This document shows positions 1 to 64,000 of a DNA stretch of 64,000 nucleotides, one piece after another. The position numbers were made by a program, and so were the translations under genes. Origin of the DNA: Owenia fusiformis. Its lineage: Eukaryota. Under the pieces are notes generated by a model. It had not been told where the DNA came from. It saw nothing but the letters and a program-made list of their open reading frames with translations, and ran no database searches. Where the stretch lies: positions 11,718,001 through 11,782,000 of the forward strand of contig CAIIXF020000001.1 of assembly GCA_903813345.2 (NCBI GenBank), in the 5' to 3' direction. Every line of letters begins with the position of its first letter. Position 1 is the stretch's first letter.

Positions 1-1780
1 TCAACACACTCTACAAACTTCAAGAAAAGCTCGAGTTTTTTTAAACGTAACTTTACTTGTTGACTTTGGTCCTAAATTCTGAGACACCTGAATTCATTAT
101 ATTTTTGAGAATTTGAAGAATAACTGTCACACATGCTTATTTTATTCTTTGATTTTGGATGATCTATTTAAGAAGTAGCTTTTTTCTTGAATATTTAATT
201 ACCTGAAATCCCAGAGTCAAATTGATTTTGTTATTGTTTTATGCACTTTTGTTACAGATAAAAGACACCGTCCTGTTTCATGATCAGATACGAACAATCT
301 ATGATTAATCTCAAAAGTCAGCCGACTGTCTACCAACCAGGGAACATTCCTTCCATTTACTAGGATTGAAATTACAATAAAAATTGGAATGAAATGGCAG
401 CAGCAAGTTATTTCCATAGTTTTGATATTCTGATTAATAATGTGATATTCCTTTGGAAACAGAAGTCAAAACAAATGTGGTCTGGAAGTAATCATTGTAA
501 CTAACAGGTTATAAAGAACTGAAGATTAAAACTTGATCAACTTATCCTAATCACCTTCCATATGGTTTGCCCCAGGGCTCAAATTATTTTCCTTTTTAGG
601 GAATAATTGGGCCTTCTTTTCAACAATACTCTTCTTATATAAAATAAGTTTCAATGAAATGGCAGGAATCAGTTATTGAAAATTGACAGATTTTAAATAG
701 ACAGACAGATGGACATATATGGTGAAACATTTATGCAAAATTAAATCTTTCATTTACAAGTTAGCATTACTTTGTTTAGAAACATCCTTTGACATTCATC
801 ATTTCAATAGTTTGCAGTCACTCTTAAAAAAATTCTCACAAAAGTAGGGCAAACTGGAAACGTAGATTAAATTACAAATACAGGGTGGTCAAAAAATGGA
901 AACCCTTACGCCATTTTCCTCATATCTTTGTAATCTTAAAAAATAACTCCCTGATATTTACACATTTGTACATCATTCAATTCCGTACCAGCCAAATATA
1001 TTTCATGACCATCAGATTGATAGTCACAATGTTACAGCACTTTAAAGAACATGCCCCAGTATAGTAGCCACTTTTATGCTTTTGGCAAACCTGCACACAT
1101 AGTCCAAAATGTCCATACCTGTAAAGATACGTCAATGATAGAGTGTATGAGAATGTACTCAAACAATTGAGGACCTCAAAAGTGAGATCTTCCATGTCAT
1201 TCAGGCCATATCAGTTGAGAAATGCATTCGGGTCATTGACAACTGTGCAGGTTTGACTACAGCGCGATAATGCCCAAATCTGTAGCATGTTGTTCAAAGT
1301 GCTGTAAAATTGTGACTATCAGTCTGGTGGTCATGAAATATAGTAGGGTGATAGGTAGAGGTGTCAAGTATTAACCGGTTAACCGGTTAACCGCCGATAA
1401 TGCCTTGACCGGTCTGTGTTTTTATGGGTGGTTAGTTGACCGTGTATAATTCTGTTATTTCCCGGGCTAATATTGCATGCTCATCTGTTTGCTTTTAAAG
1501 TGTCAGTTTCACGTAAGCTACTCATACATGTCATAAGTCCGATAACTCCTTACAAACATCCAATCAGCAACTTTAATCCCTGCCACATTGCTTTCCCGAG
1601 CTTACCTTGCATGTTAATCTGTTTGTTTTTCAAGTGTCAGTTTCATGTGAGCTACTCATACACGTGATAGTTCCGATCACTCCTTACAAACATCCAATCA
1701 GCACCTTTAATCGCCGCCACATTGATTTCCCGCGATTACTTTGCATGTTAAATCTGTTTGTTTTTCAAGTGTCAGCCATG

Positions 1781-4700
1781 TAGGCTAGGCAAATGGAAGT
1801 TTAACATCCCAAAAATTGCAACTGTTTTTAAATTAGGCCTTTATTGTATATTGATACCAGTTGAAAAACATATCAAAAATATAGAAAAATATATGCAGTG
1901 GACAAATATGAAATGTCACATTCTAGGTACCCCCCTCCAAATTTGAGTATGGGATTGTAAATATTTTTTAATTTCAAAATTAAATGCTCTTGTCAACTAA
2001 ATGAGTAATATTATGATAGTTTACTGACATAAGAGCAACTAAAAATTGTTAACCAACTATTTGAGTGCAATAATTGGCATTTCTAGCCCCAAATATCTTA
2101 AAATAAGCCATCAAATAGCCCGAATTTAATATAACAATGTATTTATTTCTGTATCAATTCATCAGAATTGCATGAAAAAAATCAAGGAGGTTAATGTATA
2201 CCTGAAAATTGTATTTGATCAGTATCAGGGTCATTAATTGAATATTCAGGGTGATAATAATATTTGAAATTTCAATATTTTACCACACCAACTTTTGGGG
2301 TGACCTTACTTTTGTTTAATTACTTCCAAGATATGTCATATTTGAACTCAACAGCACAACTAAACTATTTGTAAAGGCTTATTTTGTCCTGAAAACAGTT
2401 ATTTGATGTTTTCAGGGAAGGATTATGTAAAAAAAAGTAGAAAAACTGCAAATGGCAGGTGAAATATAGGGGAAGCCCTACTTTTAGTTGATAACTGCTA
2501 AATTATCAAATGTTTTGCCCTTATTATATTCAATTTGATACATTTTCTGTTAAAACAGAGAACGATTTGTTAGAAATTAAGTACAATCAGTGTTCTAAAA
2601 ATAGCCTTGAAAAGGCAACAAAATGTTAAATATCCCTGTCCCTGACATCAGGTTATTAATATGAGCCAAAAAAGGTAACCCAACCAAATTTTTGTTTATA
2701 ACCCAGTCATTCAGCATGGGTTTGACATCATATTTTGCACAATTACCTTGTTCAATGTTCTTTCATTCTACTAAGTGTCATTGATCTATCCTTAATAGTC
2801 ACGATTTTATGGCCATTTACAAAATGTGCTCAAAATATCGAAATGTGCCTAAATGACTGGACATCAATACCACCAGCTTTTTATATGTGGACCTATTTTC
2901 TATACTTACAACCCTTGAAACATTAAAACAAGAGATAAGAATGAATATGAGAGTCATAACACACGATTTTTATGCTCCTGATTTGAAAAACTACGGCCGA
3001 TACGTTCAAGTTGACCTCCAGGCATGACGCCCATATTTCATGGCATGGTATAAAATGGCCATAAAATCGTGACCACTAGAGATAGACCACTGAGACTAGA
3101 TTGATAATACATTGACCAAGGCTCAATTCTGCAAAATATGACACTAAATTCATGCAGGATGACTGGACTGGGTTATTAAGATTTGTTTGGGTTTCCTTTT
3201 TAGCTCACCCTGTATTAAGGAAAATTGTTGCTTTTGACTAAGATGTTCTTAACCACACTGTGATATTGAGAATTGAAATGAAGAAGTTCAACTGTAGAAT
3301 GTTGGATTTCAAGATGAAATTCACTAAAAAATGAGGAAAAGGTTTCTATGCTAATAAATTATACTGAGTTAACTAGTGTAACGCAAAGTAAATCCCTGGT
3401 CATGGGCATGGTTCGATTACGTTATGTTCATTATCAAAAATGCTGCCTTCATTTTGTAATCTTAACTTACATATATGTGTCTTACTTATAGAGAGCAAAA
3501 AATAATGCTGATTAAATAAGCTTAATACTTTTATGTTGTAACAACAATCACTTTCAACCTTGCCTATCAGCAGCCTTCATTTTTTAGTCATCATTATTTT
3601 CATGATCAGTAATGGAGGTATTTGCACAAATGCCTTTGCATACCTTACATGCCATAGAACAGTTATTCCATTTTCTGCAAGTACATCTCATAGAAGTTCA
3701 ATCTGTCTTACACACACAATGGATGATCTCTAAGAGAGGGGAGCTGCAGGTAGGCAATAGACTAGATACGAGTAGAAATATTCATTAAATATTCAAAATT
3801 CAAAATGATGTCATATTTGAAATATTCCCCATAGACCCCATGTTACAAAATCACAAAAATTGGATTATCTTATCTTGTATTGGACAGATAACATTTTCTT
3901 TTACTGGACATATTTTAATTTGCATAACTATTAGATACATAAGGGTTATATGAAAATTGAACCACGCAAATAGATGTAATTAAGTTAGGGAACTTTCTAC
4001 TATACCAGCCATGCTATCTGACCCAAATGAACCATCTGGTGGTGAATCTGGTAACTACCTACTCGCATCTGCGTTATTGGTACAAAAGCTTCGCTGCTTA
4101 TTTCCCAGCCCAATTATAATGGAGGCAGTTTATTTCCCTTCCACTCCTGGATCTGAAGGTACGCTCTATAACTGTGGTATCCCGCAGCATCAGACGTTGG
4201 AGGAAGAACACGGGGCTGCAATAATTCAGATCTTGCTGCTCTCTTTTAATAGAACTTTTGTTGTACGTTGTAACAAAATGTCAGAACATCGAAGGTATTA
4301 TGATTTTTCTTTTTTTCCTTATTTCACACGTTGTAGGCAGAATTCCCACAACATTGTTATCACAAACATGTATCAGTATAATATGTTTAAAAAATGCACA
4401 TATTTGCGAACAAATAGTTCAGAAGACAACAGAATCGTCGATTTAATTCCTCACTTAAGTTACATAAATGGTATTTCGATAAACAGTTAAGATCTGCACT
4501 TTTAACCCAAAACGTTTATGTAACTTAAGTGAGGAATTAAATCAAGAATTGTCTTCTAAGCTATTTTTGCGCAAACATGTACATTTTCTAAAACATGTGA
4601 TACTGATACACGATTGTGAGAAAAAACATCGTGGGGATTCTGCGTACAACGCGTGAAAAAAAAATCGCACATTCAACGTTTAGACATTTTGTCATACCTA

Positions 4701-6390
4701 AACGGGCGTATTCGAGCGGATCACCAGTGCCTTTGGTAATTTAAAAACGACCGCTTGTCTTCTCGCTTGTCTTCTCAAGAACTCACTCTTTTTTATCTGC
4801 CTCAATGTTAGCTTCTTGTCAATTCCATATATAACCAGAATGAGGTGTCACACCCCAGAAAAGCATGGATAAAGAAAATATTGTCACAGACCACTTTTCC
4901 CAAAGACAATCTTATTTCATTTATATCCAACATTTTGTTTCTTGGGTTGCTGCTTTTGGTTCAGGTTTGAAGAAAATGTTGAAGTTTGTGTTTTGTGCAT
5001 GATAAATGAGAAGCACAAGGAGAACTGTATGAGTACTGTATTTGAGGTTGGAACACTTTGGATTGCAGTCTTCACAATCACGATATCTGCATCCGATTCT
5101 GAATGCAGCACATGTACACTCAATGTTTTCCAACCTGACAGACAGAATTACCATCATTCCTATGCACTGAAATTATATTAATGAAAGACTCGCCAGATAT
5201 CTGAGATTTAAATGTGCTCTATCAGTTTAAATTACCTTTAATAACCATAAAATCGTTTCTACAACATTATACATCCAGTTCCAAAGGAATGTATTCTTAA
5301 GTAATGATTTATTTAATCTGATGAATTTAAATATATGCAAATTTTGTAATTGCGGATTGTAATTAATAATTTAAACAATATTAAATTCCACAGAAACTAC
5401 AATACATTATTTAGATAAGCCTAGTATAGAGCAGTTACCAAATACCCTAATATCAGAGTGGTGATATGTAATTATTCATCAATTAAAAGTGAGGTCACCT
5501 TAACATTTCACCTGGTGCAACTAATAATTCCTATTTTCATACTAATAAGGTATAAACCTTAACAAAACCTGTATTTTAGATGATGACAAGCCTATATAAA
5601 TGATTTAGATGTCCGACCCTAATACGAATGTCATGCATTGTGGGAGTTTGTCATCAAAACTATAGTCTCCCCTTTAGTGGTCGGGGCAAAACTATGAAAA
5701 TGATTTTTTTTTCTTCGTAAGTCTACACGTTAGAATTCTGATACTCACCAAATATTAAGTTCACATGAATATGTAACACCATGATTTTTTTCATGCTTTT
5801 CTGACAATCTGATCCTAAAATATCTTAATAGATATTCAAAAAACTATAGTCTCCCCTATTGGGCGGGGCAAAACTATGAAAAAGAAATAATTTTTTTCTT
5901 CCTAAGTTTACAAGTTAGAAGTCTGATACTCACCAAATATGAAGTTCATATGAATATGTAACACCATGATTTTTTTCATGGTTTTCTGACAAACTGATCC
6001 TAAAATATTTAAACAGATATGTGTTAACATGCCTGTTTTTTGGCCTACTTTGTTATACTTTGGGGTCAAATGACCAATTACTGGTCTCAGAAATGATCAA
6101 AACGATATTTTAATTATTTGTGAATATGTGACCTATCGTAATAAAGCTTGAATACTTGACTAAAGTATTCCATTTGGGAACAAAAAATTGTTTCCTACCA
6201 ATACTCAATTTTGGGGTAGGGTTGTAGGGGGTACCTAGGAAGTGAAATTTCATATTTGTCCACTGCATACATTTTTCTATATTTTTGATATGTTTTCCAA
6301 CTGATATCAATACATAATATAAGACTAATTTAAAAACTGTTGCAATTTTTGGGATGTTTGGGCCTTTTATGAGCCCATTTGCTTGGCCTA
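1781..6390 (-). mobile_element. Degenerate Academ (AcademX-like) DNA transposon, copy 1
   Basis: Termini TAGGC...GCCTA with 3-bp TSD ATG and ~450-bp imperfect TIRs. Minus-strand transposase remnants: XPG/PIN-like [14 protein letters not shown]...LLVLL...[31 protein letters not shown], and a Cys-rich finger CVCKTD*TSMRCTCRKWNNCSMACKVCKGICAN. Confidence 0.8.
3585..5160 (-). pseudogene. Frameshifted C-terminal fragment of Academ transposase (XPG-like nuclease + Cys8 finger)
   Basis: ORFs 4917-5123 and 4921-5157 plus manual translation of 3585-4250 and 4790-4920. Contains stops and frameshifts and is split by a palindromic insertion at ~4265-4700. Confidence 0.7.
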
Positions 6391-7207
6391 ATGTGTAATC
6401 AACTCATATTGCAAAAGAATTTCATAAATAAATTATATGCATTTTTTAATTCGTCAGTTTTGTCTATCAACGTCGCCAAAATGTCAAAGGTCAAAGCATC
6501 GCTTTGGTAGTGAGAAAATTAAAATTAAAATAAACACTAATCAGCTGCAATTCTCGCTGTTATGGTGCGTTCGTGGAGATTCCAAGGGTAAACCAGTGTG
6601 GTAATTTAGAGGTACCGGTAGTCAGGTAGTGTATGAATAGAACAGAGTAAAGCTTGACGAACGTAAAAAATAAACGCTGATATATCATTTTTCCAATTTT
6701 TTTCAACTTTCAAGATCGAAGATGAAGATTTCATTTGAAATTATCAGTTCAAATTTCCCGCCGGTTAACCGACTTTAACCGGTAAAAACATCCGGTTAAC
6801 CGGTTAATGCTCAAGCAGTTAATTGACACCACTAGTGATAGGAAAATGAATGATGTACAAATGTGTGAAATATCACACATGATATGAGGAAAATGCAGGG
6901 TTTCCATTTTTTGACCACCCTGTATATCAAGGATGATTATAACCCAAATAAAAATAATACAATGGGATAACTCAATATGATCAATGGGATTAGCTCATCA
7001 TGAAGGGTTTGATGTGAGAGCATGCATAGATGGAAAATGTATATTCTCTTTCATCCCAATGTCATTGATTTATTTAATTTGCCAATGTTTCAAGCATTGA
7101 ATATTCTGTATACATAAGAAAATACAAGATTTCATCACATTTTTATAGCACCCAGAACATGAATAATACTGCTCTCAATGATGATCGATCGCTGTTTCTA
7201 CATGTAC

Positions 7208-7341
7208 AACACATTCCTTATCCTATGTATTGTCATATAAACACATTCCTTATCCTATATATTGTCATATAAACATATTCCTTATCCTATATATTGTCAT
7301 AAACACATTCCTTATCCTATATATTGTCATAAACATGTTCC
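7208..7341. repeat. Minisatellite, ~4 copies of 30-32 bp (AACACATTCCTTATCCTATATATTGTCAT)
   Basis: Direct tandem copies are visible. Confidence 0.9.
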
Positions 7342-10300
7342 TTTTCGGTGCTCTCCCAACCATTTCTGTAAGAAGGGCTTGCTATTTTAAGTGCATTTAG
7401 AATTTTGAAATTTTTAAACAACCTTTAGGATTTTGTAATTTTTGTGCAAAATCTGAAGAATTTCTTATTATTTCTTGTGACATTTTAGAAGGCACATTAA
7501 ACTGATGGTGGATCATATTGATTTCATGAAATAAAATACTGGGAGAATATTGATCTTGAAATTGATGGAATTCAGAAAGGAGCTGTCAACTTCAGATATC
7601 TGAATATGATGAGAACATTGCTTATCCTTATAAGAAGGAACTGAGTAGACAAAAGCATAAGCCTTGTACGTTGTACTTTAAAGAGACTTTTTGTAAGTGT
7701 TAAACTGAGGTGAAGCATACATCAATGAAATCAAAACGTTTTTAACCAGACATACCATGCATGTAATATTATACAAATTCCAAATATTGGAATGGAGTAA
7801 ATGATATACGAAGACAGATGTGTTTTAAAAAGTTAAGAAAAGATTGATGTTTTTATAATCATGATCGACATTTCTTATGTGCCAGACTTGTTCCTGGTAC
7901 GAGACAACTCCTAATTTTTTAATCAATTCATTGTGATCCCCAGTATGGATTACACTCAGCTTTTAAAAAATCATTTATATGCCACGTAGGACTTCACATA
8001 TCGGAATAATTCACCTAGCATCAAAAAGAACATAAAATAGTCCATGGATTACTCTAACAAGCCCCTGTGTGTCAAATTAGTTTAAATTGAAGAATTACAC
8101 CTGTAATACTCCTAATACCTTGGTAACGTTTGTTAGAAAAATAATTAAGGTATTGATTGGTTGAACTCATTTTCATGTCACTGTAACCTTCAACATATTA
8201 GACACGTTAAAGATGCGTGATAGGTGATTCCCAAATTCGCATTGGCTTTCAACCACATCCTTTTGAAAGCGAGGTTAATTATCCAAAACCAACCTTGACT
8301 GTTTTTGGTAACACCAAGATAGGTCAAGATGTTCAAATTGTTTACTGATCAAATCCTCCTAGATAACGCAAACACCAAGATGTAGCAAATCCCATTGAAT
8401 AGCCATGGCTTGCTATTTTTTCGAAATGGCAACTCACAAGCCAAATTGTATTGAGAAAGTGTAGCATGCTTCTAATTATTCACAAAATCGCTCCCCAACT
8501 TTTGAGTTACACTAAAAAACGTAAGATAACACATGTAAATATGATGGCCGCCTATTTCCAAAGTGTCATAATAAGCAATGTACCATGCTAATTCAAATAT
8601 GAACGAAATCACTCCATTACTTTTCCAGTTACAGCAAAAATCATAAAATAATTAGTAACTTTTACTCACATGGGATATACATCTAAGATATAAACGATAT
8701 TGAGCCAACAGTATTTGAGTCATTGCCTGGACAGACAGATGTATGGACAGATGGAGCCATTTTTCTATAATATCCCTCCTGAAACTTCGTTCAATGGGAT
8801 AATAATTTCTAATATGGCCATAACTGGTCCTCATGTGACCATATGTTAAAAAAGATAGAATTAATTAAATTTGAAATAGTTTCTTTTGGAATTCTTCAAA
8901 AACAATGCTTTACAATAAAATAGTAATGCACAACAAAAGCACCCTGGTGATGAGATGGTTAATTTAACAATTTGTAACCAGTAAACCCCAGTAAGGTCAG
9001 ACCAAAGAAGCTGACACTCACTTTCTAAATGGTACATTGGAACCTAATAGGACAAATTGCATCGCGATAGCCGTGCCCCCTTTGTCTTTATCCTTCTCTC
9101 GCAAACGGGAGATAAGAGGGGCTCTGGCATACCAGAATGGACAAATTGTGTCATTTATTTTTCATTAGCAGCAAATGTGACTGAGGCTTAATCTCTGAAC
9201 TCGCTGAGCCAACCAGCTGCAGAGCTTGTTGTTGATAGATGGCCATTTTCTATATATGGCCATTTTGGACGTTTTCATAGAAGTATTGACCAAAATTTAA
9301 ATATTATTATAACATGTTTCTGATCAGTGCTTGAGAAAATACAAGCATGATAGGTTTGAGCTAATTTATGCCCATGAGTGTGCTGGCCACCAGCAGAGGA
9401 GGTGGGCTGCAAAACAATAAAATTGTCTAATAACCTATTCAAAGAATTGTTTAGAACTAACATTTGCGCTCAGAGTAAAGCACTCCCAAAGTTAACACTA
9501 TATAACAATTTCATTTACCAATATTCTTTGCAGACTGCAGAGATCTACCTCAAATGAAGAAGACTTCTATTAATAGATATTTAAAAACACAAATCAGACA
9601 CAAAACACTTCATCCAACCCACTAAACCTATATTTTCTTAGAAAAGATTTCTTCCTATTACTAATTGTGAATTGTTCCCTAAGACTGAACTGCGGTCCGA
9701 TAGTATATGAGGTAACATAAAAACCTTATTTAGATTACTCAATTCACATATCTGCTCCCGGATTTTAACCCGAGGCTTGCTATCATCATGGATAATATAT
9801 AACAGTCACTTTCAGACTGTTCAAACTAAACTAAGTTGATCCATCAAAATATTTATCTTCATCAGCAGTTTGTTTTCATTACATAAAAGCTATTTGAAAC
9901 TTTTGCCCGTAAACTAACAAAAGTTGCATTAAAACGGGTAGAAACCGCCACAGGCCCGACTTTTCATACCTCAGATCAATTCATCTGTTTTTCATCACAT
10001 GGTTTAAGGTTAATTCTCTTCCCCTTGCCTAATAGAGTATTCTCTAACACAAACAAATCGATGATCTTATTTTTCTAACAAGGTCGGCCTGACATTTTTC
10101 ATAATCCAGTCTTACAAAAAGGAACTTTTTTTTTTCCCTGCGGGGACTTTCTTTATACTCCTCCCACTTACGAAAAAAATATAAGTATGAAAAATCATAT
10201 GTGCTAATTTTGATAAATTGGTTTAAACATAATTGATTTTCTTTTATTTATTAACCCCGAAAACCTGCTCTTGCAATGAAGTTTCAAACATCAGTTGGCT

Positions 10301-11002
10301 TATAGTCTGGCTTCCAAGATCAATTAACAAAGGGAATGGTATAAATGTCTGGGAATTTTTCTTGCCTTTTAGTTATAGAGTATACACAAATAAGCAAATA
10401 TCTCATATTAATTGGAGATATGTTCCTCCGAAATAAACTCCCTGGCCTCGCCAAACACAAAAATGGTTCTGTCCCCTTCCCCTAATACTAATTACAACAT
10501 ACTTAGTTATAATTCTTATTGAAAATGCATATTTTGATACATTCCCTTTAAACCAGGCATCTCAAGGCTAGAAAGGGAAAGTGATGACACGGTTTAACTA
10601 TCATGATGGATTAGTTCATGATCATGGGGAGTTAATTCCCTACAGTAGATAACTGACTTACCTTATGAAGTAATTTAGTAATCAATAAGAACAAATCGAC
10701 CTTTTCTAGATCCGTTTGAAATCTCCTTGAACCTTGTTTATAATCAGCCTTGAGGTTTGTACATTTAACCCATTTAACCATCAATAACTTACCTTTTCTT
10801 CTATCTTATACAAGTATGATGAAATTTTTGTATTTTCAATCATAAGTTCGAGTTAAACTTAAATTCTATTCTGCTTACAACAGTTTAATTCACAATGTGT
10901 TGAGTTAAACCATTTGAGGTCTACAAAGCGTTCTCAAAAAGATTAGGAAAATTTTCATTGACATAATGTTGAAATATCTTAAAAAGTTGAGATGATAGAA
11001 GT

Positions 11003-12436
11003 AACAAGGCACAGACGTGAACAATATCGTACCTAAAACACAGCAGTATGACAGTGAAGAATTTAGGACAGAAAATCCAAAATGGCCACCTTAAAATTTA
11101 CCCAGAATTCCCAAAAACGAATCAGTTCTTAACTTTGATACGCAGAAACATCCCTGAAAATTTCAGATGAATCCATCAAATGGTTTGGCTGGAAACCTGT
11201 AGACAAGTCTTGAAAGTGAAGATTTTAGGACGGAAAATCCAAAATGGCCACCTTAAAATTAACCAAGAATGCCCAAAAACTAATCAGTTGTTAACTTTGA
11301 TATGTAGAAACATCCCTGTAAATTTCAAATGAATCCGTCAAATGGTTTGGCTGGAAACCTGTAGACAAGTCTTGAAAGTGAAGATTTTAGGACGGAAAAT
11401 CCAAAATGGCCACCTTAAATTTTACCCAGAATGCCCAAAAACTAATCAGTTCTTAACTTTGATACGTAGAAACATCCCTGAAAATTTCAGATGAATCCGT
11501 CAAATGGTTTGGCTGGAAACCTGTAGACAAGTCTTGAAAGTGAAGATTTTAGGACGGAAAATCCAAAATGTCCACCTTAAAATTTACCCAGAATGCCCAA
11601 AAACTAATCAGTTGTTAACTTTGATATGTAGAAACATCCCTGTAAATTTCAAATGAATCCGTCAAATGGTTTGGCTGGAAACCTGTAGACAAGTCTTGAA
11701 AGTGAAGATTTTAGGACGGAAAATCCAAAATGGCCACCTTAAATTTTACCCAAAATGCCAAAAAACTAATCAGTTCTTAACTTTGATACGTAGAAACATC
11801 CCTGAAAATTTCAGATGAATCCGTCAAATGGTTTGGCTGGAAACCTGTAGACAAGTCTTGAAAGTGAAGATTTTAGGACGGAAAATCCAAAATGGCCACC
11901 TTAAAATTTACCCAGAATGCCCAAAAACTAATCAGTTCTTAACTTTGATACGTAGAAACATCCCTGAAAATTTCAGATGAATCCGTCAAATGGTTTGGCT
12001 GGAAACCTGTAGACAAGTCTTGAAAGTGAAAATTTTAGGACGGAAAAACCAAAATGGCCACCTTAAAATTTACCCAGAATGCCCAAAAACTAATCCGTTC
12101 TTAACTTTGATACGTAGAAACATTCCTGAAAATTTCAGATTAATCCGTCAAATGGTTTGGCTGGAAACCTGTAGACAAGTCTTGAAAGTGAAGATTTTAG
12201 GATGGAAAATCAAAAATGGCCACCTTAAAATTTACCCAGAATGCCCAAAAACTAATCAGTTCTTAACTTTGATAGGTAGAAACATTCCTGAAAATTTCAG
12301 ATGAATCTGTCATATGGTTTGGCTGGAAACCTGTAGACATGCTGAAAAGTGAGACGCCGCCCGCCGCCCACCCGCCCGCCGCCCGCCGCCCGCCAAGCTG
12401 ACGACAATATCGTACCTTTATTAGGTACGATAAAAA
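11003..12436 (-). mobile_element. Helentron-associated (HINE/DINE-1-like) non-autonomous element carrying a satellite array
   Basis: AACAAGG end; motif AATATCGTACCT at 11023-11034 and 12406-12417, the latter pairing with AGGTACGATA (12423-12432) as a hairpin; (CCGC)n microsatellite at ~12355-12394; A-run end; central tandem array. Confidence 0.65.
11048..12352. repeat. Satellite array, 8 x 162 bp
   Basis: ATGGTTTGGCTGG recurs at 11180, 11342, 11504, 11666, 11828, 11990, 12152 and 12314. Confidence 0.95.
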
Positions 12437-15400
12437 TCTTGATCTCTATGACTAACAAACATTCCAAATTCAGTCAACTGAGATCTTATCTCAAAATCTG
12501 TATATAAAGGTTCATTAAAAAAAAATTCATTTAAAATTATTGATCAGCTTGAAAAATGTGTATACTAAGTCTTTTATTATCATAGCTTATGGTCGTTTTT
12601 GTGTGTCTGCAATATCAGACTCAAGTTAGACACATCTTGGTGAGACTGGTAACTAATTCACTTTTTAACTTTAACTCATTGTCTTTTAAATACAGAATCA
12701 TACTATTTTGTCTCCATAAAACCAATATTGCTGTTTAGTGGTTATTTTATACTCGTACCATATACTGTACTTGTACTCTGGGAGGTCCCAATCATGCTCA
12801 TTCTTGGTTTGTTTTTCAGATATTCCTCCGGGATATTTTAAATTAAATTAGACGAATCAAATGTTGATTTAGAGATATATTTTACTAATTTTAAGTTGTA
12901 TTAAAATGTTTTTAGTTCTTTGTAATAAAAATATTTCTACATTTATGCAAGTATATATCCAGATTACCAAAAAAAATTAAACAAATTAATTCAGAGATAC
13001 AGTATCCATTAAATTTAATTTAAGTTTGAAATAAAATGGTTCAACTCTCCCAGATTTATATTTATCATGAGACAGACTTTAAATTATCAAAATAAACAGG
13101 TGCCGATTTTATGCTTCTAGATCCTAGTCGGTTCCAAATAAAACATTGTTGATTATCATTAGAAAAAAGAAGGCATTAAAGTAACGGAACATTGAGCTGT
13201 TTTATCTCAATTTATTACACAAATGTATTGACAAATTGAGTAAACAATCACTCAGCAAATCTTGATAATAAGGAAAATTTAGGAGCCTGTATACATACTG
13301 TAACTGAGCATAAACTTTCTCTAGCAAAAAATTTGATTTGTAACATCTATTCCATGTAAACAACAAACAATTCATTTCTATTTTGAGGTTGGCGACTGCT
13401 TCGTGACATTTTCCAGTGTTCAAACTTCAAATGCATTCTTGTACACACTTGACCTAGCCCTACTTATGAGAACTAGAGCCTTTAAATAAAAGTTCACAAG
13501 TACACAGTATCAATGACTATCAGTGCCAATGTATGCAAACATTTCAAGTCTACCTGAAAGATTTGACCTTGACCCGACCTTCGCTGATGACCTTTAGCAT
13601 TTAGAGTAACGCAGATTCTAATATACCTTATTCTCCTCCAAGTGATGCACTACTTGATATAAAACTTCTCAATTCATTTTACTGATTCAGCTATGATTTT
13701 TAGATGATTTAAGTTATTGATTTTAGCCTCTTTGAAATAATTTCATAGAGTGGTCTTTGGTTTGAAGGTCAACTCTAAGCGAAATGATAAACTACAGAAT
13801 GTTGGACAGGAGCCTTAATATAATGTCATCATGTGGAGATTTATAAAGTGCAGACAGTTTTATACCTGATACTCTAAAGGTTATCATTTCCCATGAAGCT
13901 TAAGAACCACCTGGGAAAATCTACTTGTGTTTGGTAAAAAGCATAGCTTAATCAGATAAATGTAACAGTATGGGGTCCATAGAGCAAACCCGCACCTGTA
14001 TCCCTCCTTTTATCTAAAAGATTTCTTCAATATATTGTAAGATGGGTACTTGACTAACCTGCCAGGGGAACTGCTTTTCTTGAAGAAAATTACACTTTTC
14101 TTTGTAGAGCAGTCCCAACTTTTTCAAGGTTTTCATAAAGTTTTCTCAGTCAAAAGAATGTCTAGAATTTATATCCTTGACTTACTGAAATGAAATGAGT
14201 TTTTGGTTCCATTTTTTCTTAATGCAATAGTTACGTGTTGAACAAGCAAACAATGTCAAAAGTCAAAACAATAATATTTGTTATAAATGCCAACTATATA
14301 CCCACTGCTGATTGCAAATGCAAAGATAAAAACTGTTTTTACACCTACATTTTGATATGAAAAAGAAGTCCAGATTATCTAAGCTAAAAACATTGTTTGT
14401 TGAACATTTCAGAACAACTCAAAATGGACCTGTTAAGTTTCTTGAAAAGAGTACCACATAGACGTGGATTTATTTTTTTAACAAAATGTCACTTTAACCA
14501 CATATCAAGCTCCCATTGTGAAAGATATTTCATCATCAAGATTCTCCTGGTAATAGATCTAGCGGAGATTAACAATAACTCAACATGAACTGTGAGTGAG
14601 TCTTTCCCTAACATCCTACCTAAATAAAAATCCTAAAGTCTATCTGTAACATGTGTTAAACATTTGTACAACATCTAAAATTCCATACTTTCATTGAAAA
14701 TGTTTTGTCTGCTGGAACCAGAAGATCATAAGTCAGACACACTTCATATCTTGATTTGTGATAAACTTTCCTTCAAATACAATTGAACCATTTAATGCTT
14801 GGAGCACTGGGGATATTAGTAAAACTGCATCAAAGGGTTTGGTAATCATATTTTTTTCAATGAACCATCCATGTTTTAAGTAAGTTACATGTGGCCATCA
14901 TATGCATTTTTCTGCCTATTGTCCATTCATAAATTCTACAACATCAAAGTTGCACAAATGTAGAAATAATTCAAAACAATGTTATTGCCTCCTAAATTAT
15001 AAAACACATTCTGGTTTCTCATAAAAACAATTCTAATAGACACGGCACTACATGTTTTTTGTCTGACATTTATATTTCAGCAGGAATTTATATTGTGGTG
15101 GTTGTCTAAGAATATAAGAAGAATCATTAAAAATGTTTTAAGTAAAACTTCACAAAAAAGCAAAAATATACTACATCACTCACATCACTCCTGATATTTT
15201 TTTCATTCTATGAACCTTAATGAATATCAGTTTTTCAAAGAGGGACCCAAATTTGCAGGAAGTGATTTTTCAAAAATATTTTTCTACCTTCTCCCTCTTT
15301 TTAATTTCTAGCCCCCAACCCAAACTCCCACCCCCTTCACTAGGTCTCACAAAAGTCAGGATGTGCAACATTTGAAAACACATTAAATTAAATTTTAACC

Positions 15401-17179
15401 AAATCTACAAACTAAAATAATACTTATTAAAGTGAATGAAATAGAATAAAGTATATCTAAGAATTTTTTTTGTAAAATAAGAATAAAATAAAATATGAAA
15501 AGTATATCCCAAAACATCATGTGTAACATTGACTAGAAAGTAGAAGAAAAACATTTTACTTATTCAATTCTTTGAAAATATTTTTAAAATAAAACAAAGA
15601 ACTTACCTGTAATCTAGGAAATAAATAATTACAAAATATTTGCACAATTTTTCCTTCGGAAGTTCCTTGTTTGGAAATACCAACTTTCCAAAATTGTCTA
15701 ATTCATCATGTGTAAAAAGTTTTTATAGCCAGATATCTTGATAACTATCTTATCTTTTTGAGCTCAAATACTACCTATGTTTATCAAATGATAAAGAAAA
15801 GTAGCATAACTTAATGTAAAAGGTCTAAAATATGTGATAACCTATGTTATACACAGTTCCAATTACATAATGTTAAAGCTCTGAATCTTGGCTGCATTTA
15901 AACTTTTGTTCTTAAAGTGTTAAAACACTGCAATGTCACTCAACTCCAGAGACATAAAACACTCAAGGCAAACATGAAAACTTCTACGACTGCAGACTAA
16001 ATCCCTTGTGCCGATTCCTATATAGATGTAGAATATTTGGTTCCCAGAGATCAAATGGCAAATATCACAGATTTCTAGAGGGAAAATGTAAGTTTTTTCC
16101 TCAGTTAAATGGAAGCAAGAACTGATTTTTTTCTCAAACAAAGTATTGGGTGTCATTGTGGTTGAAAAAGTAAAGAAAATAATCAAATTCCAAAAATAAA
16201 TTGCTCTGTCCATTACATGGTATTCATGTCTGTCTACATTGAAGTACTGCGGGTTATGGTCACCATTGGACCTATAAATATTACACTGGACTAACAAATC
16301 ACCTAATCATATTTTGAATTTAAATAAATGGATATCTATGAACTAATCATCTAGATGATACCATCTGGTGAATAAAAAGCAAAAGGCAGGGATATATTAC
16401 AGCACAGCTGTAGTTGTATCTTATGAAATATGTAATTCCAAAAAGGTTTTTTTCAATTCATTATAGGCAATTTCCAAAATTCCTCATTTCTTTGTTTTAA
16501 GGGAAATTTTCTTTAAAGGAATCTAAAAGACAATGTCATTATGAAATATACTCGTACCTAAATTTGAGTTACAGATTCATGAATCTGGAATATGCCATAA
16601 TATACCATTTACCAATAAAAAGGCACATACGGGAGATAACTAAACCAATTTAACATATGAGTGGCCATTTTAAATTTCTAAAGCCAAAGCTCAGAAGAGA
16701 TACATTATTTGCGATCTACTCTAAAAGTATAATATAGCCAAACTTTGAAGTTTCCATTGGGGTAGTGAATTTTTATAAATTGGCCATTTTGACAAGAAAA
16801 ATGGCCAAATCAATCTACTACTGTATAGTATTGGGTAATTTCTTAGACAAACAGATGGACAGACTGAGGCCTTACTATATCCCAACTAAACCTTTTTGGT
16901 TTGTTGAGATAAACCATCAATTGCAATAAAGAAAAATAAGTGCATTGCATCTCAACAAAAAGAATTTGATTTATTTTTGGCTTGAACTCTTGTGGATTGC
17001 TCTATGTAAGTATATATGAGGTTTTGTTATCAGTATTTTTTCTATTTGAGATGATTCTGGATGTTTTGATATGAACTTGTATAATGTAATTTGCCTTCAT
17101 GTTTTTATGATTTACATAGCTTAGAGCTATATCTTGTTTTTCGGCTTTGTTGTTTGGTTGATGTGCTTTATTTGGAATT

Positions 17180-17722
17180 CTGTGTATTTGTGCTGTTAAC
17201 ATGTTACCTCTTGTGCCTTCTGCTGTATGGATGTATTTGTGTTTTAAATATGTTACCTCTTGTGCCTTCTGATATATTTGTGTTTTTAATATGTTACCTC
17301 TTGTGCCTTCTGTTGTATGGATGTATTTGTGTTTTAAATATGTTACCTCTTGTGCCTTCTGATGTATTTGTGTTTTTAACATGTTACCTCTTGTGGCGTA
17401 TGGATGTATTCGTGTTTTTAATATGTTACCTCTTGTTCCTTCTGTGTCTTTGACATGTTACCTCTTGTGCCTTCTGATGTATTTGTGTTTTTAATATGTT
17501 ACCTCTTGTGCCTTCTGTTGTATGGATGTATTTGTGTTTTAAATATGTTACCTCTTGTGCCTTCTGATGTATTTGTGTTTTTAACATGTTACCTCTTGTG
17601 GCGTATGGATGTATTCGTGTTTTTAATATGTTACCTCTTGTTCCTTCTTTGACATGTTACCTCTTGTGCCTTCTGATGTATTTGTGTTTTTAATATGTTA
17701 CCTCTTGTGCCTTCTAATGTAT
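17180..17722. repeat. Compound minisatellite (~30-44 bp units, core ATGTTACCTCTTGTGCCTTCTG...GTATTTGTGTTTT)
   Basis: Direct tandem copies; they explain the repetitive ORFs at 17002-17652. Confidence 0.9.
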
Positions 17723-17783
17723 GGATTGTTGATTTTGATCATGTTGATTTTTCAGTTGTGATATGTTTTGTAAACTTGTGAGA

Positions 17784-20700
17784 CTAATACTGAGATAAAA
17801 ATAAGGATTTACCTAGACTGAAATAAATGGTATCAGCATTGGATTCTGGTCCTGGTGTGATTGCACTGACAGCACCCTCTGTGTATGCGCTGGTATAATC
17901 TAGTCCATCTGGGGGGGCTGACTTGTTTGGATGGACGTGATCCAGTTCATCTAGCCATTTGCTAGTAACGACATGATCTAGTTCATCTAGGGGGTCCATT
18001 GTGTTTGCATCAACATTATCCAGTTCATCAATGCGTGTGTTTGTATCTACATCATCAAGGTCATCTATTGGGTTCCCAATGTTTGTATGGAGAAGATCTA
18101 CTTTATCTATGGACTCCAACATCTTTGTATTGACATGATCTAGTTCATCTATTGAGCCAAGAATATTTGTATCCACAAAATCTAGCTTATCGATGGCATC
18201 CAGTGTGTTTGTATCGACATTATTTGGTTCATGTATGGGGTTAAGTGACTTTATATCAACATGATTTAGGTGGGTCAGTGTGTTTGTACCAACATAATTT
18301 GCTTCATCTAAGGGTCCCGGATTGTTAACACTGACATGTTCTAGTTCATCTACACGTGTCAATGGTTTTGTATTGACATTATCATGCTTATAAACAGGAT
18401 TTCTGTTGCTGTTGTGATTCCTATTTTGACTAGTTGCATCTTGCAGATTTCTAAGCTCTGAAAGAATGAACCTACATGTAATATGTAAATTTCATTTTGG
18501 TGGGAAAGGTTAATAGAATATAGTTGTTTCTCATACTAAATCACTACAGGTAAATATGGCCATATTTATTCACGACTCATTCATTGCTTACCATGGCATA
18601 TAAAACCAGATGTGTATGCTTCAAAGCCTTTAAGATCCCTGTAACTGGGAACAAGTACTGTCTTCTCATCTTCATCTAGCCAATCATGAAGAGTATCATC
18701 AGAGATTGGAGTCTTAATAGCTACCGTTAGGATATGGTGTGGCAAGTTAACAACATTCTTCAGTCGTGAGAGTACTGATATTTTCTCTTTTGTTATCGGT
18801 GTTATCAAAACGATCAATCCCCCTAAAAAGCCAAAATCAGAATTAATCTATTCTATCTTTAGATGATTATTTGCAAGAGCTCTAAAAGAATAAACATAGA
18901 ATTTATTTTGAGGCAAAATAGATTTTCATTCTGGATAGGTTCCTGGTCGGGTAATGGTAAAATACATTGTTCTTACACAAGTGATAATCCCCATGCAGTC
19001 AAGCAAGTTTTAACCCATGATTTAAACCACATGGCATGGTGAGCCTCGGTTGATAAGGGAAGGTGATGGAAAGATGATCTTTTTTACCCATCATGATATT
19101 AGCTGACATTAAAAACATCTTCCAAATGGAATGTACGCCTACACATCCCACCATACCTTTTTGCTACTATTAAAAGATATATGGAGTTGGAGAATTATTA
19201 AAGAACCAATTAGATGTTGTTTTAGAATCGTGTTTTGTAAATTGCAACTTCTTTTTTCCAACTACTAAAAAAATCTTAAAATTTAGAATGTTTGCAGAAA
19301 GATATACACTTCTACAACTTTTACTTGACACCCAAGCCCCTATTCTCTATGGGGTCATATGAGTTTGATAACATTTTGCACTTTCTAAAGGATAAAAAAT
19401 TAGTTTGGGTGTTTTCACTTTTCTTTTTTATCAAATGGTGCCTGCCTTATGTCGAAACTGTAAAATAGTATTTAAAACAATTTAGAGCAAGTTTTGATGA
19501 TTTTCTGACATTAATTCTGGCATTGTAATATGAAATACCTCAACTGAGATGTGGTACCTAATTACCTTGCCTCAAAACAAAGGTCTAAAACCCAGACATA
19601 TAAAATTACCTTGTCTGATTGGACCAACATCCTGGAGTTTCCTTAAAGCATCACCAAGGCGACCACCCTCATGACCTCTATATGAGATAGAGAAGATCTT
19701 TTCCATGATTCTCTCCATTGAAACCTCTGTGTTTTCCTGTCAAAAATGAAAAGTTCAGAATAGATGGTTAAATTGTATTATGGTGCATATACACCTCTTA
19801 ATATAAGATTCTTTATGTGATGGTTTAGTCAGATCAGGGATTCAATAACGAAAATGTTTTTTACTTTTTGAGTCTATATAAATTGAGATAATTCTCAAAC
19901 TTTAAACTTGCTTCAACACTGGGGAACTCAATGCATTTTAGAGCCCTATTTGCACGCTTACCTGTAAATGTACTTTCACATCTGCTGCAAAACTCATAAC
20001 AGATATTGCATATCTTATACGAAATCGTTCATCCAAATGAAGGGCCTCGTCATGCTGGTAATCCTTCACAACATTTTGATCCTCCTTTGAATCATATTTC
20101 CAAGACTCATCATTGGGTACATTCAACGGAGCATCAATTCCATTTGAAAGTACACCATGTTCCGATGTTTCTAGGATATTGTATTGCTCATTCCAATTTT
20201 CATATTGATCTTTTGTTAAAAGAATGTTTTGCGATATATTCCTGTGTTGATTGTGCCTGTGTTTGTTGTTTGGGTTGTTTCCATCTTGATGCACAGTCTT
20301 TCTATTTTGGTTCTGCTTATTTTGACGTGGAGAATGGTCATGTTTAATGTCTCCATGTTGCTTGTGTTCATTGTCTCTCTGCTGATTGTGCCCATGTTGG
20401 TTGTTTCCATGCCCATGCTTGTTGTGTTCATGGTGATTCTGCACATCTTGATTGTGCCGAAATTCATTGGGTCCATGGTGGTTGTGCCCATGCTGGTTTT
20501 GCACATGTTGGTTGTTCCCATTGTGGTTGTGCTCATGATGATTGTGCCCATTTTCTTGGCTGGGCTCATTGTATCCATGGAGACTGTGTTGACTAGGGAA
20601 ATCTGTGCCACGAATATTTTGCACCAGAGATAGAGTAAAAGCAAGAAGCTCCGAGAAATAATAAGGGTCAACATCTGAGGAGGCATCAATGAGGAATATA

Positions 20701-21390
20701 ATGTTTCCAGGACAACCACCATCTGGAAATAAATTAAATTCTATAATTAAAAAAATATGATATCATGGCAATCAGACCAGGAGGAATAGCTAATGCCTTA
20801 ATTGTCTTAATTTAAAAATGTATTTGGTGTTAGCATATCATTTTTATATAGCCATTTAAAGCATATAGAAAGTGTTTTGCCTTATACACATTTAGTCTAT
20901 TTGGAATACAAGTCAAAAAATAGAGATTTGTTGAGGAGAAAAAATGATTTAATTTCAAGAATTATGACTCTTATTCTTAAAGAAAAGAAATAAAAATGAT
21001 TCTAGTTACCAATAATTCTTTTCTCAACAGTAAGTTTGCCACATGCACTTTATAATATCCACTTATTGATTACAGGTGATTTAATAATTAATGATTGTTT
21101 TTTGTTACAAATGATTATTTTTGTCATATATTAATAATGAACAAATATAAAACTATAAAACAGACTCTAATGTTTATGTTTTAACCTTGGCATTTCAGCA
21201 TATTTAATCATTTAACTTAATTAATACAACTCTAATAGCCATAAGCTAAACTATACTATATTCTACATGTATGTCACATTTCAAACGGAAACCTACCTTG
21301 ATTAGATTCAGAAACTCCCAGTTGTCCTTGGTAGAAACACAAAGCCAAAAATGTGGTCAATGTCCACTTATTACACTGTATGACAAACAT
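17784..21390 (-). CDS. Secreted VWA-domain protein with His/Asn/Gln-rich insertion and acidic 14-aa repeats (~628 aa). Exons 21390-21297, 20722-19962, 19736-19610, 18822-18592, 18457-17784
   Basis: All junctions are GT-AG and phase-compatible (1,0,1,1). Signal-peptide-like MFVIQCNKWTLTTFLALCFYQGQLGVSES. VWA motifs CPGNIIFLIDASSDV, YAISVMSFAADV, GGRLGDAL, LIVLIT, ILTVAI, GFIC. The 3' end is uncertain (possible donor AG|GTAAAT at 17812) and the 5' end may extend to 25105. Confidence 0.8.
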
Positions 21391-23947
21391 TTGGATAATT
21401 CTCAACTAGAACCATTTATAAGCATTTTCTGAGACATAAAACTGGACCCATAAAACTGTGTTTCTTTCAAAAGTATTTTAAGGAAATGTGTGTTCTGGTC
21501 CATTAACTTCAGAATTAGTTTTTAGTTCAATTAGCTTGGTGTCTTTTTGACCTTAGAAGTACCTGATAAGTGAATATTTCAATATAATTGTAGTTTGTCA
21601 GAGTTCTAACATATTCCAGATTCTTCAAATTGATTTGGACAAGGAAATGTGATAGGCCACTTACTAATTAGAAGATCTATCATCTAGGTCAAAATTCATT
21701 AACAGCAAAGGCCAAAGAAAAGGGCTTTTTTGTCTCCTTTTTGTTGTTTGCAGTAGAATAAGATAAAATATTATTAGGATTTGAAGAAATAATATGTACA
21801 TTATGTAACAAGAACATCCCGAGAGTCAAAAAATAAACATTGCAACTGGATAGATTTGGAAAAAACCATCTATGTTCATGTAAATACCCAATGAAATGTT
21901 AGAATGAGAGATATTTCATTCAAAAACAGTCTAGAGTGGGATGGTATGATTAAAATTCCTACAATAATTTTTGAGGAAAAGTATAGATCAACCAATCTAA
22001 ATTTTGAAGGCTGTTTATCTTTAGTTGTTTTAGATTGATGTTTTTTGCTTGTTTATGTTTTCAGATTTAGTAACATACATACATGGTACTGTTGGTGGCC
22101 TAAAAGTAGTTTTAAACTGTAGAATTTTTTGTAAAAGGTTAAAATAACAGTAAATATTTTCTTTTATGAAGATCACGACCAGGCCTTGCTGATAACTCCC
22201 CATGTGAACCTCATCACTCAACAAATAAAATGTTTTTTGGACAGGTCATTATTTCTAATTAAAACCGCTTAATCTGTCATCAGTTCTAGGTAATAAATTG
22301 CTGTTGAAAATGTAAGTAGATAAAATGCCTTAAGGTTGACTCCTGTATTAAATTGGGTTTCAAGGCTTTAAAATAGGCATACATGTAGGTAAGCCAATGG
22401 CAGATCCAGAGAGGCTCATGGGGCCCAAGCCCCCCTCCCCTGGGGTGGGTCCAGAAAACTTTTGAACCCCAAAAATTTGTAAGGCCTCAATTAGGCCTTT
22501 TTGGCCTTATCTTTTAATTTTAGGCCAAATTGTCAAAAAAGGGCCTCAAATTTTTCTAATTATTAATCTTCAGCCTTGAACTTTGAATGCATTTTTAGAA
22601 TACATAATTATTAGGGCACTGTGGTATATTACATAGTACCATTCTATGCAATAAATTGGTGGTGATCAAATATTTTAACTTTTTGCATATTTTTACAGTC
22701 TGTCATTTTGTGTTAACATTCATTCAAAACTATACTCAAGCCTATATAGATATACTACATGTAATTTAACATTACATAATCCCAGTAAAAGCTTTAGCTT
22801 ATATCTAATTGAAAGCCCATGCTTATATTAATCAATTAAAATAACACAAAAAGTAGTCTCGTTTCTGCTTACCAAGATCATGGAAAAATTTCTAAAATTA
22901 AAATCGATTTGGCTGGCTGCCTAAATATCCCAGTTTATATGATTGGTATATTATTGATACAAAAACAATTGCAGTTTGATTTGGTTAATATGCTTCATCT
23001 GCAAGCTACATTTGGAATCATCTTATGAAAAACAGTTAGTGAAATAAGAGTTTTTAATGCCCCTAGGTTCAAAAAAATACCTTTTCATTTTTTAACTTCA
23101 GAATATCTCATTAACAATATGCTGATTTGATTCTCAATGACACATGAAAATTTGGGTATCTAAAATTTGCCCCTCTCCCATACATTTAAAATAAGGGGAT
23201 AAATATATTATAGTGTACGAGATGCACTTGAAATGAACTGCCATTTACCTAGCATTTTTTAGAATACATTCAATACATACATTTAATCATATCATCTTTG
23301 TTTTGTCAACCATGAAGCATAAGCACAATATCCAAGTGAAAAATAAATTGAATGTCAAAACTAATTTTTTCCTGATAAGTTCCAGAAGTCTCAGTATGAA
23401 GAATTACTGAATTACTGAACATACGCAAAATCCAATTCTTGGTTCATAGATTTTACATGTCATAGTTCAGTGATTCTTCAATATTTTAGTCTTAGAGCAT
23501 CAACAACGGGTCATAAGGATGGTGCCCATTTATCAACTATTGTGGCATAAAGAAGTAAATTATGATTTTGTTAAATCATGGGCATTCAATCTATTGAAAG
23601 CTCATGGTTAAATGAAGAGTGTTGATTTTTTCAATATTCAAGTAAAAGACAAATCAACATTTTAAAGTTAAATATTAGAAGAGCGGAGGGAGGCAAACCA
23701 TGACTAAATTATCTTCATTTTTCCATGACTGTTGATAACTGGGCTCCATGCCTTACTGTCAGCTGCTTACTGTATCAACAAACTAATGCAGCAGACAACT
23801 CATTTATATTGGAATTTGTTTAGAAGATACATGGAACTCTGCCCCCTATATAATGTTATATATAATTTGTTTTTTAGATAAATTCCTAAGCGTTTATACT
23901 TCATGGTTGACAAAACAAAGCTGATATAGTTAAATATGTAAATTATA

Positions 23948-24667
23948 CATTGGCGTCAGAAGGGGGAGGGCATTGGGGGTGACCGCCCCTCCCCCTTTCC
24001 CTGACTTTTTTTAGATTTCGACCTAGCCTAGAATTGAAAGCTCTAGAGCTAATTAAAGTCAATGTGTAATAATGACAGAAATGATTCTATGTCAGTATAT
24101 ATAGGCTACATTTATCGCATCCTACGACCCCTTTAGATTGTGGTCATACGCGCGTATAATTGGTCAGTCAATGTTTTTACAAAGTTGGAGAAAATACTAC
24201 GCATTGCACACCTAAATGACCTACCTCGATACATTCCTTAGTATTTTAGAATTCTTTTTATGTTGTTAGATCGCCAATTGTATGGGTTTATCGGCAGAAC
24301 GAAGAGATTTTAGTTTTGACATCGGAAATATATCAGCAATTTTCAAAATGTCGGAAGGGGAATTCCCATGGGATTTCCCTTATGACTGGTGCATGCCGGG
24401 AACTGAATGGAGGAATTTGACGGTTGAAATAAGTTAAATATTATACGCAAATATTGCTATCAAAAACTAAGTTTTTTAGTCAAAGTCAAGTTAAGTTTTC
24501 TTGGGAATATTTTGCTGAGATTAGTTCAGAATGAACCAGAGAGGGTCACGCGGGGAGCACGCCCTCTGACCCCCCTAGATTGCATTTCGCGTGCGGTGCA
24601 CTTCACGCGTGACCCATCCATACCAAAAAGTCGCCACCTCCCTTGGCAAATCCTTCTGACACCCCTG
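23948..24667. mobile_element. MITE with 5-bp TSD (hAT5- or Transib-like, unclassified)
   Basis: TIRs CATTGGCGTCAGAAGG / CCTTCTGACACCCCTG; TSD TTATA at 23943-23947 and 24668-24672. Confidence 0.7.
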
Positions 24668-25099
24668 TTATAGAGCCTTAGTACAGGAAATAAGGACGTT
24701 TCAAAGAACATATTGAATCAAGTCCGTGATTATCTGGCTGGAATAGTAAGATTGAGGTATGAATTATTTTTTAAGATAAAGAGTGAAGATGAAACTATCT
24801 TTTGAGAAGCAAAGTCGAACGAATGCATAGGTGCATTCATTCACGCTCTGGGTCTCTGAGGATCGTGTTGGCCGTGTTGGATCGTGCAAGTCCATACGAC
24901 AATCCAACGCATTAGAGGCGGTGTTCACCGTCTAACGAATGCAAAGAGCAGACCCTTGGGGCAAAATCATTGAACAGTTGAATGAACATTCACTGATTCA
25001 ATAATTTCCATGGCATGAGACAGAGTAAAGAAATTTAGTACTGTTTAGTAAACACATACATGAAAGACCTGTTCAACAATATAGTTTATTTTCACTTAC

Positions 25100-25530
25100 A
25101 TTCATATTTCACTCCAGACGAGGAGAAGATCAACAAAACTAGGAAACTTATCCAAATTCACCTCTTTAAAATTCGTGCATCAAAATATCACGTGACAAGA
25201 AGGGACTGATCATTCTAAAGAAAAAAATGTATTTTATTGAAGAGTCCTTCCGAAATGATTCAAAATAAGATAGTGATCTGATTTTTTAATCAATAAACTC
25301 AAATCGTTACGCTAATACTGAATCTTTACGTACTGCAATGAGATAAGCGTTACACTAAAATTGATCAATCTTGAATCGGAAACGGAAGTCAATATTTTCA
25401 AAATGGCGACCTCCATGTTTTGAACGTGCGAAGCATATTTTTGTTTAAATCGTATTTCCTTGCTTCTTTAAGAATTGTATTGGGGAATCTACACATTGTT
25501 TTACTTTACGAACTTATAATTGTCATTACA
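25100..25530. promoter_or_regulatory. Probable bidirectional promoter of DDX54 and the minus-strand VWA gene
   Basis: TCACGTGAC E-box at 25188-25196, ETS-like CGGAAGT at 25383-25389, YY1-like AAAATGGCG at 25400-25408; minus-strand ATGAAT|GTAAGT at 25105-25094. Confidence 0.5.
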
Positions 25531-28500
25531 ATGGGGAAAACTAAAGGACCAAACAAGAAACGCGGTCAAAAAACTAAAAAATCACCCAAATTTAATAAAA
25601 ATAAAAAAGTAAATCAGGGATTTTCCCAGTCTACAAGTACTGGAGCAAATCATGGATCTCAAGAAAAGGTAAATTTTATTTAATTCGTTAGATAATCTAT
25701 ATATTATGTTGATTTACATAGCTCTACTTTATCTTATTCTGAGCTGCATACAGATGGCAGAATTTTTCTAAGAAAATACATCCTAAAGAAATACAATTAT
25801 TTAGGATGTATTTCATAAGAAAAATTCTGCTATCTGTGGAGCTGCACCATGGTGACGGTCTGACGATGATCATGAAACCTGATTTGTTTTCTTAATCTCT
25901 ATGCTACCTCTGATGCATATGCGTACAACTGCAGCAACTGTGTACTGCAACTGTGTACCAGCGGGTGTTTTGTGTACCGTGTTATTTACTCCTTAGAGTG
26001 CAATTTTTTGTACATTGTATTGTGAGGAACATGCCAAATTGTATAAGAGGCATGTGTTATTTATTATTTTATAACTTTACCATATTTTTGTAAGCCACTT
26101 CATTATTTTATAAGTTAAATCTTCAATAGGCTAAATGCACAGGATTATGTGTGCACTATTTTTGTAGAATAGAATAGAATTAATGTGTATGTATGATCAT
26201 AGAATGCAATTACGGCGACATCTATCTTACAGTGCATAAAATAATAGCACATCGAATAGAATGAAATATGTGTGTAGGATCATAGAATGCAGAACAGGCG
26301 ACATCGATTTTATAGTGCCTAAAATAAAAGGCAAAAACTTAGAGTACAAAAAAGTTACACAAATCAATTTTCTATAGTATTTTTGTTTAATTTTTTACTG
26401 AATAAATACTGTATCCTCATTTCTGATTTGCGAACCCACCATTTCCCATTGGTTTACATGGGAACGACGAGTTTCAAAAATTCATCAAATTTATCATGAA
26501 TTTTCAACCTATAGTAATTGAGGAAAAAATTGGAAAAATTTGATGGCATTGGAAATGTGGCCAAGTTAAGTTTTCAGCAATAAAACAAGTATTTTCATGG
26601 CAGGTTAAGAAAATAAAAATTCAAATATAAATTGGCTTTAACATGTAGTTCAATGAGGGAGCTAAGGTTGCCAAACTTATGGAGGGGAGTGTAAGTAAAA
26701 TATAAATATATTTTATAAGTGTTATTCATTGTGTGTGATAATTATCAAATATAACATAACTAATCTATAAAGATGTTTGTAAATGTTAGGCCTATTCATT
26801 GTGTTAAATTTTAAATGGGAGACTGTTTGATTAAATTGACACCCCCCCCCCCCCCAAATAAAAATAAAAAAATTAAGAAAATATATGACATTTATGTTCA
26901 TTATAATTGAGTTTGCTTTCCACTTACTGCACACCACTGGCTAATGGCAATGGACCCCCGCCATGATACTACATATGCCCATTTAATTCAAGCAAAGCAG
27001 TTTAAATACTAGTACATAACCGGATTACATAACAACATTAACAGATTAACCAATTAACCAATACAAAATATAAAATGAAGGAGATAATAGATTGGTTTAA
27101 AAGGCTTTTTATTTGAAGCTTCTCTCTTTAAATATTCTGTACTATTCCAGATAATCAATTTATTTAACATGACTTTCAATAAGGCAGTAATGGCATTTAT
27201 TTAAATTCTTTGAAAGGACTTGTATTTTATGCATTAAGTGGCATATTTTGCAAGTAGGAGGAGTCTATGTTAGTCGTTTTGATCATATGAATTGTAATTT
27301 TTTATGATACACACAAAATGTGCCTTTAAAATTGCACTTTAAGGAGTAAATAATACGGTACACAAAACACCCGCCGGTACACAAAACACCCGCGGGCGTT
27401 TCGTGTACCGAACAGTGGCTGCAGTTGTACCCACCTCCTCTGATGGACGATTGATATTCTTCAAAAGAAATATAATCAACATTCATTGATCTCCGTATGT
27501 AATGTTAGTTCATATATTCAACTATGCCATTATTATCTCTTTGGAGCCAGTTAGAGCATTTTTATCACCGCATTTGATTGTTGCCATATTCTGCCGTTAT
27601 GAAGTCATGTCAAGGTAGTGTTGTGAATACAAAATTCAAAGACAAATGGCTGCCATTTTTCATTTAGAATTTGAATCACTGGTTTTGGCCTTACTTTTAA
27701 AAGATTGCAAAACAGACTAGAAGTGATCAATATATTAGTTCAAGTCTTTTGGATTGCCATTTTGAATTTACAACCAGTTATTTAGATTAAACTTGGATGA
27801 TAGCATGCAATATCTCACAAAGGACAGTGTTTACTTGATAAGGTCAGGGTGCACTTTGAATTTTTTTTGCAATTTTGAAAAGTAAGCCACTGAATATTCT
27901 AGTTATTCAAACATTCTGAAGAATTATCAACCCTCAATTAATAGTCGAGGTACACTAATGCATCTTTTGTGCAAGAATGAAAGATGTAGATGGTGTGTGG
28001 AATGAGTTGTGTTTATCTGAAAATAGCACATGGTCATGACATTTCATCAAAGTGCACCCTGATCTTAAATTCTAATTGATAAAATATTCTAATTTAGATT
28101 TTCAAAGTAACATCTAAATTTATTTTTCTCCCGAATAAACTTTTCCATCAGTGCACGATGGTCCACATGAGATGTCTTCTAGCCAAGTAAATTGGCTGGA
28201 GACTCGAGTAACCTCTAATATACTCCCTCTAGCCTTTCCAATACAAGGCTGTTTGCTTCCATGGTGTAACATGTTTCTGAAAAGTGAGAATATCTGGTCA
28301 ACAAAATCAGAATTGATTCTAAGTGGCGGAATGCAAGAGAGAACGGCATTTGAATGAGATAAAACTTAACATTTTTTTTTTTTTTGATCCACAGTCATTA
28401 ACAAACATTTCATTCCAATAGGCTAATGGGACTTTTTAGTATAATCCATTACAATATTAGTAACAAAGAGGGTGGTGGTATTTGCTCAATGAATTGGGAG

Positions 28501-31500
28501 GACACAACCATTTTTTAATGGTCACTACTTTTCAGGATTCGCATGACAATGCAGCAGACTCAGATGAGGAATTTGCCAATGACACTCGTAAAATGGTTGC
28601 TCAACAGAACAGGAAGAAGAAAAAATCTGGTGGATTCCAGGCTATGGGTATGTGATATAGTGTATCTGTGATTAATTCAACAGCTAGGGCATTTTGCCTC
28701 TTCTAATATTTAAGTCTACTGTATTACCTTCTCAGACTCCTTAGCAGGTGTACAAAATCTGTTCCTCCATCTTTCATTGTCTTTGCTAAGAAAGTATTCT
28801 GGATCTTGAGACCCTGATAACAGGATGTACTTTCCGTATGCACATATTTCTTCAAATGCGGGGTTGTTCAGTTGTTGAGACGGGAAGAGAGTGAAAATAT
28901 TTCAATCAATCGGAAATATGTACCCCACATTTTTCTTATAGACAGCTGTGTAATATGGATTAAACCCAAGTAAAGGTTTGCAAGTACAATTGTTTTCTGA
29001 AATGAGAAACACTTATTTGATTTATATGATATTGTATTATTAATCATTGTTTTCAGGCCTATCGCATGCAGTTTTCAAAGGTATCACAAGAACAGGATAT
29101 AAGATACCAACTCCTATACAAAGAAAAGTAAGTTGATCATGTATTCCATTGCATAAAACCTCTTATGGGTACACCACACTGAATGCTTGATTACTGGTCG
29201 AGCAGGTTAGCTTTTTGTTCATTGTATAATGGCCCATTTCATAATCTTATACAATACATTGATACAAACACAACAGTCGAGTGCATAGTAGAACTTTATA
29301 ACTGCACTGAAACCTGTCTAATACAACACCATTGTTACCAACAAAAAGTGGCAATTCTCATATTTCCAGTTCTTCTAGAATGGAAGTCTACGGCAGGTTA
29401 AAAATGAGACAAAAAATGAAGCATTCACCTTGAGAAATGTTCAGATTAGACAGGTGTTTGAATACTATAATTTTGAATAAAACAAACACCCATGCACTTT
29501 CAGACAATTCCACTTATACTAGAGGGTAAGGATGTGGTTGCTATGGCAAGAACAGGGAGTGGAAAGACAGCTGCTTTCCTTCTGCCAATGTTTGAGAAAC
29601 TAAAACAACACAGCGCAAAATCTGGAGCCCGTGCCATTATCATGTCTCCTACGAGAGAGCTGGCTCTGCAGACTCTTAAATTTACAAAAGAGGTAATTTA
29701 GGTTCCAGACTGTATTGATCATTTTCTGATCAGTATTACTACATGTATTTTTTATCTATATATTTATACATATACTGTACGTACTGTTTATGGGTAGGTC
29801 CTTATAAAGGTGCCTTAATTATATTGTAAATATGTTTTAGATTCTGTCACTCAGGATAACAAACAGTACTGTGTCTTCAACAGTATTTAATTCAAAATAG
29901 TATAATGGAAAAGCAGTGAAATCCAAATACAATATCAAAGATTCAGATGTTATAGCACATTGTGCATGAACGCATTGTACATTTTAGTCTCACTGATTCT
30001 GATTTTCAGTTGGGGAGATTTTCTGGTCTACGTGCAGCTGTAATACTTGGTGGTGATAGAATGGAAGACCAATTCACTGCTCTGCATGAGAACCCTGACA
30101 TGTAAGTAATGAGTGTGATGTCACTTCAAATGATCAAATGATATCTGGGCATGCCTACTCAATTTTTTTTGTTTCTAAAATGTAATTGATATACATGTGC
30201 ATAGTATATACTGTTTATTGAACAGTATATGTTAAAGTGTTAAAGGGTGTGCTTTGTGTTTACTCCAAGGCTGTTATAAGCTTTTCAAAAAGAAAAAGTA
30301 AACTTTCTTACACAATTGTCACTAGCAACACTCAACATCTTTATACAACCCCCCTCCCCTCCCTAGAAAAAGCTGAAAATAAAAAGTAAAACAGTATGTT
30401 GATAAGGATAAGAGGTATTGAATGTACTGCAGTGTATGTATATTGCTTATTAACATCTTGTTTTTCAATTTCAGTATCATAGCAACACCAGGTCGATTCA
30501 TGCATGTAGTAGTTGAGATGGACCTTAAACTACATGAGGTTGAGTACATAGTCTTTGATGAGGCAGATAGGTGAGCTCAAATTATGAAGTTTTCCTTAAT
30601 TTCTTGATTTCAGTGTGTCAGGAAAATGTAGTTATCATTAGACTTAACAATTATTGAAATCTTCCTGTGTGGTACATTTCCATCGTTAATATTTTCCGAC
30701 ATAAATGACTTCCATTTCCATTCACATCTTGACTTTTTCAATAACTTGGGATTTTTATGAACAGGTTATTTGAAATGGGTTTCCAAGAACAGTTGAAAGA
30801 GATAATAGCTAGGTTGCCAGAATCTCGCCAGACTTTACTGTTCTCTGCTACCCTTCCTAAACTTATGGTAGAGTTTGCAAGGGCTGGACTACACAATCCC
30901 ACCCTCATTAGGCTGGATGTTGACACAAAACTGAGTGAACAACTAAAAGTAAGTAGACCCCATGCTCACAAGGTGAAGTATTGCAATCAGACACTGTCCC
31001 ATTTGCCTAATGATTTGTCTATTTATCTTTTTGAGCAATAACTTGAATTATTGCAAGGATTTGCATTAGACTTTTTCTTGAATATTCTTATTTGTTTGTA
31101 CTATTTTTGTTATTTCTTATTTGTTGAGCAGTTACCAAGAATCTATTATTATGGCAATATATTTACAGTAATAAGCAGAAAATAAATATTTTTTCATTAT
31201 AGATGTCCTTTTTGCAATGTCGGAATGATGATAAAGCATCTGCCCTTCTTTACCTATTGAAGAATGTCCTGAAACCAAAACAGCAGACTGTAGTCTTTGT
31301 GGCCACAAAGCATCACGTAGAGTACCTCCAGGCCGTAAGTTCACATTTACCTTAAGCCACATACATACCTCTATTAGACTAAGTCAAGATGACTTGACAC
31401 TTGCTCAAAGTTCAAAATGTCACAAAAAGTTATTTCTTCACTGAACTTCTACATTAATCAATCTATTCTTAACATTATGTAATAATCATAAGTTGCCCCT

Positions 31501-34500
31501 ATATATCCATCCCCAGTCCAATGCTTCTCTAAACAAAACATAAATGTGGGGACCAGTTGACTTAGGAAGGCTCAGGATAATTAAACTGAGTCCCTCAGAA
31601 ACATTTCAATTTATCATGGAAAATTATTGAATAAATAGAACAAATGTTATAATGTTTCAATCTGGAATACAACATTCTATTCTTTACATGTGAAATTATG
31701 ATTTTGAATATCATATTAATCATAATTACAAAAAGAGGTTAAAAAGGTCATTCCCCGTTTGGGATTGTATCGATATGAGGGTCATCCTTGTGGATAATAT
31801 GATGTCTTTCTTTGATCAGCCAAGTTCCTCATGAATAGATGAACAATCAGGATGAACCCAATTAATATACACTCTCTCCATAGGAACATATGCAGTAAAA
31901 TTGAACACCTATGAAACTACAAAAAAAGTGTTCACTGTAGGAAGGTGTTCACTACAGAGAGGGGATTTTATACAGTCAATGTAAAGTGTGTCTTGAAGTG
32001 GTGTTCACTAAACTCAGGTGTTCACCAGAGTAAAGTGTTCAGTAAGATGGTTTTATTTTGATTTTATTTATATCGATATATTGATTTCTTTTCAGTTACT
32101 TGAAGCATCTGATATAAAGTGCTCATACACATACAGTTCACTGGACCAGACTGCGAGAAAAATAAATGTTGCAAAATTCACAAATAAGAAGACATCAGTG
32201 ATGTTAGTTACAGATCTTGCTGCTAGAGGAATAGATATCCCCATGTTAGATTGTGTCATCAATTATAACTTTCCTGCAAAACCTAAGCTATTTGTTCATA
32301 GAGTCGGTAAGTGTTACTGAGTTCAGAATAACTCCTGGTCCAGAGCTCCTGAACCTGGTCCAGTGTTTCTTTTGGTTTGGACTAGCTTACCTTTAAATCA
32401 TGTATAGGAAAATAACATAACAACTGCTCCATAGTTCATATTTCACCAGCATTTCTAAAATCCATATGACACACCCTGTTTTACATTGTCAATCTGATGC
32501 TGAGATGTTCAATTATAAATGGATTGAAGTCAAATTCTTCGTGAATTGTTATGGCTGCAATCTATTGATTTTATTTCAATGGTTTGATACATTTGGTTTA
32601 AAATACTTAACTTATTGTTGGAAGATTGATTGTACAATGGTTGAAATTATGATTGATTTTTTATAGCATGACATTACTAACACATATGTTTGGTATTGCA
32701 TCCTAGGTCGTGTTGCAAGAGCTGGCCAGTCTGGTATAGCCTACTCACTTGTCTCTATAGATGAACTGGCCTATGTGATAGACCTACATCTGTTTTTAGG
32801 CAGGCCAATGAAAGTCACTACACCCGCAAAACCACTGAAAGGTACGTATATCAGTTAACATTCCATCAATGAGTAAATATACATAAATGTTGTTCCCATC
32901 ATTCCATCAATGACTAAATACATGTAAATGTAGTTTCATTTTTTTGCAAATATCCATACTTATTACTTAACTAACAAAATATTTAAATAAATCCCTCACC
33001 TGTTACAGGGTTGGTCAAAAATGTTATCCATTCTGATTGTACACTACTATAGTAAAGTACCATTTTAGGCTCACCCTGTATAAGACACAAAATTATCAAA
33101 CCAATAAGTGATTGATTTCTGTTTTTAATGATAATACTTTAAAATAATAGATAAAATATAATGTGTTCTCAACCTCACATAATTTTGCAAGAAATGTAAT
33201 AGATATGCCAATTATTATGAAATTGCCAAACCATTCACATGAACATTTTTGACAGTACTCTTTTATGACTCTTTGATGTATCTATTTGTGATTCAGATGA
33301 AGATGGAGTCTATGGGATGATGCCACAGGTGACACTTGATGAACACCAAGAGAAGATTACTCAGATAACCAGCACATCAGTAGATCTGGTAAGTAAAGTA
33401 CATGTACTTGGTAAAAAAGCTCATTTTAATCTAATCAATCTATCCCGTAGCTCAGTGGTAGAGCATTTGTCTTGGAAGTAAGGGATCATGGGTTCAATCC
33501 CCATTGGGGTGGACTGACTTTTTCCCATCAGCCCTTTAAACTTAGGATTTCATCCTTGATTTTTATTAATCACAATCAAGAAATGTCAATAACTAGTGAG
33601 AAATGATTCCGATTTATGCTTTAATGATTATAAATGATTTAATGGTCGAGAAAAATATGACCAACTAGTGTTTTTTTAAAGAAGTGTATGGAAATACAGA
33701 TTTTACTGTATATATTTAAAAGGTTTCTAAAGCTAAGTTCACACAACGGCGCTTTGATGACGCTTTCAAGTGGCACGCAAAGCCGCATTGCACGGCGCTT
33801 TAAAGCGCCATCAAAGTGCCATTGGTGTGAACTTAGCTTTAGCCAACACTTGGTTTTCTTTTAGAAAAACCTAAAGCAAGTGTCAGAGAATGGTTACAAA
33901 CAGTACTTGAGATCCCGACCAGCAGCTGCCTCAGAGTCCATCAAACGCACAAAGGAAATGCAAGCTTTAGCACTTGGTCAGCACCCTATGTTTGGTGCGT
34001 TGTTTTTATTTACCTACTGATATACTTTAACCTCTTGACTACCCAGAGGGACCTAAGAGCTGACCTTGAAACCCAGATTGACAAGATAATCTGTCACAAA
34101 ATGTTTCATTAAAATTGCTCTAATTTGAACAAATTCCATCCAATTTACACAAAATAACTTTTGAAATGTGTAGAAATGATCTCTGGCGACTTATTTCATT
34201 AATTTGAGCATCACGTGTTGTATTATGTATGTAGTAAAATATCAAAAGCTGGCAAAAATGAAAAATTCTCTGGTTTCACACAAATGTTAAAGCCTGGGAT
34301 TTAAGAGGTTAAAACCCAATTGTGTAGCAACACCTTTGTCACTAAGAATGAAATCATTGTTGTGTTCATAGTTGGTATTTGTTGAGATATGAAACTAAAA
34401 TATTTTATATCAATTATTCAGTAAGCAGTAGGCCTAGAGAGATATTTTCAAATTTGGGTATGTGCAACTGAATCTTTAACATAAATGCAATTAAAATATT

Positions 34501-37500
34501 GAAATGCTCAATCAAATTGTTTGTTTGTTCGTTCAACATTTGATTTAATTTATTTACATTTTTAGTATTTTTGATCATTGTGTCTATTACAGGTTCAAAT
34601 GTCCTTGAGGATGCCAGATCTGACTTGCTACACAAGATGAAATCATACAAACCAAATACTGTAAGCTTCCTAGAATTTCATACATTGATTCATGTTGTAC
34701 TTATACATACTTATACTTTAGAAGCCAAATATATGTATTGATTGATTGATTTTTAACTTATTCCTGCATACTCATTACTCATTTCATGAACATGTACATA
34801 CATCATCTAATCTTAGAATGGGTCATCATTTCTTATCCTTTATTATTTTATTCCTATATAAATCAGTTAAAAATCTCATTGTGGTGCAATGAAATTAGCG
34901 ATTGTTTCAGTTGATTATTTAAAAATTATCTAAATTTTCAGACAATATTTGAAATCAACTCAACCACAAAAAGTACAGCCTTGTCTGTCATGCAGACAAA
35001 GCGGAGGAAACACACCAATGTGATTGGTCGAAATGCACTGAAGGTATCAGACAGAGAAGCAAAGTTCTTAGAGGCTGTTCCTGATGGGACAACATGTACC
35101 TCCAGTGTGCTGGATGATGCTGATATTGAGGTATCATTTCGCACACATCAGTTTTTTTCATTTCATGTATGATTTGTTGTCATATTCTTCTATGCTGTGT
35201 GCTTGATCCTAATTTTACCCGTTATTGTCAAAATCTCTCGATATTTCACCTTTTTGGCCAGCAGGGTACAAACAGATTTTCAACGGGGTGGCATGTAATT
35301 TTCAAATTTTGTATAAGGTGAAGCACATGGTTGCTCTAATGCTAATGAGAGCACTGCATATTGATGGAAAGGAAAAGCTAGATTTCGGCAAAAAGTTGCA
35401 TTCTCTCAGCTTTCAACAAGAAAACATCTAATATGTAATGCTAACACCCCAGTCACATTTCCTACATTTCTGTGGCCAGTAACATTTCTACGCTCGCCGT
35501 GGAATTTCTGCGCTCTCATACTTTTGTCACATTTCCCACGGCAGCCGCACGGTGAATTTAAAATTTCTGTTGATAAATAATACTTTTTTTCATTTTATTT
35601 ACATCGGGACAATTTATAAATGTTATTCATAGTGCTAGGATGTAATATCAAATGAAAAGTGATCGTGAAACATTGACAAATAATGATTCACTCTTGTTGA
35701 GCCAGTTGATTTCTACGGGGACCTCAGAAATGAACAAATATTATAACTCCGAGTTATAATTTTCTACGGCGACCCTGCGGCCTGTAATAAACTGGATACG
35801 CCGTACAGAGGCCGCAAGGCGAGCGTAGTTTTCCTACGCTCGCCGCAGAAAAACACTGATTTAATTGATCTGCGGTCGACGCACGGCCTCCGTATGACAA
35901 ATGTGACTGGGGTGTAAGCAACTAGCCTACTGGAAACAATCCTCAATGATGCGAGAGTGTATAAAATGACTGTGTATATGATAATATTATGTCACCTCCA
36001 AAAGAAGTGATATATTGTTATTATAAGTATCCAACATTATTGTGGTTGGGCTTCGGTGGTTGGCATTCATAGTACAGCATCTGTAACAATTTGTGTTTGG
36101 TGTTTGTAAAGATTTACAATAACTTACAAGGTGGTGACATTTTGTCATGTTAATGCCATTGTTTAATTCTAGGGTGCATTCTCCAACATTGTGGCCCCTA
36201 AGAGATACAACAATGATGGGGACAGTAGTACTCAGCCACCACACAAAAAGAAGAAGCAACAACTAGGAAAAGATGAGGAATATTATATATCTTATAAACC
36301 AAAAGATTATCAGTCTGAGAAGGGGTAGGACATAATTTTTTAAAGTAGAATGTTGTTTCATTTTCATAAATATTCATGTTTATTATCAGCAATCTTTAGA
36401 TGGAATGTGTAGTACAAAACTAAAGCTAAACAAGTTGAATCACAAATGTACTGATAGATATCTTGATATATTGATAGATTATATATGAAAAATATTATTA
36501 TGATATCAGTTTAAATTATCAAATTATTCTAAGTTGTCAGAATATTTATTAATGAAAACATTGTGGACAGATAAATCTTAGGGTAGTTTCTAGAATACAT
36601 TGTCAATTGTGATTCAATGTTTTACCGTTTTGCCATATATTTAAGCTTCAGTCGCATTTGGTCTCGGTGGCCGTAGGTTCATAAAATCAATATAGAAAAT
36701 CTACATCATACTGCCCATCCCTACATTTTATTCTGCATATTTCTCTCGATTTTGGGAAGCTACAGCTACTGTACAGTTGCTATAGATCAAATTTGACTGA
36801 GGCATAATATTAGTTGCATTGCAAAATTGAGAATTATGATATATGATAGCTGAATACATGTGCTCCAAGGTTAATGTTTGACACTGTCTTTCATGTATGT
36901 TCTAGGCTGACTGTTGGAGCATCTTTTGAACAACAAGCCATGGGTGCAGTACTTGACTTCACTGGTGATGATGATAAAACTAATCGAAAGATCAGTGGCC
37001 AAAAGAAATGGTAAGTTCAGGTCAAAATAGAAAGCCCATGTTAGAATGGGAAACTGATGAGAATAGAAAGACCAGGTCATATGCCATTATGTTATATTAC
37101 ATCATAAATAATCATGGAATATTCATTCTTTTCTGGAATAGCTGAAATGTAAATGCACTGTACTTTTTCCATAAAGGCTACCTCACCTCATCCATCTACA
37201 TTCAAAGTTTATTTCAGGGACGTATTTTTGAAATTAAATAAAATAGATTGCAGCACATGAATTACTCTGTTGTGACAAAGTTGAACCAGAGTTCAAGGTC
37301 ATTTGTTGACATGCATATGAATGACTCTGTTGTGACCAAGTTGAACCAGAGTTCAAGGTCATTTGTTGACATGCATGTTTACCTTTTTTAGGGACCGTAA
37401 GAAAAAGAAATTTGTGAGTGTAGATAGTGGTAACCCCAAGGGAAAGAGGAAAGTGAAAACAGAGAGCGGTCAATGGATCAACGCATCATATAAAACTGAC

Positions 37501-39632
37501 ATGTATCCTTTATTCATCTTTCATTTTCAACTTCCTTTTACCACAGTTCTATTTCATTTTATTCAGTGTGCCCAAGATAGTTATTATGCTTTCATTTTAC
37601 AACACCTGTATTTTAACAATAATTTTTTTTTAAAATTTGTACACAAAGATGAAAATTAATTTACAATCTTTAAGTACAATAATAACACTGAAAAACTAGC
37701 TAGTAACAGACAATTGTAGAAACAACTGATTTGCAATCATAGTTTAATAATAAAAAGGTTGGTTGGCTCCAGATTATATTCTGGATAGAACTTGATATTT
37801 TGGATTTATGAATACATTACCTCACATCTGATTGTTTGTGTTTATATCCACCCTTTTCAGCTGTAACGGAATAAGATCACAGATCCATGTTGCATTGATT
37901 TTCAGTTTTGCAATAAAAAAGTTCTTGAGAATAATGTGCTTTTTAGTGTTCAAGTCACATGAGAGTGATATTCTTATTATACAAATAAAAAAAAATTAAA
38001 ATTAAACCTGGGAGCAGACTTAAGTTTAATGTTGCATTAAGTTAACCTTAACCAGGGGTCAGTTACAAGGATTGGTTGAACAAAAACAAGGTGGAAGAAC
38101 AGGAAGAGGACAGTGACACAGAAACGCAGAAACATGTCAATCCTAACAGACTTTCTGTAGTTGGCTTTAAGAAAAGAGGTAAAAGTTTATTTTTGTACAC
38201 AGGGTGACCCAAAAAAGCAGAACCTTTTTTCAGTGGAACATATTCATGTGTTCTGTTTTTTTAGAGGGGTCACCCTATATTTTAATATACATGGTTTATA
38301 AAATTTACTGTTTTTTTTTATTTTTTATATTTGTCTTCTTTTTATATAAATATTTCTAATAGTCATCTTTAGATGTCAGCATTGTAAATGGTGTTTTAGT
38401 TATGGTAACTCAAGAAGGATTGGCAGCAATTATTCAAACTCGATACCCGGTTGCCTGCAGTGAAACAATTTCTATAATGTTCTCTTTGGACCAAGTATTT
38501 TGTTGAAAGACGGTCATTGGAATATTTTGGTAGTACTCAAGCTTCCTCAGCAGGTTTAGTCTTCAAAATATGAGTAATACTTAAACAGGCAATGCGCCTA
38601 TTTTTGAAGGAAAAAGGACAAAATATTACTCACACAGTCAATCAAATATGATAAAAACTTTTATTTGGGATAATACTGATGTGAAAAAAAAGTACTTGCA
38701 TAGAAAAACAGCATTTGAAGTTCAGAGATTGAAAAAAGTGAATTACCACTTTTCACAAAGTGTATGTTTTAAATATCTCTTGGATTAAAAGATGGCGTAT
38801 GCTTGAAAATACTATCAAAAATGAATGGATAATTAATGCAAACAACAATGCCATCTTTCTATCGCATTGCTAAAAACTTGACATATAAAAATTGATAGAT
38901 CAAAAATATTTTTTCATGATCTAGTGTCAATTCTGATGTGGTCTGTTTGAGCTGTTTTTGGTGTCAAATGAAAGATCAGGTACTTATTTATCCATTGGCA
39001 ATACTATGAAGATTTAAAGTGAGACTTCATTTACGCACCTTATCCCTTTAAGTATAATGTTACCAAATTGGTCTGCGTCGGGCAATGGAGTATCAAGTTT
39101 GAATAATGGCTTCCAATCCTTGTGGTTACTAGAAAATAACCTTAGTGAAGTTCAGGAAGAATGTTAATCTTCAAAGTTAATACACAATGGTAAGGGTTAC
39201 ATAGTTGATTTAATTCCTACATTACATAGCATTTTGACAGAATAAAAGCTTGCAATGAAGAATTTTGAGGTGTAACACAAGAACAAATTCCTTTGTTACA
39301 AAGCTTTTTGTCTTCATAATGAAGAAATTTAATCCTCCTATATAACAAGTACTGATGTATTCATGTGCATTTCATTATACAATGCATTTGTGTGCATTTC
39401 AGGTTTCCATACAAAGGGCTCCAAGAAGCCAGGGGAGGGCAGTGGACCAGCCAAGGGAGGCTTCAGAAATGCCAGATCAGAACTGAAATCTAAAGACCAG
39501 ATATTGAAATCAAGACGTGAGCATGCAAAGAAAGAGAACTTTCAGAAACATAGACAGTTAATAAATCAAAAACGAAGGGGAAAAAATATGGCGGGGAAAG
39601 CTGGCAAGAAAGGAAAGAAAGGACGAAAATGA
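25531..39632 (+). CDS. DDX54: ATP-dependent RNA helicase DDX54 (DBP10), 19 exons, 850 aa. Exons 25531-25668, 28536-28647, 29057-29127, 29504-29692, 30010-30101, 30475-30570, 30765-30948, 31203-31334, 32096-32306, 32707-32841, 33297-33388, 33865-33994, 34593-34660, 34942-35130, 36173-36324, 36906-37010, 37392-37502, 38063-38178, 39403-39632
   Basis: [67 protein letters not shown], and the DBP10 C-terminal motif WDRKKKKFV...[13 protein letters not shown]. Exon lengths sum to 2553 nt in frame. AATAAA at 39655-39660. Confidence 0.95.
25916..27437. mobile_element. Non-autonomous DNA transposon in DDX54 intron 1 (8-bp TSD; hAT- or P-like)
   Basis: ~90-bp imperfect TIRs (GTACAACTGCAGC...GGTGTTTTGTGTACCG...ATTTACTCCTTA) and TSD CTCTGATG at 25908-25915 and 27438-27445. 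Confidence 0.6.
27842..28064. mobile_element. MITE (Kolobok-like, (A/T)TAA flanks)
   Basis: TIR GGTCAGGGTGCACTTTGA / TCAAAGTGCACCCTGATC. Confidence 0.55.
33441..33512 (+). pseudogene. tRNA-like sequence (TGG anticodon), probably a tRNA pseudogene or SINE head, in a DDX54 intron
   Basis: A box TAGCTCAGTGG, B box GGTTCAATCC, intact D and T arms, T5 at 33519-33523. The acceptor and anticodon stems depend on many G:U pairs and the body does not look like canonical tRNA-Pro. Confidence 0.55.
33727..33842. mobile_element. 116-bp palindromic MITE (Harbinger/Tourist-like)
   Basis: CTAAAGCTAAGTTCACAC ... GTGTGAACTTAGCTTTAG plus an inner inverted GCTTTGATG/CATCAAAGT; ends 22 nt before a DDX54 exon. 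Confidence 0.65.
34031..34308. mobile_element. piggyBac-like MITE
   Basis: TTAA|CCTCTT ... AAGAGG|TTAA. Confidence 0.55.
35445..35914. mobile_element. PIF/Harbinger-like MITE
   Basis: TIR CACCCCAGTCACATTT / AAATGTGACTGGGGTG with TAA TSD; subterminal CTACG repeats. Confidence 0.75.
36644..36804. mobile_element. Short Harbinger-like MITE (second copy at ~45510-45672)
   Basis: GC(C/T)TCAGTC(A/G)CATTTG ... CAAAT(A/T)TGACTGAGGC termini; the two copies align along their length. Confidence 0.65.
37503..38062 (+). other. U12-type (minor spliceosome) GT-AG intron in DDX54
   Basis: Donor GTATCCTTT; branch site CCTTAAC at 38046-38052 just upstream of AG at 38061-38062; no polypyrimidine tract; splicing restores YKTDI-YKDWL. 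Confidence 0.9.
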
Positions 39633-40376
39633 TGCACATGTTAAAGCTAAACCAAATAAACTTATTATTGAATATATATTTTATTCTCTTGTCTATATTT
39701 GAAAAGTAAAAGTACACTTGGTCTTTGATAACAATACCCCTCCAATCCTAGAAGTTCAATATTAAGGGTGCATTATGCCATAGGTTTCTCCCCCAGACAA
39801 TCAATGATGTCCTATTGTTATTGCTCATATAATATCTCACATACCATGGATATATCTTGAGAATAACTTTTGGTATATTGTTGCCGAAAAATCGGAAATA
39901 ATCAACAGAACAACCAAACTCCAGAATTAAACAATCGATTCCTCGGCTAGCGAGGGGAATCCTCATTGAGTCACACAAGCGCCTCGAACCAGGCACCCAA
40001 TCAGGTTTATGATAAACAAATTCAACGACCAATCAGATAACAGGAGAACTTTCCCGGTATATTCAAACTTCAGACAGAATTAATTTCTTCGAAAATAATT
40101 AGATCGGTCAGCACAATCGCAAAATTAACATTGAAACAAGGGGATTTGGGACTTTGATAATTAGATGGGTATATATGTGGTGAAACTCAATATCCAAAAA
40201 AATCCAGAGGGGTCTTGATTATGCTATCCTATGGCATAGAAGCTCTTTAACTTTTTAATGGAAACTGGTGAAGTACCCTGGCAATATCCATGGTAATTAT
40301 GTCACTTCAAGAAGTGGTGACATATTGTTATAGGTTGTGACCTTTTGCATGTTGATGCCTTGCGTCCTTGTATATG

Positions 40377-40817
40377 CAGGGTGTTTCATATGTATGTATG
40401 TAGTATTACCACCCTATTATGTTATATATCATTTTGTTCCTAATGGAAAGTTACATAAGATTCTAAAGTTTTGGAATCCAGTGGTATTCCTAACAAAAGA
40501 TACAACGTATCAAAGTATGTGGGCACAGGTCATTTCAAGGGGAATTTTGAGGGCAATTTAAAGGAAAAATTCACATGTGTGTGACAGTTATGCACAAAGA
40601 TATATTGATAGGACGTAGTCCAAAAATGACCAGAAGTTGCCCTCTAAATGACCCCTTACCCACAACCTTTGATACATCGTATCTTTTTTCAGGGACACGC
40701 CTGAAACTTTGCAATCTTATGTAACTTTCGATAAAGTTCAAAATGATATATAACATGATAGGGTAGCAATGCTCCATGTATGAGTTTATGGGGGGTGCAT
40801 ACATATGAAACACCCTA
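40377..40817. mobile_element. Tc1/mariner-type MITE
   Basis: CAGGGTGTTTCATATGTATG / CATACATATGAAACACCCTA termini with longer inner inverted arms. Similar short CAGGGT elements occur at 33006-33078 and ~38200-38277. Confidence 0.65.
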
Positions 40818-43259
40818 TATATATCTAAAAGACGAACATGTCATGGTGTTTAATAGAATTTATTTATAACTTTAATATTTTCAGAAATAAAGGTTTCTAG
40901 CAGAATTGCAAGTTAAAGGTCATTTTGAATTAAAATCAAATGCAATCTGTACATCTAAGGCCCATTCCTTGAACCCTCATTTTTAGAACTCAAAATTCAA
41001 ACTTGGGGCAAGATTTCTAGTCCCTGAAATTGAGGACTTACATTGTTAGAATGCTCTTAACCAGTAGGCTAGTTTTGTGTTAGTTTACGTCCACTGTGCA
41101 TTGCCGCAAGTGAATTTGATCGTAACAAACTGCTCAAAATATTGAATGTTCCATCGATCTTGATTCATATCCTAAATTAGCGAAACCTAGCTGGAAGACG
41201 GAGAAAAAGTGCAGTACAGTGCAGTATATAAATAATATTGTTTTGTCCGGATTCATTGCATTCACATATTCTGGCTCAACCTGATTACTCTTACAATATG
41301 GGAACATAATAAACATTGTTTCAGAAAATCAAAGATTTATTTTCATTGTTGAACCTCACTGTATGTACATATACAGTAGGTATATCTATAAATACAATAT
41401 TTCATTTTGTATTTATGTATTATGGTTAACAATTGCGTCATCGCACTTCATTCATACATCTGATAAATTTGATTGATAAACAAACAATCAAATATGTACA
41501 TTAACATCATTAAAATTAGCTGCCTACGATTGGCTTGAGTATTATCCACGATAAGATTATATAATAATATCCTTCATCACCATATCAAAATCATATCCAA
41601 TAATATATACAATATATGCAATTTTTAATCAATGTAAAATTGCTTGTACTTTGAAAAAAGAAAAGCCATTTATAAAGAAAATATCAATTAAAAGAAATAC
41701 ATTTTGCCAATTTCAGACGTTTTTAAGATGTTTGTATCTTACTTTTATCCCTACAACAGCTCTACAAAAGCAATATTGATATTCCATTTAACATGATAGT
41801 TTTTAGAATTTTACATCTTTGGCAAAACTGTATATATGTACATAAATTAACACAAATTGGCACTGATCATCATGCACTAATACAGCATGTAATATAATAA
41901 TATAAACTAACAACATTTTTAACCTCATTCAATGCTGATTGTCAAACCATTTGAAATATGGCCTGGAGAGGTACTGAATGCTATAAGAAGCCTGCTAATA
42001 ATAAGTATTATTAATTACTTAACAACTTCATTGTCATATGATATATATAATATACAGTACTATAATATAATTAATATAATATATTATCCTACACTTAGTG
42101 TACTAAATGTATAACATTAAAAAATAAATTTGATGTTAATTGGCAAAATGAATATCCGGAGGATATCGTAACGATATACTCCGGGCGGAGGATATCGTGA
42201 CGATATACTCCGGAAAACCCAATATGCGGAGGATATTGTGACGATATACTCCGTTTGTTGATTTCCCGCCAAATTGACTCTGGTTGGCATGAAATTCATT
42301 TTGCAATGATATTATACATTATTAGTACACTCCTTGTAAGTGTAGGATAATAAGAACATCCTATGATTTTTTTCAGAATATCATTTTAATCTACTCGGTG
42401 ATATTGATATATGCACTCGTTCGCTTTGCTCTCTCGTGCAGATATCAAGATCACCTCGTAGATAAAAATGATATTCCTCAAAATCATAGGATATCCTATA
42501 AATATTCCCCTTGTACATATTATACGGTACCATTATATGGTACAAATCCTGAATACATGTACATGTATATGGTAAAATGGGAAGTGTAACAAATTTGTAA
42601 ACAATACCTCGTATGGATTGAGCAATCTATTATAGTATTACAACATATAGTCATCATTGCATACTCCATCTAACATCACAGTCAGGTTATATGAGTAGAC
42701 TAAACCCTCCACCGTGATCACATTGTGCTTACAAATTAACTGTGTGATTGGTGATAGTATAAATGCATTAAACTTCATTGATTGTAGTAATGTCAATCCC
42801 ACTATTATATTCAAAAGTTCACTGAACAAAAATTCTGCCAGGTATTCTAGTTGTAGATGGGTTACCTTTATCTGTTTTGGTATTTGATATTATATTGGTT
42901 AATATAGGAACGCATTGTGATGCAATAAAACCTGAGTAGTAAGTGAAACACCGTTGGTACTCAAAAGAAGTGTTTTTCTATTTGAAATGTTTGAGAGGTG
43001 TTCAATTTACTGAGGTTCATTTAACATTAAATCAATTGGTAAAGAGACTCTAAAAAGTGTTCCATTAACGGAGGTGTTCTACTTATAAAGGTACATTTAA
43101 CATTAAATCTGTTGGTCTTGGGACTCTGAAAAGTGTTCCACTAGTGGAAGTGTTTTACTAAGAGTAGTGTTCCACTTAACAGGTTTTACCTTATCATATT
43201 CTGTGAACCCTGAGCAAAGATACATGTACTCCAATGTCTTTAGAAAAAGGTTCACATTC

Positions 43260-43858
43260 ACATTTTACATTCTGTGGTAGAATTAGTGTGGGAAGCAATT
43301 ACGCTTTCACCTAATAGCTGCACAACATTAACATATTAAACTCCTTCTGTGGTAGAATTTATATGGACAGCAATTAGGCTTAGTCACCTAATAGCTGCAC
43401 AACATTAACATATTAAACTCCTTCTGTGGTAGAATTTATATGGACAGCAATTAGGCTTACACCTAATAGCTGCACAACATTAACATATTAAACTCCTTCT
43501 GTGGTAGAATTTATATGGACAGCAATTAGGCTTACACCTAATAGCTGCACAACATTAACATATTAAACTCCTTCTGTGGTAGTATTTATATAGACAGCAA
43601 TTAGGCTTACACCTAATAGCTGCACAACATTTACATTTTACACGCCTTCTGTGGTAGAATTAGTGTGGGCAGCAATTAGGCTTTCACCTAATAGCTGCAC
43701 AACATTAACATATTAAACTCCTTCTGTGGTAGAATTTATATGGACAGCAATTAGGCTTAGTCACCTAATAGCTGCACAACATTTAAATGTTACACGCCTT
43801 CTGTGGTAGAATTTACATGGGCAGCAACTAGGCTGTCGCCAAGTAGCTGCACAAATCT
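43260..43858 (-). repeat. Tandem array of 8 x ~75-77 bp spanning the KYNU stop codon and 3' UTR
   Basis: TTCTGTGGTAG recurs at ~43271, 43346, 43423, 43498, 43573, 43648, 43723 and 43800. The rightmost copy encodes [20 protein letters not shown]. Confidence 0.9.
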
Positions 43859-46800
43859 GTGTACATCTTTGAATGAGTTGTACAGTGGGGCTGGGGCTAT
43901 ACGTATCACATATGGCTTACGAACATCACACTGAAAATAAACAGCAAATGTGTCTTCCGAAGAAAATGTTTACCTATTTTAGATCAACACTTGACAATGT
44001 TAAACCAAAAAATTTAAATGGAACAGCTCAAATATCTTAAACATTTATAATCTAACAGTGTTCATTCATTACTGTTCATTTCAAAAGAAACCTTTGGAAG
44101 CACAATAATAATTGATCATTTTATCAATTTTTTACAGTCAAGTTTCATCATTATGTAACTTAATCTCTCCGGACAAGATATAATTAACTTCAATATTCAA
44201 TCAAGTTTCATATTACTGTATTATCTTATAATGCAGCATCAATCAACTGTCCGGTACATTCAATCAAGTCTCCACAACATGAAATCAACTTACCACAACG
44301 CCTCTTTTCTCCAATTCGGTGTAGACATTCTTTAAAGACACAGAGAACATGATAGAAAGCTGACAACCTCTCTGGTCAGGATCCCTGGGGCTGATGACCT
44401 CCGCATAGGGGCGGGAGTGAGGGTTAGCAGGAGTTGGACGGGGGTAGTGCTCATCCAATAGCATCTCAAGGTATGCTGTGAGTAGCTTAGACTTCTCACG
44501 TAGAGCGCTCATACTAGTTTCATTGAACACCTAAAGTACAAGAGTCACTTCATTTTATAGTGTGTTTTTCATTTTTTTATTCATTCCCCATAAATAATTG
44601 ATATTATGTTGCACGCAAAATAATAAGAGAACCTTAAATACAATATAATACATTATGTACTTGTTAGCTAGGGAATCAAGCAAATTGTCTCGTAAATGAT
44701 AAATGAAATACTTCACATGAATGTACACCTCTGGTCTAGACTGGTTTTATTTGTTTAACTTGTTTGTGTTCAATGTTAAGAATATCTTATGCAACAAAAC
44801 ACTTCATCATAACAGTGCTTTATTTAATCTAAAAATTGTGCAAAATTGACACTCAAGTGGCCGCAATATTGACATTTGAAAATCAGCTGTTGAGCTGAAC
44901 TTCAATCCCCATAGCACAAGTGTATATGCTATACAACATGATCGGGTCATCAGTGAGGCTACTTTTAGAAGCCCTGATTTCATTTGATGAGATAATAAGG
45001 CAGCCAAAGCATTCTCTTCTCAAGGAACCACTTGATAAAAGAGTTAATTGAAAATGAGATTGAACTAACCGACCAATCAGAATGTCACTAATCTAGAGTA
45101 AAATTAACGAAGTAAAATAAATTGATGGCCATACCTTCAGACTAGCCTCTAGTGTAGCACAGAGAAGGGGTGGTGGGTTACTAACACGGTATCCATGTGC
45201 ACCATTTGCTAAATCCATTTCTGAAATAAGGCATTTCATTTGTGCTATATCTATAAGTCACTTTCTAGGCTTTCATTGTGACAAAAAACCAAGCATAACT
45301 TTCACTGTCTGAACCAGAGCTCCCTATTAAGGCACAGTAACAAACAACAAAGTAACAAAATAGAGGAGCAGATATTGTCTTTACAATCTGTACCTAGATA
45401 AATGGAATCCAAAAGCATTTGCATCATGACTACTGGCAACCTTTTTGAAAAGGGTTATTTTATTCATTAAACAAAGTAAAGGCTTAAAAAAATATTGATG
45501 GTGCTCTAAAGCCTCAGTCACATTTGCTCTACGATGGGCATATAGTGGCCGTAGCTTCACAAAATCGATATAAAAATTCTATATCACACTGCTTGTCTCT
45601 ATATTTTATGCTGCATATTTCTCTTGATTTAGGGAAGCTACGGCTGCTGTACAATCAAATATGACTGAGGCATTAGAAGTTTTAAAGATTATGCGACAAT
45701 ACTTACTGTTGTCCATGTTGAATCGTGTGTCCATTTTGTGACCCCACCAGCCTGACAGCTTTGGGAAGTCATTCTTGGCATGTTTCTTGTGAATAAATGC
45801 CCCTGCTATACCACCTGCCCCTGTGTTCAGGTACTGCAATAAAACAAGTAGATGGGAATTACATTTAAGGTACTGCAATAGAAAAATGGCTGGGAATTAC
45901 ATTTAAGGTACTGCAATAGAAAAAATGACACGGAATAACATTTAAGGTACTGCAATAGTAAAATGGCAGGGAATAACATTTAAGGTACTTCAATAGAAAA
46001 AATGGCAGGGAATAACATTTAAGGTACTGCAATAGTAAAATGGCTGGGAATTACATTTAAGGTACTGCAATAGAAAAAATGGCTGGGAATTACATTTAAG
46101 GTACAGCAATAGAAAAATGGCTGGGAATTACATTTAAGGTACTGCAACAGAAAAAAATTGCTGGGAATTACATTTAGGTACTGCAATAGAAAAATAGCTG
46201 GGAATTACATTTAAGGTACTGCAATAGAAAAAAATGGCTGGGAATAACATTTAAGGTACTGCAATAGTAAAATTGCTGGGAATTACATTTAAGGTACTGC
46301 AATAGAAAAAAATGGCTGGGAATAACATTTAAGGTACTGCAATAGTAAAATGGCAGGGAATTACATTTAAGGTACTGCAATAGAAAAAACGGCCGGGAAT
46401 TACATTTAAGGTACTGCAATAGAAAAATGGCTGGGAATTACATTTAAGGTACTGCAATAGTAAAATGGCTGGGAATTACATTTAAGGTACTGCAATAGAA
46501 AAAAAATGGCTGGGAATAACATTTAAGGTACTGCAATAGTAAAATGGCTGGGAATTACATTTAAGGTACTGCAATAGTAAAATGGCTGGGAATTACATTT
46601 AAGGTACTGCAATAGAAAAAAAATGGCTGGGAATAACATTTAAGGTACTGCAATAGTAAAATGGCTGGGAATTACATTTAAGGTACTGCAATAGAAAAAA
46701 TGGCCGGGAATTACATTTAAGGTACTGCAATAGAAAAATGGCTGGGAATTACATTTAAGGTACTGCAATAGAAAAAAATGGCTAGGAATTACTTTTAAGG

Positions 46801-49800
46801 TACTGCAATAGAAAAATGGCTGGGAATTACATTTAAGGTACTGCAACAGAAAAAATGGCTGGGAATTACATTTAGGTACTGCAATAGAAAAATGGCTTGG
46901 AATTACTGTTAAGGTACTGCAAGAGAAAAAATGGCTGGTAATTACATTTAAGGTACTGCAATAGAAAAAATGGCCTAAAATTAGTAATTACAATAAAATG
47001 TATGCATTTTTATATTAAAATGGCTATGGCACAATTATACTTCATAATCAGACAAAAAAATAGGTGTCACCAACTTTTTAGGATTTAAGCTCTCTGGATT
47101 CTGGAATGACCATTCCTTGAAGGTGTTACTTTCCAAAATTTGCACGAGATGCGGAGAATCGAGTCTTAATTTTATGAAACAACACCTGAAAGGAATGGTA
47201 CACAATGCTTTGAATCTTGGACTTAAATTACATTTTCTATAAAATCATTTAAAAGATACAAAATCTCTAAAAGAACATATTTTAAATGAAACTTTTTCCA
47301 AGCGTCAAACTGGCAAAGTATTAATTTCAGTCTGGGTCCAGTCATCATCAAGATGACCATTTAACTAGTGACCTTCGTTATTGGTTATATAACAGAATGC
47401 AGTTACGTAAAATAGCGTGTTCTGATTGGCAAGAATTGAACACATCTTGTCTATGTGTGCACTTTTACTTAAAGCTAGAAAACATTTTGATTTTTGAATT
47501 TTTGCCTACTGGAAATCTTTTAAATAATCAAAATTCGATTTTAAGAAAATAAAAATTCTAGGTATAATCTCCAAAAAATACAATTTTTCTACTTTTTGTA
47601 TGTTTTTGTCTGATATGTTGCTAGTTATATACCATAGTGCAACAAAAGATACATTGAAATGCCATTACTGGTTATAATGCATTAAATCAATCAAAATTAT
47701 GTTTCAATATAAAGTAAATAACAAAAACTATTTTATTTGTCACAAAGCTGACAACTCGTCAAATCATTGCTCCTATGCTAATGCATGGGGCCAATTATGC
47801 CCAGTAAACAGCTACTCTACAGTACAAGTGGCTGTTAATACACCCAGAAGCTTAAAAATTACTTAACGATCAATAAAGAGTATATATTATAGCTTAATTT
47901 ATCTACATGTATCAAGCAAAAAAATAGTGTCACCAACTAACTTCATTTTTTACTGAAGTACGGTAAAATTTTAAATGTTTGGAACTACATGTACTTTGAA
48001 TTTAAAAAATAAGCAATCAAAGGACCATATTGAAACAGTATATGTAAAAAATAGAAACATTATACATGTCCTAGCTTTTGTATATTTTAGTTTGTTTTGT
48101 AGTTTAGCTATCATATCTGTGGCCTCTTATAGGCTAGGCAAATGGAAGTTTAACATCCCCAAAATTGCAACAGTTTTTAAATTAGGCTTATATTGTATAT
48201 TGATACCAGTTGAAAAACATATCAAAAATGTAGAAAAATATATGCAGTGGACAAATATGAAATGTCACATTCTAGGTACCCCCCTCCAAATTTGAGTATG
48301 GGATTGTAAATATTTTTTTATTTCAAAATGGGATGCTCTTCTCAACTAAACGAGTAATATTATGATAGTTTACTGACATAAGAGCAACTAAAAATTGTTA
48401 ACCAACTATTTGAGTGCAATAATTGGCATTTCTAGCCCCAAATATCTGAAATTAGGCCATCAAATAGCCCGAATTTAATATAACAATGTATTTATTTCTG
48501 TATTTATTCATCAGAATTGCATGAAAAAAATCAAGGAGGTTATTATACACCTGACCATTGTATTTGATAAGTATCAGGGTCATTAAGTGGATATTGAGGG
48601 TGAAAAAAATATTTGAAATTTCGATATTTTACCACACACACTTTTGGGGTGACCTTACTTTTGTTTAATTACTTCCAAGATATGTCATATTTGAACTCAG
48701 TAGCACAACTAAATTATTTGTAAAGGCTTATTTTGTCCTGAAAACAGTTTTTTGATGTTTTCAGGAAAGGATTATGTAAAAAAAAGTAGAAAAACAGCAA
48801 ATGCCAGGTGAAATATAGGGGAAGTCCTACTTTTAGTTGATAACTGCTAAATTATCAAATGTTTTTTCCTTTTAAATTCAATTTGATATATAATATACCT
48901 TTTCTGGTAAAAGAGAGAACGATTTGTTAGAAATTAAGTACAATTGGTGGTCTAAAAATATCCTTGAAAAGGCAACAAAATGTTAAATATCCCTGTCCCT
49001 GACATCAGTTTATTTATATGAGCCAAAAAAAGGTAACCCAACCAAATGTTTGTTAATAACCCAGTCATTCAGCATGGGTGTGACATCATATTTGGCACAA
49101 TTACCTTGTTCAATGTGCTTTCATTCTACTAAGTGTCATTGATGTATCCTTAATAGTCATGATTTTATGGCCATTTACAAAATGTGCTCAAAATATCGAA
49201 ATGTGCCTAACTGACTGGACATCAATACCACCATTTTTTATTATCTGTGGACCTTTTTTCTATACCAACAACACTTGAAACATTAAAACAAGAGATAAGA
49301 ATGAAGATGAGAGCCATGACACAAGATTTTTATGCTCCTGATTTGAACAACAACATACGATACGTTCAAGTTGGCCTCCAGGCATGACACTCATATTTCA
49401 TGGAATGGTATAAAATGGCCATAAAAATCGTGACCACTAGAGATAGACCACTGAGACTTGATAATACATTGACCAAGGCTCAATTCTGCCAAATATGACA
49501 CTAAATCCATGCAGGGTGACTGGACTGGGTTATTAAGATTTGTTTGGGTTACGTTTTTGGCTCGCCCTGTATTAAGGAAAAAGTGTTACTTTTGACTAAG
49601 GTGTTCTTAACCACACAGTGATATTGAGAAATGAAATGAATAAGTTCAACTGAAGAATGTTGGATTTCAAGATGAAATTTAATAAAAAATGAGGAAAAGG
49701 TTTCTACGTTAATAAATACTACTGAGTTAACTAGTGTAAATCCCTGGTCTTTATACAGGGCATGGCTCGATAATGTTATGTTCATTATCAAAAATGCTGC

Positions 49801-52800
49801 CTTAATTTTGTAATCTTAACCTTCATATATGTGTCTTACTTATAGAGAGCAAAAAATAATGCTGATTACTTAAGCTAATATTATGTTGTAACAACAATCA
49901 GTTACAACCTTGTCTATCACCTGTCTTCATTAGGGGTTGACCTGGGAACCAACAAGGGGGGGGGGCAAATTTCAGGTCTGAGAAAAAGATTTCTGCGGTT
50001 GCGCGAAAAAAATTTTGGGCCCCTAAACCCCTTAAGTGGGCCCAAATTTTGAAATAATGGGGCCCATTTTCTTCAAAATTTGGCCTGAAATTAAAAAATA
50101 AGGATTTAAAAGGCCCTCTTATGACCAGAAAGGCCCACTTTTTAGGGCCTTAAGGCTTTTTTTGGTCCCAATTTTTATTCTAGGGCCACCCAAGGAGGCC
50201 CGGGTCCCCAGCCCCCCACCCAGATCCGCCAGTGTTCATCATTATTTTCATGATCAGTTATGGAGGTATTTGGCCCGTTATGCCTTTGCATACCTACTTC
50301 ATAGATGTACAATATGCCTTACACACACAATGGATGATCTCTGAGAGAGGGGAGCTGCATTTAGGCAATGGGAACAAACGTTTCGTTGCTTATTTCCCTC
50401 CCACTCCTGGATCTGATGGTACACTCTATAATTGTTGTTTTCCGCAGCATCAGAAGTTGGAGGAAGAACACGGGGCTGCAATAATTTAGATCTTGCTGCT
50501 CTCTTTTAATAGAATTTTTGAAGCCTAAGTTCATTTAGGGTTTCACCATTTTTCCACCATAAATTGACAAAAGAGCATGTTCCTCTGCAATGACAGAGTT
50601 ACTTGCATTTCACTGGTTTTCCACTTGATTACGTTGTAACAAAATGTCGGAACATCGAAGATAAGATTTTTCTTTTTTCCTTATTTCACACGTTGTAGGC
50701 AGAATTATCACAAACATGTATCGGTATCATACATGTACGTTTAAAAAATGTACATATTTGCGAACAAATAGTTCAGAAGACAACAAAATCGTCGATTTAC
50801 TTCCTCACTTAAGTTACATAAATGGTATTTTGATAAACAGTTAAGATCTGCACTTTGAACTTAAGTAAGGAATTAAATCAACAATTCTGTTGTCTTCTGA
50901 GCTATTTTTGCACAAACATGTACATTTTCTAAAACATATGATACTGATACACGATTGTGAGAAAAAAAACATCGTGGGGATTCTGGCTACAACGCGTGAA
51001 AAAAAGGAAAAAAGAAATATCGTGCCTTCGACGTTTAGACATTTGTTACCGAAACGACCCGTTTCGGTAACAAAATGTAACAAGAACTCACTCTTTTCTA
51101 TCTGCCTCAATGATAGCTTCTTGTCTATGCCATATATAACCTGAATGCGTTGTCACACCCCAGAAAAGATAAACAAAATATTGTCACAGACCACTTTTCC
51201 CGAAGACAATCTTATTTCATTTATGTTCCAACATTTTGATTCTTGGGTTGCTGCTTTTGGTTCAGGTTTGAAGAAAATGTTGAAGTTTGTGTTTTGTGCA
51301 TGATAAATGAGAAGCACAAGGGGGTCAGTATGAGTACTGTATTTGAGGTTTGGACACTTTGCATTGCAGTTTTCACAATCACAATATCTGCATCCGATTC
51401 TGAATGCAGCACATGTACACTCAATGTTTTCCAACCTGACAGACAGATTTACCATCATTCCTACGCACTGAAATTATATTAATGAAAGACTCCCCGGATA
51501 TCTGAGATTTAAATGTGCTCTATCAGTTTAAATTCCGTTTACACTGGCGGATTAGGGGGGGGGGGCTGGGGCCCCTTAGGTTGGCCCATTTTTTGGGCCA
51601 AACAAGGCCTTCAGGCCCCAAAAAGTGGACCCACTTTTGGATTTTAGTTGCCCAAAACTTTTTTCTCCGACCTGAAAATTGGGCCCCCCTCTTGTTGGTT
51701 CCTAGATTCGCCCCTGGTTTAATAACCATAAATTCGTTTCTACAGCATTATACATCCAATTGATAGTTCCAAAGTAACGTACTCTTATGTAATGATTTAT
51801 TTATCTGATGAATTTAAATTTTGTAATTGCGGATTGTAGATAATAATTTAAACAATATTAAATTCCACAGAAACTACAACTTACATTATTTAGATAAGCC
51901 TAGTATAGAGCAGTTATCAAATACCCTAATATCAGAGTGGTGATATGTAATTATTCATCAAATACAAGTGAGGTCACCTTAACATTTCACCTGGTGCAAC
52001 TAATAATTCCTAGTTTTCATACTAATAAGGTATAAACCGTCACAAAACTTGTATTTTAGATGATGACAATCCTATATAAATGATTTAGATGTCAACTCTA
52101 ATACAAATGTGATGCATTGTGGGAGTTAGTCATCAAAACTATAGTCTCCCCTTATAGTAGGCGGGGCAAAACTATGAAAATGAAATAATTTTTTTCTTCC
52201 TAAGTATACACGTTAGAATTCTGACACTCACCAAATATGAAGTTCATATAAATATGTAACACCATGATTTTTTTCATGCTTTTCTGACAAACTGATCCTA
52301 AAATATCTAAATAGATATGTGATAACATGCCTGTTTTGTGGCCTATTTTGTTATACTTTGGGGTCAAATGACCAACTACTGGTCTCAAAAATGATTAAAA
52401 TAATATTTTAATTATTTGTGAATATGTGATCTATCATAATAAAGCTAGAATACTTGACTAAAGTATTCCATTTGGGAAGGAAAAATTGTTTCCTACCAAT
52501 ACTCAATTTTGGGGTAGGGTTGTAGGGGGTACCTAGGAAGTGAAATTTCATATTTGTCCACTGCATACATTTTTCTACATTTTTGATATGTTTTTCAACT
52601 GATATCAATACATAATATAAGACTAATTTAAAAACTGTTGCAATTTTGGGGATGTTTGGGCCTTTTATGAGCCCATTTGCTTGGCCTATTATATTTTGAT
52701 GCCTCTCTGCCATGTTATTTTCGGAAAAATTAACATGGCTGAAACTCCCTAAATTACAAAAGGCCACAGCTTTACTGCACATTATACATAACTATCTGAA

Positions 52801-55800
52801 ATATACAAAAGTTAGGACAAGTACATATGTTTCTATTTTTTTATATACTGTTGCAATATAGTCATTTGATTGCTTATTTTTTAAGTTCAAAGTAGTTCCA
52901 AACATTTAAAATTTTACTGTAATAAAGATCGAGATTCTATGCAGGGGTTTCATTAGCAGTAGGTGACAGGCGATTTTCACTATTTTTTTCATAGCCTGTT
53001 GTTTTTAGGGACTTTTCAACTTTTCCATGTTTTTATGATTTCCATTTATTTTGCCTGTTGTTTTCATTTATTTAGCCTGTTGTGAGAAATTCTAGTGAAA
53101 CCCCCGAAGATTTATGGCATAATATATCACCAATGATTTTATTCCATTTATTGTAAAAATCCCATATCTTGTATATTAGTGATTGAGGACTTTGGCAATG
53201 ATCCATAAATCATCGAATCAAGGTCCTTTTGTTATTGTATCTACCTACATACTGTACCTACATATTGTATAATCCTACTTAACTCCGGTTCAAGCTTGTT
53301 TCAAATAAACAACAATTGAATAATCCAAAATTTGTGAAGTTGTTTTGAAATTGGCTCAGTGCCCTTTTGACCTTCTAATCCAAATAAAACTTCATAACAG
53401 GCTGTAATTTGATACAGACCTTCATATTGACCCAGACTGAACATAATAATAATAAATATTAGCCCATTGCATAATATATCAGATTAGCTGTCTATTTATA
53501 TCCGTACATTCTATTGTTACAAGAAGGTTAGTTGAACACTCCCTTTATCCCAAAATTAGATCATTGCACATGGTGACCTTTTTGGGTTGATCACCTTGTA
53601 CTTGGTTTAAAGTTGTTATTGTTGATACCAACCTTCACATTGACCATGACCATGTGGACAGTATATAAATATCGTCTATAATATGGCAGATTATCTGTAA
53701 CTTAATTTTGTAACTTAATATCTCTTAATATTATTATGTCAAAACTCCTCATCTAGTAAACGGAATGAAAAATCTACTTGCACATTTTCAGCTCTTAATG
53801 TAATTAATTCACTTTAAACAGCAATATTTACAATAGTCAAAGTATCAAAATCTATTAAAGGGGCAATTTATAGGTTGTTCCTGATTTAAAGGGAATGAGG
53901 GAATTTGAAGGTCAAGGATTGGTCAATGATTGCCCCTTTAACAATGGTCATAACCCACTTCTGTCAACAAACTTATCTGAGGGTCAAGGATTTTTAAGGC
54001 ACCAGTTGAACTTAAAAATAAGAAATCTAAAGGTTATTGTGCAATACTATATGGAAAAACATATTCATACTGCACACGAATGACATTTGTGTATTTCAGA
54101 TTATTTAGTGTTTAGTGCAATAAGCCTGTACTCTCTTGTAATTTGAGGTCTATCCACCATTTTATTTTTTTCAGAATTAACATGGCAGAGAAGCATCAAA
54201 ATATAAGAGGTTACAGACTTTATAAGCCAATTTACAAGCAATTCAAGATATACAAATGTCATTTGTGTGCAATATGAATAAATCTTTCTATATATTGTTG
54301 CATAATAGTCTTTTGATTTCTTATTTCTTATGTTCAACTGGCTGCCTTGAAGCAGTTTTACAGGCTGTAGAAAATGCCAACTCCACGGCCAAGTAGCAAA
54401 ATCCCAATAAAAAAATTCATGAATCTGTATATGTCACAATATTATATTTACCATCTACTCTACAATTGATTTGCATAAGGCAGCCACTTTTAGGTGCCAC
54501 ATTAGGTGTTATTTTAAATTTCTGAGGCCCGAATCAGAAAAACGATACAATATTTGTACTCTACTCTAAAATTTCATTTCATTTAAGTATGATAAAGCAA
54601 TACTTCCTAAAGATCTTAAAATTAATGAAAATTCCTGTTTTAATAAATAGCACCTGGGGTTCTTGCTAAAAAACACAGATTATAATTCGTAAAGTCAAAT
54701 AGACATTTTATGGATAAACTACCACAAGAGTAAAACTTATTACTTTAGAAATGAAAAACTTCCTATTTATCTTACTAATACTTATCAATAAACATCTTTC
54801 CACCAAATATGAAGAAAATCTATCAATTAGTTGTTGCAATAGGTTGCTGCTTATGTTGTTAGCTTGAGAATATCTTTGTTTTTTCTTCTCATTCTTCCAC
54901 TATTTGGAATTTACTCAGTTTTTCATTTCAAGATTTATCCTTTACTTATCCATGTGGGACCTCACTTATGTGCTATATCAAATAATACCCCTGTGTCCCA
55001 TGTTTACCCAATTTAAGCAACACCTGCTTCCATGGGAACACAGCCTCCAGGCTCAGAAGAGCTTGGACAGACAGACAGAGGGCTTCACTATATCCAAACT
55101 GAACTATCTTACTGCCTATATCATATTCAAATATGTTTGACTTAGCTTAGCTAAGCTGCAGTGACCGGCAGTGAACTGTTAGTGTCTCGACTATTAGAGG
55201 TCATTTTAGAGCTAACCTCTAGTAATACACTCAGAGTTTATGAATAGAGGACCAAATACACCTAAACATTTCTCAAATTGTTGATTTACATTAACCCGAT
55301 TTCCTTGATAAATGTTCGCTGTGTATATGTGGCCTTAAAAATTACAATTTAAAAAAATTTGGATAAATCTCCAGCTTCAACAGACCATACAATGATAAAA
55401 GTACTACATGTATTTAAATAGATTTCAGATCATGGGTTACATGACCTTCCACAGACATCTAAGTTTGTACATGGTGACACCTGTCTTTGGTTTATACAAT
55501 ACTACAATAGCATGATCCCTTAAAGATGTAGACTCACTCAATGCTCAATGTAATTACTGCCTATACGCCAGCCAACAGCCATACTGACTACCCCCTCCCC
55601 CTAAGTGGATTTTGTATTAAATAACAAAACCAGGCCCCGTATGCTGTTATACTACATACAAAAACTAAATCCTAATAACATAAAAGTATGATGAGACCCC
55701 AACAGGTCCATAGTCAGCATTTGCCAAGGGGCATCCAATTTTGGCCTATAATCACTTGAAACTGCTCAAAATGGTGAAGCTGTATGGTTTTGAAAGAATT

Positions 55801-58800
55801 TTTGGCCAGAGAGGCTGACTACGGACCTGCCTCATTTATAGTCCTAACCTTCATGGGACTGCCATCCAAGGACTGAATTAAAATGAATAAATCAGAGTAG
55901 ACTGGAAGACAAGTTTATTTATCTTTTTGAATGTCTTGTAACAAATTTTTGATGGAGCCAATAATGCTTCAGAGTATAGGCCCTCGACATTATGTATTAT
56001 GTATTTCATTTAAAACAAAGAAGAAATTGACCTAAAGAATTTATAGTCTTACTATAGTGTATATAAGTATTATGGTACGGATGTGTTAATTAATATTTTA
56101 AAATAAATAAATATGCCACACCTTTAACAAACATGCCCCATGTAATACCATATGTGCATAACTTGTCAATAATCTTAATTAAGATTGAAGATGATTAATT
56201 AATAAAAATCTTAAAATACACAAAGAGTGCATGTAATTAATTAATTAATTGTGTAACCCTTGTACAATGTGTTCACCTGAATAGTATATAAAGGCCACCA
56301 AAAATGAAGAAGTCATAGTTCCATTGAGCGTTCAATCTACAATTATGTTAACTTTAGCAGTTTTCGTCGCAGGACTCGCAGCAGTGATGGCTGAGGGATA
56401 TGGATGTAAGTACAATATATTAAACTTAAAAGTTATTGATCACACCTCATATTTCATACAAGGCATTAACATGACAAAATGACACCACCTAGTTGCTCAC
56501 AATATTATGAGTTCAATCTTAAGTCAGATTTGAATTTCTGAGAACTAGTTGATTTTGAGTATAAAATTGGTCAATTTAACCCTTTCACGACGATAGGCTC
56601 CATATGGAGCCCTATTATGTAATACCTTTCAGGACGATAGGCTCCTTTTGGCACCATTATTTTTATCTATATACATCAATGAAATGACAATATCTCCAGT
56701 TCTATTCAGTATTTTTACACCAAATTTTGACAAGTTGTTCTAATGTGATAATCCTTACTAAAAATTGTATTTCAGTGATAAAATTCAGGGTATAGGTCCC
56801 GGGGCGTAGGTATTTTGCAGTTTTCCCCTAAAAACTGCTCTTACTTATCCGTCACCAGAGCCAACATTTTCCTCTTATATTCATGTCGGGAAAGGGTTAA
56901 GCAAGATGGAAAAATACCTTTTTGACCTTGAGAATGCCATTGAAAGTCAAATCTATAGTTAGATTTGAACTGTTGAGAACTTGTAGATGATTTTGATAAA
57001 AAAAATTGGTCAATTTGAAGCAAGTTGTAAATAGACCTTTTAGACTTTTTTGACCTTGAGAAGGTCATTGAAGGTCAAATCTCAAATCTAAAGTCAGATT
57101 TGATTTTTTGATAACTTGTAGATGATTTTGAAAAAAAAAAATTGTTTGAAACTTATTTATTTTAAAGTTTTGTAACAGGTCATCACCCAGTGATGCTGAC
57201 ATATATAAATTGGTACAATCTAATCATATAACATTTTCAACTGTTATTTAACAATTTATAAAATATAAATGTCAACGCAAAAATCAGGAGAAATACCCGG
57301 GAACAGTTCTGATACTGGATTTGATACAGGATTTTGGCTGATACAGGTTATGATACAGTATTCTGTCTGATACGGGATCTGATACTGGATTTCAGCCGAT
57401 ACAAGATCTGATATAGGATCTTTTGAATATAAATTCTATTGTCTGTTAATTTTTCAGAGAATTTCAGGGAAAACATGTTATTATGGAATAATTATATATA
57501 TATTTCCCTCGAGATAAACCCTCATAAAATAACTTTTTTATTCTAGCCCGATGCTTTGACTGCAACTATGCCCCATCAGGCTACAGCTACCAGTCTGACT
57601 ACTGGAAGCGATCCACCACAGCTGGGTATGAGGGATGTGCCCTAGCTAACTATGATGATGCTGATAACCTCGACAAATGGACCTGCAAATCTGGAAGGTG
57701 CTTCATCCGTAGGGACAAGAATGGACGTAAGTTGTCTTAATGTGTAACTACAGTGATGACATTTACTTTTAACACATCTTACATGTTTTTAATTGTGTAA
57801 ACCAAGGTTATACATGTATGGATATGGGTTTGATGAGACCTGGGTTGGGATGATATCATAAGGGACTGAGATGAACTCAGATTAAGAGGGCCAAGGCTGA
57901 TGACAACGAGGGGTTAATCTGACTTTAGGCTACCTTGACCGAGATTTTATTCGATCAATTGTATTGACTATCATGTCACCACCAGAAGTGTTGATATATC
58001 ATAATTGTTTTTAAATATTGATTTGCCATTAATTCCCAACCACTTTTGCAGTTGTATACAGAGGATGTGCTGATGAGGAAAACCTCCCCCTTGGTGTCAA
58101 CTCTTACAGTGGCTGCCAGTATGTTGCTGGATCCCAGTGGTATTTCTGCAAGGGAGATCTCTGCAACAAGGGACAGATTGGAGACTACGGACATTGTGAC
58201 TACAAGCCATCATACCGATCCCACAGCTACAGTAAGTACAGCATACAAGGCATTAACATGACAAAATGTCACCACCTAGTTGCTCACAACATAATTAGTT
58301 CAATCTAAAGTCAGATTGGAATATCTGAGAACTTGTAGATGATTTTGAAAAAAATTGGTCAATTTGAAGCAAGTTGAAAAAAGACCTTTTTGACCTTGAG
58401 AAGGTCATTGAAGGTCAAATATATTTTGACCTTGAGAATGCCCTTGGAGGTCGAATCTATAGTCAGATTTGAACTTTTGAGAACTTGTAGATGATTTTGA
58501 AAAAAATGGTCAATTTGAAGCAAGTTGAAAAAATACACTTTTGACCTTTCTTTGACCTTGGGAAGGTCACTGAAGGTCAAATCTTAGTTCTAAAGTCAAA
58601 TTTGAACAGTTCATGTATAATTAACTATCATAGCTTCAAAAAAAGATTATATAACTTTATATATCTATTATATACTTTATATATATGACTTAAATATTAT
58701 TGCAATACATGTGGTCTCACTTTTATTTTAGACCCATGTGACGGCAAATGCTACGGCAACCCCAGTGGACTCTTCAAGGACAACTACAACCCATACGGGT

Positions 58801-61800
58801 TCATCCAGTGTGGATGTGACTACAAATACGATGCCTACAGCAAGACCAGCAAGGCCTGTATCTGCTGCAAGCCCCTCCATGTCAAATGCCCCAAGGGAAC
58901 AGCTTTCAATGACTACGCCAAGGTCTGTGACACTGCAAGCTACACTGCCCCACATGCTGCCCCTGTCCACCATGCCCCTGTCCACCATGCCCCAGCTTAC
59001 CCAAGCTACCATGCTCCAGCTTACCCAAGCTACCATTAAACCTTTGTTGTTAAGAATTTGTAGTGTTTTAATAAATCAAGAAAATGAACATTTTTGGTTT
59101 AGTCGGTTTATGCATGTTGTTTAAACAAAGGAGATTTCAGTTATTAGAATTCGCAGATTTTACTACTTACTCAAAATAATTGGACTACCCATACTGTACA
59201 TTCAATACCCTATACATTTTTAAATCGTGAGATTTGCACTAATTTGATTACTGCAAGGCCATAAAAGGATGGTACATACAATCATATCATCTTTGTTCAC
59301 CTTCATACAATTCGTTGATCGCCTTCATACAATTAGTGTAACATTCCTGACAATCCATATGGGGCATGTCATGCACATTATGACTTGCCTAATATAATAC
59401 ATGAAACACCATATAAGGAGAGCATAATACATGAAATACCATATAAGAAGAGCATAATACATGGAATACCATATAAGAAGAGCATAATACATGAAATACC
59501 ATATAAGGAGAGCATAATACATGAAATACCATATATAAGAAGAACATAATACATGAAATACCATATAAGGAGAGCATAATACATGAAATACCATATAAGA
59601 AGAGCATAATACATGAAATACCATATAAGGAGAGCATAATACATGAAATACCATATATACAGGTAGCTATATGATGGGATCACTAGGGGAGGCCATTTGT
59701 ACTGAAAGAAGAGTTTTCAGTATGTTTTTGTACTGAAAATTTTTTTTAAGTATATATTTGTATACTGAAAATGTACTGACTTTTTACAGTGTAAAATAAG
59801 TACTGAAAAATATACTGACTTTTTAAGGACATTTTTAAGTCTATTAAACACTAACAATTTTAAAAGGATTTAAAACAGCACGTGTATGTATGGAGGACAA
59901 AGCAAATGTCTAAAGTCATCAAGCTTGTAAGTCTAGTGTTGATAATATACAATTGTTGGCCTCTCCAGAGGTCAACCGGCAAAATTGTATACCGAGACTG
60001 TAAACCAAGAAACTACTGTTGACAGAGACCGAAGGTCGAGGTCAACAGTAGTTTCAAGGTTTACAGTCGAGGTATATGATTTTGACAGTTGACCGAATGG
60101 AGAGGTCTACAATTGTTTTGTTAGTACGAAGAAACTACAGTAATAATGCACATATACAGTATATAGACGACAATCATCAATCGGCATGGCTTCATTTCAC
60201 AATCTTTTCTCCGAACCACGCCAACAATATTTTTTAGGAAATCTGAAGGCAGTTGAAGCTAAACTCTCTGTTTTCGACACATCACTGGGTACTCATTAGT
60301 AAATTAATGTTAATTTTACGTTTCTATTTGTATTTTTGTATGTAAAGTCAAAATATCAATTTCATCAACATTTACAAAATGTCCGTCTGCCATGTTTTAT
60401 CTGTAGACATTATGACGTCATAAAACTTTTTTCAAAATTAGCGGTCAACAGTACCCAGTAGCGGTCAACAGTACATATTGTTGACCGCTAATCAACCAAT
60501 CAGAATCGGGTATTTCAGTTGAGGTACTAACAACATACCTTGTAAGTGCACCAGCATGCAAAGTCAACATCCCAGTCATGTAGCTGTAACTCTATGTTGC
60601 CAACAGCATGGGCGAGGTCAAAGCCAACATAACAGCCCTACAAGGAAACAACTTTATATTGAATCTTTTTTCATGTAATATATATCTACAGGCAATGTAC
60701 ATGTGGTAATATTCACTGTGATTCTATGTTGCAATTAAAAAGGAAAAAACTTCGGTGCAATTATACTCCAGCTTAAAGTTAAAAACATTTATTCGGTAAA
60801 AATTTAGCATCTGTACAATTACATTTTTTTTTTCAACGTTTGCCTTAGCATTTCCTCAGGTAAAGCGTTTTGGTTTTATTTCCTCCTTTATAAAATTAAA
60901 AGCCAACTTACTTTTTCATGGCCAGCTTTAGTAATAGCAGGCATATCAAACACTTGTCCCGTGTAGTACTGTATCCCACTGAATAATACACAGGCTATCT
61001 CATCCCCCTCTGAGGCAATACGAGCTAAGATGTCTTCTGTGCGCAGTATGTGTTCACCCTACAACATGTATTGATACACATACATGTACCCTAGACACAA
61101 ATATGGGAATATTTTAACCAAATGGTTCAATTCAATTACTGTAAACTACTTGACATATATAATACATGAGATGAATTGAAGGAAAATTTTAATTTAAAAG
61201 ATGAGGTAGAAACTGAGTAGGGCTGGATATATCCAAAAATTGATGACTCGGCAATTCTCATTTCTCCGAAAAGAAACTAGATTTATATGGTTTACGGGGC
61301 TTGTTTAAAATATACATGTATTGTATACTGTATAGGTCTTACCTCTCTAGGTTCAAGGCATACCATACTGGTTGCAGGGTCATATCCATGTAAACGAATT
61401 TGTGATTCAATGGCATACTGTAAATAAAATATACAAATATGTAAATTATACATTATCATATCATTGTACCACATAGCCACTGAGCAGAGTTCGCAAGGAC
61501 ATCTCCCTGCTCGCTAATGATGGTGAACAAGGGCGAACCATGAAAAGAATGGCTGCAATGCAGTGGTAATAATCTATAGTATAAAACTAGAAGAATTAGA
61601 TCACAGCAATGCCAAAGTGTAGCAAATCCCAATGAACAGCTGCCATTTTTACAAAATTCTACAACTTTTTCAGTTATAGCAAAACTCCTTAAATAACACC
61701 CATAAAGATGGCCATCATTTTCAAAATAGTCACTCACTAGCCAAATAAATCAGCACTAAAATGGCTGCCATTTTTAGACAAGTGGCCATTTTGAAAATCG

Positions 61801-62681
61801 GAATGGAATATAATGCCAGTATCAACTCCTCCCATCAGATGAGCTTAGATCAGAAAATTGACACAGTAACAAATCATGTTTCTAGTTCTTTTTCTATTTT
61901 CTAGTACAAAAACAAAAGGATGTGAAACGTATCGAAACAAGGCATTAACATGCAAAATGTACCACCTGTCATTTGTTACAGATGCCAAACGTCAACCACT
62001 GACCACCAAATGCCTAAAAACATCCACAAAAAAAGTTGGAGACTATAACAATATGTCACCACTTGTGATGGTGACATGATAATAATGTATGGTCTCAGTA
62101 TATATAATTGAAAATGTAAGTTTATGGGGAGGTATACAATCTTACGAGTACATCTCTAGAAGGATGACTTTAACCTTTACAATTATGTACTTACATGGTC
62201 AGAAGGGAATGCTCTGCTTTCAAGTAGCACTTTGTGTCGTTTAGCAGTGGGACGATAAAATGAGACCTACAAAAGAGGTAACAATGAGTCTGCTTTATCA
62301 GGATAAAGGTGTAAGGAATATGATTTTGTCAATTAAAACATCAAATCAATGTTTCACATTCAGAAAATGATGGAAAGTTTGCTTGAAATGAAAGGGGTAC
62401 ATGGACCAGGTAATAGGTAAAGTATGAACTATGCCTTAGCTCTCTCATTATAACTATCTAATGATTTTCTTATATAAGATCACCAGTTTGTGCACCAAAT
62501 GTTGCAAGAAAATACATAGCTGTGGAACCTATAATATGCCAGGAATACTGAAGAAAGTGACAGCTTAGCAATTGGTACTTTGGTATTGTTTTAGGGGCAA
62601 TGAAATAATTACTACTCACAAGTAGAAGATGAAGATTTACAGTTAAGCCATTCATGATTGCAACCTCTTCTCTTTTTGCAC
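43790..62681 (-). CDS. KYNU: Kynureninase, 5'-partial (last 9 exons): 62681-62620, 62266-62195, 61417-61343, 61058-60912, 60637-60539, 45833-45707, 45220-45135, 44530-44294, 43930-43790
   Basis: [19 protein letters not shown]...[85 protein letters not shown]. All introns are GT-AG and phase-consistent. I found no further upstream exons inside the window. Confidence 0.95.
45830..46975 (-). repeat. Minisatellite of 29 x 38-41 bp duplicating the KYNU 3' splice site
   Basis: Minus-strand unit AAATGTAATTCCCAGCCATTTTTCTATTGCAG-TACCTT; the true acceptor reads GTTTTATTGCAG|TACCTGAAC. Confidence 0.95.
49931..50234. mobile_element. GC-rich MITE with 5-bp TSD inserted in Academ copy 2
   Basis: TAGGGGTTGACCT ... 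AGATCCGCCAGTG flanked by TTCAT on both sides; absent from Academ copy 1. Confidence 0.7.
51542..51716. mobile_element. GC-rich MITE with 5-bp TSD (same family, opposite orientation)
   Basis: CACTGGCGGATT ... AGATTCGCCCCTG flanked by GTTTA; the empty site is at ~5236 in copy 1. Confidence 0.7.
56285..56320 (+). promoter_or_regulatory. TATA box and initiator-like site of the nested gene
   Basis: TATATAAA at 56285-56292, TCATAGTT ~30 nt downstream, ATG at 56345. Confidence 0.65.
56345..59039 (+). CDS. Nested secreted protein: Ly6/uPAR-like domain + CBM14/peritrophin-A-like chitin-binding domain + His/Tyr/Pro/Ala tail (242 aa). Exons 56345-56405, 57547-57726, 58052-58231, 58732-59039
   Basis: Signal peptide [21 protein letters not shown]...GC...C...C...YRGCA...GC...[15 protein letters not shown]...[15 protein letters not shown]...[15 protein letters not shown]; tail [30 protein letters not shown]. 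Three phase-1 GT-AG introns; AATAAA at 59070-59075. The supplied ORF track misses this frame. Confidence 0.88.
56580..56896. mobile_element. piggyBac-like MITE in intron 1 of the nested gene
   Basis: TTAA|CCCTTTCACGAC ... GTCGGGAAAGGG|TTAA. It interrupts a HINE-like repeat whose uninterrupted version lies in intron 3. Confidence 0.75.
59390..59657. repeat. Minisatellite, ~9 x 30 bp (CATAATACATGAAATACCATATAAGGAGAG)
   Basis: Direct tandem copies; source of the repetitive ORFs at 59325-59683. Confidence 0.92.
59938..60533. mobile_element. Unclassified repeat with a ~190-bp hairpin (possibly Crypton-like non-autonomous element)
   Basis: Long palindrome centred on CCGAAGG (~60029-60035); the GTTAGTAC/GTACTAAC motif recurs at the right end; CCAATCAG. 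A similar hairpin lies at ~42350-42500. Confidence 0.45.
61936..62083 (-). mobile_element. Minimal HINE-like element
   Basis: AACAAGGCATTAACATG end shared with elements at 56457 and 58245; terminal hairpin ATGTCACCA-CTTGTGA-TGGTGACAT. Confidence 0.5.
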
Positions 62682-64000
62682 CTAATATAGGAACATAAAA
62701 TTAATTCTAAAATCAACACATGTAGATATAATATTATGAATACATGAATGAATGTACTACATTTAAGATAGTATAAACTATTAGTGAGAAAACACTTTAT
62801 AGAGCTGTTATACTTTGACTCTGTGTGGGCTCATCATTTGCCTCCGTGTGAATAATTTGGGGCAAACGGTGGGGCACAGCATGGGATACATGTTGGGCAA
62901 AACAAGTACTTTTACAGCAAAATATCATCCATCACACCAAATACAAAGATTAATTGAAAGTGTCTCCTTGAGCAGAGATATTAGCCTATAAATTTGGACT
63001 AAATATCTATAATTTGGTCTACAAATGGTATTGAAGTTATCAAAACTATAAGGCTTTAGCGCTTCTTTATCTCCCTTGAAGTTCATTCTTTGGGATAATC
63101 AAATCAAATCTTTTGACGGGGATTTAATTTGGATTTTTTGATTTTTTGAGTCTGTATGCAGGAATATGTATGTTTTGATGGTCCGAAATGGTAGAACAAG
63201 ATATTGACATCATGTACGAAAAATTTCATCAACATCTGATCACTAATTAAAAAGTTATGACTGTTTGAAAATAATTGGTCAAAATTAGTCAATTTTCAGG
63301 AAATTAATTATAGTACCGATTCTAGCAATGTCGCAAATTTGCTAATTTATGGTCAAAAGAGTTAAAAAATGAATGCCCAAAATTAGCCACATCATGGCAA
63401 ATGGTGAGCCCACATGGCCATGACAGGTTCTTCTACAGGTTTGAAATATTTTTTAAGAGATAAAACAAGATAAAAACAAAGGGTTAAAAGGGACCAATGC
63501 AAAAGTTCAATGTACTAGAGCTAAACTATGTTTTAATAAAGTTTCCAACTTATCAACGACCTTCTCATATCCAACCCCCCCCCCCCCCCACAAGGAATAT
63601 CCCATTGTCAGATTGCTGTAATTAGGGTTACTTTATATTCTTCTATTTTAGGTATTTCTACCAAATCAGAATCAGATCTATTGGGGGTGACAAAATTACA
63701 ACCAACACGTATAACTTTCCAACATTTTCCTTACATCTCAAATACAATATCTGACAAACGGTCCAAAACATTTTATCAGTTGGTGAAGTTATTTAAGTTT
63801 AAAAATGCAAAAATTAGAGAAAATGTTCAACAAATAATAAATATAAAAAAACGAATGAATTATTATAAAATCCTCAAATAAAGTATTCGCCTTGGGTATT
63901 TTTAGAAAATAAACATGACAAGGAATGATATGAGCAACTAACATTCTAAAATCAAAACATTTTTTGTATGGTTGCTTGATCTGATCTGATACTACCTTTA

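Follow-up and report, generated by a model that had tools for sequence, protein, structure and literature searches.

A probable mirage-type minisatellite reiterates the 3' splice site of a long kynureninase intron in Owenia fusiformis

The kynureninase gene and its long intron

Within the window, the 64-kb stretch of genomic DNA that was analysed and to which all positions refer, lies a kynureninase gene of the annelid Owenia fusiformis, which was identified by a 100% protein match. The earlier note on this DNA had labelled the gene KYNU; kynureninase it is, but the vertebrate name does not apply, since the exon is 100% identical to the Owenia fusiformis protein. The Pfam matches PF22580 and PF00266 (PLP-dependent, aminotransferase class V fold) are precomputed for this 100% identical protein. 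The two exons bordering the intron considered here (Table 1) can be aligned to human kynureninase (PDB 3e9k): the upstream exon matches residues 244-276 with an E value of 6e-17, and the downstream exon matches residues 277-318 with an E value of 4e-14. The final lysine of the upstream exon aligns with human K276, in keeping with the earlier proposal that the lysine at the junction is the PLP Schiff-base residue. According to the excerpted text of PMC9191678, K276 of the human enzyme forms the internal aldimine with PLP. Both annotated protein isoforms (2/2) contain the canonical sequence WCTYK/YLN; here and below, the slash marks the splice junction.

Other kynureninase introns for which joints were seen in the window measure 274 to 777 nt, and the present one is 19 to 54 times longer. 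It starts behind the upstream exon with the donor AAG/GTATGT, and the exon that follows it carries a strong GTAAGT donor at its end, 127 nt past the real acceptor. The first five bases of this exon, TACCT, are the exon part that is copied into each unit of a tandem array occupying the 3' end of the intron. No known structured RNAs were found between positions 43000 and 64000 at Rfam gathering scores, and 12 long ORFs located within the intron or close to it gave no Pfam match at the curated cut-off.

Table 1. Features of the kynureninase intron and its flanking exons (positions in the window)
Feature	Position	Strand	Source
38-bp minisatellite, 29.6 copies	45829..46974	minus	Tandem Repeats Finder, unit list, core motif search
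Unit 0, a degenerate leading unit that contains TACTAAT and leads into the first decoy AG (46957-46956)	46975..47003	minus	Sequence, motif position
Last unit (unit 29), ending in the real acceptor AG (45835-45834)	45834..45872	minus	Sequence, unit list
Kynureninase exon, 127 nt, starting YLNTGAGG	45707..45833	minus	tblastn; RNA joints 45833/60539 and 45218/45707
Intron, 14,705 nt, GT..AG	45834..60538	minus	RNA joint table
Upstream exon, 99 nt (33 aa), last codon (60541-60539) for the PLP lysine	60539..60637	minus	RNA joint, protein alignment

Structure of the repeat array

Tandem Repeats Finder calls the array as a single repeat with 90% matches and a score of 1777, and it also calls higher-order periods of 77 and 155. 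With a period of 38 and 29.6 copies, the array consists of head-to-tail units of minisatellite size, as do the so-called mirages, minisatellites in which an exon/intron boundary is reiterated. Read on the minus strand, the unit has the layout TACCT-TAAATGTAATTCC-CAGCC-(T-rich tract)-TTGCAG. It begins with five exon-like bases, followed by GTAAT, which resembles a branch site or a donor, then by a pyrimidine tract and finally by an AG. Sites resembling TTGCAGTACCT occur 30 times on the minus strand, made up of 29 decoys and the real acceptor, which agrees with the 29 decoy 3' splice sites counted upstream of the exon in the earlier note. Most of the other structural details given there were recovered as well: the units are 38 to 41 bp long (38 nt in 16 units, 39 in 8, 40 in 3 and 41 in 2), CAG is retained in 27 of the 29 decoys (the exceptions being CTG in unit 23 and AAG in unit 26), and the TACTAAT in front of the first-transcribed copy is located at 46986-46980, 25 nt ahead of the first AG. 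The weak GTAATT donor had been ascribed to every unit; GTAAT is present in 22 of the 29 units, and the remaining 7 carry GTTAT. When the window was searched with the 28-nt unit core, 25 matches with at most 3 mismatches were obtained, all of them on the minus strand and within the array, and none of 100 shuffles gave any match.

The 29 units fall into 20 types, some of which recur as identical copies (type G five times, type D four times), and a higher-order block GHG-GHG is present. Units 1-3 and 29 show an identity of 0.85-0.92 to the commonest unit; values of up to 1.00 occur among the inner units, although the inner units 21, 25 and 27 are likewise low with only 0.85-0.87. The array thus displays the concerted evolution with edge units left out that is known from mirages, and its dynamics are typical of a true minisatellite. 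The array ends at 45829, i.e., 5 nt inside the exon starting at 45833, and its terminal unit spans the exon/intron boundary, which is a further property of mirages. Unit 29 resembles the other units in its 5' half; its 3' half is diverged (CCCATCTACTTGTTTTATTGCAG) and provides 37 AG-free nucleotides before the real acceptor. At 0.85, its identity to the commonest unit is joint lowest.

A second array is found in the same gene, which reiterates the last 20 codons together with the stop codon and is situated in the 3' UTR. Overall, the window contains 12 distinct tandem arrays and is rich in such sequences.

Real and decoy acceptors

The pyrimidine fraction at positions -20 to -3 is 0.61-0.83 in the decoys, 0.72 at the real site and 0.56-0.78 at the seven other acceptors of the gene, and the real site and the decoys do not differ in the branch-like half of the unit. 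Judged by these sequence features, the decoys are probably not weaker than the real site on the intron side. A clear difference is seen downstream: in the 40 nt that follow the AG, the fraction of purines is 0.62 at the real site, compared to 0.30-0.42 at the decoys (all 29). Since the downstream sequence is the only clear difference, exon definition is likely to be what discriminates the real acceptor from the decoys; exon definition alone, however, does not readily explain how the real AG is told apart from decoy 29, located just 39 nt further upstream, the use of which would still result in an exon of 166 nt.

Other candidate causes were considered and rejected. A weaker tract or branch region of the decoys was discarded, since no such difference was found. 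Masking of the decoys by RNA structure finds no support in local folding, in which the real site is no more open than the decoys; the probability of being unpaired is 0.0004 for the 12-nt stretch that ends with the real AG vs. a decoy mean of 0.006, and 0.046 for the real tract vs. 0.081 +/- 0.036 for the decoy tracts. An internal CAG located 15-18 nt before the decoy AG, which is present in 22 of 29 units, does not qualify as the sole disabling feature either, since six decoy units lack it, as does unit 29.

RNA evidence for acceptor choice

RNA joints confirm both donor 60539 and acceptor 45833, which had previously been proposed from the sequence. In the raw RNA run X18, the canonical joint 60539/45833 is covered by 4 reads from 3 starts and is as well supported as the neighbouring joints, which have 1-4 reads. 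In run X6, it is part of one spliced contig with a depth of 890.8, which also holds six other kynureninase joints. Reads across the canonical joint number zero in the raw RNA run X17 and zero in X1; the latter behaves like DNA, with even low cover across introns and exons and no spliced joints. Joints were listed when they had at least 3 reads, and the RNA is steady-state RNA from material in which NMD was not blocked. Across the four runs X1, X6, X17 and X18, the 15 joints listed, beyond which there are 234 more, include none to a decoy. Splicing at the authentic, exon-adjacent copy, as is the case in mirages, is therefore seen in RNA, with thin read support that leaves room for minor decoy use. 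One of the two alternatives suggested earlier, namely that some 1.1 kb of near-perfect acceptors is passed over by the spliceosome, fits the RNA at hand, as donor 60539 is connected to 45833 only, among the joints listed.

Read depth was also inspected in the bin 45791-46457, which comprises units 14-29 and 43 exon bases. It is 0 in X17 and 0.33 in X18, the latter value being due to the 43 exon bases. In X6, the depth of this bin is 61.8, nearly all of which comes from the exon bases, which give 57.4 (43 x 890.8 / 667); what remains for the array, when spread over units 14-29, corresponds to about 0.5% of the depth of the mRNA contig. As a rough bound, the X6 depth allows use of the nearest in-frame decoy of up to about 8%. 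In the runs X9-X16, 9 of 25 sampled words are present, which is about what would be expected from the exon alone.

Origin of the array and alternative explanations

We consider it quite probable that the array is a mirage-type minisatellite, i.e., a reiterated intron/exon boundary, which likely lacks a function and of which the real copy is used. It most likely has no function at all and is neutral or slightly deleterious. The array may have arisen by the tandem duplication of a segment of about 38 bp, consisting of the last ~33 intron bases with the branch-like GTAAT, the pyrimidine tract and TTGCAG, and of TACCT, the five bases with which the exon starts. The expansion of this segment to about 29 copies in the kynureninase gene of Owenia fusiformis could then be due to slippage during replication or to unequal exchange. 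The gene would survive this unharmed because the exon-adjacent copy is preserved, provided that the spliceosome uses that copy. The decoys would be passed over in favour of the last copy, which is the only one to precede the real, purine-rich exon with its strong GTAAGT donor. Through exon definition, U2AF and U2 would thereby be held at the last unit, whereas the decoys merely precede more U-rich repeat.

One alternative, which corresponds to the second proposal of the earlier note, is that the array acts as a rheostat of unproductive splicing: some pre-mRNA would be joined to decoys and removed by NMD, and the array length would set the amount of productive kynureninase mRNA. The decoys indeed look competent, with CAG in 27 of 29, tracts equal to the real one and a branch-like GTAAT about 24 nt upstream. 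The earlier note had stated that the nearest decoy inserts 13 amino acids in frame after the lysine, and this decoy does add 39 nt in frame. The other 28 of the 29 decoys are predicted to lead to a stop codon 6-79 codons past the junction, so that the alternative junction introduces a premature stop, as unproductive splicing and NMD require; the products of these 28 decoys could therefore be lost to NMD, unseen, and would be under-represented in steady-state RNA. In addition, one or two of the nearest pseudo-sites are also used in the human 6-16 and CBS genes, as described in the excerpted part of PMC1557585. On the other hand, decoy joints are absent from the joints listed, the read depth of the array is about nil in two raw RNA runs and leaves a residue of ~0.5% in X6, and the canonical joint is no less well supported than its neighbours. 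Moreover, amphioxus mirages give no aberrant mRNAs, as far as the excerpts of PMC3087553 and PMC3902484 report. We thus regard a rheostat as unlikely. A copy-number-dependent brake, in which the earlier-transcribed acceptors capture spliceosomes and direct the transcript to NMD, or in which the nearest decoy yields an inactive enzyme with 13 additional residues, appears rather improbable.

The array could also be a functional intronic element, whose ~29 tracts and GTAAT motifs load or sponge U2AF, PTB, hnRNP-C-like proteins or U1; it would then mark the 3' end of the 14.7-kb intron or slow down intron removal. The U-rich tract and the U1-like GTAAT of the units, the position of the array exactly at the intron 3' end and the length of the intron, which exceeds the gene's others seen as joints 19-54 times, would be in line with such a role. 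However, there is no evidence of selection, as the 29 units comprise 20 types and 7 of them lack GTAAT, and predicted accessibility does not distinguish the real site. The similar array in the 3' UTR of the same gene and the total of 12 arrays in the window also point to mutation pressure rather than function, and we give this explanation little credence. A further suggestion of the earlier note, the stepwise or recursive removal of the long intron, with decoy acceptors and weak GTAATT donors as intermediate sites, does not hold. Recursive splice sites need AG/GT, which rebuilds a 5' splice site after the first step. Each unit does offer an acceptor and, 10 nt further on, a GT (as GTAAT in 22 of 29 units), but all 29 decoys read AG/TACCT, and the junction AAG/TACCTT rebuilds no GT donor. 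If the unit's own donor (AAT/GTAATT) were used instead, each step would leave 10 nt behind and shift the frame; this donor also lacks the G at -1 and +5, unlike the eight real donors of the gene. Recursive joints are absent among the joints listed as well, which makes this route barely conceivable. Finally, the array or its copy number could result from a mis-assembled repeat, since assemblies easily get the copy number of tandem repeats wrong, and one amphioxus mirage was mis-assembled in a draft genome (excerpted text of PMC3087553). The copies are not identical but vary in a structured manner, with several unit variants, blocks of higher order and divergence at the edges, which speaks against an artefact, as does the depth of X1 in the array bin (3.8 vs. 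2.7-6.7 in nearby bins), although X1 may be the source of the assembly. An assembly artefact is therefore considered very improbable.

Significance

If the reading as a mirage-type minisatellite is true, an annelid, acceptor-side, high-copy example is added to the boundary-reiterating mirages. The array represents a natural substrate for studying the choice among about 30 near-identical 3' splice site candidates, in which branch region, tract and AG are constant and the downstream exon is the sole variable; since the junction lies next to the codon of the PLP lysine, mis-splicing could easily be scored. A practical consequence is not evident. If the array were a copy-number-dependent brake, the flux through the kynurenine pathway would differ between alleles of unequal length. 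The locus would then represent a natural equivalent, at the 3' splice site, of the F7 model discussed below, and would show how far exon definition overrides the "first come, first served" choice of acceptors.

Comparison with known systems

Several AGs compete for one donor in the Owenia array, and the same applies to NAGNAG acceptors and to recursive splice sites. NAGNAG acceptors lie 3 nt apart and have one branch point and one tract in common, whereas the Owenia sites are spaced by 38-41 nt and possess their own tract each. Recursive sites differ in that they read AG/GT, in contrast to the AG/TA of the Owenia decoys. This type of array is already in print, namely in the form of the amphioxus mirages and the human F7 VNTR, and the Owenia case adds to a known class; a search of the literature on splicing and minisatellites returned neither a case from annelids nor an acceptor-side array of such size.

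Mirages were first described by Canestro et al. 2002 (as cited in PMC3087553 and PMC3902484). The excerpts of these two papers name amphioxus mirage minisatellites in Adh3, troponin C, the globins BflGb6 and BflGb9 and PGBD5; they report that splicing is undisturbed, including in the acceptor-side case BflGb6, and that length or somatic instability has been shown for the Adh3 mirage. As far as these excerpts describe them, the amphioxus mirages and the Owenia array share the tandem reiteration of an exon/intron boundary with splice signals copied into the intron, and in both, regular splicing is kept and edge units escape homogenisation. The closest of them is BflGb6, in which, according to the same excerpts, the 3' end of the intron and the start of the exon are copied, i.e., the same side as in Owenia; its units, however, are 150-160 bp long and present in 3-6 copies, compared to 38 bp and ~29 copies in Owenia. 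Furthermore, the hosts differ (an annelid vs. a cephalochordate), and the exonic part is much shorter in the Owenia array (5 nt).

Boundary-reiterating minisatellites are also known from human genes, including the VNTR in intron 7 of F7 and other donor-side examples (6-16, CBS, LMNB2, PDGF), in which the exon-adjacent site is used according to the excerpted text of PMC1557585. As described there, the F7 group reiterates the 5' splice site at the intron start, in contrast to the 3' splice site and branch region at the intron end in Owenia; F7 has 5-9 copies instead of ~29, and its pseudo-sites were proven functional by mutating 50 constructs, whereas the Owenia decoys are known from sequence. 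In other respects, the resemblance to the F7 array, as portrayed in the same excerpt, is close: the unit length is nearly equal (37 bp in F7 vs. 38 bp in Owenia), the terminal unit is composed of 4 exon and 33 intron bases in F7 and of 5 and ~33 in Owenia, and in both cases a row of pseudo-splice sites is present, of which the exon-adjacent one is used.

Array anatomy and gene context

The details that the earlier note had read from the sequence, namely an array of decoy 3' splice sites directly upstream of a kynureninase exon, were all borne out by tandem repeat finding, splitting on a motif, the list of units and shuffles, and the array itself is confirmed (see table). Tandem Repeats Finder gives a period of 38, 29.6 copies, 90% matches and a score of 1777, and it also detects higher-order periods at 77 and 155. 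Splitting the array on the motif TTGCAGTACCT yields 30 sites, which are the real acceptor and 29 intronic acceptor-like AGs, here called decoys; the units are numbered 1 to 29 in transcription order. The decoy AG stands in a CAG context in 27 of 29 cases, the others being CTG in unit 23 and AAG in unit 26. The units are 38 (n = 16), 39 (n = 8), 40 (n = 3) or 41 nt (n = 2) long, and the array covers five exon bases (TACCT). A 28-nt core of the unit has 25 matches with at most three mismatches in the 64-kb window, all of them minus-strand hits within the array, whereas 100 shuffles yielded none.

Features of the kynureninase locus and further tandem arrays in the window
Feature	Position	Strand	Basis or remark
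Kynureninase-intron minisatellite	46974-45829	minus	Tandem Repeats Finder (TRF)
TACTAAT of the degenerate leading unit	46986-46980	minus	25 nt ahead of first decoy AG
Kynureninase exon	45833-45707	minus	translation, 100% identity to protein labelled Owenia fusiformis
Upstream kynureninase exon, protein end ...FACWCTYK	60637-60539	minus	aligns with human kynureninase 3e9k residues 244-276
Second kynureninase minisatellite, 75-77 bp x 7.7 copies	43270-43854	minus	repeat listing, tblastn
Tandem array within 14,705-nt intron, 30 bp x 8.7	59394-59657		TRF
Tandem array, 162 bp x 8, 53-codon open frames per unit on plus strand	11049-12339		TRF
Complex array, periods 41, 90, 205	17178-17767	minus	

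A tblastn search using the proteins of Owenia and Capitella as queries placed nine kynureninase exons on the minus strand from 62688 to 43793. The intron carrying the array (45834-60538) has a length of 14,705 nt, compared with 274-777 nt for the others seen as joints. The protein of the exon behind the array is 81% identical to kynureninase of the annelid Capitella teleta and aligns with residues 277-318 of human kynureninase 3e9k. With the full identity to the Owenia protein, this assigns the window to an annelid and not to a vertebrate. Since the upstream exon ends at the equivalent of human K276, which forms the internal aldimine with PLP (PMC9191678), the claim that the active-site PLP lysine lies at the junction holds. 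The isoforms annotated in Owenia, of 339 and 493 aa, both have the canonical junction sequence. The 339-aa isoform starts at an internal Met in exon 62614-62688; the 493-aa isoform has 154 additional N-terminal residues, which are mostly encoded upstream of the exons placed by tblastn in the window.

Splicing across the array

Raw reads of the RNA-seq runs X17 and X18 and contigs of the older runs X1 and X6 were placed on positions 43790-63789. The joint 45833/60539 skips 14,705 bases, has GT..AG ends on the minus strand and is supported by four X18 reads with three starts and by a single X6 contig with a depth of 890.8. The same X6 depth recurs at joints 44528/45133, 45218/45707, 60636/60911, 61057/61342, 61417/62195 and 62264/62618, and all seven kynureninase joints therefore belong to one spliced mRNA. 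The neighbouring kynureninase joints have one to four reads each in X18, compared with four on the array-spanning joint, which is thus not depleted. X17 has no read on this joint and three reads over the remaining kynureninase joints combined; X1 shows uniformly low coverage across introns as well as exons and no spliced joints, and therefore behaves like DNA. At a threshold of three reads or a contig, 15 joints are listed, with 234 further ones beyond the list, and none of the 15 leads from 60539 to a decoy in X1, X6, X17 or X18. Over 45791-46457, which holds units 14-29 and 43 exon bases, X17 has a sense-strand depth of 0 and X18 one of 0.33, the latter being accounted for by the exon bases within the bin. 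In X6, this bin has a depth of 61.8, and the exon share is 57.4 (43 x 890.8 / 667); the residue, if distributed over the 624 array bases, amounts to about 0.5% of the mRNA depth and, if it came wholly from the nearest decoy, permits use of up to about 8%, both being orders of magnitude only, as contig depth is a poor measure according to the warning of the tool.

Very high read or contig depth was also seen in the bins 52461-53127, 56463-57129 and 57797-58463 of the same intron and in bin 61799-62465 of a neighbouring intron. Most reads fit only in part, 0.89 of the placed reads continue into unlike sequence, and ACCAAACACC-like or A-rich stretches are frequent at the loose read ends. No Rfam match was obtained; the high-depth bins are probably dispersed repeats common to abundant transcripts.

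Use of the nearest decoy, whose first base is 45872, would add 39 nt, i.e., the 13 aa in frame directly after the PLP lysine that had been proposed, and the remaining 28 of 29 decoys lead to a stop 6-79 codons past the junction. Judged from their reading frames, the products of these 28 would be NMD substrates and under-represented in ordinary RNA-seq. The earlier note had suggested that the decoys are either bypassed or tune kynureninase output through copy number. Bypass is what the RNA seen displays, with joint 45833/60539 present and none to decoys among those listed; that the array acts as a copy-number-dependent brake on kynureninase through decoy splicing is quite unlikely. The array is probably neutral. 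It belongs with the boundary-spanning minisatellites named 'mirages' in amphioxus, where they are described in Adh3, troponin C, globins and PGBD5 (PMC3087553, PMC3902484). The further proposal of stepwise or recursive splicing fails on sequence: recursive splicing would leave the junction AAG|TACCTT, which lacks GT, and stepwise splicing via the unit donor AAT|GTAATT would retain 10 nt in the mRNA. The donor-like motif reads GTTAT instead in 7 of 29 units, and the real kynureninase donors are GTAAGT, GTGAGT, GTATGT and GTATGG.

Choice of the exon-adjacent copy

The pyrimidine fraction at -20 to -3 is 0.61-0.83 in the decoys, 0.72 at the real site and 0.56-0.78 at the seven other acceptors of the gene; by this measure, the decoys are no weaker on the intron side than the real site. 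The 5' half of unit 29, including the branch-like TTAAATGTAATT, is identical to that of other units. Accessibility is not supported as a discriminator, the predicted local accessibility not favouring the real acceptor. An internal CAG 15-18 nt ahead of the AG is present in 22 of 29 units and absent from unit 29; six decoy units also lack it, and its loss is therefore not the whole answer. Of the first 40 nt past the AG, 62% are purines in the case of the real site, compared with 30-42% for all 29 decoys, so that, at the sequence level, downstream purine content is the one feature among those compared that separates the real site from every decoy. The real exon ends 127 nt downstream of the acceptor with ACA|GTAAGT. 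Exon definition, acting via factors bound to enhancers together with U1 on the donor downstream, would fix U2AF and U2 on the exon-adjacent unit; it does not cleanly account for the presumed silence of decoy 29, just 39 nt upstream.

Origin and other arrays

The 29 units fall into 20 types, with one type occurring five times and another four times, and a three-unit block is repeated. Divergence is greatest in the units at the edges, whose identity to the commonest unit is 0.85-0.92. Arrays that expand through slippage and unequal exchange usually show such a pattern. In all, 12 distinct tandem arrays with a TRF score of at least 150 lie in the window. We infer a mutational origin of the intron array in an array-prone genome, in which duplication of the boundary would be tolerated because the exon-attached copy stays intact. 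In the second kynureninase minisatellite, the first unit comprises the last 20 codons and the stop codon, followed by another seven, diverged copies in the 3' UTR, each with its own stop; judged by its units, what this mirage reiterates is the coding end and not a splice site. The units of the complex array each carry the good donor-like motif AAGAG|GTAACAT, and the array begins about 50 nt past a 235-codon open frame (18491-17784), which ends near CTAG|GTAAAT and has no Pfam match. Although it does not span the boundary near CTAG|GTAAAT, this array may be related to the mirages, on the donor side.

Comparison with known systems

A literature search, with most subscription journals outside it, found no annelid case or acceptor-side array of such copy number. 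In human F7, a 37-bp VNTR of intron 7 comprises four exon and 33 intron bases and creates 4-8 pseudo-donors, and the exon-adjacent site alone is used; further boundary minisatellites are known from 6-16, CBS, LMNB2 and PDGF, and in 6-16 and CBS the nearest one or two pseudo-sites are used as well (PMC1557585). The Owenia array would lend itself well to natural studies of how a 3' splice site is chosen. It resembles the amphioxus globin BflGb6 in lying on the acceptor side: the BflGb6 unit combines the 3' end of an intron with the beginning of the exon, and splicing was regular by RT-PCR (PMC3087553, PMC3902484). The Owenia array is a new acceptor-side mirage, from an annelid and with an unusual copy number, of a kind already in print.

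Follow-up and report, generated by a model that had tools for sequence, protein, structure and literature searches.

A four-exon gene lies antisense within a KYNU intron

The window, that is, the whole 64,000-nt stretch of Owenia fusiformis DNA analysed here, carries a complete plus-strand gene (Table 1) inside a 14.7-kb intron of the kynureninase gene KYNU, between 60518 and 45836. The KYNU exons flanking this intron (60518–60637 and 45705–45836) were placed by tblastn with P0132, P0134 and P0135. Because KYNU exons map to the minus strand on both sides of the gene, its nesting is antisense, as the preliminary description of this DNA had proposed. That observation as a whole is confirmed: the TATA box, the signal peptide, the four exons separated by phase-1 introns and the polyadenylation signal were all read at the locus. 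The coding sequence spans 56345–59039, its four exons total 729 nt (242 codons plus stop), and each of the three introns is of the GT..AG type and in phase 1. Repeat copies in introns 3 and 1 (58242–58340 against 56455–56553) are 91% identical.

Table 1. Features of the nested gene and its host, in window positions
Feature	Position	Strand	Remarks
TATA box TATATAAA	56285–56292	+	Read directly; 53 nt 5′ of ATG
Start codon ATG	56345	+	Read directly
Exon 1, coding part	56345–56405	+	Signal peptide and EGYG; phase 1 end
Intron 1	56406–57546	+	GT..AG, phase 1; contains interspersed-repeat copies
Exon 2	57547–57726	+	180 nt, phase 1-1; first half of three-finger domain
Intron 2	57727–58051	+	GT..AG, phase 1; position after ...NG kept in other genomes
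Exon 3	58052–58231	+	180 nt, phase 1-1; second half of three-finger domain, then linker
Intron 3	58232–58731	+	GT..AG, phase 1; repeat family common to intron 1
Exon 4, first part	58732–58931	+	CBM14-like domain, residues ~142–207
Cys-rich insertion (exon 4)	58809–58868	+	
Exon 4, second part	58932–59039	+	Disordered Ala/Pro/His/Tyr tail, then TAA
Stop codon TAA	59037–59039	+	
Polyadenylation signal AATAAA	59070–59075	+	Read directly; 31 nt after TAA
KYNU exons 5′ of host intron	62688–62614, 62281–62195, 61420–61343, 61058–60912, 60637–60518	−	
KYNU exons 3′ of host intron	45836–45705, 45224–45129, 44530–44291, 43930–43793	−	

The product spliced by hand is identical, letter for letter, to P0005, a 242-aa NCBI entry named 'unnamed protein product [Owenia fusiformis]'; exon 1 alone yields its residues 1–20 with no mismatch. 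The gene had been called hidden, which is true of the naive ORF track, where it is missing, but not of the public annotation, which already holds it. No published study of this 242-aa protein was found, and the gene is thus catalogued but unstudied. The cysteine pattern, the DLCN ending, the Cys-rich stretch and the tail repeats are present as first described. Exon 2 contributes C23, C26, C51, C67 and C72; the three-finger domain ends with DLCN at 58167 in exon 3, and the linker beyond it carries the conserved C129. The tail holds two copies each of APVHH and APAYPSYH. It ends in APAYPSYH and the 242-aa protein has no hydrophobic C-terminal stretch of the GPI type, in agreement with the claim that a GPI tail is lacking.

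The gene is transcribed and spliced

Spliced transcripts, on whose presence the preliminary description had staked the gene, were found. The joints 57726→58052 and 58231→58732, both GT..AG, occur in contigs of RNA runs X8 and X15, and the second also in one raw read of X20. The junction between exons 1 and 2 is supported by a loose end in X15 at 57547, ATATGGAT, which equals the final 8 nt of exon 1 immediately 5′ of that position. Depth in X15 tracks the exons: it is 1,053–6,638 in six of the seven bins of exons 2–4, 121 in the 57715–57815 bin, to which exon 2 contributes its final 12 nt, and 0 in unique intron bins and flanks. In the raw runs X19 and X20 expression is very low (exon coverage 0–3.3x) and the mate strand signal is weak, all X19 reads being first-mate-on-minus and those of X20 mixed.

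Might the locus be an annotation artefact or a decaying pseudogene copy? The gene is one of six paralogs that are 85–96% identical, so that sister copies could be the source of some contigs or reads. Against this, the frame is intact, the splice sites, TATA box and polyadenylation signal are all canonical, spliced joints occur, and contigs without a single difference cover the locus-specific tail, among them an 87-nt X15 contig (58935–59021) on the paralog-specific tail. We regard an artefact as scarcely credible.

Two divergent domains in a shared architecture

Whole P0005 has no Pfam match at E ≤ 10. Its AlphaFold (AF2) model has a mean pLDDT of 74.5, with a helix at residues 2–16 and pLDDT below 50 over 215–242; all Foldseek matches to this model had E-values above 0.001. 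Indirect support was obtained from relatives and from structure alignment. Matches of P0005 in phmmer that pass the Pfam QVR (PF17064) cut-off of 27.3 bits include P0053 (39.7), P0063 (41.2), P0071 (42.8), P0072 (34.5), P0057 (31.6), P0109 (31.0) and P0103 (32.3 bits). Among 16 family members, the Pfam model DUF7622 was matched below its cut-off by seven and QVR by one. In a wide VIA-align search, residues ~20–125 of the model matched C4.4A (Z 6.0), irditoxin (5.9), a short neurotoxin (5.9), GPIHBP1 (5.7) and CD59 (5.1), modest values; the tool itself terms a Z of 5–6 middling. These data support, indirectly, the proposed N-terminal domain as a divergent three-finger domain of the Ly6/uPAR (LU) type. 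It keeps nine of the ten canonical Cys (residues ~21–120), and C129 of the linker probably stands in for the lost one. The suggestion that the KR in YWKR could be a processing site is not supported: the folded domain has this KR within its first finger, and conservation is lacking, relatives having YWTR, YWRA, FWKA and GWAK.

The C-terminal domain is supported, again indirectly, as a divergent CBM14/peritrophin-A-like domain, as had been claimed. The best partial Pfam score of P0005 is 16 bits, under the CBM_14 cut-off of 22.1 bits, and exon 4 on its own matches CBM_14 at E 0.014; the relatives P0027 (36.7), P0030 (27.7) and P0103 (41.8 bits) exceed the cut-off, and homologs from Capitella and Paralvinella are named 'Chitin-binding type-2 domain-containing' in UniProt. 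When the family profile was compared with PDB sequences, the best two matches were CBM14 structures of Avr4 (E 0.068 and 0.11). By VIA-align, residues ~131–215 matched Avr4 (6bn0, Z 6.2), 4z4a (5.8), EHEP (5.7), Der p 23 (5.4), Blo t 12 (4.8) and tachycitin (3.5). The domain has four of the six canonical Cys, the C2–C6 pair being jointly lost, and has gained five; as first noted, four of the extra Cys (C169, C183, C185, C186) fall in a stretch inserted relative to canonical CBM14, an inserted hairpin. This gives the mature protein an odd total of 19 Cys. HMMER aligns Trp100 of CfAvr4 with Val205 and Tyr103 with Thr208; in this alignment Asp102 is the sole chitin-contact residue kept (D207, Ser in other paralogs). 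According to the portion of PMC6128652 drawn on here, Trp100 of Avr4 is essential, and chitin-binding residues differ between CBM14 members (CHIT1 and Avr4).

Support from profile or structure searches, whose lack had been named as speaking against the two domains, extends to their combination. Besides the relatives that pass QVR or CBM_14 and the model matches, hhalign paired the family with Owenia P0103 at 97.9% probability (E 4.7e-13), in an alignment of 139 columns that covers the two domains in matching order. In the tree, a branch length of 8–10 sets P0103 very far apart. Seventeen ORF fragments in other genomes end just past the exon 2 ...NG; the residue that follows is R, C or S, which implies NGT, a phase-1 GT donor. 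Relatives also combine modules differently: P0028 has three-finger domains in tandem, and P0027 has three C-domains. The proposal that the gene was built by phase-1 exon shuffling is, on these grounds, plausible: modules may have been recombined through phase-1 exons.

An expanded family with variable tails

At least 18 paralogs are found in Owenia, on six chromosome-scale contigs and in young clades, and named homologs in Capitella, Paralvinella and the brachiopod Lingula, the last with 49% identity over 90% of length. Judged from these sequences, both globular domains are well conserved across phyla. Tails measure 6–70 residues in the 16 Owenia paralogs scored (P0008, whose repeat-bearing tail is longer, was left out) and abound in Tyr, Pro, Ala, His or Lys, as in AYKAPKP, SYGYQAP and HHHGHHAHAH; AYKAPKPAYKAPKQAYKAPEPEYK and eight copies or close variants of PSYPQPKHM also occur among the tails. 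In the Lingula, Capitella and P0012 homologs the tail has only 1–11 residues. The His/Tyr tail is therefore an Owenia elaboration rather than a family feature, and cross-linking cannot be the conserved function of the family because Tyr/His tails are missing from those homologs.

Is the three-finger domain the active part, the C-domain being accessory, as in a secreted signalling or junction-organising ligand similar to SLURP or Drosophila Boudin? The fold, the QVR domains of sequence relatives and the predicted secretion without a GPI signal would suit such a ligand. Yet conservation is equal in the C-domain and the N-domain, a canonical CBM_14 protein has the same architecture, and at least 18 near-identical paralogs with repetitive tails would be unusual among ligands, making this role very improbable.

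A soluble defence or lectin-type protein is somewhat less remote but still improbable. Secreted to mucus, coelomic fluid or gut, it would recognise chitin in the manner of tachycitin or Avr4 and bind that of fungi or parasites, shield the worm's own chitin from chitinases, or act as a three-finger toxin-like effector. The C-domain does match tachycitin and Avr4 and the N-domain three-finger toxins, and a multigene family with fast-evolving parts also suits immune or venom genes. Against it stands the conservation of both domains as far as Lingula. Low-complexity tails rich in Tyr, His and Pro are typical of materials and not of soluble lectins or toxins. In line with the text consulted from PMC9999432, the Owenia tails likewise fit a material.

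The strongest competitor, though unlikely, is a tube-building or cement protein, in which paralogs from tube glands would carry DOPA-type adhesive or curing sequences in their Tyr/Lys/Pro/His-rich tails, and the CBM14-like fold would be a disulfide-rich scaffold only, or bind another polysaccharide, without chitin. We take AYKAPKPAYKAPKQAYKAPEPEYK and PSYPQPKHM to resemble mussel-foot and sandcastle-worm adhesive repeats. Long tails and a large expansion occur in Owenia, a tube builder, and are absent from Lingula and Capitella, and the chitin-stacking Trp of Avr4 is not conserved. A member of the Avr4 family with the CBM14 fold interacts with pectin and not chitin, in the section of PMC8104879 concerned. 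Conversely, the conserved core also exists in Lingula and Capitella, animals without agglutinated tubes, and relatives contain bona fide CBM_14 domains.

A candidate protein of a chitin-containing matrix

We give slightly better than even weight to the view that this is a functional intron-nested Owenia gene whose secreted, non-GPI, three-part product acts in a chitin-containing matrix. Its role would most likely be structural, as the preliminary description had it, with the protein forming part of a hard structure based on chitin; chaetae would be the most likely site, ahead of tube lining or gut matrix. Once exported into the extracellular matrix, the protein would dock on chitin fibrils through its CBM14-like domain. 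The three-finger domain may add a further surface to which protein or chitin could bind, an idea originally put forward for Retroactive (Rtv), a Ly6 protein of insects. The tail, and possibly unpaired Cys too, would be cross-linked via Tyr/DOPA chemistry or His-metal coordination, giving a hardened composite. In the excerpt available of PMC8476170, ChtBD2 proteins rank among the main constituents of a chitinous annelid tube.

Comparison with known systems

The closest relative in architecture is the uncharacterised Owenia P0103 (CAH1788342.1; two QVR and one CBM_14), which has the same order of three-finger domain, linker and peritrophin-A-type domain. Both domain types of P0103 score above their Pfam cut-offs, and it has a canonical C-x-C...CN ending and a six-Cys CBM14. 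In the window protein, by contrast, one three-finger Cys and the C2–C6 pair have been lost, the Cys-rich insertion has been gained and a His/Tyr tail is present.

With LU proteins (CD59, C4.4A, GPIHBP1, Lynx1, snake three-finger toxins) it shares the predicted fold (Z 5–6), the CxxC start and the C-x4-CN end, and it has relatives that pass QVR; LU domains, too, are typically spread over two exons after a signal-peptide exon. It differs from them in lacking a GPI signal and a direct Pfam match, in having nine rather than ten framework Cys (Tyr111 replaces the first Cys of C-x-C), and in its long first finger and fusion to a CBM14-like domain. With CBM14/ChtBD2 proteins (peritrophins, insect CPAP/obstructor proteins, tachycitin, Avr4, Der p 23, the CHIT1 ChBD and tubeworm tube ChtBD2) it has in common the fold over residues ~131–215 and the motifs G-L-F...F-I-Q-C and C-P-x-G-T-x-F; unlike them it is sub-threshold in Pfam, with four of six canonical Cys plus five new ones, and unlike Avr4 it has non-aromatic equivalents of Trp100 and Tyr103.

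Insect Rtv offers a parallel for a three-finger domain in a chitin-matrix context, the context of the window protein being a presumed one; Rtv has just one domain and a hydrophobic region at its C-terminus. As described in the part of PMC3561106 used here, Rtv is needed for chitin cuticle integrity and aromatic residues of its fingers were proposed as chitin contacts; Tribolium Rtv is mainly intracellular, in Knickkopf trafficking, and a direct effect on chitin was therefore judged unlikely.

Finally, in insect cuticle and squid beak proteins the domains that bind chitin are separate from the His-rich sclerotising ones, and the repetitive region of sclerotised or metal-cross-linked proteins is rich in His, Tyr, Ala and Gly (both from a portion of PMC9999432). 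The window protein, with its putative chitin binding and cross-linking, resembles squid beak DgCBP/DgHBP, Nereis jaw Nvjp-1 and His-rich insect cuticle proteins in pairing a separate chitin-binding module with cross-linked repeats (same portion of PMC9999432). The likeness is one of composition and design alone, with no homology detected, and its repeat units differ from the GHG/GYG-type motifs given there.

Gene structure and genomic setting

The window gene can be read on the forward strand as a complete unit that runs from a TATA-type box (TATATAAA) through four coding exons to a polyadenylation signal. Its three introns are all GT..AG and in phase 1, the codon being cut after its first base, and the strand assignment follows from these introns and the open frame. 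Once joined, the four translated pieces amount to 242 codons. The exon-4 peptide, used as a query, retrieved CAH1773026.1 (P0005), a protein of 242 aa deposited at NCBI as 'unnamed protein product [Owenia fusiformis]', whose sequence equals the spliced model exactly, including the junction codons S21, L81 and N141. The preliminary description had presented a hidden gene with these elements; the elements stand, but the public annotation already contains the gene, without a name. Elsewhere in the 64-kb window, tblastn showed no further member of the family.

The gene had also been placed antisense inside an intron of KYNU, the kynureninase gene, and the mapping agrees. Minus-strand ORFs at 43793-43969 and 44288-44530 match Pfam KYNU_C, and KYNU exons mapped with two full-length kynureninases and with P0132, a fragment of the Owenia enzyme, fall on the minus strand in two sets. 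The window gene lies in the 14.7-kb gap between the sets and is therefore nested antisense within a KYNU intron.

Coordinates of the window gene and of the KYNU exons around it
Feature	Position	Strand	Basis
TATA-type box	56285-56292	+	read directly
ATG start	56345	+	read directly
Coding part, exon 1	56345-56405	+	translated
Coding part, exon 2	57547-57726	+	translated
Coding part, exon 3	58052-58231	+	translated
Coding part, exon 4	58732-59039	+	translated
TAA stop	59037-59039	+	read directly
AATAAA	59070-59075	+	read directly
KYNU exons before gap	62688-62614, 62281-62195, 61420-61343, 61058-60912, 60637-60518	-	kynureninase mapping
KYNU exons after gap	45836-45705, 45224-45129, 44530-44291, 43930-43793	-	kynureninase mapping

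The minus-strand 3' end of KYNU carries a 75-nt tandem array (43270-43854, 7.7 copies, 90% matches) that overlaps the last KYNU coding exon (43793-43930). By tblastn, degraded repeat copies of the KYNU C-terminal peptide lie downstream at 43757-43270, and the 75-nt minisatellite seems to have arisen from the terminal part of KYNU. Directly downstream of the window gene, at 59328-59716, there is a run of near-identical units of ~30 nt (...catataagaagagcataatacatgaaatac...) with long open frames on both strands, which has the look of a minisatellite rather than of coding sequence.

Transcription and splicing

Is the gene spliced as modelled? Four runs sharing words with the stretch were compared, two with contigs (X8 and X15) and two of raw RNA (X19 and X20, about 6% of each being read). 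The joints 57726 to 58052 (intron 2) and 58231 to 58732 (intron 3), both GT..AG, occur in contigs of X8 and X15, and the second also in one X20 read; before 57547, X15 contigs overhang by ATATGGAT, the eight bases with which exon 1 ends. Of the seven bins across exons 2-4, six had an X15 depth of 1,053-6,638 and one, 57715-57815, which contains only the final 12 nt of exon 2, a depth of 121; depth was 0 in the flanks and in the bins of unique intron sequence (57210-57310, 57816-58017 and 58624-58724), and over exon 1 X15 contig depth was absent. An 87-nt X15 contig equals 58935-59021, in the paralog-specific tail, with 0 differences. Exon depth in the raw runs was only 0-3.3. Stranded RNA had been proposed as a check on the gene, and here the spliced joints were recovered, with mate orientation less uniform: in X19 every one of the few reads over exons places its first mate on minus, the pattern expected for + strand RNA in usual stranded libraries, and X20 mates are of mixed strand, the reads of both runs being too few to give strand.

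Very high depth within introns 1 and 3 belongs to an interspersed repeat that the two introns share (56455-56553 versus 58242-58340, 99 nt, 91% identity). Further copies lie at 56880-57137 and 58348-58605, along with several sub-repeats of 50-83 nt, and the 99-nt copy begins 50 nt past the intron 1 donor and 11 nt past the intron 3 donor. In the RNA and contig data this repeat is very abundant, with depths up to hundreds of thousands, and, because many reads continue into unrelated sequence, it is a high-copy, transcribed genomic repeat.

A predicted three-finger domain at the N-terminus

No Pfam family matched the whole of P0005 at E <= 10, and QVR (PF17064, the 'Quiver family u-PAR/Ly-6-like domain', gathering cut-off 27.3 bits) was likewise unmatched by the exon pieces. 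Its relatives were more informative: in a phmmer search of P0005 against 1.84 billion proteins, the matches P0053 (E 1.2e-9), P0057 (4.7e-9), P0063 (6.9e-8) and P0071 (1.3e-6) score above the gathering cut-off of QVR, either where they were matched or in a sister repeat. Among 16 family members, QVR matches one (E 0.019) and Pfam DUF7622 matches seven below its cut-off. Since the QVR cut-off is missed, we file the domain as a divergent member of the LU superfamily and not of the QVR family.

The structure prediction points the same way. An AlphaFold2 model of P0005 from a 94-sequence alignment (mean pLDDT 74.5, pTM 0.63; block means 71-93 for residues 21-130) was compared with about 48,000 PDB representatives using VIA-align wide. 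About 38 of the 50 rows listed are three-finger, LU or TGF-beta-receptor ectodomains on residues ~20-130, the best three-finger entries being 6iom (Z 6.0), 2h7z and 8r4n (5.9) and 6e7k (5.7). On residues ~20-125 the matches include human C4.4A (6iom; rmsd 3.2, 71 aligned), a short alpha-neurotoxin (Z 5.9, rmsd 2.3, 58 aligned) and irditoxin (Z 5.9); GPIHBP1 (Z 5.7), CD59 (5.1), TEX101, Lypd6b, bucandin and PSCA were also matched. The Z values are modest, yet nearly all rows are three-finger or CBM14 proteins. Foldseek against the PDB gave nothing at E <= 0.001, its weak rows being almost all of the same two kinds, and the ESM Atlas, which contains the P0005 sequence, offered no usable neighbour. 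By the predicted model, the N-terminal domain is a three-finger fold of the LU superfamily. The AlphaFold check put forward in the preliminary description thus came out in favour of both domains (residues ~20-125 and ~131-215), at modest Z.

The three-finger-like cysteine pattern ending in DLCN, noticed beforehand, is present: nine Cys are conserved in a CxxC ... C-x4-CN framework, whose motifs are C23-x2-C26 and C113-KGDL-C118-N119. Where P0103, an Owenia protein (CAH1788342.1) with two QVR domains and a CBM_14, has the first Cys of the canonical W-C-F-C-x4-C-N, P0005 has Tyr111 (hhalign). The invariant linker Cys C129 may be the replacement partner for C102. As had been remarked, the C-terminus of P0005 has no hydrophobic GPI-attachment stretch on reading the sequence, and P0005 is therefore probably a secreted, not a GPI-anchored, member of the superfamily. 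The KR at YWKRST, suggested earlier as a possible processing site, was rejected because it is not conserved among relatives and lies inside a folded domain.

A CBM14-like domain with rearranged cysteines

CBM_14 (gathering cut-off 22.1 bits) did not match whole P0005; exon 4 alone reached 16 bits (E 0.014), below the cut-off, and two of the 16 family members matched at E <= 1. Relatives again go further, with P0027, P0030 and P0103 over the cut-off at 36.7, 27.7 and 41.8 bits. In phmmer the C-domain is matched by P0027 (part of E 1.5e-38), by P0030 and by P0091 (E 2.7e-5), all of which carry CBM_14 above cut-off at the places matched. In hhalign comparisons the family aligned with P0091, which has seven CBM_14 domains, at 88.6% (E 2.7e-6), and with the second QVR plus CBM_14 of P0103, in the same order, at 97.9% (E 4.7e-13, 139 columns). 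UniProt calls the Capitella and Paralvinella homologs chitin-binding type-2 domain proteins, and the top two PDB sequences for the family profile are Avr4 CBM14 structures (E 0.068 and 0.11). The proposed profile search was therefore answered by the relatives, which pass the QVR and CBM_14 cut-offs, but not by P0005, which passes neither.

Model residues ~131-215 match Avr4 (6bn0, Z 6.2; 4z4a, 5.8), Aplysia EHEP (8in3, 5.7), Der p 23 (4zce, Z 5.4, rmsd 2.3, 48/48 residues), Blo t 12 (2mfk, 4.8), the CBM14 of CHIT1 (6so0, 3.6) and tachycitin (1dqc, 3.5). On this prediction, with its modest Z, the domain is a CBM14 fold.

Its cysteines depart from the canonical set. C147, C167, C193 and C206 correspond to CBM14 Cys 1, 3, 4 and 5; both Cys 2 and Cys 6, which pair together in peritrophin-A domains, are absent. 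The extra Cys are C143, C169, C183, C185 and C186, the last four lying in a C167-C193 stretch longer than the canonical one, in agreement with the insertion with four extra Cys first reported; seven further residues, DAYSKTS, are specific to the window gene's clade. The mature protein has 19 Cys in the Owenia, Lingula and P0012 forms and 18 in forms without C169, which are those of Capitella, Paralvinella and two unnamed records. An odd count means that one Cys is probably unpaired in the 19-Cys forms, which suggests a free thiol that could form bonds between molecules. Solved CBM14 domains differ in their number of disulfides, according to the sections consulted of PMC6128652.

Might the domain bind chitin? 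The family conserves three aromatics, F155, F163 and F199, at positions that we take to be those of the peritrophin-A consensus aromatics. In the CfAvr4-(GlcNAc)6 structure, as the same sections describe it, Trp100 and Asp102 are essential and Tyr103 touches sugar, and CHIT1 binds via residues different from those of Avr4 (PMC6128652). The HMMER alignment sets Val205 at Trp100, Asp207 at Asp102, Thr208 at Tyr103, the invariant Pro194 at Pro87 and N200-D201-Y202 at the NDN loop. Judged from these residues, the evidence for putative chitin binding is only partly encouraging.

An expanded family with variable tails

Paralog counts were taken from protein databases. Protein searches, both word-based and exhaustive, put the number of annotated Owenia proteins that share the two-domain core at 18 or more, on six chromosome-scale contigs, so that the paralog search called for in the preliminary description was productive. 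Outside Owenia, homologs include Lingula anatina XP_013397119.1 (49% identity across 90% of the query), Capitella teleta ELU11957.1, Paralvinella palmiformis KAK2154660.1 and several unnamed transcript or metagenome records. Matches at E <= 0.001 number 96, 26 of them at <= 1e-10 (phmmer, 1.84 billion proteins), most without taxon. Many are single-exon ORFs from genome assemblies: 17 end right past the ...NG that closes exon 2, the next residue being R, C or S, and most of 41 others (selected for the exon-3 start motif and no exon-2 motif) have their first residue at VYRGCA, the opening of exon 3, or slightly ahead of it. Because R, C and S are the residues that NGT encodes, as expected at a phase-1 GT donor, genomes other than that of Owenia also keep the position of intron 2. 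In a tree of 24 members, unresolved at its base, Owenia forms three young clades, and the window gene belongs to one of six members (support 98/99).

Some members depart from this plan. P0012, a 194-aa unnamed metatranscriptome homolog, has a His7 linker and no tail; it joins an Owenia subclade (support 84/80), a placement made unsure by an amino-acid composition flagged as deviant. P0028 (Owenia, CAH1776425.1, partial) has two tandem three-finger domains, no CBM14-like domain and a long His/Ser/Ala/Asn-rich tail (HTHHSHHHGHSHGHNSHVHSHHAH...) whose composition is reminiscent of metal-binding jaw proteins. P0027, of 866 aa, consists of half a three-finger domain followed by three family-type CBM14-like domains with long Ser/Gln/Gly-rich spacers, and is accompanied by 20 near-identical cluster members on unnamed transcript contigs of ~3.9 kb; its three copies show that the C-domain serves as a repeatable unit.

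The tail of P0005 (residues 208-242) is rich in Ala, Pro, His and Tyr, with two copies each of APVHH and APAYPSYH, and is predicted to be disordered (pLDDT < 50 from residue 215). Among 16 scored Owenia paralogs tails span 6 to 70 residues, the repeat tail of the unscored Owenia paralog P0008 being longer still. Some tails are of a Tyr/Lys/Pro type (AYKAPKP...), others of a Tyr/Gly/Gln type (SYGYQAP) or rich in His (HHHGHHAHAHRAHHY), and a further type has PSYPQPKHM or close variants in eight copies. After the last Cys, Lingula has 11 residues, Capitella 1 and P0012 2; the tail is thus a lineage-specific add-on outside the conserved core.

Discussion

What might such a protein do? We consider it somewhat better than an even chance that P0005 is an extracellular chitin-matrix protein, the most likely of the readings, in which the C-domain would dock to chitin, the three-finger domain would serve as a second binding module and the tail could be cross-linked. 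The adhesive-like tails and the Owenia-specific expansion would also suit a cement of the tube with no part for chitin, which we think unlikely. A role in defence is less probable again, and one in signalling would surprise us.

Within the chitin-matrix reading, a more specific and rather doubtful proposal is that the two-domain core, with its signature NPSGLF...FIQCG...CCKP, is a dedicated chaetal matrix protein. Chaetae, beta-chitin bristles common to annelids and brachiopods, are the main chitin structures of such worms, and the four named family carriers are all annelid (Owenia, Capitella, Paralvinella) or brachiopod (Lingula); since most family matches carry no taxon, we keep the proposal as a hypothesis. 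If true, it would supply a structural-gene marker bearing on annelid/brachiopod chaetal homology, and the Owenia expansion with its Tyr/His tails would tune the hardness of chaetal types or of the tube.

To our knowledge, little has been described of the structural proteins in the chitinous hard parts (chaetae, some tubes) of annelids and brachiopods, and the chaetal literature that we found concerns chitin synthases and transcription factors. Searchable papers contained neither an accession nor a locus name for the proteins of Owenia, Lingula, Capitella or Paralvinella. The Osedax bristle-formation paper has no mention of chitin-binding, Ly6, peritrophin, uPAR or histidine; the chitin and chaetae passages of the Owenia genome paper (PMC9977687) do not bring in the window gene; and among the papers listed in a literature search there was nothing useful on the composition of oweniid tubes. 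Both domains are of known kinds and the gene is already annotated. As far as the main text of openly searchable papers goes, three features appear undescribed: a three-finger domain fused to one of peritrophin-A type, Cys frameworks rewired in both domains in a coordinated way, and the annelid/brachiopod family with its Owenia expansion and material-type tails. The result is a candidate family whose modular logic is clear, a three-finger domain and a chitin-docking-like domain being joined to a tail that could be cross-linked; it is strongly expanded in an early-branching annelid and provides probes for in situ, proteomic and materials work.

If the proposed function is right, the family would be a second, independent link of Ly6-type domains to chitin matrices, after the insect Ly6 protein Retroactive, the precedent for a three-finger domain in chitin cuticle biology. 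The part of the Tribolium work on Retroactive that we consulted argues for an indirect, trafficking role (PMC3561106). In His-rich insect cuticle proteins the chitin-binding and sclerotisation regions are separate, as reported in the sections consulted of PMC9999432, which also cover squid beak chitin-binding and His-rich proteins and a His/Gly-rich Nereis jaw protein. With such cuticle, beak and jaw proteins the family shares design and composition, not homology.
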